A DNA stretch of 59,515 nt, filler included, from Perkinsus olseni (lineage: Eukaryota): assembly GCA_013115125.1 (NCBI GenBank). It is 2 parts of 2 records of this genome, joined end to end, with 100 filler letters (N's around TTAATTAATTAA, not from the genome) between each part and the next. Parts side by side here need not be neighbours in the genome. Positions count along the whole stretch, not along the records: positions 1 to 29,771 come from JABANN010000429.1; 1 more part is not named here. One strand, written 5' to 3'. Below the pieces are notes generated by a model. That model saw only the letters and a program-made list of their open reading frames with translations. It was not told the origin of the DNA and did no database searches. A program made the position numbers and the translations under genes. Of this stretch, positions 1 through 59,515 are shown in pieces. Each line of letters opens with the position of its first letter. The stretch's first letter is position 1.

Positions 1-498
1 CTTCTGATTCGTGATTGTTACCGAGATATCGCTCTTTTTGGAAATATTCTAAGATTATTTGGAGCACTGTATACTTGTTACCTATTATCCTTGGGTATTG
101 AGTTCCCAATTACACAGCTGCTCTCCTCCAAATCGCGTATAAAGCCGACACGTTCGGCATGTATGCTTCCCTCTCTCTAAACCCTGACATCCGAAGGCCA
201 TCTACCGGGTCAGAGGAGAAGCTTGCGTGCAGAAGCAACTTCTTCTCTCCGTTCTTCTAATCTGCGCATTCTCCACCAACGCAGTCTGCGCCGTGGGCGC
301 ACTCGTAATTTAGCGGCGCAGTGACGCCGATCCTGGAAATGCGAGATCGTCTTGAATGAGGAACAGCAATGGTCGGGCCAGGCTCTCATCCCGACAGCCC
401 CTCCCCCGAACCATGAGGCTCAACGAGTCCAACTCTCCGCACTGCGAAGATTCTTCTCAAGTGAGCGAATCTTGACCACCTCCAGCTACTTTCCCTCC

Positions 499-2679
<2,181 letters not shown>

Positions 2680-2965
2680 AGGTCCCCCTTGTCAATCCTC
2701 GATTGTAACGTATCTTCAGTTCACACACGTCACGGAAGGGGAACGTTTAGCATTATTATAGTTAGCAGTGTCTCCTGATGGAGAGCATCCACACTCAAGT
2801 GCAAGAAGATGGTAGTAACCTTGGTATATACCAACGACGATATAGTCGTGGAATTCGACCTATGACTTTACGCTGCCTTTGTGCTGTCAATTCAACGACG
2901 TGGTCGGGAGGGTGGGGATTGATGATTGGTCACAGTTGAGGTCTTGAAAGTTTCACATTTTTGTA

Positions 2966-4756
2966 ATGATGCCAGCGAGGATGGAAGGAGATGATGAGGG
3001 CCCTTGCGAGTCGGTTTACGGACTTGTAGGTTGTCAATAGTACCCGTATTGTGGTTGAGTTCACGGGCAGGTTATTGAGCCTGAGGTGCCAAAACCGAAG
3101 CCACCGATGCACAAGTCTAAGTACCCAGGAACGATACCGCCTACTTCCAGCACCTTCGCAACGGCACAGACTAGCAAGCCCGGTAGGGAGGGGTCCTTTT
3201 ACGTACCACACCTCCGCCAACTTCTGTCTGGATGCAGGTATACGTAATGTTGCTGGTGCACAAGAGCGCGAGAAACCGAAGCCCAGCGAGCACACGTACG
3301 TCCTGGCGACCTGAGAGATACTGAATTTATGGTATCAGATATCACAAATCGCACGCTACTTTCGGAGTGCCCATTGGGTCGGTGAAGCCGGACCCGCAAA
3401 AGCCGTTGAAGAAGTTTGAACGGACTAGTAGGGTGGAGTCACGTAAGCGGTGAGGCGAGGGTCTGGTCACGACAAGAGAGGCAGTTACGGCGCTTCGGAA
3501 GAAGAGCCCGGAGAAGCTTAAGGCATCAGTGTCCCACACGGTCACTAAACCGCCAGTGCCGAAGCTGAATGAGAAGCCCGTTATGAATCTGGTCTCTGGT
3601 AAGGACTCGTATCTTCTCCTCTCACAGTGGTCGTCAAGTAGCTCGGTTAGAGAAAGGGCCTAGTGGTGAATAAACGCCTTGTGAGGTGATTGTGATGGAG
3701 CTGATCAAAGATCAAGAGCCATGATGCTCACAACGGCTTGTTCATTCAACATCGAAGAGGAAAATGCAACACGAAAAAATGAGGCCACTATGCCACGTGG
3801 CGGCAGCAGCAACTGGATGGGTGGCTCAATTGTTCGACCGCCGTGCTCTCCGCAATATGGCTGAGTGGCCCCATTTTCTCGTGTTGCATTTTCTGCAATT
3901 TAACCTGTTTGTTGAAGCTCAAATTGGATGGGTCGTGTCCTGCTGAAGACCCGACTGCTGTGGTACGGTTTCAGGTAAGAACTACGTTACTGCCAACGCC
4001 GTGGACAACATACTGAAGGCTCCTCCAGCCAAAGCTAAGCACTATGGGGAGCTGGACAGGGATTACCTAAGGAAGGCTGATTATGGTAGCATCCCGTCAT
4101 CGTCGTGCCGTGGCCCGACTCATGATCGTGCAGGGAAAATCCCCGCGTATTTGGAGAAGATCAAGGCCGACATCAGATCCGAGTAAGCTCATCGTTATTT
4201 GTTGACCTGGGCTTCAACCATGGTTCGCGCTTCGCCGCTGCTAACGGTATTGTCGGCTGCTAATTCAACGAGAGGCGCCTTTTGCAGGTTTTTGGGAGTG
4301 CTGTCCTATCAATGCAGGTACGATTATATACGCAAGTTGCAGGACCAGCAGAAGAAGGAAGAGCAGGGCAGGGTGATTTGTGGAAGTTAGGCAGGCCTGT
4401 TTGCAGCGGTACTCTCAGATACGACCGCTGCCGGAGGAAGAGAGGCTTGAGCTCATTGAAGCACTGAAGAAGAAGTGGGAGAAGGTTAATGCTGACTATC
4501 AGGTGAACTATCGGCGACGCGTCCCCGTGCGTGATTATGGCGGGGTGTGGTATTAGTGCATGACGCATCTAACAAAGCTGGATACAATTGGTAAGACGAA
4601 GCGCAAGGAGAGTTTCGAAGCGCAGCTTGCGGCTATTGAAAGCGATATTGCCAAGTTGAATCGGAGGTGAGGACATGTCGGTCGGGTCCGAGTGTGGAAT
4701 GAAATCACGGCAAAGAGAAGGCTCCTAGGAAATCTCAATATTCAGGCGAGTACTGA
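2966..4756 (+). CDS. ENKUR: Enkurin-family flagellar protein (multi-exon)
   Basis: Exons encode PKPPMHKSK.., KNYVTANAVDNIL, DYLRKADYGKIPAYLEKIK, LPEEERLELIEALKKKWEKVNADYQ and LDTIGKTKRKESFEAQLAAIESDIAKL, the enkurin C-terminal domain pattern; start (2966 or 2981) and last exon uncertain. Confidence 0.85.
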
Positions 4757-6410
4757 TCGACACTACAATATAGGAAGCTGCTGCTGTAGTGTAATCGGGA
4801 GTATGATGATGGTTGTGGGCGATGCACGAGCTGTTGTGGCGCACTTGATAGGATGATGCAGTGTTGATGTTTCAAGTTGCGGAACAGAAATAGGAAAATA
4901 GTCGTCAATGAAACTAGAGTCAACAAACCCCGTCATTGCCGCAATGGCTGAGGACAATCCAATTTTCGCAATGCAGCATCAGCTTCGGACGGTTAGAACT
5001 GCAAGGGGCAGGGTCGCGGCCGGCGATGGCTCCTCTCTGGACTGGGTCGACGGGGATTATGTGCTCCACCTCGGCATGTTCGTTGCTGAGTCAGTGACAC
5101 TGCCTTGATAGCCACGCCAACTGAAACCTCTAACTACGGGGACTGGGAGTCGGGGCGGTGGCCACGACGGACCTGCAGGCGGTGAGGCTGACAAGGAGCT
5201 ACGTCGAATGCCCTTCCTGTGGCCTTGCGCCAACAGTTCCTGCGTTTGGCTGCGCACAGCGGGTACACACCCCCTACGCGTGTAGCGGCCAGCCCAGCGA
5301 GGACCTACACCCGTATATTGGGGCAGGTCCAGGCTCACCCGTAGTCTCGGTTAGTGGGTAGGGACCCTACCGTAGGGTGGGATTGATCGGCTCACGCAAA
5401 GGCTGCAGAGCCGCTCAGATTGGGATACTAGAAGGAAAGAGAGGGGACTAGGGGCTAGTCACGTCGTCCTCTATGGCGAGGCGCAGACCAGCCACCGGGA
5501 GTCCTGCGGCTATGACCGCATTATCTTCAAGACAAATTGATCGACTCGCGCAGAGGCTGCAGGGTCGATCAAATCGTTACCGAAAAAACATGAAGACAAA
5601 CTGACAGACGAAAGGTGGCTCGGGTTCACGCGTCTAGCAGAACCGCCTCCCTTTCGTCGAGGAAGATATACCACGGTAGTACCGCGACAGTATTAGAATA
5701 TTACACCCAGACAACGATCAGTATTACGAGAAGGTAAATCCGACCTGGCTAGCGCTCTAGCCAATGCTGCTAGCACACAAATATTGGCCCCTTTCGCGCC
5801 GGTTTCACCGTCGATAAAACCCTGCGGGATTTACCTCAGTACGAAAGCCAACACAACCGCGCACAAGAGTACTGCAATGGGTCGACACTTGCGGCTAGCT
5901 GAGACCGATAGAGTTGTGTGTCGAACACACTATAGGGGATGGGCAAGATGAGGTAACGACTCGAGCGGCTCGAACTGTGCCTCCGAGCACACGCGCCTTC
6001 CAAGTCAACTGATTGACTGATCGCAAGCAGTTCGTTCCACAGAAAGACCTGACTTAGTACTGCCTTCTTGCCTCCTCGTGAAGCGAGTAACACAAAAACC
6101 AGAGATCAGCGCGGCTAATCTCAATGATAAATCACCAGAAGATTCACGTTAATGAATGACCATTATGGCATTAAGAGTGGCAGCCCACACGACAAAATTC
6201 CTGCCGCTGTACAGCAACGGCATTCACTGCAACCAGACCGCGCGAAACCAATCTGACAGATTCGCTCGCCAGGGGAGACTCCTCACAGATCGAGCGCCGT
6301 ACTCTTCCATCTCAGAATCACTAGATCAGAGAGCTCCAGTGTAGCGGGTGGGGCCGATCCATCCGCGGGAACATATACTCAGGATACCCAATCGAGCCCT
6401 ATGGGGGCAA

Positions 6411-6560
6411 CACTCACTGGCTCTCCCCCAGCCGAACCTCTTCGCTTCTGCCACGGCAATGCCTCGCCTCTCGATGGTCGCCATATTCCTCCTGCACTGT
6501 CTGCTCTTCTACAAGGGGTATGCTGCCGTGGGCAGTAGTAATGAAGATGAGAGTCCGGTG
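6411..6560 (+). repeat. Conserved leader plus signal-peptide cassette, repeated at ~8958-9110 and ~13620-13772 and partially at 11374-11465
   Basis: ACACTCACTGG..cag|CCGAACCTCTTCGCTTCTGCCACGGCA-ATG (27-nt leader identical in 3 copies) and TTCTACAAGGGGTATGCTGCCGTGGGC identical in 4 copies. Confidence 0.9.
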
Positions 6561-8064
6561 AGGATATGGTTGAGCAAGATGATCGACGGCTTCAGGCGCT
6601 TCGCTAGAACGGGAAAACTGGAAGTAAGAGCAACGGACATCAACCACCCGCTTCAATCTTCAGCCTTCAACAGTATTCTACTTCGGCCTCTCTGCCAGCT
6701 TCATAGCATATTGGTAGCAGTGGCAATAGCTCTGAGTCGATATCGGGAAGAATAACCATTATGAAGTAGACCGAATCAATAGGCTGAGCTTAAAACGCTG
6801 TCTTGATGCACTGTAAATAGTTAGAGGCAACGGCGGCTTCGCGGCCGTGTACGAGTAGCTTGTCAGGAAAAAAGTCGGAGGCACAAGATTGAGACTTTCC
6901 ATCAGTCAGGAGTGAAGGTATGTTATTTTACGTACGGAAATACCTGAGGACAGTCATTCACCCATTCAGTATCAATTAGGTGAGGACGTCATCACCCTCG
7001 TGGGGAAGGGAAACATGATATACTCAACTCTGACAGACTTTGCTCGCCTCGAGCGTGTTGCCGAGTAGAAGCTGTCCTTAGCCCATCCTTGCGTGCGCAC
7101 TGTTCTGTATTTGCCAGGACGGGCAGTGGACAGAGAGTCCTCCACTATACAGCTATCGTTGATGATGGGGTAATGGACCCTTTTATGTTGGATGAGAGGA
7201 CAACGAGGTTGCTTACTGAGCCCAGAACAAGTGCCAAGCGACAGAAAGGTGGACGCAGACGTTCGACCACCGGGAGGAAGCACCTCCTGGAGAGGATATC
7301 CGAGCAGCTCGACGACGATTACGAAGTCTTAAAGAAGAGTCGTCATGTCTGCAAAGTCACCTCGGCTCGGATGCCCAGGACGCCACATTTAGATTTCCTA
7401 CAGTACCTCAAGTAGCGCTTGGAACGATCTGCCAGGCAGCGAGTAGACTGTTTATCCTCACTTCTTAGGCGGGTTTGGAATCTACGTTAACTATGACTAT
7501 GGAAGATCCGGAAGAAGGTTTCAGAGTCAGCTCCTTGACGGCAGAGCTCAGAAGCGAGCACTTCACGTGAGTTAGGCCCTTGATTAAACGGAAAAAATAC
7601 TGTGGCGTTTGCATCCGTGTAGACAGCATGAGTGTTCTACAGTATCTGTGCTGCCCGTTCGTGTAACACGAGCAAATCCCAAGACGGAGCGGTTAGTGAC
7701 CCTCTCGAGTGGTGGATTCGCTTGCCTTTTCAGAGATGTCCGATTCGCTTTCGACCGCCCTAAGCTGCAGGAGATGCACTCAAACGTGGGAGTTGCCGCA
7801 GTACACCCCTCGTCGAGGAAATTAGGCCGAGAAAAACTGAAGGAAATTTGCGAGGAACAGTTGGAGTTGTTCGCAAGATACGTCGCGCCTTCGTATGGTG
7901 TCGTTTTCGATGCTCTCCCAAGGACCCTGTATCCTGAGCTCGTTCTGAGGTGGCTGGCGGAGGGCTCATTCGTTCACTTGGGACAACCCGGATTCGAAGA
8001 CATTCTGTATGAGAATGCTGTTAGTCTGCGTCAGTTTGATGTGACGGAACGCAGAGGCAACTGA
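6459..8064 (+). CDS. Unknown secreted protein family, paralog 1 (multi-exon)
   Basis: Signal-peptide-like MPRLSMVAIFLLHCLLFYKGYA; family motifs YQLGE..LTDF, YTAIVDD, LKKSRHVC, SSLTAELR, KLQEMHS, ICEEQLELFA and LYPELVLRWL..GSFV, with intron positions shared by 3 neighbouring copies. Confidence 0.75.
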
Positions 8065-9005
8065 GGCTAGTGACGATGATGACGTGTGCGGAACGCGTTC
8101 CTTGTGCCAGTATTTCTTGCTCGGCTCACGATCATCCCAGTATTTGTGTATTAATAAGGTAAGAAATCGTACATGATGTTGATGTTGCCGACAGGCTTCA
8201 TAAGTTCGCGTCTGCCGTTGATGTATTGAGTCGTGGACGATGTTGTGTTGCCCAGGATCGGTCAGCAGGGAGACGGGCGCTGCAGGCGGCTGACGCCGAC
8301 CGAATACTTTCGTCGGCACTCTATGCTTGGGTCATTTGGCGGCGCGGAAGTCACCTAGGTCCAAGATTCTCGGCAACATTCTCCACGGCGTGGCGCGGCA
8401 GATTCAGCGATACTTAACTTTGAACTCTACCGATCAGCGCCGAGACAGCCGAATGAGCCTCTTCTGTAGCGGCTCGAATAATGATAGTCATTCTCACAAT
8501 GACTAGCCGAGCACCCACCAAGGCCGTCAGAGTTCGGACAGATGCACGGTCGTATCAGCATGCTTTCCGCGAGGCGCTGCGCTCCCGTTGATGGCGAAAT
8601 AGGGTGGCCATGAATCATGGCTCATGATCATCATGGCATGATGGCACCACGTTGAGGATGTGTACGAGCTGATGATTGGCACCGTGTGTGAGCTGAACAC
8701 TTTCCGAATGGATATCGTCCGAATCGGTCTACCCGCCACGGCTCATTCTCGCAACCAATTCTTTTTCACAATCCGGCCCAGCCCTGGACGTCTCGCCGTT
8801 GTTGCACGGCGGTTGAAGGAAGTGTTGTCGTACCGTATCATTCCCGCACGATAGAAGCTTGGCATTTGGGAAACGCCACTCATCGTGCGGTCAACATTTC
8901 CATTCCTTAGGCCGTAGACGTACACTCGAGCTACCCAATTAAGCTGCGAGAAGTCCACACTCACTGGCCTGTCATCAGCCGAACCTCTTCGCTTCTGCCA
9001 CGGCA

Positions 9006-10502
9006 ATGCCTCGCCTCTCGATCGTCATCATATTCCTTCTACACCGTCCGCTCTTCTACAAGGGGTATGCTGCCGTGGGCAGTAGTAATGAAGATAAGAG
9101 TCTGGTGAGGAGACGGCTAACCAACATGATCAAGCGCTTCAAGGGGCTCACTGGAAGACGGAAACCCCGCGTACGTGCAGCTCAACTCGGGCGGCCCCTC
9201 GGCATACCATCGCCCAGGCTAGCTTGATGCCAGCCGGAAATGTCGTTCAACGGTCTGACTCTGAAACTCAGAATCGATTCCAGAACCGCATTTTACGAGT
9301 GAGCAATGCGGCTGCAGTGTACTGAGTGTCAACAGCGACTTCCCGTTTGCGGGAAAATAACCTCGTAGGCTAATATTCCACCTTTCAGGGAACACGAGGG
9401 AAGCGCCATATGAAGAACTAATACTTGCTAGGAGCGCAAGTCAGTGTTTGCACCTCGACCTTACGAACACAAAGCTGGAGCTCCCTTTTCAGTATCAGCT
9501 CGGAGAGACCATAGTTACCATTAAAAAAGATGGGAATCTGACGGAAGTTCCACTTCTCACCGACTTTACTCGTCTAAATTCAATACCAGCGTACGGGGCA
9601 TTATATGCGAGCTTAGGTGTCCGTATGTCTGTGCATATCTCAGGGGCGATGGACACTCGACGCCTCGATATAGAGCAATCGTCGATGGCGAAGTTATTCA
9701 CCAATTCCTGCGAAGTACATCGACAACACAGCTCAACATGAGAGGGGCTTCTTTTGATGGAGATCGAGAAGCCGATGCTGTCGAGCGTTTCAGTCTGAAG
9801 AAGCGCTTGAAGCAGCATCTCCTGGAGACGTTATCTGACCAGCTTGACAAGGAATATGAAATGTTGAAGAAGACTCGGCATGTTTGTCTAATCACTTCAA
9901 GCAGATTTCTTCGGCAAGGCACACTTCTTCAAACCGGAGTGAGGCTCTGATGACAGTCTTCGTCACGGAGACTCTCATCAGAGCGAATCTTGCATCGGCC
10001 TTTCAGGTGGAAGCTTTCTTTGAGGTCGAGCTCACTAGTCCAAGCTTCGACGAGAGATTCAAGCTTAGCTTTCTGAAGGCAGAGTTCAGAGGAGGCAACT
10101 TCACGTGAGCCACGCGACCAAAGAAATCGCTAAAAACCTTCGAAGGCACGGGCCAGCGTTCCATCTCTCAGAGATTTCTCCTTCGACAATCGCAAATTAG
10201 AGAAGATGCATTCAAAAGCGGAATACGTTCCATTTCCCACACGTCCGCTACCACTACGGCCACAGGCATATCTCAAGCTCGCTTGCTACAAACAGTTCAA
10301 GCTCTTCGCACGCTATACCGCTAAACGACAGAAAAACTACCGTCGTAAGACCGGTCGTCTATATGCCGAGCTTGTTGTGCGGCAGCTGACAGACGGGTCC
10401 TTCGTCTACTCCGAAGCACCCGCATTCGCAGACCTCTTGTTTGGGGATGAGCTCAGTTCGCATGAGAGCTCATACGACGAGAGGTTACGCCAGGGCGAGT
10501 AA
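9006..10502 (+). CDS. Unknown secreted protein family, paralog 2 (multi-exon)
   Basis: MPRLSIVIIFLLHRPLFYKGYAAVGSSNEDKS; YQLGE..LTDF, LKKTRHVC, LSFLKAEFRGGNF, KLEKMHS, CYKQFKLFA, LYAELVVRQLTDGSFVY. Confidence 0.72.
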
Positions 10503-11373
10503 GGACAGTGACAGCAAATAGTTCTTCGGTCCTCGCTGTGGAACCCTCGACGACGCGAGCGAATCGAACGACTAACGAGTTAAAAAGGTGGGTTGCTTTG
10601 CTCGATTCACCGATCAGTTTAAGCATGTTCGATGTTGTGAAGAGAAGCGACTTTCGTGGCTCTTGTTTATGTAGTTGGTGCTGAGCTCTGTCGCGTTACG
10701 CAGTTTGAGGGCTGGGGCTGGGGAGAGGGAATGTAGGCCCGACAATTTTGATCGGTTTGCCATACTCGCCGTTCGACTGGGCGAAGCCATGACTGTGAGG
10801 TGTCCTTTTTCCGAAGTCATTCTACTAAGCGCAAGACTCGTGAAAACCTGAGAGGGAATTCGGAGGCTCGAAGATCCTTTCCAAGCTGCATCTGGGACAT
10901 CCTCGCTTTTATGCTCTTCGTCCTGGAGTTCTTAGGAGGGCCCCCGGGTAGTAGTCCCCAGGACTACTACCGTACTACTACCGTAGTACGCAATGTTCCC
11001 GGAATAGAACATTCCTGAAATACTTGGGGAAGCAGAACATTCCTGAAGGTTGCTGAAATAGCAGAAATGACTTGGGGAAGATGTTGAGCATCATCCAACG
11101 GTTGCTTCACGGCATTGCAATACAATTCTGCTGCAGCGAAAGCACGATGATGATGAAGTACAAGTCGAGGAGTGTTGTTCCTCGACGTGAGCAGGAGATG
11201 GATACCACCAGCCAGCCCATCAGCAGCAGCCCGGCCCATCCAATGGCGTCTCGCCTTTTTCGTGCACTGATGGAGGGATTCCGCATGGTTACCGCACGAG
11301 ACTATGCAAGAAAACACAACTTTTCGAGCTGCCACTTTCTTCCATCAGAGGGAGGAACTCTACTCCCGTAAAC

Positions 11374-12832
11374 GTCATCATAATCCTCCTGCACTGTCTA
11401 CTTTTCTACAAGGGGTATGCTGCCGTGGGCAGTAGTGATGAAGACGAGAGTCTGGTGAGGAGATGGTTAACCGGCATGATCAACAGCCTTGGGAGCTCCG
11501 GTGGTATTCGGATACCCCAGGTAAATGCTTGACGCCCCCTACTGTTAACTGCCGTCACTTGAAGCGCTTACCTGGGGCGTTGCATATCTTTTTACATGTC
11601 CGTGTTCACGGAAAACCAACTGGACTGAGAGGATACGATGATCAGATAAGCTTATGATTCTTCCTTCAGGAAACACGAACAAGTCACCAATTGAAGAACA
11701 TATACCTGCCCGGGGTCCAGGTGAGTTACCCTGATCGCACCCCTCAGGCATTATGAACTCAAAGCTAGAGCTTCCTTCTTCAGTATCAGCTCGGGGAGGA
11801 GATAGTCATCGTCGAGGATAACGGGCAGCTGAAGACCATCTCAATTTTGACCGACTTCGCCCGGATCGAATCCATATACGAGTAGGAGCAAATTGCTCCG
11901 AGCAATCCCAGGCGCAATCGTCATATCTCGTACTCTCCTCGTGCCTCAGGAGCGACGGATCGGAATCCCTCCGTTATACAGCGATTTCAGACGAGGACGT
12001 TATGCGCCTTCTCTCGGCAAATCGTGTGACAACTGACTTCAATTTGACAGCGACCTCTGACCCCGATCAGAAAGGCGATGCTTCCAAGCCTCCAAAATTG
12101 AGGAAAAGCTTGAAAGAGCATCTCACGGAGGGAATATACGAACAGATCAAAAGAGATTACGAATCTGTGAAGAAAAGTCGACATGTCTGTCGAGTCACTT
12201 CTACTCGAGCGCCCTACCTTTCACTGACAGCGTACAGCACACCGCAAGTACTGCGCGATCGGAATACGCTCCCTCTCGAATTTTGCAGCCAAGAGCAGCA
12301 GCTTGGTTGCACTGGAGATCTCGTCCGTTTTCAGATAGAGGTTGTATCTGAATTAACTCTCACTATGAGGAACTTAGAGGAAGGTTTCAGACTGAGTTCC
12401 CTCAAGGCCGAGCTCAGATCAGGGAACATCAGGTAGGTCGTGCGCGCCGTTGAAATGAAGTATCTTTGCTTAGCTTTGTATGTAGACGGCCCTGTTCAGA
12501 ATCTTCTTCACCCTCCGATGTTGTGTTCTTTCAGAGACTTCCACTTCTATTTCGACAGTCGCAAGCTTCGGGACATGCATGCGCATGCGGGAGTTGGCCC
12601 GGTTGAACCCTCGGATTTTCATACGCTGTGTGTCGAGCAATTGAAACTATTCGCGAAACACGTCGCCCTTCGGCGTGGTATCAATTTCAATACTTTCCGC
12701 AAAGAGCTTTATGCTGAGCTTGTGCTCGTGTGGTTGACGGAGAGGTCCTTCGTTTACCCCCGAAACCCAAGATTCGCGAATGACTTGACGGCGCCTCACG
12801 TGGCGGGTATGAAAGTGAGGGCGAAAGATTGA
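11374..12832 (+). pseudogene. Unknown secreted protein family, paralog 3; start codon and leader cassette missing
   Basis: VIIILLHCLLFYKGYAAVGSSDEDES begins abruptly at ~11374, with no in-frame ATG back to the upstream TGA at ~11188; downstream exons look intact (VKKSRHVC, LSSLKAELRSGNI, CVEQLKLFA, LYAELVLVWL). Confidence 0.6.
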
Positions 12833-13034
12833 GGAAGACCACCGGGAGTGGAAACTTCTTACAGTTCCTGTTTGGAGCCTTGACTCAGTTAGGAATTTTG
12901 TATGGATGTTTTTGACGAATTTGCTGATGTACTCAGTTCGAGCGGTTGTTGAGTTGACTAGTCTCCATCAGCAGGAGCCACCTAAGGCTGTCATTATTCA
13001 CGCAGCATTCACGGAGCGCGGTGAGGGTCCGGAT

Positions 13035-13128
13035 GCGCTAGCTGGCAGTGGTGATGAAGCGATGAGAAGGAGATGGTTTAGCGGTGCAATCAACGGCTCG
13101 AAGGGGTATATTGAAGCAGGCAGCCGAG
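13035..13128 (+). pseudogene. Degenerate exon-1 relic of the same secreted family
   Basis: ALAGSGDEAMRRRWFSGAINGSKG resembles AVGSSDEDESLVRRWLTGMINSLG of paralog 3; no further exons recognisable. Confidence 0.4.
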
Positions 13129-13668
13129 TCCTGCCTGCACGCTCGGAATCTCGGGTGATGACACGATATTCAGGAAGTACGACGGCACGTGCGTCGTACT
13201 TTTTTGCGCTTCTGTCCGCCATGAACTGTTCATGATAAACACAAGTACACGAGTAGCCAGCGGGTACGCAAAACACAGTCCATATCACATGAGTAACTTA
13301 CTCTCGATTTACAGCCAACCGACCAGTACTCGTGCTCTGGGGCCCATCGCGCTCCGGAGTCGGCCTGGCAGCGGTATCGTCCAGCAGTACCTGTCAGTCA
13401 TGTAGATCACACAATCAAGTACTGCCTAAGTGGCCTCCCGCCGCACCCCTACCTGGTGCCGCCTTCACTGCAAGCTCACTGGAGGTACTGCATCTTTCTC
13501 CGTCGATTTGTGCGCTACTTATCGTGCGGCGAACGATTCCACCGTCTCCTCAGCCGAGCGGGAGGCCCTCACCGGGGTCCGCGTGCACTCGAGCCACGAG
13601 CCGATATCTACAAGAGCGACACTCACTGGCTCTCCCCCCAGCCGAACCTCTTCGCTTCTGCCACGGCA

Positions 13669-15137
13669 ATGCCTCACCCCTCGATCGTCATCATGTTGTT
13701 CCTGCACTGTCTGCTCTTCTACAAGGGGTATGCTGCCGTGGGCGGTAGTAATGAAGATGAGAGTCCGGTGAGGAAATGGTTTAGTTATATGATAAACAGC
13801 TTTAAGAAGTTCACTGGCTCTCAGAAGCCGCGTGTAAGTGCAACTGATGTCCAATAATGTTGCAATTGTCACTCATAGTCGCTATTTTGCCTGTGCTATG
13901 AAATACGCTTCGTAATAGACCGACCTCTCCGATTGGCGTGTTGGGTATGATCGATCGTGATCGGAATGGTGACGTTCAGTACCGTCAGTGACTCCGTGTG
14001 TGCTCTGATATTAACTCGCTGTTCAGGAGGAAGCCAGGCCCCAACACCGAATGAAGACATTCTATCAGTCCGGAATGAAGGTGTGTCGTTCTCAGTGCAT
14101 AGACATCCCAGGGTACGATCTTCCTCATTCAGTACCAGCTCGGCGAAGATATCACCGCCATTCCAGAAAAAAGAATTTCGGAAGTTCCAATCTTGACCGA
14201 CTTCGCTTGGCTCGAGCAACTACCCGAGTAGACACCGCCCCGGGTCAACTTTCACGCCCCATCCCTCTAAATGTGTCGGGGACGACGGATCACGAAAGCG
14301 TCGATATGCAGCGATTGTTGATGACCAAGTCATGCGCGGTTTCCTGCTGCAAACGCAACTCAACGTCAGCCTGAGCACCGGCGGAGGGGAAGCTTCCGCG
14401 CATCCGGCTTCGGAGAGGACATTGAAGGAGAATCTTCTGGAAAAGATAAGCAGCCAGCTCGCTGATGAATACGCGACCTTGAAGAAGAGCCGACATGTTT
14501 GCAGCGCTCGTTCGATTCGGATCTTCAAAACCTCGCGTTCCGGGAGTCATGTAGCACTAGAAAGCGTTATTATAAAGCTTAGATCTTGTTTTTCAGCCCG
14601 CGTCTGTGTCTGAGATAACACTCACAATCGATACAACCGACAGGAGTTTCAGAGTTAGCTCCTTGATGGCGGAGCTCAGAAGAGGAAACTTCACGTGAGC
14701 TAGGGGTCCGTTTGAGCTGAACTCCCCTGCCAGAAAAGTCCGTAGGCAGCGCTGGTCGAAACATTCGCTGATGGTCGGCAAGTCTTTTGTTTCTCAGAGA
14801 TGTCGACTTCTCTTTTAACCAACATAAGCTACAGGAGATGCATTCGTACGCGGGTATCCTGTCAGAGCGATCCTCATCGAGGCAGTTGGGTAGGGGACAA
14901 CTGCAGACGATCTGCGAGGAGCAGCTCAACTTGTTCGCAAAATTTGTGGCACCCCGGCGCGGCGTTATCTTCGATACCCTCCCCAAGACTCTGTATGCCG
15001 AGCTTGCGCTCATGTGGCTAACTAATGGCTCGTTCGTTTACCCGGATCGACCAGCATTCAGCGACATCTTGTGTAAGGACGTGGTTCGCGCTCGTGGGTT
15101 TGATGTGTCTGTGCGCGGGACGGGAACGTACCAGTGA
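13669..15137 (+). CDS. Unknown secreted protein family, paralog 4 (one acceptor reads GG instead of AG)
   Basis: MPHPSIVIMLFLHCLLFYKGYAAVGGSNEDES; YQLGE..LTDF, LKKSRHVC, SSLMAELRRGNF, KLQEMHS, ICEEQLNLFA, LYAELALMWLTNGSFVY; orthologous acceptor at 14277-14279 is CGG. Confidence 0.68.
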
Positions 15138-15648
15138 CTGTGGAGAATTCCTCCGTATTTTTTTCGAACCCTGTACTCAGCGTAAATTTACATGTTCTAC
15201 TTTAACAGTTGCAGAGAGCTCTCATAAATTCGCTCCGTCCTCCTGAGTGCTGTCGCGTGGGTGAGTGTCAGCTATACGTTAGCTCAAGAGGGAACACCAA
15301 GAACCGCCCACATGAACTATGAAAGGTTTCGCCTGGGGCGTTCGATTGTGGACAATAACATGTTCAGCGGTAGAACGGAAAAGAAGTTAAGAAAATCGAA
15401 AAACTGGAAGGTTGCTCGTCATCAGCATTCGAGGAATACATCTCCCGCCTCAAGGGTGTTGCTCAACACTATTTCCACTCTAGGTCATACACAGATACGC
15501 GCGTCAGTTACATGCAAGCTGAAAATTCCAGAGGCCGTGATAACAGCTAGTGAAAGTTGCGCCATAATACTCGACGTACGACTCGTTCTCGGAGACTATT
15601 GTGAAGTGCCGACCTCCCCAACCGAACTGTGAACTCAACCGATCAGTG

Positions 15649-17679
15649 CTAAGAGAAACTCGAATGAACTTTCTTCTGTGGCGGCCTGAAGGATACGTTC
15701 TCCTTCGTTGTGCTTGCAAGGAGGACGAAATAGTGCCGCCTGAGGGATGAACTCATCACCATCAGCAGCAGCACGCCCTGACGACTCCCTCACATCATCA
15801 GCTGCCACTCTTCAATCTCGTCGAATATTTCCAAGTGGGCTACTCTGATCTGCTCATCCATGTCGACCATCTACGATCGAATAATCACCGTCACTTTCCC
15901 GAGGCCCCGCCGAGCCCTCACCAGAATGTCGTCGTACACCGTGAGCATATCCTCAGCAACGCAATACTTGAACCCTCGTGCTTCATACCGTTGCCGTTGT
16001 GACTCCACCGTTGGGTACCTAAGCTCAGAGGACGGAAATCCCAATCGGGTAAAGAGATTCGGACCCACTTGTCGAGCCCTAACAGGGGACATCCTCGGTT
16101 CTTCAGATTCTCCATCATAACACGGCCAAAAGGGTCATCGGGGTTGCACTGCTCATAGCTGCAACGAAAAAGAATAGAATCTTTTCCCCTACTCTCACGA
16201 CAAAACTCACGCCAGCACTCGGGCCTCCGCCTCCTTGACGGAGCCGCTCATCCATGACAGCAACCTGTCGCTGGACTCCGGCGGCATGTACCTGACAGTG
16301 AATGTCCCTGCAGCGAAGACGGTATTACGAGGAAGGCCTACACAAGCACGCACTCGGCGATGTACATAGTCGGTACCCCGACGGTTTGGAAACCTGAGGT
16401 GGACCAATGGGCAGTATGCTTAAGGGCAGAAGTCGGTCGTACCAATCTCCGCAAGGGCAGCGGAAACCGTCTCGACTGATCTCAGATCGCAGCAGGCCGA
16501 TCTGTACTCGTCCGCTCGGATGCATCGCGCGCCGCAACCTGAAGACCGTATCTTGCCCACCCATGATGGATGCAAGGTTAACGACGACAGCAGTACAACT
16601 CAGGTGCGTAGCAATTTCGTACTTTCGGAAAAAAATCTCATTTTTTGCGACTTGCATATTTGGTTCACCCAGTACTAACGTATGGCAACGTCTCAAGCCG
16701 CCAGAAGAGCGTCCACGTCCCACCTGGGCGCCCCAGACGACTCACCGTCCTTGACTAGCAAATCATCATCACCCTTAGAATTCCCAAGGCAACTCCATAG
16801 GGCCTCTCGCCTCATTACCATACCTAAAGCGGCAACATCAGTGAAACGGTGGACGATAAAATTGCATCGCCGATCGCCGGAGCGCTTACTCGATTTCCGG
16901 TCCACTACTTCAGGCATGTCAAGCTCGAGATACCTGGCGCTGAATCAGGAATATTTCGGAACAACCTTCGCTACCCGAGTCGGATTCCCTTCACCTCCTC
17001 TTGTTCCCTCAGCCACCAGTAAGTGGTGTCCAGCCCGGCTCCGAGGGAGACTATCTGACATAACGTGAGGTTCAGCGAGCAAGCACATCTGCAGGCGCCG
17101 AGTTAATGTGAGAAGTGTCGCTAGAATCGTACGGGATTCAACTTTGGACCGCGGTTGCGATCGGCTATAGGTATTGACTGTGTCTACCATTCCCTGGGTC
17201 TACCTGTACCGTATCTTTGCCACCCTTCTTGGCATCATCGATAAAGTTTAGTATAGCATCCCGCATGGCCTGCACTCTAGCGAAGTAACCCCGGTTAATG
17301 ACAGGCTGACGATGAGCACTGTGACTGAAATCACGAACAGTCCGTACACAGGGGAACGCCTTAACTCCACTGCTACCGGCACATCTGCATAATATACGGG
17401 TCGCTGTAGTAACCCTTACTGACGGCACTCCACTTGCTCTCAGCAGCCTCGTCTGCTGTCCTTTGGATCTGCCAGGCAAGGCCATGATAACCATTCCTTC
17501 GACCTACCCGATACTACCGGTTCCTCATCCCCTACTCCACCACAGCTGAAGACGGGCGCCTCCCTTCCTCCGTCTCCTGGCGGGAAGTCCCCCATGGACG
17601 CCGATGATGAGCGGCCTCTTGCAGACGTTGGGGGTATTGACTCGTCCAAGGTAGTGTCCTCTCCTATAGTCGGTAACAT
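15649..17679 (-). CDS. LCMT1: Leucine carboxyl methyltransferase (LCMT1/PPM1, PP2A C-terminal methylase), multi-exon
   Basis: Exons encode PVINRGYFARV, IVSLGAGLDTTYWWL, YLELDMPEV, AECVL.YMPPESS, YEQCNPDDPFGRVMMENL..RGCPL and LEIFDEIEEWQLMMRHY; 3' end approximate. Confidence 0.88.
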
Positions 17680-18040
17680 TGTACTACAAAAAGGATACTG
17701 AGAGAAGAACTTCCCAGCATTCGTTGTAATAATTCAGAATGTCGTTAATCATGTCGTCTTGAATAAGAACTTGATCAACGTCAGTCTACTGGCGTCCCTG
17801 CACATCATCACCTCCATCGAAAGGCTCACACCGCCTTAACAATCTCTGTCACAGCGCCCAGAGCCCCCATGCGTCTCAAGGAATCAGCGAAAATGTAAAG
17901 GCCGTCAGTGAAGAACAATTTGAGCATGCCCGCGACCCTTGACTGAACTGAGAACGCAACCAATCGAACTTATGGCAGATGCTACTGGGGCTGTTCATAT
18001 ACTTTGGAAACATCATCAGCAGCAGGTATGTTGATAGTAT

Positions 18041-19120
18041 TTAATACTTATATTTCGTACCTGAAATCGAACAACTCCCGAGAGATTGAGTAAAAGGAAG
18101 CCTACTGTAGTCCTTCGGTGAGACAACTAAACCGCGCCCCTTCCTCGCTCCTCTGTAAATGACTTCGAGGATGTCAATGAATTCCTGACAAAACCCATCA
18201 GTCGCTAGTCCGAGTCCGGTAGCGCCAGAACCGACCTGTTTGTTGTTCATGGGCCAGTTGATCTTGTTATTGTTACCAGTACCCAAATCGATCATCATAT
18301 GCTTGTTCCTGTAACGGAGACCGGCAGCCTCATCCACGCCCAGCAAAGCACTACTATGAAACTCAAGAATTCCGCTAGTGCCACTGATTCTCCCGAGCTC
18401 CGAACAGTTACGCGGCGAGTTTTCTCATGAAGCTTGAGATCACGGACAGCCCACATGTGCGAGATAGCTTTTCGACAGTGACCTCCACGAGTCCAGTTTC
18501 ACAAAAATGGCTAAACTGTCGACGGGACTTCTGTGGAGCACATTTTTGCCTTTTGATTTCAGTAGCTCGAACGCGGCCGTTACAGAGATCGCACGGTAAG
18601 CAACAGAATCGAAGCAAACTTACCGATAGAAAAACATGACTGTTACAGGGTCATACAGCTCATACATTGTATTGAAATCAGGGACCTCCCTGGTGTCAAC
18701 CTGAAAAAAGACATCTGTGGGATTCGAACCGGGGACCTTCTCCTACCAAGTATATAGCTGCGAAGTTCTTGACATCCTCCGCGCAGTTGTAGAGGACCTC
18801 ATCCATTTGCATGCATTGGGGATCGTAGTCATGACCGAACCTACATGGTAGCTTCACATCACTCAAACCAGTACGGACGCTAACGACCTGCGAACTCGAC
18901 CTCGACTTAAAACAATACACGAGCGCACAGCGAAGATTCTTTCATCAGGAACTCGCTATTAACGAGCCCATTGGCCGGCGGTTTTTGATTCCATCATAAG
19001 CTGCGAGCACTCTGTAGTTTCTCCCAGTCCTTACCGTATGCAGACCAGTCGTTCCTCCTCCCCTAGGATGGCCTGGTCGACAGCCCAGCCAGAGTGGAGA
19101 TGGGGTAGCATGTACGCCAT
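18041..19120 (-). CDS. TXNL4A: Dim1 / U5 snRNP 15 kDa thioredoxin-like protein (multi-exon)
   Basis: MAYMLPHLHSGWAVDQAILGEEERLVCIRFGHD..CMQMDEVL..EVPDFNTMYELYDP..FFYRNKHMMIDLGTGNNNKINW..RGARKGRGLVVSPKDYSTKYKY, essentially the universal Dim1 sequence. Confidence 0.98.
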
Positions 19121-19256
19121 AGTGACAAGAGATAAGCGTAACAACACTGAGAATGCAAGAGTCACCACGGCAGATAGTAAACACGAAAAAATGTAGTGGA
19201 AAGCATATAACAAATACTGACAGCTAATGGTATACAACATCAACACAGGCGTGACA

Positions 19257-20932
19257 TCAGGAGCTCTCCGATACTTGACCGTACAAACACAAAAATACGC
19301 CGAATAAGATCAACATGCTACCCATTGACGTGTACCTACACGAGAGGAGGCTCATGAGAGCTGCTGATCGAGGGTGCACCAACCTGTCTGGGAGAGTCTT
19401 GTTGAGACACAGGGCTTCTGTGAGGGCTGTAAATCCGAAGGAAAGGGAATTCGCCGCGGGCACTGCTATGGACAGATCGTGACTACCTGAGATCAACGAC
19501 CGACAAATCTTGAGGAAGCACTTGAGTTACTATCGAGTCGCTAATATACACAGACAGCCTGTGGCACAGAGCGTTTATAAAAAATGTGTGCGGGTTCCTC
19601 GAGGTTATTGTGATTCGTGAACGACTCGTCATGACAGTGTTTCGTCATTGTAAGTGATACGGCTGAAACTGGCAATCTAACACAATGATACGCAAAACAG
19701 AGATCTAGTATATTTCCCCTGCGCCGTACAGGAGAACTATACGTTCCAGCGAGTAGTCCTCCTCGGTTTGGGAGTTCATTCTCTCTCATCGAGCAACGCG
19801 ATGGGAGTTCGTCAACCCATGACAGCAGGCATCGAACTTCATTGGCTTCGCTGTCTCGCTTGTGAACAACGTCTTTCAAAGTTCGCAGTGCCTTCTTGTT
19901 CACGCTCTCTCTTCTATCCAAAAGCATTTTAATACTGGAATATCTGCTTTTCTCAACTCGACTCGGAATGAGGCACCAAGACCGCCGTTTATTGCTGAAG
20001 CGACGTTGGTCTCCCCGCTCTCGAACGTCTCGAAAGAATAGACCATCACGTTCGAGAACCGCCACGGCAGCAAGCCATTCCCTGACTGAATCAACAACTT
20101 GCTGGCTTTCATCAAGTGTTCTCTGAGTAGTATCAGTGTGCGCAGAGTAGACACCTTGAGACTCGCACGTCGGGACCGAGCCAGAGTGCCGGCTACGCAG
20201 AAGGCCGTCTCAGCGGAAACCGTGCTCGCCGGTTTACTGCTCAACGCCTAAGGGAGCCTCTCAAACATCGGCATGTCCGCCCAACTCTGCCCAATCCAGA
20301 ACTGCTCGATATTTCAAAATCTTACATCCAGAACACGGAAATGTAACAGCAGCCAAAGCATGGCCGGACTACCCTCGTTCTATGAAACGCATCGCCCGCA
20401 ACCATGCAGGCCCATAGATGCGTCACCCCAGGGCAGGCTTCCGGAACCATATGATGTGATTTGACTCTAGGTGGTACTGGGTATCACCACTGACGTGCAG
20501 AACCCGACGCACGGGCTCGAACGGGGGATCTCGCGGCGGCAGCCTCCAGGCCATGTAACGCCAAAAGGTAAGCTCATCGATATGCTAGAACAACGTAGTA
20601 CTAAGAGCCTATCTGGTCGAATGGCTCACAAAACAGTCCATGAAAATTTATATGAAGGGAGCTCCACTCGGCCATTTTTCACTTTAGCACTCACCTAATA
20701 AATAGTAGTAGCCTACCGATCCTGCCTGGTTTATCGCGTACGCCAACAGGAACTTCCATCTTAACAGTAGCCGCCAGAGGCCCAGAAGAATCTGTCGCCA
20801 CTTCGGCAAGCAGAGCTCTTCGGGACTGAGCGAGTCACTCGAAGCATCTTTCAAAAAGGGCGTTGTAGACCCCCAAAGGAAACCGACCAGTAGGAAGGAC
20901 AAGAAAGTCTGCCCAGCTGATGATGATGCCAT
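19257..20932 (-). CDS. TMEM234: TMEM234-family small membrane protein (3 exons; 1208-nt intron 19487-20694)
   Basis: LLVGFLWGSTTPFLK..WKFLLAYAINQAGSVGYYYLLG|SHDLSIAVPAANSLSFGFTAL..GSMLILFGVFLC, the TMEM234 signature. Confidence 0.88.
19830..20315 (-). mobile_element. Decayed hAT-superfamily transposase fragments inside the TMEM234 intron
   Basis: Minus frame reads IEQFWIGQSWADMPMFERLP*ALSSKPASTVSAETAFCVAGTLARSRRASLKVSTLRTLILLREH, the hAT C-terminal dimerisation pattern (W..P.L...L..PAS...ER.FS.AG....R..L) with an internal stop; nearby SRYSSIKMLLDR resembles TRWNS..ML.R. Confidence 0.7.
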
Positions 20933-21189
20933 TAGCAGGCAGTAAAACAAGGCTGGCAAACGTTACCCATACAACTTCACAAGCGCAGCAAACCGTGAGG
21001 GAAGAAACCATTCTAAAAGAGGTGACTACTGAAAGTGATGCTCTACCCGACAGTACTACCATCCGAAAAATGCTGCAATCCGAGTTCTCCTACAACTGCC
21101 ACTGGCCCGAAATCTCCAACCAAAATTCTGTCGAATGCGAAACGGCTCAATAGAAACAGCAAATTACAGTTGTTTAGGTCTCTGAGTGC

Positions 21190-24100
21190 TCAGTGCTGAG
21201 GGAGAGAGGCACCGGTCCACTTAGCTAGCTTTTGGACCTCAGGCAGCTGCATGACGTTCTGCACCATCCCTACACCGGTCATCGTCACTGGCTTGCTCAG
21301 AAGATATTTCTGAGCCACTCGTCGAACCTCATCTGAATAAAACCGAATGAATGAACTCACAAACGCTCTCTACAGCAGAGTCATTCGAAGAAGGTGAATC
21401 TCATATTACAGTGATCGATTTGGTCCAGCCTCTTCACGAATTCGGCCGGGCTAATACGACGACCATAGACCAAAAGCTGCCTACCGATGTCCTCAGCAAC
21501 ACCTAACAAAATAAAAACAAGGCTGCGATGTTGAGGCACAGAAGACCTTCCTTGGCATTGAGAACACCGCTTTGTAATGATTTTACATAGTAACATGGGA
21601 TTATAATGCTATGTTAGTACTACTGCTAATCTATGTACTCCATCCGATCATCCGATCCGATCAACAACAACGACGACCACGCAAATGGCCTCAACAACAG
21701 GCGTCTTCCTATCGGACAGAATAATCTTTATGAAGAAATCATAACTATCTCGGTACAAAATCTCGACGGCATCTACTATTTGCGTTTCATGCATTCCTCT
21801 CACGCTGACCACGTCCACTAGATCGTTTCCCATGACCCCACCTGTAGTATCGTCGAGCCCAATGAAGAGAGTGGTGAGGAGCTGCTTCTTAGCTCTCTCG
21901 AGATCCTCTTCCGTAATACTGTACGACAGGCTGCTGATGCTGCACATGAGCTCGTCTAAAACAACAAGCGATGATTATCCACTGTCTTTCCTTCTGCCCT
22001 CTCACCAATGGCTCTGTTGACCGCTTGCTCCGGACTGGCTACGTAAAAACCAAAGAGACCAGTATCCTTGTAGCACGTATTGAAGGCGGTAAACGAATCT
22101 GAAAACCGCGTCGAGATCATCTCCCACCAATGCGTGCCATCAGCTCAGCGCTCCCTTCACTATGGAGGGTGATGACGACAGTCATATTGATGAGTAATTC
22201 GACCATATTGAACCGGAGCTCAGAGAATCAATTCTCCCCTATCGGTACGCAGCGTCGTTCAATGAGCACCCGGTCAGTACCAATCCATGTAGCTGAGCCT
22301 TCCCCGCTAGGAGACCTTGCCACGGCTTGGATAGACGAGTTGGCCGACAGTGTAGGAGGGATCAAACCTATCACGCACACTGTGAAAACACTTGAGGATC
22401 CCCTGGGATACCACCTTGGAAGGCCGAGTTGTAGCCGCCCAATATCTGCTGCATGAGCATGAATGTGATGCAGTCCGGGCTGGTCCACGGCACGCCTTCA
22501 AACGCTACCGCTACATGTGAGGAAGGGCCCAAAGCTTCCGTCCTAAAAACAGCGGTGGGATACACAAGGCAGTTCGCCTTGGATACGAGGGCTAACGACA
22601 ATCATACTAAGGACAACTTCGCGAGCATACTGATGTCCTAATACAATATAATACTATATACCACAATCAAATGATAGTTAATAATATTAGTGGCACCCTC
22701 TCTTTCAAAGGCTAATATTTTCAACTCCGAGCGATCCACGTCTCCACCCTGGAACTACGCAGATAACAACTCCGAGGACACGAAATGAGGCTTCGAGACC
22801 GCCCGCCGAGGTTCTGAAGACTTGGGTAAGTTACCAAACTTCTCAGCAGCCTGAAAGAGGACGGCAATACAGCCATCGATACAGCAGTACACGAGTCGTG
22901 CGACACAATGGGCAGAGCTTAAACTCGCGAACTTCGATTGGGGCTTCCAATTTGGAGCCAACTCCTCCGAGGGGAATTACGCCTTCTGATGAAGCATCTT
23001 TCTGAGATCCTGACTCAGTGTTCCTAATGTTACCAGTGACCGGGTTACTGATGATAAGCTACTCATTACTGATGAGCGATCCCCCTGCCCTCGTACACAT
23101 TTGACAATCTCCTCATGATCGACTGGTCCAGCAGCTGCCACTACCATCCTGTCAGCCTTGTAGTTGGTTGATATATAATCTACCAAGTTGTCTCGATTGA
23201 TGGAGCGGATATTCTCCACAGGTCCGAGGATCGTGTATCTGCAAGCTTCGGCTACCATCCCTTTTACGGAAAGCCGTCATGATATCGGCCAAAATCGCAA
23301 TCAAAAAGCATAGTAGAACGCGATTCTTCAACCCGCAAAATCATATAGCGGACTGCCTAAGTGTACCAGCCGAAGTCTAGCCGGGGATTCCAACCCATCG
23401 TGGCCAGTCTATATTTTATGCTACTGTCACAGCTTCAACGTATCGACCTAGATAGCCACACTACTACCCTAAAGGATCTTCACGGAAGCATGCTATGTGC
23501 AGCTGATCGTAGATGACCTCCTCAAGTGACTTGTTAACCTCTTCCATCTCCCGCAGTATGACACCCCTTTCCTGCTCACCAATCGATGATACTCAGATTG
23601 ACAGCAGTAGCAGCAGTACCTCCTCGATAGCTCGCCGTTCGAGCTTGGAATGTTGTAGGATATCCGACAGAATATCCAGACCCTGGCCCACACATTCACG
23701 TCGCGTCTTAGCGTAGTATCTGATCCAGGACGACTGATGTGGATTAATCGACCTTGCCAAGCGCCATGGTAACAATAAGATACTACACAGGTGGTACACC
23801 TATGAAACGGTCCACTCGCGATCACTAGGCCTACTGCGGTGCTACTCGCCATTGCAAACGCTTTGAACTTCGTCCCCCCTTCAATGCGCTCTTTTCCCGA
23901 TAACAGTGTTGCTACGATAGGGAAACAGTGCACAGTCGAACGGCCACTGCAACTATAAGACGCCAGCGGCCCTGTTCCTGGACTACACCGTTTGTTCTCG
24001 AGAAGTGTATGCATTAAGATGTGCTCCGATGTCCTCAACTTCCCTCTCCAGCTGGATTCTCGACCTCCTCTGCGTGCCCTTGAATGCCAAATGCTCTAGG

Positions 24101-24788
24101 AAATGAGCCGTACCTGGACGATCACCCCAATGACCATCGCATGAACAAGTCATGTAGTATCGGGTAAAATCGTAGCTCGTTACTATAGTTGTCGAACGCA
24201 CGACGTAGAAGCCGGTCAGAATCCCAAAACGAATGAATCTTGATGAGATTCAACCATCACTGCGGCCAAGGCTAACAGTTAGGCTGGAGCCCCTTTTGTA
24301 ACGGCGAATTAGGCCCAACTGCAGCTCCCCTCAGGAGATGGATAGTGCTTAATACTAGCATTACTAAACTACCCTAGAGGTGTCCTACTGTTCAGCTACT
24401 CGTCAGTATGATACTGGTGAATATCAACTTATTCCGGACGCCAGCGTGCGTATAGCACGTAACCCCGAGTAATACCATTGGTTTGCTTGGTCTCATATCT
24501 GGAGCCCGCGTCAATCCACACACCAACAGTAGCAGACTGTGTGAAGGTGTGCTGGGTAGCAACACGCAGACCATTCGGGAGGGTAGTTACCTATCAGAAA
24601 AACTGATAGAAAAAGAGGAAAATGGCAAATGCTACCTTGGTAGGCGGGGCATTGTACAGGGCATCGCCGAGACTAGCCGACATACTGCTTATCGTACGAC
24701 TATTGAGGAACCCCTTTCGACCAGCGGCGGTCAGTACTGCTGGGCCCAAACTGTGGGCAAAGTAAGGCACGCTTTTCTGTACCAGCAT
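21190..24788 (-). CDS. PMPCB: Mitochondrial processing peptidase beta subunit (M16B), multi-exon
   Basis: Basic presequence, then [38 protein letters not shown] (HxxEH), [59 protein letters not shown]; ends PQH-TGA at 21190. Confidence 0.95.
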
Positions 24789-25399
24789 GTTGACGACGTA
24801 AAGGGTTATGAAAAACTGAAGAAACACAGATGATAACACCCACGCAAGAGGTAACTCTATCGAACGAAAGAATACACTAGTCCAAATATGCGCTCGTGAG
24901 AACAAAGTAAGTTACTGCTACCGTTACAACTACTAACCTTCCTGGACAAATTACCTACACCAATGGAACAAAGCATGGGCGGCAAATCGTGGCTTTCCCC
25001 ACAGACAAAAATGAGAATTCAGGGCTCGGTGATGATGCCGACGTCCTCCGCACTAGATCAACACAAGTAGCGCGTATAGATGAAAACAACTCAGTTCGCT
25101 GAGAAAAAGCGAAGCAATCAATGATGCTGGAGCCAAGCACGACATGGAGGGCCGCAGCGGGCCATGCCTCGGCACTCGTTCGAACGGCGAGAACGGGAAA
25201 ATTGGCATGGTATGTCGGTTGTGACTCACAAGTAGCGATTTATATGAGACCTTCTTACGGAGATAGCGCTAGGGGCTGCAAGCTCAGTAGGGCGGGAGCT
25301 GAAGCAAAGGTACAGTTACACCGCGGAGGGGTTCGATCAACCACCATCATCCGCGGTGAAAAACTTGTCTACAGGTGGACTGTATAACAGAATCGAGGG

Positions 25400-26713
25400 T
25401 TAGAAGAAGTCCCGGATAGCTAAATACGTACCGAATACCATCGCCGCTGCTGCCACGACCAACAGGGACCGTTGATGCCACGTCTTCCAAGCGGCCTGCT
25501 TCACATGACTTAGCTGAAGGACTCTCCAGTAGTAAACAGTTGGGTAAACCAACGCTATGAGAACAACAAAAACAGCGCTCAACAAGTTGACCAGCTTGTC
25601 TACGCTCGGCACCAAAAGCGCGATCAACGCGCAGAGCGCGACCAGACCGACACGACATGTACAACGGACGGCTTCGCCCACAGCAGGACTCTTCCATCTG
25701 CTCTTGTCATCTAACTTTAATAGAGTATCGCTCAGCTGGGCAGTAGGGGAGAAGAGGACCAGGAAGTGAGTGCCAACCAGAACGATAGTGCTGGCATTGA
25801 TGAGCCAGGAATAGATGGTCCAATCAGCTCTGTTTGGTGGGGTAAACGCTTCGACCATGGTGTCATACTTGCTGATCCCGTCGCCAAAAGCGAGGTATCC
25901 GGCAACGGTAATAGCAAAATACACCACAGCCACAATTACAAAGGAAATCCAGGCTACTTTAGGGAACGTTTGAGGCCTGTAGACATCCTTAATGATAGTA
26001 GGAACAGTGATACTGACGTTATAGGAGAGAAGGAAGGTGCAGAAAACCGCTACGAGCTGCACTGGACTGCCTGATAGAATGTAAGTGACTTCCTCTGGAC
26101 CTTCTTCCTCTCCTTCAGGAGGACCGTTAATATACCGATCCAAGCTAGCTAAGACCACTAACACTACGATAGCAGCTACCGAGGCGACACCGAGAGCCGA
26201 GAGAACGCCAACTTCCTTCATAGTCGGTAGGCACGCGAATGGCGCAATGACGAGGGAAACTATCAGCAACCAGAGATTGTATGACAGCACATCGGTCATG
26301 TTGTACATACTGGTAGACAATAGTATAAGAAATACCGCACAGGCAGCAATGAGTAGAGGGTGGAGAGTGACCGAGTTCATCACGGTCGCCAGACGACCGT
26401 AGCAGATTCGCCCCAGTTCTTCAAAGGACCGTATAACATGCTGGGGGTTTTCAGGGTTGAGACAAAGCGCATGGCAAAGTAGCACTACGTTGTAGTACAC
26501 AAAGGCAGCTGCTACGATCAGCAAAATACAACCGCTGACCCAACCAGCTCGACCGAAGGCCATAGGAAGCGTCATGATACCCAAACCGATTGCAGTCATG
26601 ACGAGATTAAAGACGGCCTTGGCATTGGAACAGCCATTAGGTACTATGATCTCGGCTTTGTAAGATTCCCCGATCTTAAATAATACGGACGAGGTAGGCG
26701 AGCCCGGTGACAT
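25400..26713 (-). CDS. Amino acid/auxin permease family (Aa_trans) transporter, intronless, 437 aa
   Basis: AVFNLVMTAIGLGIMTLPMAFGRAGW motif, SFEELGRICYG, GYLAFG and about 11 hydrophobic segments; single open ORF. Confidence 0.92.
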   Translation of the reverse strand: MSPGSPTSSVLFKIGESYKAEIIVPNGCSNAKAVFNLVMTAIGLGIMTLPMAFGRAGWVSGCILLIVAAAFVYYNVVLLCHALCLNPENPQHVIRSFEELGRICYGRLATVMNSVTLHPLLIAACAVFLILLSTSMYNMTDVLSYNLWLLIVSLVIAPFACLPTMKEVGVLSALGVASVAAIVVLVVLASLDRYINGPPEGEEEGPEEVTYILSGSPVQLVAVFCTFLLSYNVSITVPTIIKDVYRPQTFPKVAWISFVIVAVVYFAITVAGYLAFGDGISKYDTMVEAFTPPNRADWTIYSWLINASTIVLVGTHFLVLFSPTAQLSDTLLKLDDKSRWKSPAVGEAVRCTCRVGLVALCALIALLVPSVDKLVNLLSAVFVVLIALVYPTVYYWRVLQLSHVKQAAWKTWHQRSLLVVAAAAMVFGTYLAIRDFF

Positions 26714-26954
26714 GACGACGTAGGGTTGGTCTCGAGAAGGAGTCCGACAAGGTATGAAATAAATCCTGTACTCGACAACAGCACCCCCTTCAATGAGGCG
26801 AATGATGCCCCATCACAATTGCCCCCTCCCCTCACAATCTATCGTGCCCGCATGGTCTACGACTAGTTTGACGTCGACAGATCTTCGAGATCATCCACGG
26901 TTCGCCGTGGTGATCTTATGAATGATCTCAAATGGTCAACCTTGATGCGTCCTG

Positions 26955-27619
26955 GGGCCTATTTCAAAAGTCCCCTTAAAGAGCACTTCTCGAAGTTCTT
27001 AAGCGTGAAACGGCTGGACTTTTGTTAATCCGAGTTCAAAAGGTCGCCTTAATAACCTAAAGAAGGCTTCCTTGATCCATCTCCTTCCTACGGGCTAAGA
27101 AGCACTCCTTTAAGAACGCTTCATGAGGCAAAAATCATCCGATAAACCTCTCAAGAAGCTCAAGAAACTTTAACTTGTTTCAAAAGGCGGTCTTTCTCGG
27201 GCCTTGCAGCTTAAGAAGCTTAACCTCCTCAAGAAGAGGTTATGGGGAGATTTTTCGACCTTCGAGCCGAAATTTCGACATCGCGACGCACTTCGCTACG
27301 CTCCCGACTCGGCGATAATTCAATATCTACCTTCAACTTGTTTCCTCCTTCAACCTTAAACCTTCTTTCCCAGTTCAATGAAGTTCAATGCCTCAATGAA
27401 TTAACGCGGCTTCCAACGCGGGTTCGATCCCCATCCAGGACACCTATTTCTCGATGAATTTTATGGCTTGAGAAGCTCAATAAGGCTTCTTAAGGTATAG
27501 GAAGTGAACATTAAAGGAGGAAAACCTTTTGAAACAGGCTGTGCTTCTTGAACAATTTCTTATAAGAGGTTCTTATACCTCAAGAAGTGCTTCTTTAGCG
27601 AAACTTTTGAAATAGGCCC
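26955..27619. mobile_element. 665-bp non-autonomous DNA transposon (MITE), PIF/Harbinger-like
   Basis: Perfect 17-bp TIRs GGGCCTATTTCAAAAGT (26955-26971 / 27603-27619) extending imperfectly; flanking 3-bp duplication CTG (26952-54 / 27620-22); AT-rich, no coding capacity; subterminal TTCAAAAG and CTTAAGAAG repeats. Confidence 0.85.
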
Positions 27620-28305
27620 CTGAGGTTCACTTGTGGGGTCACGGAACACGCAAAAAGGATACCGGAGGGAATTGCTAGAATGCGTAAGATTGCAAGATTT
27701 CTCAGCATTCGCGTCGTCATCCGAGTCGTGTAATGGACGCAGGAGCCTAACGAGAATTAGACGCATTAATTTACACTCCTAATGCTTCCATTGTGAAGCA
27801 GGAGATTTACTACGGTGTTCTCTCAAGTGCATCCGCAGTGTTAACTCTCACGGGGAGAGAGTGCAACCTTTGTGACAATGCGGCAGTACGCAGTGAAGAG
27901 TCGACTTCACGCAGTACTCACGGCAAAGTCACTAGCCGCCCTACAAAGGCGAATCACCGCTTCACGCGACCTTACGTTAAGCCAAATGAATGCCGAGGTA
28001 TGTCGCGTTCTGTGAGGGAACCCTGGTCTTTCACTTGTTGAAGGGAGCGATGACTCAATCGAAAGTAAACTGTGTGACAAGTGGTAGCTAGAGGCCAAGC
28101 TAGCCAAGCTATAAAGTGGTACATACTACCAAGGACATCGACCGTGTTAATGACCGCCAGCACAACGGCTGTGATTGAGTGTCTTCTTGGGTTGCGGTTC
28201 TGATGTTAGGTCTCAGCGTACGTAGCCATATCGCGATGAGGGGCAAAATAGCATCAATTGGGGTGTCAGCTTTTTCCATTTCTCCCGAGAGTACCTCCAT
28301 AAGAT

Positions 28306-29586
28306 ATGCCACGTTCTGCTTCCACTGAGTCGCCCAAAGACCTACGCGAGATGATAATACCCGATGGCTGCTCTAATGCGCGAGCAGTTTTCAACTTGGT
28401 TATGACAGCCATTGGCCTTGGTATCATGACCCTTCCCTTGGCCTTCGCTCGTGCCGGTTGGATTAGTGGTATCATCCTACTCTTCGTGGCTGGTGTTTTC
28501 GTGTACTATAACGTAACCCTTCTCTGCGATGGTCTTTGCATGAACCCCGAGAACCCCAAACGTCCTATCTTGTCTTTCGAAGACCTTGGCCGTATTTGCT
28601 ACGGAAAAGTTGCTACCGTGATAAATTCTATTACTTTGCATCCCCTTTTATTGTGCGCTTGTGCAGCTTTTCTTATTCTCCTCGCGACCAGCATGTACAG
28701 TCTCACTGGAGTGTTGTCGTATAACCTGTGGCTGCTCATCGTCACCATTCTTATCATGCCTTTCTCCTGTCTGAGATCCATGAAAGAAATTGGTATTCTC
28801 TCAGCCCTTGGAGTGGCTTCTGCTTTCGCAACAGTCATTCTGGTTGTTATTGCCAGTGTTGATGAGTATGTTGCAGAGGGTATCGAGAACGACACGATTA
28901 CGTACCATCTTTCGGGAGGACCGATTCAGCTCATCTCCGTTTTCTGTACCTACCTGCTGTCGTTCAACGTGAGCATTACCGTGCCTACCATCATGAAAGA
29001 TGTCCGCCGGCCTCAGAGGTTCCGCAGAGTGGCTTGGATATCTTTCGTTTTCGTTGGTGTGGTATACCTTCTCATCACCACTGTTGGCTACCTAGCTTTT
29101 GGCGACGCTATCACCAACTACGACACTATGATCGAAGCCTTCTCGCCTGGCAATCGCTCGGACTGGACAGTCTATTCCTGGCTCATCAACATCTGTGCAG
29201 TGGTGCTTGTTGCCACCCACTTTTTGGTGATTATGTCTCCCAGTGCTCAATTATCAGATCATCTTCTGGACGAGAACCTGACCAAGAAGTGGACCAATCG
29301 TGTGCTTGCCGAAGTGGTCCGTTGTGGTCTTCGTATCGGGCTTGTTATACTGTGTTCGCTCATCGCTTTCTTCGTCCCCAGCGTTGACAAGCTAGTGAAC
29401 CTTTTAAGCGCTGTTTTCGTTGTTCTCATTGCGTTGGTCTATCCGACTGTCTACTACTGGAGGATCCTGCAACTTCACGGTGTCACTCAGAGTCGTTGGA
29501 TAGTTTGGGTTCAACGTGTTTTGGTTGCCATTGCTTTCGTTGCTCTCGTCTTCGGTACCTACATGGCTGTGAAGGACTTCTTCTAG
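28306..29586 (+). CDS. Amino acid/auxin permease family (Aa_trans) transporter, intronless, 426 aa; paralog of 25400-26713
   Basis: Co-linear with the left copy (CSNA.AVFNLVMTAIGLGIMTLP; PSVDKLVNLLSAVFVVLIALVYPTVYYWR; ends DFF). Confidence 0.92.
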   Translation: MPRSASTESPKDLREMIIPDGCSNARAVFNLVMTAIGLGIMTLPLAFARAGWISGIILLFVAGVFVYYNVTLLCDGLCMNPENPKRPILSFEDLGRICYGKVATVINSITLHPLLLCACAAFLILLATSMYSLTGVLSYNLWLLIVTILIMPFSCLRSMKEIGILSALGVASAFATVILVVIASVDEYVAEGIENDTITYHLSGGPIQLISVFCTYLLSFNVSITVPTIMKDVRRPQRFRRVAWISFVFVGVVYLLITTVGYLAFGDAITNYDTMIEAFSPGNRSDWTVYSWLINICAVVLVATHFLVIMSPSAQLSDHLLDENLTKKWTNRVLAEVVRCGLRIGLVILCSLIAFFVPSVDKLVNLLSAVFVVLIALVYPTVYYWRILQLHGVTQSRWIVWVQRVLVAIAFVALVFGTYMAVKDFF

Positions 29587-29701
29587 CGACGTGCTGAAGT
29601 TGTTCTTTGCACGTCCACTAGGAGATCGTGATTTAATTCTCTCTATGTTTTACCTCTAGTCAGCCGACCTGCGCATGGGCCGCCCGTCGCTGAGATGGCT
29701 A

Positions 29702-29771
29702 CAGGGTGTTCCAATTCGATATGCAAATCACAAAAATCAGTCTAATTCAGCACATACTACGTGTTTGAGGC
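29702..29771 (+). mobile_element. Probable left end of a Tc1/mariner-type element, truncated by the gap
   Basis: TA (29700-01) followed by CAGGGTGTTCCAATT, a typical Tc1/mariner TIR start; partner end not found in the window. Confidence 0.5.
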
Positions 29772-29871
29772 NNNNNNNNNNNNNNNNNNNNNNNNNNNNN
29801 NNNNNNNNNNNNNNNTTAATTAATTAANNNNNNNNNNNNNNNNNNNNNNNNNNNNNNNNNNNNNNNNNNNN
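29772..29871. other. Assembly gap / artificial contig linker
   Basis: 100-nt block of N with central TTAATTAATTAA (29816-29827), which has stops in all six frames. Confidence 0.97.
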
Positions 29872-29879
29872 CACTCGAA

Positions 29880-30120
29880 AGTTGTGAGCACGTTGACCTT
29901 TCCACCCTGAAAAGTATGAGGATAGCCAATGTGAGAGCTCTAGAGAGCTGTGATTGTTCACAACAGGTCCCCGGAGAGGTACCGTGACGGTGTGGACAAA
30001 GATCCTCCGACTTCTGCAATCCTTTCGCACAGCCAGTCCCACTTGAAAAGCAACGTTGTATCTATCAAAACACCTTCTATCAGCGGGAAGCGAGAATAGA
30101 CGATCAGTCATGCAATGGAG
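29880..30120 (-). mobile_element. Possible highly decayed LTR-retrotransposon RNase H fragment
   Basis: RRIFVHTVTVPL..LSHWL and, in another frame, IGYPHTFQGGKVNVL loosely resemble the F.V.TDH..L / I.Y.PG..N..AD motifs; frameshifted. Confidence 0.25.
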
Positions 30121-33100
30121 AGAATCTGATTGACGGAGCCATTGAGAGAGCAAATATCTCACCGAAAACGTGAGTCTTCCAACTGCTTTGCTGAGTCAAG
30201 AAGAAGAAGAAGAAGAAGTGTGTGCATTCCGAGCTGAGCAGGCCTTACCGGACCTACCCTTCGCTTCGCGGGAGATCGGCTATAATAACCGGGTTCAGTG
30301 TTCTCCCAGAAACAATACCCTCTCTCAGCCCATCAGCTGTTATATAACCGATTCTCAGTGCTAGGGGCGTAGAGCGCGCTTGGAGCCTAAAGGAAGAGAG
30401 GGTCGCCACTGTCGGATAGTATGAGTATGGGGGATCCTACGGAACGAAGCTTATCATGATGTCTCCATTATCTAGCTCCGCCGTAGCCACAGGTCTATAC
30501 TTTACATCGAATGACTGAGAACAGAGCCGAAAGCGTGGGGTAAACAGAGCGCCGAGTAGCCCGCCGAATTGCATGGGCACAGACTATGTCCAGCTAGTAG
30601 CTGGCAGCTACTCAGCAGCAGCTGATGCTGCCTGCGGAGAAAACGGATTCTAATGGCTCAGACAAAAGAGATAAACCAGAATACAGACCTCGCCTCTCCA
30701 TCGTGATGAAATGATAATGATAGCGAAATAATTAGGAGATCACCTCAATAAAAAAGCGCCGGACACGTCTTCCATTATATACCCCGACAGGATAGACAGC
30801 AGCTGATGGATTAGACCTTGGGATGGAGGAATTGAAAGCGCGGGAAAAGCAGATCCCAAGCAGGTTCCCACGGAATCCTCGAAGTCGATCTGAAACTGAA
30901 AATAGCAACAACTCCAAGTTGGATTTTCGGAGTACCCAGATGGGCTATGGCTTGAAGACTAAACAAGCGGTCGCCGCATACACCGGAAAAATCGGATACG
31001 TTCACCGTAGTGATCCGCCTTGACCGCACGCCGCGACGGAATCTGGCAATCATCAACGAGGAGTCATTCTCACCCGTGCCGTAACATATCATCCGACTCC
31101 TCTCTTTCTCTCACCTCAGTAATTCGGAAGAAAAACGAGTAGGACTGAGAAGTAGATCTCCCCGGCCTCCTCTGCGATATCTTCCACCGACAGTCATGCC
31201 TACAGCACACCATAGACCAGTATGAGATCCTTTAGGAGAGGCAGGAATCCCGTCACGGGACGCCAGAGATGCTCTGTGTCCGATACGAGTTTCCCAGGGA
31301 AGTTATCCTGTACAAAATCTCACCGCCGTAGAACTGATAATAAGCATAAAATGACAGTTAACAAAGAACATTCTTTTGTTAGTGAGGGTGGGAGCTCCAT
31401 ATTGAGAGCTACGGTGGCTCGGGTCGCTCACTTAGCACAACGCTCCCTAGAATATTTCCGTCAGGTTCACGTATCGGATACACTGTGGCTTCAGGTACAT
31501 CATATTGGTCACCAACTGTCGGTCGAATGGCCAGGGTAACGAATGATCTGCAAGAAAACTGGGAGGCAGCTTAAGCGTTCAGTAGGCCCTCGACTAGGGA
31601 CCAGGGCGTGTATAACAGGATAGACTCACTGTCCCCGGAGATAGCGGGCGGTGGTGAGCATCTCAGAACCGTCCGAAGATACGATCAGCGAAGTAAACCT
31701 GTCGAACTTCTGCCCAACAAGAGGAAATTCGCCGTCGAGTCGGAGCGTCTGAATATGTTTCAGTTCACCTGCAAGCGATGGACAATGGGAAAGAACGGAC
31801 TACCACTCGTTCTAAGCGAAGATGAGTCGCAACGATTGTTCACCGCGAAGACTCTTCATACCTATCGGAGAAGTGATGGTATCTTCGGCACTTTTGTTCC
31901 GAAGCGGTAAACTGAACTGCTTCAGTTTCAGTACAGTGCTTTGACAAGTCACTGTGCCTAGGAGAACTGCGAGAAAGGGCAAGTTGAAAGACATAGGTGA
32001 CCGCAAGCCTACGAAACCTAAACGGGAAGCCTCTTGTTCGTAGGATAACCGATTCGTAGTCTACCGTTCAGGAATGGTCTGGTTACTGACGATCTCGTCT
32101 GTTAAAGGTGTTGACTACCGATAACAAGAGCTCTTGGCGCTTGGTCAGGAGTGGCTGATTGATCTATTGAACAGCTAGAGGAAAATAGATTGTTCCCCCG
32201 GGCGAAGCTAGACAGGAGTCTGTCCCCAGATTACTCTGGACTCGGCCGACATCACAATACAATGCACGCGCACAGTATAGATGAAGGTCACCTCAGCCAA
32301 CCGTATACAGCAACTCATAGGGGCCTGCGAGTTTCACGCTGGTATTGCGACTCTATGCAGTAGAATCATGCATGGGAGATTTTCAGACCGTAGACAGCTC
32401 GAGAGTGACACCATGCCTGAACTCCACCCGCACTATTGGTAGTCGTTCTTCGTGTAGGGATGATGTGTATAAGATACGAGCGCCACTCGTTGATGCCGCT
32501 CCTCGATGCCGAGAACGAGGACGCCATGGGCGACGTATTGCGACGAAGCCAAGCACAATAGTCAGGGTCGGGTCGGATGTCCCTCGACTGAGGAGCTAGG
32601 GCGTCACGTCGCAAGCTAAGCCCACGATAGTTTGTGACTGAATGGGGGATCAACATTTCCTTCGAGCATCGATTTCCCATACGAATAGGTGATACTGCTG
32701 CTCTCAGCGAGCGTAAACCCAGACAACAATGGAAGGAATAAAAAACAGACGGTGCACGGAACGCTGCCATCGGTTCAACAGATTCTGTCCCAACTTGCAC
32801 GCGAGCTCCGTCGCGTGACTGCGGTAAATGTCGCCGAATCTAGCACAGCTAAGGCTAGCGATTTTCTGCTATTTCAGGAATGGCCTACCCGGGATGGCTT
32901 CTCTGGTATGTTGGAACTCCTTAGTGAAGTACCAGTTGAAAGGACCTAAATTATAGTCATTCCCAAACTCCTAGACTAGGAACAATATTGTGGATGATCC
33001 GACGACTAGAATAGTGTCGCAAGGACAACTTTGCTCTGCTGGTAGGCCTCGTTGAACAACTCGGAGAACTAGAATCATCAAGTGGAGCGAAGCGAAGGCA

Positions 33101-33199
33101 AGGAAGAAGCAAAGAAAGTAAACTGCTCCACAAAGTATCTACCTGCGACAGTACGGGAGCGTCTCCGAACGTCGTTGGTGCACCAAAATAACCCTGAGT

Positions 33200-33949
33200 G
33201 ACAGTCTAGGCCAGGTCAGCCTGATCGACGGAGCAACCTGAGCGACTCAAACGCAAGCTCCTACACCGTCGGACCCCTTCTCGGCGCTGAAGAGCTCCTT
33301 GCTGTCTACCACTCGCCACTCTCCCGTTCCATCAGCGTTGTCTTCAGCCGGCGATGTATACCTCTCCCCGTAGGTCAGAGCCATGCCAGCGATCCAAACC
33401 ATCACATTCGAGAGCATGTCCCGGCTCATGTCGTATATATGACCCTCCAGGCCTTTCCCTAAGTCTACCATCTGACTAAGGCGACCTACTCAAGCACGTA
33501 GAGTGGCGTACCTCCTTCGGGGCCTTTAGGATCTTCAGCAAGAAGAGCTCCAGGCTGGATCCTTCCCCTTGCAGCAAGCTTTGTAAAATCTGTCTTACTA
33601 GTATTGAGCGCGGAAGAACAGGCGTGCGGCAACTACATCTCGGAGGACTCGGAATATGTGCAGGCATAAGTAAAGTCTAGTTCTCCAACTCAACTGCATC
33701 ACTGACCTGACCGACCAGCAGCCTCAGGCAATCAGTGGTAGATTCGAGGGCTGGTGAATTGCGATGGAACCCTGTCTATAAAATAGTCTTCCACTTGCAC
33801 TTGCATTCAGTGATAGATTGTATTGATACCACATATTGAAGTGCTCGTATAAGCAGTTGAGTGCCCTCCGGGGTCAGATAGGGTACGCTATGGTACACGG
33901 CGTTTAGGAGGGCCTTAAATACATCAATGATTGGGAGATGAACGGCCAT
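33200..33949 (-). pseudogene. Alpha/beta-hydrolase paralog E, internally deleted (lacks HGGG and GDSAG)
   Basis: N-terminal SVPYLTPEGTQLL and exon LLQGEGSSLELFLLKILKAPKE|gt match the other copies, then the sequence jumps to [23 protein letters not shown]; catalytic exon portion absent. Confidence 0.6.
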
Positions 33950-34200
33950 TCTCTGGACTTGAGTTGTACTGCGACTGTGCGTCCGAGATGAATATCTACC
34001 TACAACTTGAGCACGAAGTGCTCTACACAACCATGACTGGTGAGCTTGGCAGGGAATTCTCAGGGGCATTCAACACAGTGAAATGATGAGCCGGTCATTG
34101 ACAACTCGACACAACGGCACAAGAAGAAGGTCAGTATTTGCGAGATCATCAATGTATGTCGAGTACGACATCATCCTGATGATCATCGTCATCATCAACG

Positions 34201-36251
34201 TCACGCTGCCTGGGCCATCGCCACTTCCTTCTGACACATTTCATTGCCGTCCAATGTCTCAACTCTATCTCTAGAGATGGCATAGGCTTTGCCAATAGGC
34301 AACTTCTCCCCTCTGATAGCTTTGGAAACGAAGTCAGCCCATCTATTGATGGCAGTTTGGCCAAGAGGAATCACCTGACCATGATAAATCGAGGGAATTA
34401 ACAAATACATTTCCTGTCTATCGGACAATCGGCAACTGCTGCCCGCCCGCCTCACCGACGAAAACATGGGAAAGACGTGTATCATACGATCGTAAACTTC
34501 GTAGCAAACTCCTTTCTGCGCTTCAGTAGCGAACTTGTCAATATCGTCTCGTAAGGCCTCGGCGCCTCCAACCTGTCAACAGCAATGCGACTCTCGTCTG
34601 AGCGGCGAAGCGGTCGCTCACCTGTAGTAATATCGGCACGTTTCCGAATGCCTGAGGATCAACTTTCCCGTAGGCGACCGAGAACAGGGGATGCTGAGAA
34701 GAACGGGATTTGTACGATCACAAGAAGCTAGATCAGAGCATCCGCCTACTACCGGCACACTTACCTTTTCCATCCTGTGATCAGGGGCCATCTCTCTCAC
34801 CCTCACCCACTCCTTATCATCGAACTTGCCGGCCTTCTGGACGTAGCTATCACTTTCTAATGGATGATTTACCGTATCCATCCTCTCGCCGGGGTGGGAG
34901 GGCCTTCCGTACAATACCGAGACACAGTGCCAGATCATACCGTTCGAGAGGATATCGTGACTTATGTCCAGAGACTTGCGCGCAACAGCGGGGGCCATGT
35001 CGACACACGGCTCCAGCGCTAGGCAACACGCCGGGCGGGGCAAATTTTCACAGAAGTCGTTCTCCGCCAAGCACTTCAGGAACCCAAGCGACAAGGACGC
35101 GCCAGCCGAGTCACCCCCGACAACGACGTGATCGCTCTTCACAGGGAACCGATCTTGAGAGAGAAGGAATTTATAGCCTTTCACGACCTCCTGCAACTGG
35201 GTAGGCAGAATCTTCTTGGGTGCGGTATCATAGCTAAGGATGTACGCCACCACTGTAGCATCTTTCCAGCCATCACTGCGGAGTTTCGCTTGCATGGTCT
35301 CGACCATGTTGGTGACCAGTTCCAAATGGCTCGTCACACCATCGAAGAAGCAGTAGCCACCGCCGTGAATGTAGTATAGAACAACAACGTCTTCAGAGCG
35401 AATGGGCTCTTCTGAACTCCAAACCTGAAGAAGGTAAACACTTAATTTCAACACTACGGATCCGACGAGGCGCTAATTGCTGGCGACCAATGACTATGAC
35501 CAGACTCCGACGGTCAGAGGTAGCTAGATTCATAGCTCTCGAAAGGTATCGGAATCCCTCCGTGGACCCTCCTCATGAGAGGCATCCCCTACTACCCATA
35601 GACCACTGTTAACTTCCTTCGTCGCGGGGATCTTCTCAGTCCTCATATGTGGATGACAGAAATATGCATATACTGGTAGGTACGCCTGTGGTGGAAGACA
35701 GCAATCGCTTTTCCTGCCACTCAGAGGACGACGATGATGATTATGCTACAGCTCACCTTGCACAGAGCCTCTTCAACTCGCACGACTTCTGATACCAACT
35801 CGCTATCATCGCTCGACTCATCATTGAACTAACAACAAGAGTATCGAGTAAGGTCAACCTCACGACGGGTTGCTGGTGAGGAGACAAGAATTACCTCCTT
35901 CGGCATCTGGAGCACTGTAGCCACGAGCACCTCACCCGTCACTGCTTCGCCCTTCACCAACATCCACACCAACTGAGAGACCAACGAACTTCGTCAATCC
36001 AGCCGCAACAAATCGGGCCTAGATCTTAACTTACCGTGAAAGTCGCCTCTATCATGTGCTTGGCCATGAGATACCATGACCTTAGACTCACCCCTAGAAG
36101 AGACCTGGCAAAATTCGAGACTGGAATCCCGCTTGCAGCTGGTAGAATCACTAAGAACTTACTTCATGAGCTCCGTCCCCTCCGGCGTAACAAAGGGCAC
36201 AGAGTCCAGAACGGCCTGCGTTAAGACTTCGATCGTCTTGAAGAAGGTCAT
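34201..36251 (-). CDS. HSL-family (Abhydrolase_3) esterase/lipase paralog A
   Basis: MTFFKT..VPFVTPEG; YIHGGGY, GGDSAG, QVGGAEALRDD, MIHVFP; GT-AG introns shared with paralogs. Confidence 0.88.
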
Positions 36252-37279
36252 TCAGAAATATCGAACACGATAATTAAACTGACAGCCGCCGATAGCAATG
36301 TCAAATCACTTCCTAGCGAGGTACGACAGCATTGGGGACAATAGGCTCGAAAATTGCACAAATATTTCCACAAGACAACCACAATGTTCAACCGCCGCCT
36401 CCGCCTCCCAGGATTCTAAAGGAGCAATGGTCTTGTATACATAACTGTACTTTACTGTCGGTCCTTCTTCAACGGGCAGGATCCGCTTTGCGAGACACCG
36501 AAAGCAAGGGCCCTAGTGCATGCTGCAGTTCCCTCGATCTCAACTCGAAGGTTACAATTATCGACCAGGCCACAAAAGCTCCAACTTTTCGAACGGATTT
36601 GCTCAATTCAGCATTCAAAACGCTGACGTCTGCTCCGGTCCTTTACTTGGCGAGGAGTGCCGAGGTGGCCTCTCTTCTCAAACTTACACTGCTGAAGATA
36701 TTCAACCTGCTGATTCCAGAGACAGCCTTCTAAGCAGGAGTCAGATTTTGCCGTAACAAAGCAGGTTCAACTGCTTCTTCGGACTAGGAACCACCACAGC
36801 CTCGTCTCGGAGTCCATCCTGACATTCGGCGTGATCACAGCAGCACGGCATAGTACGGATTCTAATCGTCCTTGCGGTGGAACGTAATTCACTAGATACG
36901 TCAAAATAGCGTTCCGGGAAATACAGCAAGATGGAATTAACTCTTGAACGACTCTTAGCTCTCATCACTGCGTGAAACAGCCAAGTTGCGGCTAACGCAA
37001 CACACATCTTAAGGCCTGGCACAAGAGGCAATACATACGTATCGAAACTGAATATGAAAAGAACTAGAAGAAGTCCTCGAGAGTATAACCGAAACAAATG
37101 GGTATGTGGGAATGGCGGACGACATATGCTGTCGCTAACACCGATGTCCAACATCCAGCAACAAAGGTGATACTAAATGACGTGGCGATGCTCAAGCGAC
37201 CATAACTACGTGCAGGAACAAATAAAGCGCAGTACAAACATGTCACCCATCAACGCTCAATAATGAGTAGCTGGTAAGC

Positions 37280-39168
37280 CTACAAAGCTTCAACTCTCTC
37301 TGTCGAGATAGCGTAGGCTTTGCCGAGGGGCAATTTCTCGCCCTTCAGAGCCTTGGAGGCGAAGTCGGCCCAACGATTGATGGCAGTGCGACCGAGAGGA
37401 ATCACCTGCGACACAGGGAACATGAAGCTACGGAAAGACGGCGCAGCTCGTTCACTCTGCTCACTTGACGCAAAGCATTCTCATGCAAACGCCCGACTTA
37501 CACCAGCGGCCGCTGGAAACACATGGAACATGTTCTCATAGACTTCAAAGCATACACTCTCCCGGGCTTTATCCGCAAAACGCGCGATGTCATCGTACAA
37601 GGCCTCTACGCTGCCAGCCTGTCACCAGCAATGGGAGGAGCGCGAAGGAGGCAGCTGGACCCTCACCTGTACTAGGATAGGCACATTCCCGAATGCCTCG
37701 GGACTGACGTCCCCGTAGACCACCGAGAATAATGGATGCTGAAAGGATAATGTTGATGGTAATGACAATGGATGACAAGCAGAAACCGGGTGAGAAGTAG
37801 CCTTACTTTATCCATTCTGTGATCAGGGGCCATTTCTCTCACCCTCACCCACTCCTTATCATCAAACTTGCCGGCCTTCTGGATGCATTCATCACTCTCC
37901 AACGGACGATTGATCGTATCCAATCTCTCACCAGGATGAGAGGGCCTCCCGTACACTGCAGGAGCGCAGTACCACAGCATAATGTTCGACAGGAAATCGT
38001 GGCTGATGTCGTAAGACTCGCGAGCCGCGGAAGGAGCGAAGTCAACGAAAGGATCGAGAGCCAGGCAACAGGCAGGTCTGGGCAAGTCCTTGCAGAAAAA
38101 GTTGCCTCCCAAACACTTGAGGAACCCCAGCTCGAGGCCACCGCCCGCCGAGTCACCAGCGACTGCGATACGATCGCTCTTCACGGGAAAGCGCTTCTGG
38201 GTGAGGAGGAATTTATAACCATTCACGAGCTCCTCCAGTGGGGTGGGTAGAATCTTCTCGGGTGCAAGGCTGTACTCAATAATGTAGCCCACCACTACGA
38301 CGTCCTTCCAACCTTCACCACGCAGCTTAGCCTGCATGGCCTCAATGATGTTCACGGCAAGACCCAGATGGCTCGTGAAACCGTCGAAAAAACAGTAGCC
38401 ACCACCATGAACAAAGTAAAGGACAACAACATTCTCCGGGTCAACCGGACTCTCGGAGCTCCAAACCTGAGCGTCGAAGCCATCCAAACGACGTCAGTCT
38501 CGTCACGAGACGTGTAGCCGACAGTACCCAAAGGCCCTTGTTAACATTTTCAGTCGCTGATATAGGTTCCGTCACCAAGTTGGGGTGGCTAAGGCGCACC
38601 ATAGCCGGCTTCCAGACCTAGCGAAGGACGATGCACGTCTAAGTTCTCATGGCACCGACCTACATTGCCGACGGCCTCTATCATCCTCATCACTTCAGGA
38701 AGAAAATCCCCGTCAGAGCTTGACTTATCGTTGAACTGAGTGTTGCACGGGCGGGGTCAGCAACATTCACACGACGACCAGGATGACTATAAGTCACCAA
38801 ACGCGCTACCTCATCCGGCATCTGAATCAGTCTAGTGACGACGTCCTCCCCCTTGATGGTCTCTCCCGCGATGGCCATCCGTGCCAACTAACAACAGCGG
38901 AGACTTCCCGCGCCCACCATCCTCCGTAGCAGACCGCCATGCTCACCTCAGTGAAGGCTTGGATGAAATGTTTGGTCATGAGATACCATGCTCTAAAACT
39001 CACTCCCCACATCGCTCTGAGAAAGGTCTTTTCAGCGCGTTATCCAAATGCTCAGCCCATTAGACTGAAGCACAAGAATTACCTCAGAATTTCGGATCCT
39101 TCCGGCGTGAGGAATGGTATCGTGTGGTACCACGCGTCCAGCAGAATACGCAATCCTCGCAGTGACAT
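37280..39168 (-). CDS. HSL-family esterase/lipase paralog B
   Basis: MSLRGLRILL..IPFLTPEG; FVHGGGY, AGDSAG, EALYDD, MFHVFP; stop TAG at 37280. Confidence 0.88.
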
Positions 39169-40322
39169 TGGGGACAGGTAGAAGCCTACACAAGGGCCCT
39201 AGAGATACCCGAAGGAACATAACCGAAGACTGCGTATCAAGCAAGAGAGCGAAGAGAATGACACATATTGCTGGAGGGAAGCTGAAGAGGGACACTTGCA
39301 CAAACCGCTGCACGAAGATTTGCACGCATGCACCTGGGTGTACTGAGTTCCTCAAGTTACACGTGGGTGGCGCGAGTTACCGCCACAAGCATTCAAACAT
39401 GCGATAACGAAGAGCTATTGAAGAATACTACCTGTTGGAGCGGATGCTCACGACGCCCAGACCGTCTTGGAGACCGTGTGAAGCTTGTTTCAGGTTTTCA
39501 TGACCATCGTACTTTGGACAGACTGGTCGTCTATGAAGGTTTTGGGATCGCATGGTCCGGGCCTTAACAACGAGGCTCACTCGAGTTTCTAGTCCGTTGG
39601 TGGGAGGAGGACGGGGGCCTCAACCCAACCCCCAACCTCTATAATCCTGCGACTGTGTGGGCACACAATCCACCTGTCCCCTAGCGCTAATAGTATTTGT
39701 TCATACTGTATTCATAAAGATCAGGCTCTGCTTGGAAATTCGCGAGTCAGAAAACTGTGTGGAGTCCACGTTCGCGAAGTGCGATACCAGCGATTACTAA
39801 CACAACAGACTTACGCACCTCAAGCTATCGAACTGAACGATGATAACAAAGAGAGATGCTGACTGTCAGTGTCGAAGCTGAAGGTCTCTCGTCAATTGCG
39901 CCAGCATCAGAAACGGCTGCTGAATGTGAATACGACTGATACAGCTTGTCAGTTGAGATTCTCAACTTGGCCCAGTAATCGAGTCCGGCTCAGGAAGAGC
40001 ACGAAGGAAAAAAGAAAATCTAGCGCAAACCGCAGCGCCTACGTATGCGTCCGAGCCGAAGAGCGCCGGAATACGCCATATCAGAGCAGCACGCCTTGCC
40101 TTAAGCGATACACTGAGTAGTGGAAATAACCGTAGCGAACAGGGCCGTTGCTGTTGTGCATGTATAACCCACAGCGCGAAGCGCTGCGTCCAACGACCGC
40201 CTGTCGCTGAACGACAGTGCATGTGCACAAAGCAATGAATACAGGAGCAAATGTTAACTCTGTAGCCAGTCCGAAGCGAACCTTTATGAACGCTACGGGA
40301 AATCGTGACAGATTTGGGCTCC

Positions 40323-42397
40323 CTACAGAGATTCAACCCTGTCCGTAGAAATGATGTAGGCTTCACCAAGAGGCATCTTCTGGCCCCTCAAAGCTTTAGA
40401 GGCAAAACCAGCCCATCGATCGATCGCAGTTTGTCCGAGAGGAACCACCTGAATTCTCGATTATCGCGAGTTCGAGCCAGCGAGAACAATCAGCAGTTCA
40501 AAATAGGGTGCTGCGAACTTAGTAAAAACTCGCTGGGCTTGTCACTTGGGAGACACGATTGTCACAAGGGATGAACCATCCACCGGTGGTGCTCAGATAC
40601 CGGGTAGTCCAAGTTTACGTACATTGTTTGTCAGGGGGCACCTCGAAGATTGTTGCGTTCCAGTGACGGTAGAAAAACCAGACCAGGGAGGGAGTTCAAC
40701 AGAGACATGCAGGCCAAGTTAGTAGGCTACGCTAGTAGCCCTAGCTAGATCAAATGCAGCTCACGAATCACTAGAGGTTACGCAAAGCCCTCACCCGCCG
40801 CCGTTGCCCAACTTACCCTCGAAAATATCGGGAACACGTGGAACATGTTCTCATAGACTTCGAAGCATACACTCCCCTTGGCTTTATCCACAAAACGCGC
40901 GATATCATCGTACAAGGCCTCTACGCTGCCAGCCTGTCACCAGCAATGGGAGGAGCGCGAAGGAGGCAGCTGGACCCTCACCTGTACTAGGATAGGCGCA
41001 TTCCCGAATGCCTCGGGACTGACGTCTCCGTAGACCACCGAGAATAACGGATGCTGAAAGGATAATGTTGATGCTAATGGCAATGAATGACAAGCAGAAA
41101 CTGGGTGAGAAGTAGCCTTACTTTATCCATTCTGTGATCAGGAGCCATCTCTCTCACCCTCACCCACTCCTCATCATCGAACTTGCCGGCCCTCTGGACG
41201 TAGCTATCACTTTCTAAGGGATGATTTACCGTATCCATCCTCTCCCCAGGGTGGGGGGGCCTCCCGTACAGAGGAGTAGCGCAGTGCCACAGCATGACGT
41301 CTGTCACAAAGTCACCGCTGGTGTCGAAAGCCTTACGAGCCGCAGAGGGACCGAAGTCGACGAAAGGATCGAGAGCCAGGCAGCAGGCAGGCTTGGGCAG
41401 GTCCTTGCAGAAGAAGTTGCCAGCAAGGCACTTTAGGAACCCCAGCTCGAGGCCACCGCCCGCCGAGTCACCAGCGACCGCGATACGATCGCTCTTCACG
41501 GGGAAGCGCTCTTGAGTGAGGAGGAATTTATAGCCCTTCACAAGCTCCTCCAGTGGGGTGGGTAGAATCTTCTCGGGTGCAAGGCTGTACTCAATGATGT
41601 ACCCCACCACTACGACGTCCTTCCAACCTTCACCACGCAGCTTAGCCTGCATGGTCTCTATGATGTTCACGACGAGACCCAGATGGCTGATCACACCGTC
41701 GAAAAAACAGTAGCCGCCACCATGGACAAAGTAAAGGACAACAACATTCTTCGGGTCAACCGGACCCTCAGAGCTCCAAACCTGATGGCAGCCACTTACG
41801 CAAAGGACACACGCGATGGTCCGATCGTACCCAGAGACCTTTGTTAACATTCTTAGATGCCGGTATCAGCTCAGTACTCACATGTGGATGGTATAGGCGC
41901 ACCAGAGCCGGGATCCATACCTTGGCAGGAGTGACGAAGGCCGAGCGGCAGGTTCCACTAACCCACCTTCCCAACAGCCTCTATCTCTCTCATCACACTC
42001 GGATAGAGCTCCCCATCAGAGCTCGACTCAACACTGAACTAAATGCCACAGAGGCCATGAAGGAAGAGAGCTAACCTACAAGGACTCATCAAACGCGCTA
42101 CCTCGTCCGGCATCCGAAGGAGCCTTGTAACGCCATTTTCGCCCACGATAGTCTCGCCGGTGAAGGCCATCAGCGCCAGCTTCAACGAGATGTTTCATCA
42201 TGAGATACCACGCCCTCAGACCCGCTCTCCAAAAGGCCCTGAAGGCAGCCCAGTGCACAGGCAGCCTGCCTGAGGTAGGCCCTAACTCCTAGGATAATGC
42301 CAGACCGCTACCTGAATATATCCGTCCCCTCTGGCGTGGGGAATGGTATCGTGCGCAGCCACGCCTCCAGCAAAATACGCAGTCCTCTCAGCGACAT
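40323..42397 (-). pseudogene. HSL-family esterase/lipase paralog C with a frameshifting deletion near the 5' end
   Basis: HGGGY, GDSAG and MFHVFP intact, but at 42179/42180 exon 2 (..KHLVE-g) is fused out of frame to exon 3 (LALMAFTGET..); the intron and ~11 exon bases present in A and B are missing. Confidence 0.7.
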
Positions 42398-42793
42398 TAA
42401 GAACAGGTGGAAGCCTGGAACTCCGGAACATGATGACCATACGAGCGACCAATAGGAAGCGACGTGTGACGCAGTTGAGGAGAAGAAGCACGAGCGTGAC
42501 AGAGTCAGAAGTTCAAGACCTACATAAACTCGCAAGAACCATTCGACTGAACCGCGCAACATCGAGGAAACAAATGGTAGAAACCAGAGCTGTCGTGCGA
42601 TATAGAACGCTCCCGCTCAGTGCGGGAAACGGTCGATCAAGCGCTACGGGTGAATAAACACCACCTTGGGAGTCCACGTCCCTTGAAAAAGTCATCGGGG
42701 CGAGACCTGACATGGCCTTCTATACACATCAAGAAGCGGAATTTGGACCTCCTGCGTGTTGTTGTTGTCGACGGACAACTCAAATACAAGACT

Positions 42794-44683
42794 CTATTCT
42801 TGTTCATACGTACCGACCCACTCCGCCGAGCGACCCGTTAAGTCTATGCTCAACGATCGGCCCGACGGCCAATACCCTTCAGAGTACGAACGACCAATTG
42901 GAAGCTTCTGGGGAGTTCGAATTGCATCAGCCACAAAGCGGGCCATGCGGCGCAGGGCAAGTTGCGACTGTGGAAGACTCTGAGGGACACAAGACTTAGC
43001 GTTAACACGCTTGCATGTTCCCTACCGAATACTGCTGAAAGCTGTGGAACATGTTTTCGTACAACTCCAACATGACTGTCCCTTGAGTAGCTTCAGCGAA
43101 GGCAGCTATATCCTCGGCTAAACCTTCAGACCCTCCCGCCTGACACTTCCCACGTACGACCAACACGAATGATGCACAGCAGCTCACCTGCACGAGTATC
43201 GGGACGTTGCCGAATGCTGCTGGAGTGAGCTCTCCGCACATGCACGAAAACAACGGGTTCTGCACAAGGAACTGATCAGCTTAGATAATCAATTCCCTCA
43301 CCTCTTCAGGCTTGCCCGACGGAGACAGCTGCCGTGCACGCCTCCATTCCTCATCCTCAAACATGCCGCTTCTACGAACGTGGTCTTCGCTCTCGTCTGG
43401 CCTGTCTTGAAGGTTCATCCGTTCTCTCGGTTTCGATGGTCTCCCATAAAGGGCGCAGCTCGCCATGTACCACCCAGCCGCGTTCGAGACCACATCCCTT
43501 GTCATATCAAGTGACCGTCGCGCTAGCCTTCCCCGCAGGCTCACGACCGGCGATATCGCAACACAGCAGCCCGGACGAGGCAAATTGACCGCGAAGTAGT
43601 TTGACGCGAGACACTTGAGCAGCGACAGCGAGAGAGTGCCTCCAGAAGAATCGCCGGACACGACCACGCGGTTAGCCTCTACTGGGTATCTGTCCTGCGT
43701 GAGGATGTATCGGTAGGCCTGGACGACCTCCTGGAGCTGCGTGGGCAGGATAGCCTCCGGCGCCCGAGTGTAGTTAACAATGAGGGCGACTACTTTCACC
43801 CCCGTCATGCCGTTCTCCCTCAGCTCCTTCTGTAAAGTGTCAATAATTCTGGCGACGAATAGTCGATGTGACGAGACCCCGTCAAAGAAGCACATGTAGC
43901 CACCGTGGATGTAATAGAGAACCACATACTGACTCACAGGCACCTCGTAGCGCTCCCTTATCATGACCTGACCGAGCAACAAATCATCAATACTCACAAT
44001 GACAGAGAAAGCCAGCATTCGCTCGACGAGGGCGATAGAGGTGATTTACCCAGAGCCTCTCAGGCATATCTCCCGTCCGCGGCAATCTCTTCGTCTTCAA
44101 TCCAGGGAATGCAGCACTGGCCAGTATAGGGTCATGCGCCTGACGAATGACAAGAAAGTTGAACCCACAGGACAGAGGGCTTGCTCCTGCCTCTCTTAGC
44201 GCCTCTTTCACTCGCAGGTAGCTACCGATCAGTCTCGAGCTCCTGCTCCACTCGACGTCGAACTGAAGGAGGGCAGGCCTAACGAAGCCGGCAAACGGCA
44301 GCAGCAGCAGCCGCCCACGGTCTCCGGAGGACGGTCAAACAGCACTATTCGCTCCTCGGGGCGGAGACGGCGACCACTGAGCTTGAACCATAGCAACTGA
44401 GAAGACTCGAGAGTTCCGAGGTAAAATTTCTCTCCGCGCCATGATTGCATACGGCTCCAGCAAGGAGACCAAGAGAGGCGGCCCACCTTGAAGCCTATCC
44501 GAATCCACTTGAGACAGACGTAGAACCACACCCAGATATTGGTGCTTATAATAACTCTGAGAAGGGGGTCCCACCACCATAGACGGGAAGGCGATACCTC
44601 CAGAGATTTGTCCCTTGGGGGGACCAGAATGGCGTAGATCGCTGCAACAGCTTCGCCCACAGGAGGAATTTCCGCGAAGGCAT
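42794..44683 (-). CDS. HSL-family esterase/lipase paralog D (divergent)
   Basis: MPSRKFLLWAKLLQRSTPFWSPQGT matches the family N-terminus; YIHGGYM, SGDSSG, AGGSEGLAED, MFHSF. Confidence 0.82.
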
Positions 44684-45111
44684 GCAGGCGGTGACACTGA
44701 GCCTCCTTTTAACGGACCTCCAAAGGCTGACAACACGAATCTCGACGACTCAACAGAGGTGTTCAGTGGATTAATTCTGAAATCCAGAATCGATCCTGGG
44801 ACCGAATTTCACGGGTGAAAAGAAGACCACAGAATCTGAGTCTCAGATGGGGGAGACGAGCGGCTCGCATCGCCATGGACAGTGGGCGTTGGTATCAGGA
44901 GGGGGCAATTCACAGACGCCGTCGCACTCGACCTTAGCTGTCCCAACGCCCACTACTGTCGAGCAACCGAGCACGGCGAGGTTTGAGAACTATTTGAATG
45001 AACGGGGGGGAAGGTTGGATCGACAGACACCTCCGAACGCAATCCGAGTCGCTGAAACGGGAGACGAAGCTCATGATGATAACTGGTGAAAATCAGGAGA
45101 AACCTAACTCC

Positions 45112-45756
45112 CTACGGCGTTGTTGCTGGCTCATCGAACCTAACTGGGCAGAGCCTTATCATCAGATAGAGGTTATAGCATGAAAATGATACATACCCAA
45201 GCCACAGCAAACTCTCTACAATGACGGCGAACCACCAGTAGCCTCTCACCGAATAGGTGAGGCTCTTCAAGAAGCCGTTAATGGCACCACCGCCGGCCAG
45301 CATGAAGTACAGCCCAATGATGATCATGATGACCGAGGCAATCTTGTAGTAAAGGAGGTGCCTTTTCGAGCGCATTGCCAGGCCTAGGTATCCGAGGTAG
45401 AAGACGACAAATGATGCCGAGCCGAAGATGATCAGGTTGAGGAAAGTGTACAGCAGAGTGACCCACGGGGAGCGATACGCCAGTATGACGATGATGGTGT
45501 CCACAATGTTGAGGAGAAGCACTGCCACGGCCAACAGGTAGTTGGCATGCAGCAAGTTGCATCTGTGAGCCACGTTGATGGGCAGGTCATCGTGCGGCTT
45601 GTAGTGGAAGAGCTTGGTCCCCTTGGGGTAGTTCAGGTCAGACCAGTCGGGCCCCTGCGTTGGCGGACCCGTGACGTTGAACGAGAATTGAGGGTTGCGG
45701 TTCTCCGGCGGCAACACTCTTGGTGCCCCGGGGGATGAATCGACAGGACTGTTCAT
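45112..45756 (-). CDS. SCAMP-like four-TM membrane-trafficking protein, intronless, 214 aa
   Basis: Pro-rich N-terminus; NYPKGTKLFHYKPHDDLP resembles SCAMP NWPP..I.H....EIP, followed by four hydrophobic segments. Confidence 0.6.
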   Translation of the reverse strand: MNSPVDSSPGAPRVLPPENRNPQFSFNVTGPPTQGPDWSDLNYPKGTKLFHYKPHDDLPINVAHRCNLLHANYLLAVAVLLLNIVDTIIVILAYRSPWVTLLYTFLNLIIFGSASFVVFYLGYLGLAMRSKRHLLYYKIASVIMIIIGLYFMLAGGGAINGFLKSLTYSVRGYWWFAVIVESLLWLGYVSFSCYNLYLMIRLCPVRFDEPATTP

Positions 45757-45911
45757 CTCGGATGATATCCTGAATCGGAATACACCACCGTCGCCAAACA
45801 AACGCAACAACCAAGCGGCCACCAAAATAGCGAATCCTGATTGAAATACTTATATGGCAAGAAATACGTCATGCGATGACTCAGCTCTTTATGACGGTGA
45901 ATGTCTTATCC

Positions 45912-48145
45912 TCAGAAGAGCCGACCTGAGAAAGCAAGCTTTAGCCTGAAAAACACGATGCTGATGCTGACCTTAACATTGGGGATCACACTGTTATTCT
46001 CCTGGGTGCAATCAGGAGTACTGCTGTGCTTTCGTAGATGATAACGACAAAGATTCTCGCCAATCTCCGGGCTGTTGATGATCCTGTGGCAGCCGTGAGG
46101 TACACTACCAGCGGCCTGAGCAGTGCGAAACGACCCTCGCTGCGTGCAGGGGGCTCCTATCACGCCGCCCATCACCACTCATGCGCTGCCCCTCACCTTG
46201 AGAGCTTGTAACGTTTGACTATGCTCCTCCACTTCTCCGTCGCTAACCGAACTATCAGACCCCGAAGCGAGGTGGGCACCTCTGGGGGCCGACACATCGG
46301 ACATCACCCCGATGCCTGTAGCAAATGCTCATGACCACAATGGCCGAGCTCAGCACCTACCCAAATCAGTGCTCTTCCAGGCGGATATCCTCCGCTTTTG
46401 CATCGCTCCGTCTTTTTCCACCACCGATACCGTCGAGGAGACCATCGGGCTCTCCGCGGGCGAGACCGTCACCCCTTTCAGTGATAGACATATGCGCTTC
46501 GCCAAGAACTTGGACATCCGATTAACCGCGACCATACCCGATGGCAGCAACTGACAGAAGCAGCACCTCCTCCTCACCGAGACCCTGCCGCCGCTCACCC
46601 AAGCAAACAGCGGGAAGATGTGGAACATGTCAGTATAAACCTCGATGGACAGCTTCGACAGGCCGTAGACTTTCGCTCTTCGTGCCAAGGCCAGGGTGTC
46701 AACCAGTAAGCCTTCACTATCCCCGGCCTAAAGGCACAGCCCCTCATCGGGGTGGACAGTACCAGCGCTCACTTGAATGATGATGGGGACGTCCTTCAGA
46801 GGGGTGAGGTCAGCATGTAGCGGGGATGCCAGCGGATTCTGAAATTGATATCTACAGACGATAGACAATCAACGACAAACCACACCATCGCAACATCAGT
46901 CGTCAAAGATCTCGCTCGCCGCCAGGCCTTTGGATCGCTCGCGGCCGGTGGGCATTCAGAATCCTCATTCTCGCTGTCACCAAATAAGTAGAGATCCGCG
47001 CACATCCATATGCAAGCCTCAGTCAAGTAGCATATCCTACTCTGATAGGCCTACAAAAAGGGGGAGACACATCGCACAAAGAGCATACCCACGATATCCC
47101 ACCTTGTTGTCGATGGCCCTCCGCAGGTCCAAGAATGGACTACACACGCCGATCGCCCCCGGCAACGGCATGGGCTTCCCCTCAGGCGTAAGATGCCCCA
47201 TCGACAGTGCCAGCGTCATGGAAATAGACAGCCCACCTCCAGCAGAGTCGCCACACACTGCGATCTCCTTACTCGACGCCACAGGATACCGACTGTTGTC
47301 ACTCAGCAGGTACGTGTAGCCCTTGACAGCATCCTCAACGGCCGCTGGGAATACGTACTGAGGTGCCTTCCGGTAGTCTATTATGAAGCCGATGACGCGA
47401 GGGGCGACGTTGACGCCCAGCATGTCGTCGAACTCCTGCTGGGTCTTCATCACCAGCCGAGCGCAGTACTCGAGGTGGGAGTGCACTCCGTCAAGGAAAA
47501 TATAGCCGCCACCGTGGAGGAAATACAAGACGACGATAGATTGCGAGATGCGCGAGCCTCCCATCGACCATCTCTCCACCGGCCCTGTATGAACCCACAC
47601 AGCCGGTATGGACCCCACCCTATCCTCCTCGGTTCGAATCCCGGGCAGGGCGATTCTCGCGTACAAAGGGAAGAAGAACGACAGCCATGTGTCATCCACC
47701 TTAGACACCGTCGCGTAGATGAGACTGCTCTCGGACTCCAGCATTTCATGCGGTCTCATCATCTCCAGGGCCAGCTCCACAGTCAGCGGCAGCTTCGGCG
47801 ATTTCCGTCTACGCAAGATCACCGTGCCGATGACAAAACGTACGATCCTGGCAACATAGTGGCTGAGGAGACGGACCCTTGCGGACCAGGGCAGCTTCAT
47901 GTCCTGCAGAGTGAGCCTGAGCGCAGGAGAGAATTGCGGGGAAGGACACAGACGGCCGCCTACCTCAGGGCGTTCACCGATCTGTACAGAACGAGACACG
48001 TCATTTTAATGTGGTTTTTGGCCGCGTACAGAACCAACAGGCGGAGGAGAATGATCTCCTTCTTCCGGCCGATGAGGATGGCTCTCATCACAGTTTTGAG
48101 CAGCCCTCGCACAGCTCCTGTCCGCTGCTGCACTTCGGACGCCAT
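45912..48145 (-). CDS. HSL-family esterase/lipase paralog F (most divergent, C-terminal extension)
   Basis: FLHGGGYIF, DYRKAPQYVFPAAVEDA, CGDSAGGGL, SPFLDL, VGDSEGLL, MFHIFP; 3' exons approximate. Confidence 0.88.
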
Positions 48146-48256
48146 TGAGTTAACACAAATGCTGGAAAATCAGGGAACCCAATTTAAACAGCCCCGACGT
48201 TGACCCCGGACCTGGATAAACCCAAAACCGGCCCACTCCACTGAGACCATCCCTGT

Positions 48257-50510
48257 TCATGCCCCCTGAGACACCCTATCGGCAAGCCTATAGTGCACTA
48301 TGGACGGCAGGGATTCCTCGAGCTTCCTCGCCTCGCCCGGCTTCATGTCCTAACACACAAGGCGCTCAGCGACCATCGCTTGGGTCCCTTCATCGCACTC
48401 GCCATCTTCGGTACCTCAGTGCTGTTAGGAGCCTTCATAGCTACCGTCACGGGCTCCAACTCTACACGACCGCAAGCCTCCTCCACCTTCCTTCGGTACA
48501 CCAGCTTCTGCTTACCAGACAGATGAACCTACGGCCCGGTTCCGAGGGAAACACCGTCGGCCGGCTCCATCCTCACTTGATGCCTGAAGGTCTCAACAGA
48601 GAGTCTACTGTCACCAGACAGCACGAGGGCCTCGGCAAGAGCCTTCCCGGACTCCTCCTCAATCAGTCTGGTCGCTGAGAGGCGACCTACGAGCTGGGAA
48701 GCTGAGCTGATAGCCACCATGAAAGGCAGTCTCATGCAGTGTCTCAGCAAGGGACTCACCCACGAAAATTCTGTCGAAAAACCGCTTGTACTTGTACTTC
48801 GGGAGTGTATCGGTCGTCAGGTCGCCGAGTAAGAAGTGTACGCGTACCTGCCCAAGCCGCGACAACCACCTGCATGAACAGCCGAGGCGTTTACGCTCTC
48901 GAATCCCGCTGGCAGCGATCGCCCTCTGCCGCCTTTGCCGCTGTCAGCCTCACTGTCCTCCTCATCTACTTCCTCTATCGTACACCTAACCCTCTCCAGC
49001 GGACTCTTGTACCTGCCCCTCGCTTCACGGCCGGTAGAAGCACGAAACCTTCGGATCGACAGCAGTGGAAGGGACCTCACGGATAGGAATCCTCCTCTTT
49101 AGATTTCGGGGGCAGCGTCTTAACCTGTCGCGTGGCAATTTCCGTCAGCATACAGGCGAGATTAAAGTCCGCGATCTCGTGGCTGCTGTGGACATGCTGC
49201 TCATTCGAAATCTAAGCCTGGAGTAGTCCAGAAGTTCACCATGTTGGCCGCAACAATTACCTTGAACAGACGCTCCTGATCACACTTATTGTATGCCTCA
49301 GCACCGAAGCAGGGGAAGGGAGAGTTGATGATGTCTCCCCAGAAGCCTCGAACCTGCCAGACCACAGAGCTTGTCTGCACGGCTCCTGCTGCAGGTGGCT
49401 GACGGTACACACCTGCACACTAGTCCCCCGTGAACGGCAGCGGCCATCCACATAGCTGGCCATGGTCCGATTGGGCTCATCGTACGTTCCAAGCCGTGTC
49501 TCATAGCATACGCCCGTCATTCCAAAGGACTTGTACTCCTGCCATGCGACAACAGCTGCCCGGCACGCTTGACGGAGACGGCGCCACCTGCCAGTGCACC
49601 GCGGGAGCCACTGGTTTGATGCCGTTGTGATAGTCCCAATCCAGCAGGTTCTTCCTGTGGTCGTAGCGAGTTTTGTAGTATCCTCTCAGGCGCTGGTCCC
49701 TCAGATTTCTCGCGTCAAACTCCACAGACTCTCGCCAAAACCCTGACAGAAGCAGCCAGTCCGCGGTGTAACAAAAGCCGGGTTACCAATGGCCTCGTGA
49801 ACGGCATCTCTATCCCTGAACTTGAGTGTCGAGAAGTCCACAAGCTTGCTCAGGCCTGGAGGCAACACCGTCAGATCGACAATCCGCCATCAAAACACAT
49901 CCCACCAGCGAGAGATCGGTCGTCCTCTGTGTCACCGCTCACGAGGGCCTGCAGTCGACCAACTTGCTCGGACAGGTAACGAGCGTCCTTCTTTCGAACC
50001 TTGCCGAGCATAGGGAGCCGCTGGCTGCGGTTTCGGCACCCACCAGTGCGTTTGCGTATAGTGACAGAAAAAGTTCACAGCGCTCTCGGATTGTAAGCTT
50101 CGGGTTCGTGACAAGATCCAAGAAGAAGATATGTCGTGCAATGGTTTCGGCAGAGGACTCATGCACCTATCACGCGACCGTAGACGTCTCCCGTCCAACG
50201 GTTTAGAGCTCACGTAGAAGTGCAGGGGCGGTTCGTCCACGTGCCGCCTAGCCACAGTCTTCAGTATATGCCTGATGTCACCAGCCCCCGTCATTAGAAT
50301 ATTCACCGGCAGCCCCGACGGCCGCTCTATGATAAAGACGATCACCAAAAGCGTCCTGCAGCGGAGGCTACCACCGGGCTCTCCGAATGGCTCGTTGAGG
50401 AGGTCACAGGCGAAACTGTTGCCCCAAAACTGTGTGAAGCCCATCGCTTCGCTGACTTCCCCAACATGAAGGGACGACGGAGCGGACGCCAGTGAGAAGG
50501 GGACCGACAT
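48257..50510 (-). CDS. DNAAF3: Dynein axonemal assembly factor 3 (PF22), multi-exon
   Basis: GFTQFWGNS, ILMTGAGDIRHILKT, ETIARH..ER.ELFLSLYAN, DQRLRGYYKTRYDHRKNLLDWDYH, PNRTMAS, RGFWGDIINSPF. Confidence 0.9.
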
Positions 50511-50640
50511 CTCAGAAGGAGGGATCTCACTAGCACGCCCACAACTTCGCCCAATGTAGCCAGACACTGGTGATGAACCAAAGGGATGGAGTGACTACAA
50601 AAATGATCACCACACACCGCTGCGTTAACGATTAATCTCG

Positions 50641-51635
50641 CTATTTATTGGCAGCGTCGAAGCCCCAGGCCACACAGCGTTCTTCTGACGACAGGAAATC
50701 CCAATGAACTTCCTCCGTCAACCGGACCCACCCATTTCGTTGAACCGCTGCATTCCACAGTGCAAATAGGTTATCGGTCGGAGCACTTTGATGTACTCCA
50801 ACGTCTCATCACTCGGAAGGCCAAGCCGACGCAGCAGACCATAAACGCACATCCCTGTCCTGTGTACTCCCGCCGCACTAGACAGGAGCATGGCTCAGTC
50901 TCCGAGGCGACGGGGCTCACCAGTGGATGAGGATGCTCCTCCCAGCTCGCAGTAGTTCAATAAGGGAATCAAAGAGCGCCACAAGCCGCTCGTGGCCGGC
51001 GCTGTTCCCCGAGTGGCGGTGGTAGCAAGCCCAGAAATCCACCTGTACCCACTCCATCCCGAGGGCAGAGCAGCTCCTGAGCGGCAATCATGGCGAATAA
51101 CAGTCGAGGGTAGGCCAGACGCCCTCACTTGGGAATCATCTCCATCTGCCGCTGTTCGTTGACGCCTTGCAGGGTGACCACAACATCACATCTCTCGACC
51201 TCACGGGAATACACCAACTGCTGCTTCGAAGGAAAGTGCCACAGGCACAGTCGACCTAGCAGTGGGATGCTCAATGCGTTCTCCGCGGAATGTTGTTGAC
51301 CGTCACGTGCATTTCGCCGAGTGAGTTCACTTCATATCACATCGCCATTTTCGTCTTTTCCACCGCGCGAAAAAATACACTATACGAAAATGTACACTCC
51401 ACGCTTTATGGGGAGACCCCACTGAACAACGGCATGGGACGATATTGTTCATCAGCACTCCCCGCACCGACAGTCATAGAAGGGAGTGCAGGGATGATAT
51501 GAAATTGCTTCAAGGCGAGTCGGAGTAGTTCACAGCTCGGAGGGTCCACAACCGACCTGGCAAGCCCTTAGGTGCCGGTACGAACCGTGGGTTCTTCTCT
51601 GCTAGAAACGCCGCTCGGCCGGTGTCGCCAGTCAT
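50641..51635 (-). CDS. Small cysteine-based (dual-specificity/PTP-like) phosphatase, 5 exons; not visible in the ORF track
   Basis: Spliced product MTGDTGRAAF..PGRLCLWHFPSK..DVVVTLQG..LGMEWVQVDFW..LRAGRSILIHC|AAGVHRTGMCVYGLL..IKVLRP contains the HCxxGxxR P-loop; all junctions GT-AG. Confidence 0.85.
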
Positions 51636-51850
51636 AGTCGCCGCCCGACAGAACTCTCAAAAACTGTGTTTCCGAACGGTCTTGCATCCAACCGGGAGAC
51701 TGTCGAAAAACAGAGGGATCTTCGAACGTTGATCATACAACCCCCCACCCAACGCGACTAAGACGAAATATGCGACGCTCTACCACAACACCCCGATCCG
51801 CTACTCCCCTTATTAACCCAGACTAACTCAAGACAGCCTCCTGATGGACG

Positions 51851-52944
51851 TTATTGGCTCTTTTCGACCAGCTGTATTCGGACCACGACCACTTCCGGCG
51901 ACAGGTACTCTTCCTTGGCGATGCGGAGTTTCCCTCCAGCTTTCGCCAGAGCACAAAAGTCGTCCACATCGTGTCGGGCATTTCGGAGGGTGATCGCGAA
52001 AATAGCTTCGCCATCGACCGCGAGAGCTCTTTCGAGCACGCGGACGAGGCCCGGCCAAACAAAGCGATTTCCATAGAGGATCTGAAGAGAGAGGAGCCGG
52101 GAACCAATCTCCCCAGAACGACCTGTGATGTGCGGAAGCGCTACCTCGCAGCAGACGATAACGTCAACACTTCCTTCAATCTCCTTCGGGAAACTGCTCT
52201 CATCCACCCAGTCAAGGGCCAAGGCTTTCGCCCGGCCCTTGAAACGGGGATTCAGCTCCGAGCTGCAGTTGACCTCGAGGAGTGGTAGTAGTTCAGGAAG
52301 GTCCGTTATGAACACCTGACGAGAGAAGAGACCTCCGAGTTCTGACTTGAAAGGCCCAAGCGTAGTGCCGATTGCCGACTGATGGCAAGGTCGCTCCAGT
52401 CACGGCCACGTGCCCACGGAGATCATCCCTGACCAACCTACCTCTGCTGCACCGTCCGCTGCTAGAGCCAGGGAGGTCACACCGGTACCCTCTCCGAGAC
52501 CGAGAACTCGGAGACCCTTATAGCTCCGTCGATGCTTGGCAGCCCAGTTCAAGAACCGAATCTGAAGGAGCTCATAACGACCCAACCGTAAGTCCTTCCT
52601 TCCCACGGCGCCCCACACGATACGACCACTCACCGCTGCATCAAACCACAAGACGCTGCCTAAAGATTCGGATACAGACTCCGGCAGATTCTGGACCAGC
52701 TCCGGCGGTGGGTGAGATTTCTGACAGAAGAAAGTGGCAAAAATCGCCATGCTGAACAGATCCACCCAAGCCATGGAAACATGCCGAGCGCTCGAGTGAA
52801 ATAGCTTACCCTGGAGCATCTCGAATGGGAGCATATCCCCTCGGTGTACGTAGCGCCATCAAACGCTGAGTCATCCACCACGTCAAAGTTGACGACATGG
52901 AAGGGGTGGCCGCGGAAGGTGAAGCGACTGCAGACCCAGTCCAT
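51851..52944 (-). CDS. METTL21/Methyltransf_16-type protein lysine methyltransferase, multi-exon
   Basis: GSVLWFDAA, GLRVLGLGEGTG, VFITDLPELLPLLEVN, LDW, DVIVCCEILY. Confidence 0.82.
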
Positions 52945-53144
52945 CGGTACAGGAACAGGAACAAAGGAACTGCGAGGACGGAGGCGACGGAACAGTGGCC
53001 GAGGAACAATGAAGACTGCTGCTGCAACACAACAGCCAATCCGTCACTTGACAACAAGCCTTTATCAAATTCATGAAGACATCACAACGTCGTCAGCATA
53101 ATGTTACATTGAAGCCACCGCCAGACACAGATGGGACGATCAGC

Positions 53145-56100
53145 TCACACTAGACGCTGGCGTCCTTGCAGTATGGAGAGCGACAAGTTAGGCGCTGGGC
53201 GAGCAAATCCCTTCCTTAACAGACTCCCTTCTCGACGGGCGGGTATTGCCGTCAAAGACGAGTATATAGTGATACTCTCTTCTACTCTACTATACCGAGA
53301 TGAGACCACCGCGGGGCTGCGGACGAGCGGCGTGGATTCAACTGTGGACAAGCACGTGCTCGCGGGACCGCCAATACCGGTTGGCTCGGGCAGCAGAGCC
53401 ATCCTCTTCTCCGAATCGCCGAAACTCTCCGCCCCATCCGGCTCCGGGTCAGCACTTACTCCAGTTCCATCCTGGGACGCGAAAACAGCGGGGCCCACCC
53501 GTCCACTCAAGCTGTCCTCCTCAGGCCCAGCTGAGAAACCTCTGGCCTTCTTTTTCCGGAATCGGTGCGACGACATTTTCAACCGCCGAGAGAACCGCGA
53601 GTCCTCCAATACACAACGCCGAGGGTTGCCCGAGGGTTGACTGGAGGGACTCGGCTCGTGTAGCGGTAGAGGGCCCAAGACTTCCACCTGCCGGGAGTCC
53701 ACGGCCACTGCACCGTGGAAGTCAACACCCGCTGGCTCCTCGACGTCCATTCCACACACCATTTCCACGGAGGCACTTGGCGACACTTTTTCGTTCCGAT
53801 CTCCGCATACTTCTGGCGAGCTCGTGGGTGACCACTCGCCTCGGGTAGCCGTGGTAACGGGCTCTGTACTCGCAGCTTCCGCTTCCTCAATATCCACGAC
53901 CTCGCTTTGTCGTGGACTGTCGCCTCCCCTAGATGAGCTGCCCATGTTCCATACACTATTCGGCGTGAGTGGAGTCTCCTCACTTCCCTTGTCATCTGAG
54001 CTCTTCACAGTAGGAGCATCATCAAACTGCGAAGACAGTGCCGAAGTAACCAGTCCAGTCGAGGCTTCATTGTAGGCAGAGTCCGGCTGTTTTTGCTCAT
54101 CCTGGGACTTTCTAACGCTGCCCTCCCTCCGTCTTCGTCGTGGCAGAGGCTCGAGCGGTGTGTCAGGACTTCCAGCGTCCTCCTCCTCAACACTCAGGAC
54201 CGCAAATTTGGAACTCCTGCTCCCGCCCATGATGGCCCTGGTCGACTCGATTGAGCCGGTCTCACTGCCATCCAAATCCGACTGGTGTGCACGCCCATGC
54301 GCCGCCAGGCTCCGAAGGGGATCGTCGTGCACAACAGAAGCTTCAAGTACGCTACTCTCACACAACCGGCCCGAGGCTTCTCGTTCACCGCTGGCCGAGA
54401 GAGGGGATAGAATCTCCGTCGGTGCGCTCGCCGGGGAACCCAACGGCCGCGTGATACAGTGGGGGTCTGGAAGCTCAGGCTCATGCTCCACCGCCACATT
54501 GGAAGGACCAGCTTGCGGTGGGGTGGAATCCTCATTATAACGCTGATCACCAGCTATACTCGGCGGAGAGCCGCTAAGAGATCGCAGAATCGCTTCACTG
54601 ACCCTACCCCTCCGGGACCATAGGCGGCTACCCCTCGCTCGGCCCGTCGAAGGTGGGGAGGCATGAGTCGCCGAGGAGCTAGCTCGTCCGCCAATCAATG
54701 TCCCCAGAGGTTTCTCGAAACTCGTATCGGAGGAGGCCCTCCTCAGACTTCCACAGAAAAAGGGGCCCTTTCGGCTGCTAACAGGTGGCGGGCCATCCCC
54801 TGTCGGCCTACCTCCCTTGCTGATCTTCCGGACCGTGTGGGTCGGCAGGTCAGTAGTCCTCTCTTCCTCATCTACATGACAGTCACACCGTGCCGTCGTT
54901 CCCCCAGCACTAGAGTTGCTCGAGTCATCCCATGAAGCACGGTCGCTCCCATCGTTGAGCCCAGAACCAATAACCGATACACACGACTGCTCGGGCGCTG
55001 CACCATCGCAGCCCTGCCCCGACAAGACCCACGGCAGAACACCTTCCCGCGGCGCACGGGCCGAACTACACGAGGACATAACTGACACGCTCTCAGAGTC
55101 TTGACCCCTGCATCGAAGCTCATCTACTCCCGCCGTCCCATTCACGGCTGCTGTTTCCGCGTGTTCAATAACGCGGCTACAACGTTCCAACATAATGTCT
55201 TCCACGCTCTCCGAGAGACCCGGACGGGAGTTGTGCCGTGATCTCGGACTTGGACTTAGGGACAGCTCCACTTCTGAGCCACCAGTATCTTCCACACTCT
55301 TATGACCTTCTTCGACCGCACTTTGCGATGGGTCGATGCCCACCAAGTGGGATTCCGGTACGCCAGTGGATGAATCCCCATGCTCTCCAACGTCAGCCGC
55401 TCCTTCCCCCGCACTCACGTCCACGGTATCGCCGAAACGCGGACGGTCGCTGACTTCCTCCGCTACCTGCGATTGCAGGCCTGCAGCACAGTCTTCGCTG
55501 GCGAGGGAACCGTATGCTTCCTTGACGCTATCCGTAGGGTCACTGCCAGATCGAGCAAGCTCCAAGCTCCTGCCGCGAACCGACCTCGCAGTCGGCCGGA
55601 TGCCCCGCTGCCTCGCCTTATAGGATCCCGAGAAAACGGGGGACCTCTTCGAGGCGCTGTACTTCCCAGCCTCGCGACTCATTCCGCGTTCACGGATCTT
55701 CCCGCGTCCAACGGAGCGCAGAGGACCCTTCCCGCGCAATGAAGAGCTTCGACGACTGTTCCCTGTCGCCTTATCCCCGGCCACCGTCTCTCCCTCAGCA
55801 GTACCCGAGGTACGGGCCAGCTCATCCGTTGCCTTCTCACCAGGATCGAGCAGCTCCGTCGTCCCGAGATCAGATAACAGGCCCCCAGACTCGTCGCCAG
55901 GATCCCCACAACTACCAGAAATGCCCGAGGTTGCATCTCCAAGTACCGCATCCAAAGCCGATAGCCCTTCAGCTGTCATCGCACTTGAGGTACTAGTAGC
56001 GCCCATATGTGAGACCTCGACTGACGGTGCCGTGTTCGATACGCCGCCCGATCGCCGAGGGACATCCACTACGCAACACCCGCTCATGACAGAGGTCCCG

Positions 56101-57173
56101 CGTATTGAGGCACCATCAGCGGCACTTAGACGAGAGGTAGATTCCCCCACCTGATTCTCACGCTCTGAAGTAGACAGAGACACCGCCGGCTCCGCCGGGA
56201 ACGCTCGAGCTTCGGGTAGTCTCGCCGTTAGCTTGGCCGACCCACCCTCCTTCGATGGCTGCCTCGCCAATGACGAATCCTCCATTATCAAAGAGCATTC
56301 TGTCTTCCAGCATGCAAGAGGCTCTAATTCCTCCACCTCATAGGTCGGACCATCTGACCCAGGAAAGAGTGCTGAGCCTGGCGAGTCACAAGGTGACTCA
56401 ATCTCTGAAAGGGGGCTTGTAGAGAAGCTATCCTCGATATCAAAACCGTGCGTCAGGGACATGCAGGTCTCATCGAGCTGTTGCATGACCGCATGCAGCG
56501 ATGGCACTGACGACGGTGTGTCCCGTGGACTGCTCTCTTCATTCTGCCTCCTTTGGCTAGCCTGCCTGGCGACCACCACGGATGGAGGACTTATGATACC
56601 CGCATCGAACCTCAAGGGCGAAGCTTCCAATATATCCAGCACCACAGCTCTCGTGAGAGCTACAACGCAAAGATCGAGGAAATCACTGCTGACCTCTGAG
56701 ACAGCTATCCCCATGGCAATCGAGTCAGGTCTACGGACACGGGACTCCCGAGACCCGCGACGAGAGCCCCTTGCGACCACTGTCGACTCTTTTAGCGCGC
56801 TGGCCTTAGAATTCCTCACACTGGGGCCAACCTCAGCGCGCCAGCTTGGAACGCCCCAACAGGACTCCACAGGTGGCGGCTTAGTCTTCACAGGTGCCTT
56901 TTTGGCCTTGGGCTTTGCCACACGGCGTTTACACACTTGGAAAGGACGCATTGGTTCCCGGTTAATACGAACCATCGCGAAGGCATCCCGCTTATCGGCT
57001 TGTGGCCCGACTGTCGGATTCAGCGCACTCGAGGACGAAGATCGCGACCGGGTAGCCTCCCGCCCTATCACCTCAGTAGGCCTCATGAGCCTTCCAAGCT
57101 CTCCCTCCAAGGCTCCCACTGCCCTCCATGCCGCCGAGAAAGTGTCGCTCGAACGGTCATCTTCCATCGACAT
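53145..57173 (-). CDS. Large intronless low-complexity Ser/Gly/Arg/Glu-rich protein (~1340 aa), likely disordered; function unknown
   Basis: 4-kb stop-free frame on the same strand as its neighbours; basic clusters (KRRVAKPKAKK, PRRRRR, RFRKKK); no recognisable domain. Confidence 0.7.
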   Translation of the reverse strand: MSMEDDRSSDTFSAAWRAVGALEGELGRLMRPTEVIGREATRSRSSSSSALNPTVGPQADKRDAFAMVRINREPMRPFQVCKRRVAKPKAKKAPVKTKPPPVESCWGVPSWRAEVGPSVRNSKASALKESTVVARGSRRGSRESRVRRPDSIAMGIAVSEVSSDFLDLCVVALTRAVVLDILEASPLRFDAGIISPPSVVVARQASQRRQNEESSPRDTPSSVPSLHAVMQQLDETCMSLTHGFDIEDSFSTSPLSEIESPCDSPGSALFPGSDGPTYEVEELEPLACWKTECSLIMEDSSLARQPSKEGGSAKLTARLPEARAFPAEPAVSLSTSERENQVGESTSRLSAADGASIRGTSVMSGCCVVDVPRRSGGVSNTAPSVEVSHMGATSTSSAMTAEGLSALDAVLGDATSGISGSCGDPGDESGGLLSDLGTTELLDPGEKATDELARTSGTAEGETVAGDKATGNSRRSSSLRGKGPLRSVGRGKIRERGMSREAGKYSASKRSPVFSGSYKARQRGIRPTARSVRGRSLELARSGSDPTDSVKEAYGSLASEDCAAGLQSQVAEEVSDRPRFGDTVDVSAGEGAADVGEHGDSSTGVPESHLVGIDPSQSAVEEGHKSVEDTGGSEVELSLSPSPRSRHNSRPGLSESVEDIMLERCSRVIEHAETAAVNGTAGVDELRCRGQDSESVSVMSSCSSARAPREGVLPWVLSGQGCDGAAPEQSCVSVIGSGLNDGSDRASWDDSSNSSAGGTTARCDCHVDEEERTTDLPTHTVRKISKGGRPTGDGPPPVSSRKGPFFCGSLRRASSDTSFEKPLGTLIGGRASSSATHASPPSTGRARGSRLWSRRGRVSEAILRSLSGSPPSIAGDQRYNEDSTPPQAGPSNVAVEHEPELPDPHCITRPLGSPASAPTEILSPLSASGEREASGRLCESSVLEASVVHDDPLRSLAAHGRAHQSDLDGSETGSIESTRAIMGGSRSSKFAVLSVEEEDAGSPDTPLEPLPRRRRREGSVRKSQDEQKQPDSAYNEASTGLVTSALSSQFDDAPTVKSSDDKGSEETPLTPNSVWNMGSSSRGGDSPRQSEVVDIEEAEAASTEPVTTATRGEWSPTSSPEVCGDRNEKVSPSASVEMVCGMDVEEPAGVDFHGAVAVDSRQVEVLGPLPLHEPSPSSQPSGNPRRCVLEDSRFSRRLKMSSHRFRKKKARGFSAGPEEDSLSGRVGPAVFASQDGTGVSADPEPDGAESFGDSEKRMALLPEPTGIGGPASTCLSTVESTPLVRSPAVVSSRYSRVEESITIYSSLTAIPARREGSLLRKGFARPAPNLSLSILQGRQRLV

Positions 57174-57441
57174 AACAATGGCAACAATTCCAACTGAGGG
57201 AAAGCGTCGACGTCCACCAATCTTAGCATCTTCCCGCGAGAGCACAACAAAAAAGAGGAGTAGAAATCTAGATTACGAAGAGCAGCCAACGGGATTGAGT
57301 CCAGCAGTAAGTGCAATAATTGTACGTAGTGCAGCAGTAGCATCAGCAGCATCATTATCGGCAGGTCCAGATCTCACTTCCCGGCTGCATACCACTCATC
57401 ATCGGTATCAGCGCTACCACCAATAGTATCATCGCTATCGT

Positions 57442-59172
57442 TCACAGCCCGAAAGTGGTCCTCCTTCGCTTCTGAGGCACCCCTTTGGCCGGGCCGTTGG
57501 TACTGGTACTGCTGCTGGTGCCCTGACTTGGGGGAGAGGGACTCCCAGCTGATGCCCCGCCGTACGAGGACCTGACCATGCGTGCTGCCGTCGCTGCAAC
57601 GCTTGTGGCGGACGAGTTCAGTACCTCGGATTTCAGATAATCGTCGAGTGACCGAACCTTGAGCATGGACCACTCGGCCGAGGTACCAACTTTTCGCGCC
57701 AACGCCTCATCCAGCATCACCCCTATCTGAGTGTTCACTTCCGCCTCCCTCTCCCGGGCTTCCTTCTGCTCCGCTTCGCTATTATCATCGTCCTTATGTA
57801 CTATCGGCGTCAGATGCAGCACCCCTCTAGTATCGTCGATCCAGTCGATATACGTGTAAATCTTCATCCCAGCTTCCTTCTCCTGGAAATGCGTCCGCAC
57901 CTCCTCGACCAAGGCCAGCACATCAGTATTCTTAGTCCCGATCGGAATGCCCTCCAGGACCCTATACTGCCGAGGCCTGTCGTTCACCGCACGGTCCCCG
58001 GCTGCCTCCGACAAATTAACACAGTAGTAGGACTGTGCCAGAGCAACGAAATTGAGGAATTGCTTCTTGTCGTCCTCAGACATCTTCGCCGTGAGCGCAG
58101 CAAAGACCTTCCCCGTGGCCACAGCATCGTACCCAGCCTCATGGAACTTCTCCTCACCCTCGTCGCCATCTAATTTCTTAGAGAACTCGTCCGCCCCGTG
58201 GATCTTCTGTACCACCGGATCCTGCGCGAAGCGCTCGGCCAGCTGTGAGAGGCCCACACCGTGGTAGCCAGACTCTATGGCGATCTGCCGAGTATCGTAG
58301 ACCCCAGAAGGGAACAGCTGTCGCGCTCGGGCCTTGAAGTTGGCCAACTCGCTGGGCAAGTCCTGGTCGAACTGCTGCAGCATCCACATCAAGTCCAGCA
58401 TACCATTGTGTAGGATGATTGGCTTCTTAGCTTGCAGAAGGGCCTTCCAGACTCGTCTAAAGCCAAGCTTCTCCCGTACCAAATCTCGCCTGGATCTTCG
58501 AGTGACGAACCTCTCAGTGTACGCCCCAACGCGGACGGACTCGATCAGGAGGTTGGGGTGGTTGGCCTTGATACGGGCCGTAGCCACTCTGAGAGCTACG
58601 CCTCGCAAGTTGGGTAACTTGAAGGACTCCTGCTCAGGGTCCTTGGCGAACTCTGCCACGGCTTTCACCGCCTTCTCCACGTTCTCCTTTGCCTGTGGGT
58701 TATGTATTTCCGGTAGATTCTCCCCGCTGGAGTCCTCTCGGTTCTCCTTCTCCAAGGCCTCAGCCAGGCGAGACTCCACCACCGCATTGACGTAAGTGAG
58801 GCCCTTGTCGATCCATCGCTGGAAGTCCATCCCTTGCTCCTTCATAAAGGCAATTGCAGCCGAGCACAGAGCCACCGAGGGGACCCAAGTGACGCCCAGG
58901 TCGTTGACCGGGCGAGGAAAGACGTAGAAATTCCAGGCACGATACTCCTCCCCTTTGAAGGCAGCTACCCCAACCTGCATGATACCGTACTTCTTAGCCG
59001 CTATCCGGTTCTTCCTGTACCGGACTGCGGTGGAGTCAGAGCCAGAGGGCTGATGGGCGGCATCATGAATGCCGGTCATTTCCAAGTCGATGGCGATATA
59101 GTCGGCGTCATTCAAGGCAGCTTTCACCGTCTTGAACAGAGCATCATCGAAGTTCGTTGCGTCGACATCCAT
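57442..59172 (-). CDS. PARN: Poly(A)-specific ribonuclease PARN-like (CAF1/DEDDh), intronless, 576 aa
   Basis: IAIDLEMTG, MQVG, NFYVFP, GMDFQRWI.KG, GFRRVW, HNGMLDL, YDT, HEAGYDA; RRM-like IDWIDDT; C-terminal KRRR. Confidence 0.92.
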   Translation of the reverse strand: MDVDATNFDDALFKTVKAALNDADYIAIDLEMTGIHDAAHQPSGSDSTAVRYRKNRIAAKKYGIMQVGVAAFKGEEYRAWNFYVFPRPVNDLGVTWVPSVALCSAAIAFMKEQGMDFQRWIDKGLTYVNAVVESRLAEALEKENREDSSGENLPEIHNPQAKENVEKAVKAVAEFAKDPEQESFKLPNLRGVALRVATARIKANHPNLLIESVRVGAYTERFVTRRSRRDLVREKLGFRRVWKALLQAKKPIILHNGMLDLMWMLQQFDQDLPSELANFKARARQLFPSGVYDTRQIAIESGYHGVGLSQLAERFAQDPVVQKIHGADEFSKKLDGDEGEEKFHEAGYDAVATGKVFAALTAKMSEDDKKQFLNFVALAQSYYCVNLSEAAGDRAVNDRPRQYRVLEGIPIGTKNTDVLALVEEVRTHFQEKEAGMKIYTYIDWIDDTRGVLHLTPIVHKDDDNSEAEQKEAREREAEVNTQIGVMLDEALARKVGTSAEWSMLKVRSLDDYLKSEVLNSSATSVAATAARMVRSSYGGASAGSPSPPSQGTSSSTSTNGPAKGVPQKRRRTTFGL

Positions 59173-59515
59173 TGCGAACGAACAACAGCTGCGATGGTAG
59201 TAAAGTCCCCCCCCCAAGAACTTCAACTCGCAGCGAGACGCAGGGGGTCTTCATCAAACCACTGGTGAAACTCAGACTCGATACTGGAACCCCATTTTTC
59301 GTTTAGAAAGCAATTCTATAATCGAATCTGAGCTTCAGAACTAGTTTACTGAACGGGGGGCCAATTTGCGCGCGAAAATTTGATTTCCGGAGCGGAGCGA
59401 AACAGAACGCTTCATGCTGCGCCGACTTAGCCAACAGTATTACATCGTAGAGAAATGCGGAACGATTTCTTGTGGGGGAAACCTCTAGCTGTGGTTCGAA
59501 GTGATTAGGATCACC

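Follow-up and report, generated by a model that had tools for sequence, protein, structure and literature searches.

What keeps the 5' ends of otherwise strongly diverged neighboring genes alike, and do such ends serve to carry a variable protein out of the cell? This question is raised by an array at 6459-15137 (+ strand) of the window, the whole stretch of 59,515 nucleotides (filler included) analyzed here, from Perkinsus olseni. The organism is a parasite, in line with the preliminary description, in which the array had been taken for a conserved export cassette on variable cargo. Our favored reading, to which we give a probability of about 0.55, is that the locus is a tandem array of an orphan P. 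olseni family. In this array, the 5' ends were most likely homogenized by concerted evolution, the gene products are most likely routed into the secretory pathway, and the reading frame is disturbed in each copy.

The array consists of four co-oriented six-exon paralogs and one exon-1 relic, the degenerate remains of a fifth unit, at 13044-13098 (+). Copy 1 (6459-8064, +) has exons at 6459-6623, 6867-6917, 6970-7064, 7118-7355 (or to 7411), 7469-7566 and 7734-8064. The exons of copy 2 (9006-10502, +) lie at 9006-9170, 9389-9439, 9493-9590, 9644-9938, 10007-10104 and 10172-10502. For copy 3, the gene body (11374-12832, +) was modeled with exons at 11374-11520, 11670-11720, 11784-11881, 11950-12247, 12335-12432 and 12535-12832, and for copy 4 (13669-15137, +) they are 13669-13833, 14027-14080, 14133-14227, 14280-14550, 14597-14694 and 14798-15137. 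Exon 1 is 165 nt long in the modeled genes of copies 1, 2 and 4; exon 2 measures 51, 51, 51 and 54 nt and exon 3 measures 95, 98, 98 and 95 nt in copies 1 to 4, respectively, whereas the length of exon 5 does not vary (98 nt). The introns have phases 0, 0, 2, 0 and 2, and all five positions are homologous across the four copies. The aligned copies have in common the motifs YQLGE..LTDF, Y.AI.D, LKKSRHVC, SSL.AELR.GNF, KL.EMHS, C.EQL.LFA and LY.EL..WL..GSFV. The models therefore agree with the earlier claim of four co-oriented multi-exon paralogs with common intron positions, and all the motifs claimed were found in the alignment. The claimed divergence downstream was also seen, with exons outside the 5' block 40-65% identical between copies and introns 12-66% identical, which is beyond reliable alignment. 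A tblastn search of the window with six proteins gave no match outside 6400-15200, and no tRNA genes were found in the window.

Each gene would encode a protein of ~325-345 aa, in which an N-terminal signal-like hydrophobic segment would be followed by acidic SSNEDES, a basic, partly amphipathic segment and ~270 further aa. Across about 1.8 and 5.8 billion proteins, the only matches were seven P. olseni hypothetical proteins: KAF4737501 (P0003), KAF4656113 (P0001), KAF4751379 (P0002), FOZ62_025603 (P0005), FOZ61_007173 (P0006), FOZ61_007175 (P0007) and FOZ63_016149 (P0008). A full-length search returned five proteins and a profile search six, all from P. olseni. The last exon of copy 4 had three real relatives among 1.84 billion representatives, again all from P. 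olseni; a fourth match, to a repetitive pea protein, was spurious. The family is thus restricted to P. olseni in the databases searched. Copy 2 is matched without differences by P0006, and the two halves of copy 1 by P0007 and P0001, the pair of models into which NCBI split this gene. The public models are all unnamed and automatic, several are split, chimeric (P0002 and P0005) or exon-skipping, and the array, its 5' block and its lesions are undescribed by them. No published account of the family was found in the available portions of the P. olseni literature on the secretome, on signal peptides and the transcriptome, and on the genome and its heterozygosity.

The absence of a known domain, as first described, held up in sequence and fold searches. 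No Pfam family reached the cut-off for five exon translations or six full models (best E = 0.02, below the cut-off), and a PDB profile search gave no significant match (best E = 0.61). AlphaFold2 produced low-confidence models both at full length (15-row alignment, pLDDT 41.7) and for the last-exon domain (8 rows, pLDDT 57.9), the latter helical. Foldseek with this last-exon model returned 0 matches at E <= 0.001 against the PDB, and the ESM Atlas gave no usable match, its own model having a pLDDT of 0.32.

The N-terminus reads MPR, then LS(I/M)V.IFLLHCLLFY, then KGYAAVG-SS, and this is the sole hydrophobic segment in 8/8 sequences. Kyte-Doolittle windows of 15 residues exceeding 1.6 started only at residues 1-7 in all eight, and AlphaFold2 placed a helix at residues 3-24. 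To assess a signal peptide, we used hydropathy and looked by eye for a basic n-region, an h-region of 7-15 residues and small residues at -3/-1. From these sequence features, entry of the array proteins into the secretory pathway is most likely. Plastid or mitochondrial targeting was set aside on inspection because an acidic stretch follows the hydrophobic segment. This stretch, SSNEDES, is present in 4/4 copies, in keeping with the acidic linker noted earlier. The basic segment said to come after it is significantly amphipathic in copies 1 and 4, with hydrophobic moments of 0.68 and 0.52 that were reached by 1.8% and 1.3% of shuffles, and has a weaker moment in copy 2 and the copy-3 type. Regular expressions applied to the first 90 residues of the eight sequences found no conserved PEXEL, TEXEL or RxLR motif: a PEXEL-like match occurred in 1/8 (P0003), RRL in 1/8 (copy 2) and RxLR in 0/8.

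Copies 1, 2 and 4 were found to be transcribed, as seen from spliced contigs in two public runs. Seven GT..AG joints in window-identical contigs match the exon models exactly; introns 1 and 2 of copy 1, the 9170>9389 joint of copy 2 and introns 1, 2, 4 and 5 of copy 4 are supported by spliced contigs. Transcription and splicing thus occur in at least three copies. Missing cover by the RNA pieces examined, as in copy 3, in the greater part of copy 2 and of copy 1 past exon 3, and in intron 3 of copy 4, carries no information on expression. A match to a known family, a lack of signal peptide and a lack of transcription had been named beforehand as observations that would count against the preliminary description. 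Since no domain match was found, the N-terminus is signal-like by hydropathy, and spliced transcripts come from at least three copies, none of these appears to apply. One contig (X2) begins at the AG at 13640 in copy 4 after four letters that do not match the window; another (X1, 6388-6533) runs uninterrupted across the corresponding position of copy 1. The AG upstream of the ATG is a candidate trans-splice acceptor. Spliced leader (SL) trans-splicing of Perkinsus mRNAs is described in the part of PMC3101222 that was available, and the Perkinsus SL carries GGCTCAAG, the reverse complement of the motif quoted in the available part of PMC9399869.

The stretch that stays alike was earlier given as ~150 nt of near-identical leader and signal sequence. 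This was confirmed, and its extent was corrected to ~166 nt, from about -58 to +108 around the ATG, with 83-95% identity between copies. It occupies 6401-6566 (+) in copy 1, 8948-9113 (+) in copy 2 and 13611-13776 (+) in copy 4, where the AG at 13640-13641 is the start of the spliced contig. In copy 1, the block contains ACACTCACTGGC, a pyrimidine tract, an AG at 6430-6431 (the putative SL trans-splice acceptor) and an invariant 27-nt 5'UTR, followed by the start codon at 6459, the sequence coding for the signal-like and acidic stretches, and GTGAGG, a donor-like site, at 6558-6563. The block had been attributed to all four paralogs, which is correct for copies 1, 2 and 4, but copy 3 has the 3' part only. 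Among the three full copies, the leader (-48..-1) is 83-95% and coding nt 1-102 are 88-91% identical, and 0/29 positions vary immediately upstream of the ATG. Positions +49..+75 are invariant in 4/4 copies, and a 41-nt core of the block occurs four times with at most one mismatch where shuffles gave 0 expected.

Two properties of the block bear on how it is maintained. Its ends are sharp and fall at the same places in all copy pairs, the 3' end coinciding with the donor-like GTGAGG. Also, variation within it is uneven, with 13 of the 21 variable coding sites lying in nt +18..+48 (Fisher p = 2e-5 against the rest of the block). By codon position the variable sites are distributed 7:6:8, with no third-position excess. 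The three full cassettes have no excess of RNA folding (z = 0.01, -0.74 and -0.02), Rfam gave no match at E up to 1 across 6000-15500, and a 27-nt core of the block had 0 matches in a metagenome scan.

Between copy pairs, cassette dS is 0.00-0.29 compared to 1.23-1.65 in exons 2-6, and cassette dN (0.08-0.14) is about equal to cassette dS. Since synonymous sites and introns are saturated, the paralogs are old. In exons 2-6, dN/dS is 0.24-0.46 in 6/6 copy pairs, which points to weak purifying selection. At the protein level, the window paralogs are 69-83% identical in the cassette and 38-50% in the rest. Alleles behave differently from paralogs. Copy 3 and its allele P0003 are identical at 27/30 cassette residues and 242/280 of the rest, and copy 2 and P0008 at 28/33 and 128/153; between alleles, the cassette thus evolves at the same pace as the remaining protein, in a comparison made at the protein level only. 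Two features expected of gene conversion were therefore found, in that the tract diverges far less than the rest between paralogs, silent sites included, and, at the protein level, is not slower than the rest between alleles. The low cassette dS, the lack of third-position excess and the ordinary allelic change together favor short-tract gene conversion over a selectively frozen signal. With no third-position excess and a dN about equal to dS, freezing of the cassette by protein-level selection is not supported.

We therefore consider it most likely, from these comparisons, that the 5' block is kept alike by concerted evolution. The ~166-nt block would be homogenized by repeated short-tract gene conversion between neighboring copies, perhaps strengthened by selection that preserves functional 5' signals. 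The relic at 13044-13098, with ~80% identity to the cassette's 3' part and, when aligned with the copy-3 cassette, a gap of 6 nt at the internal donor-like site, has diverged and shows what becomes of a unit that is no longer homogenized. Some observations fit conversion less well. Recent conversion alone would spread the differences evenly, and they are concentrated in +18..+48 and absent from the 29 nt of 5'UTR, so some nucleotide-level constraint is likely too. The shared sharp ends fit a functional unit at least as well, the allele comparison rests on protein only, and the GC content (57% in the block, 46-61% in the flanks) carries no clear signature of biased conversion.

Another possible explanation, though a rather unlikely one, is that the block is a functional DNA or RNA element conserved at the nucleotide level. 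It would be a complete mini-exon unit, made up of a branch-like CACTCAC, pyrimidine tract, trans-splice AG, invariant 5'UTR, start codon, signal-coding sequence and a latent 5' splice site G|GTGAGG. Its role would lie in co-regulation, in the control of translation, or in alternative splicing by which the basic segment is removed without a frame shift. The invariant 5'UTR of three copies and the invariant +49..+75 of all four speak for such an element, as do the lack of third-position excess, the uneven variation and the common block ends with the 3' one at a donor-like site; tying the 5' end to splice signals is our own suggestion. NCBI models P0006 and P0008 use the internal donor and splice in frame, but the contigs examined use the downstream donors at 6623, 9170 and 13833. 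Similarly, X2 starts exactly at AG 13640 in a genus with SL trans-splicing (PMC3101222, available part), but the SL at this site is only putative. The missing folding excess and Rfam match, and a cassette as variable as the rest of the gene between alleles (protein), also speak against an element. An extended form of this reading is quite improbable in our judgment: the 166-nt block would be a nucleotide-level secretory cassette, kept as RNA or DNA, that unites the trans-splice acceptor, the invariant 5'UTR, the coding sequence for the signal and an acidic pro-region, and the latent in-frame 5' splice site. It would co-regulate the copies or switch between the long protein and forms without the basic amphipathic segment, with the copy 2 transcript, which stops in exon 2, yielding a secreted, highly basic peptide of ~40 aa. 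If true, venom and antimicrobial peptide genes, with their conserved prepro cassettes, would have a protist equivalent here, joined to a novel-fold domain.

All four copies of this haplotype depart from an intact reading frame. In copy 1, joining the family-typical donor (GT at 7412-7413) to the exon-5 acceptor at 7469 breaks the frame, which is kept only through a weak donor at 7356. In copy 2, exon 2, whose acceptor is RNA-confirmed and which model P0006 omits, is interrupted by an in-frame TAA at 9419-9421, and the hydrophobic core of the signal region contains R and P. Copy 3 starts with a truncated exon 1 at 11374, its leader, ATG and first six codons being absent in the window. In copy 4, GG stands at 14278-14279 where the three other copies have the intron-3 acceptor AG, and no canonical alternative acceptor keeps both the frame and the LTDF motif. 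Since all copies of the haplotype are affected, the family looks dispensable or variable between haplotypes. P. olseni is polyploid and highly heterozygous. These lesions, with the split annotation of copy 1, the relic and a cassette dN about equal to dS, would also suit transcribed pseudogenes of a decaying lineage-specific family, whose alike 5' ends would be a recombination by-product. This reading is unlikely, because dN/dS well below 1 in exons 2-6 indicates long-term protein constraint and intact versions exist in other assemblies: P0003, the allele of copy 3 (86-90% identical), is full length at 335 aa with a complete MPRLS start, and in P0008 exon 2 is free of the stop seen in copy 2. 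The alternative donor can keep copy 1 in frame, and the lesions of copies 1 and 4, which lie outside the RNA pieces examined, might be avoided by atypical splicing or reflect mistakes in the assembly.

The first proposal, that of parasite effectors or toxins whose fast-diversifying cargo is delivered into the host by a conserved export cassette, has in its favor a parasite, a species-restricted family lacking known domains, transcribed genes and a signal-like N-terminus followed by acidic and basic amphipathic stretches. Differences in copy content and integrity between assemblies, common in host-interaction families, also suit it. However, the dN/dS of exons 2-6 in all six pairs means that positive selection is not evident, and the supposedly diversifying cargo looks like ordinary paralogs under weak purifying selection. 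Nor is the cassette a module found on unrelated genes: the exon-1 peptide searched against longer annotated proteins gave five matches, 5/5 to family members, and tblastn found none elsewhere in the window. With no conserved host-targeting motif, a mature part of ~300 aa with two conserved cysteines, unlike small cysteine-rich toxins, and frame lesions in every copy here, we regard this proposal as very improbable. What remains of it is an orphan, transcribed parasite family with a signal-like N-terminus; the sharing of the cassette with other cargo and the diversification of the cargo are not supported. At present, the array falls short of a new export system.

P. olseni damages clams and abalone, and its secreted proteins are very little known. 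The locus defines an undescribed, species-restricted family that probably belongs to the secretory pathway, and corrected gene models are given where the public ones are split, chimeric or exon-skipping. The locus also illustrates, in compact form, how a 5' island can remain similar among paralogs that are saturated elsewhere, and its varying integrity between haplotypes is useful for population work.

Compared to known systems, the array resembles the Plasmodium PEXEL and oomycete RxLR leaders in having a conserved N-terminal region before the variable body of parasite proteins, here predicted to be secreted, but differs in the rarity of the motifs (PEXEL 1/8, RxLR 0/8, RRL 1/8). Conotoxin and frog preprodermaseptin precursors have a conserved signal or propiece and a variable mature peptide. 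Like these precursors, the array proteins have an acidic stretch before a cationic amphipathic segment, and, as in conotoxin-like families, the signal region is conserved at synonymous sites (cassette dS 0-0.29 versus 1.23-1.65). Unlike in conotoxin-like families, mature dN/dS is 0.24-0.46 in 6/6 pairs rather than above 1. The array has only four copies, and where those families have a short peptide, cysteine-rich or linear, the copy translations have a mature part of 300-315 aa containing 2-4 cysteines. Concerted evolution of the 5' part of tandem duplicates is exemplified by HBG1 and HBG2, the human fetal globin genes. Here the tract is only ~166 nt, the rest of the genes is saturated (dS >1.2), and conversion is inferred, but in both systems a sharply bounded 5' tract is far more similar than the rest of neighboring paralogs, with synonymous and non-coding sites homogenized.

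Four co-oriented genes of six exons each were found on the + strand at 6411-15137 (copies 1 to 4: 6459-8064, 9006-10502, 11374-12832 and 13669-15137). The gene models rest on open frames, GT/AG sites and alignment of the copies with one another. Copies 1, 2 and 4 have an exon 1 of 165 nt; exon 2 measures 51 nt in copies 1-3 and 54 nt in copy 4, exon 3 measures 95, 98, 98 and 95 nt in copies 1 to 4, and all four have an exon 5 of 98 nt. Every copy has its five introns at homologous places, in phases 0, 0, 2, 0 and 2. The preliminary description of four co-oriented multi-exon paralogs with common intron positions is thus borne out by these models, and all the motifs it listed were found in the alignment of conceptual translations. 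A degenerate exon-1 relic at 13044-13098 represents a fifth unit, and a tblastn search with six family proteins found no further members in the window outside 6400-15200. Intron 4 of copy 3 (12248-12334), inside the open frame 11822-12436, is in frame and stop-free, so the protein would not be cut short if this intron were retained.

Upstream of the array lies a gene (325-2600, +) that we take to be GDP-mannose 4,6-dehydratase-like from a motif in its open frames, so the array adjoins ordinary housekeeping genes. Two amino-acid transporter genes, divergent in orientation and poor in introns, were seen at 25400-26812 (-) and 28303-29586 (+), with Pfam Aa_trans matches of E = 1.5e-50 and 2.8e-52. 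A second tandem array, at 34618-48005 (-), holds five alpha/beta-hydrolase (Abhydrolase_3) paralogs, with a SCAMP-like membrane protein (45112-45849) between the fourth and the fifth. A CAF1/PARN-type ribonuclease gene (57442-59250, -; E = 2e-68) is adjoined by a low-complexity, serine-rich open frame of 1375 aa at 53145-57272 (-).

Spliced transcripts exist for copies 1, 2 and 4, so the lack of any transcription that was named earlier as a refuting condition does not apply. The comparison was with contigs, not reads, of two small-share public sequencing runs, X1 and X2, which are not on record as RNA. Contigs with a sequence identical to that of the window leave out GT..AG intervals at precisely the modelled exon borders: 6623 to 6867 and 6917 to 6970 in copy 1 and 9170 to 9389 in copy 2 (X1), and 13833 to 14027, 14080 to 14133, 14550 to 14597 and 14694 to 14798 in copy 4 (X2). 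X1 also has unspliced collinear pieces across copy 4 and across the leader of copy 1 (6388-6533), so precursor RNA or DNA is present in this run too. The summed contig depth of X1 reaches 43 in the bin 9009-9309, in the region of copy 2 intron 1. At 9252-9297, within this intron, many X1 contigs pass into unrelated sequence, their loose ends lying at 9255-9297, so some 40 nt seem to recur in many other transcripts or loci; the stretch has a single occurrence in the window and matched no tRNA or Rfam family. One X2 contig begins exactly at the AG at 13640, downstream of a pyrimidine run, and is preceded by four letters that disagree with the window sequence. Addition of a spliced leader would give this pattern, and we infer trans-splicing there. 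SL trans-splicing of Perkinsus mRNAs is described in PMC3101222, and the methods of PMC9399869 quote a motif whose reverse complement we read as the SL motif GGCTCAAG.

The 5' ends of the copies are far more alike than the rest. In the alignment, ACACTCACTGGC at -58 and GGTGAGGA at +108 bound the conserved block around the ATG. In a segment-wise comparison, the leader (-48 to -1) is 83-95% identical between copies 1, 2 and 4, and over coding nt 1-102 these copies share 88-91% identity with each other and 79-80% with copy 3. Identity between copies is 58-65% in the remainder of exon 1, 40-65% in exons 2-6, 12-66% in introns and 17-51% in flanks. A 41-nt core occurs four times at no more than one mismatch, and in none of 100 shuffles. 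The near-identical leader and signal stretch reported on all four paralogs therefore holds for copies 1, 2 and 4, but copy 3 has only its 3' part, from codon 7 on, and the relic is an addition. Unrelated sequence replaces the leader, ATG and first six codons of copy 3, their place being taken by the spacer 10503-11373 after copy 2, in which the short direct repeat AGAACATTCCTGAA occurs twice. The NCBI model P0005 (FOZ62_025603), from another assembly, fuses a copy-2-like exon 5 to a copy-3-like truncated exon 1, so this truncation is common to at least two assemblies; the allele P0003 (KAF4737501, 335 aa) is intact.

Substitution rates (Nei-Gojobori) were used to compare the two parts of the genes. 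Exons 2-6 gave dS of 1.23-1.65, dN of 0.40-0.61 and dN/dS of 0.24-0.46, so the paralogs are of old origin and their proteins under weak constraint. The cassette, the coding part of the block (codons 1-36), gave dS of 0.00-0.29, dN of 0.08-0.14 and dN/dS of about 1. Protein-level selection does not account for the block, since third positions would then vary freely; variable cassette sites are distributed 7:6:8 over the codon positions. That leaves homogenisation between copies or a constraint acting on the nucleotide sequence itself.

Comparison with alleles favours homogenisation. At the protein level, copy 3 and P0003 are identical at 27 of 30 cassette residues and 242 of 280 in the rest, and copy 2 and P0008 (FOZ63_016149) at 28/33 and 128/153, whereas the paralogs in the window are 69-83% identical in the cassette and 38-50% elsewhere. 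The cassette is thus not intrinsically slow; it is alike among neighbours only. The diverged relic shows the fate of a unit that dropped out of homogenisation. The main rival, a purely functional element in which the nucleotides themselves are constrained, draws on the uneven variation of the block (13 of 21 variable coding sites fall in +18 to +48, Fisher p = 2e-5; 0 of 29 UTR positions vary) and on its ends, which are the same in all pairs, with the 3' end at a donor-like GTGAGG. However, the block has no excess RNA folding and no Rfam match, and we consider this explanation possible but rather unlikely. From the sequence comparisons, the block would be kept alike by short-tract gene conversion between copies, probably reinforced by selection on 5' signals, a reading to which we give a probability of roughly 0.55.

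Every copy in the window departs from an intact frame, although for copies 1 and 4 this is a reading of the DNA, as the RNA pieces examined do not span their lesions. In copy 1, joining the family-typical donor GT (7412-7413) to the exon-5 acceptor at 7469 breaks the reading frame, which only a weak donor after 7355 keeps; NCBI annotation splits this copy into P0007 (FOZ61_007175) and P0001 (KAF4656113). In copy 2, exon 2, whose acceptor is confirmed by RNA, is interrupted by an in-frame TAA (9419-9421), and the NCBI model P0006 (FOZ61_007173) skips this exon. Copy 3 is without a start codon in the window, and its allele P0003 in another assembly starts MPRLS. Copy 4 has GG in place of the intron-3 acceptor AG of the other three; with every canonical alternative acceptor for this intron either the frame or the LTDF motif is lost, and retaining the intron would run into a stop at once. 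Some of these lesions are absent from versions in other assemblies: P0003 is complete in length, and exon 2 of P0008 lacks the stop. P0006 is identical to copy 2, and the halves of copy 1 are identical to P0007 and P0001; the window is therefore P. olseni DNA and matches the FOZ61 haplotype.

The last exon of copy 4 gave four matches among 1.84 billion representative proteins, three of them to hypothetical proteins of Perkinsus olseni. The other, to a pea protein that is repetitive and has 11 short stretches, was taken as spurious. A word-indexed search with P0003 found five proteins and a profile search with the family alignment A2 found six, all from P. olseni. Relatives in P. marinus or any other organism were absent from these protein searches. 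As proposed, no domain was recognised: Pfam, a PDB sequence profile and the ESM Atlas gave no match for the family, nor did Foldseek with the best AlphaFold2 model, the helical last-exon domain. The models were poor (pLDDT 57.9 for this domain, 41.7 for the whole protein). Residues 1-20 are the sole hydrophobic segment in all eight sequences and, by inspection, have a signal-peptide-like layout (MPR, hydrophobic core, KGYAAVG-SS). No KDEL-type end was seen among the C-terminal hexapeptides examined. The acidic SSNEDES and basic segment that follow were found as described; the amphipathicity claimed for the latter is significant in copies 1 and 4 (hydrophobic moments 0.68 and 0.52, reached by 1.8% and 1.3% of shuffles) but weaker in copy 2 and P0003.

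The family is real and transcribed, species-restricted and found in a parasite, and its N-terminus is signal-like; to that extent the earlier proposal stands. The further proposal, a conserved export cassette on variable cargo, is not demonstrated. PEXEL, RRL and RxLR motifs are not conserved (1, 1 and 0 of 8 sequences). The exon-1 peptide heads this family alone (5 of 5 matches, among annotated models >98 aa), the body at its dN/dS is not diversifying, and the copies in the window are damaged, so the export-module reading is unsupported. The best-supported reading is a family of probable secretory-pathway proteins that looks dispensable or differs between haplotypes, and whose 5' ends undergo concerted evolution.
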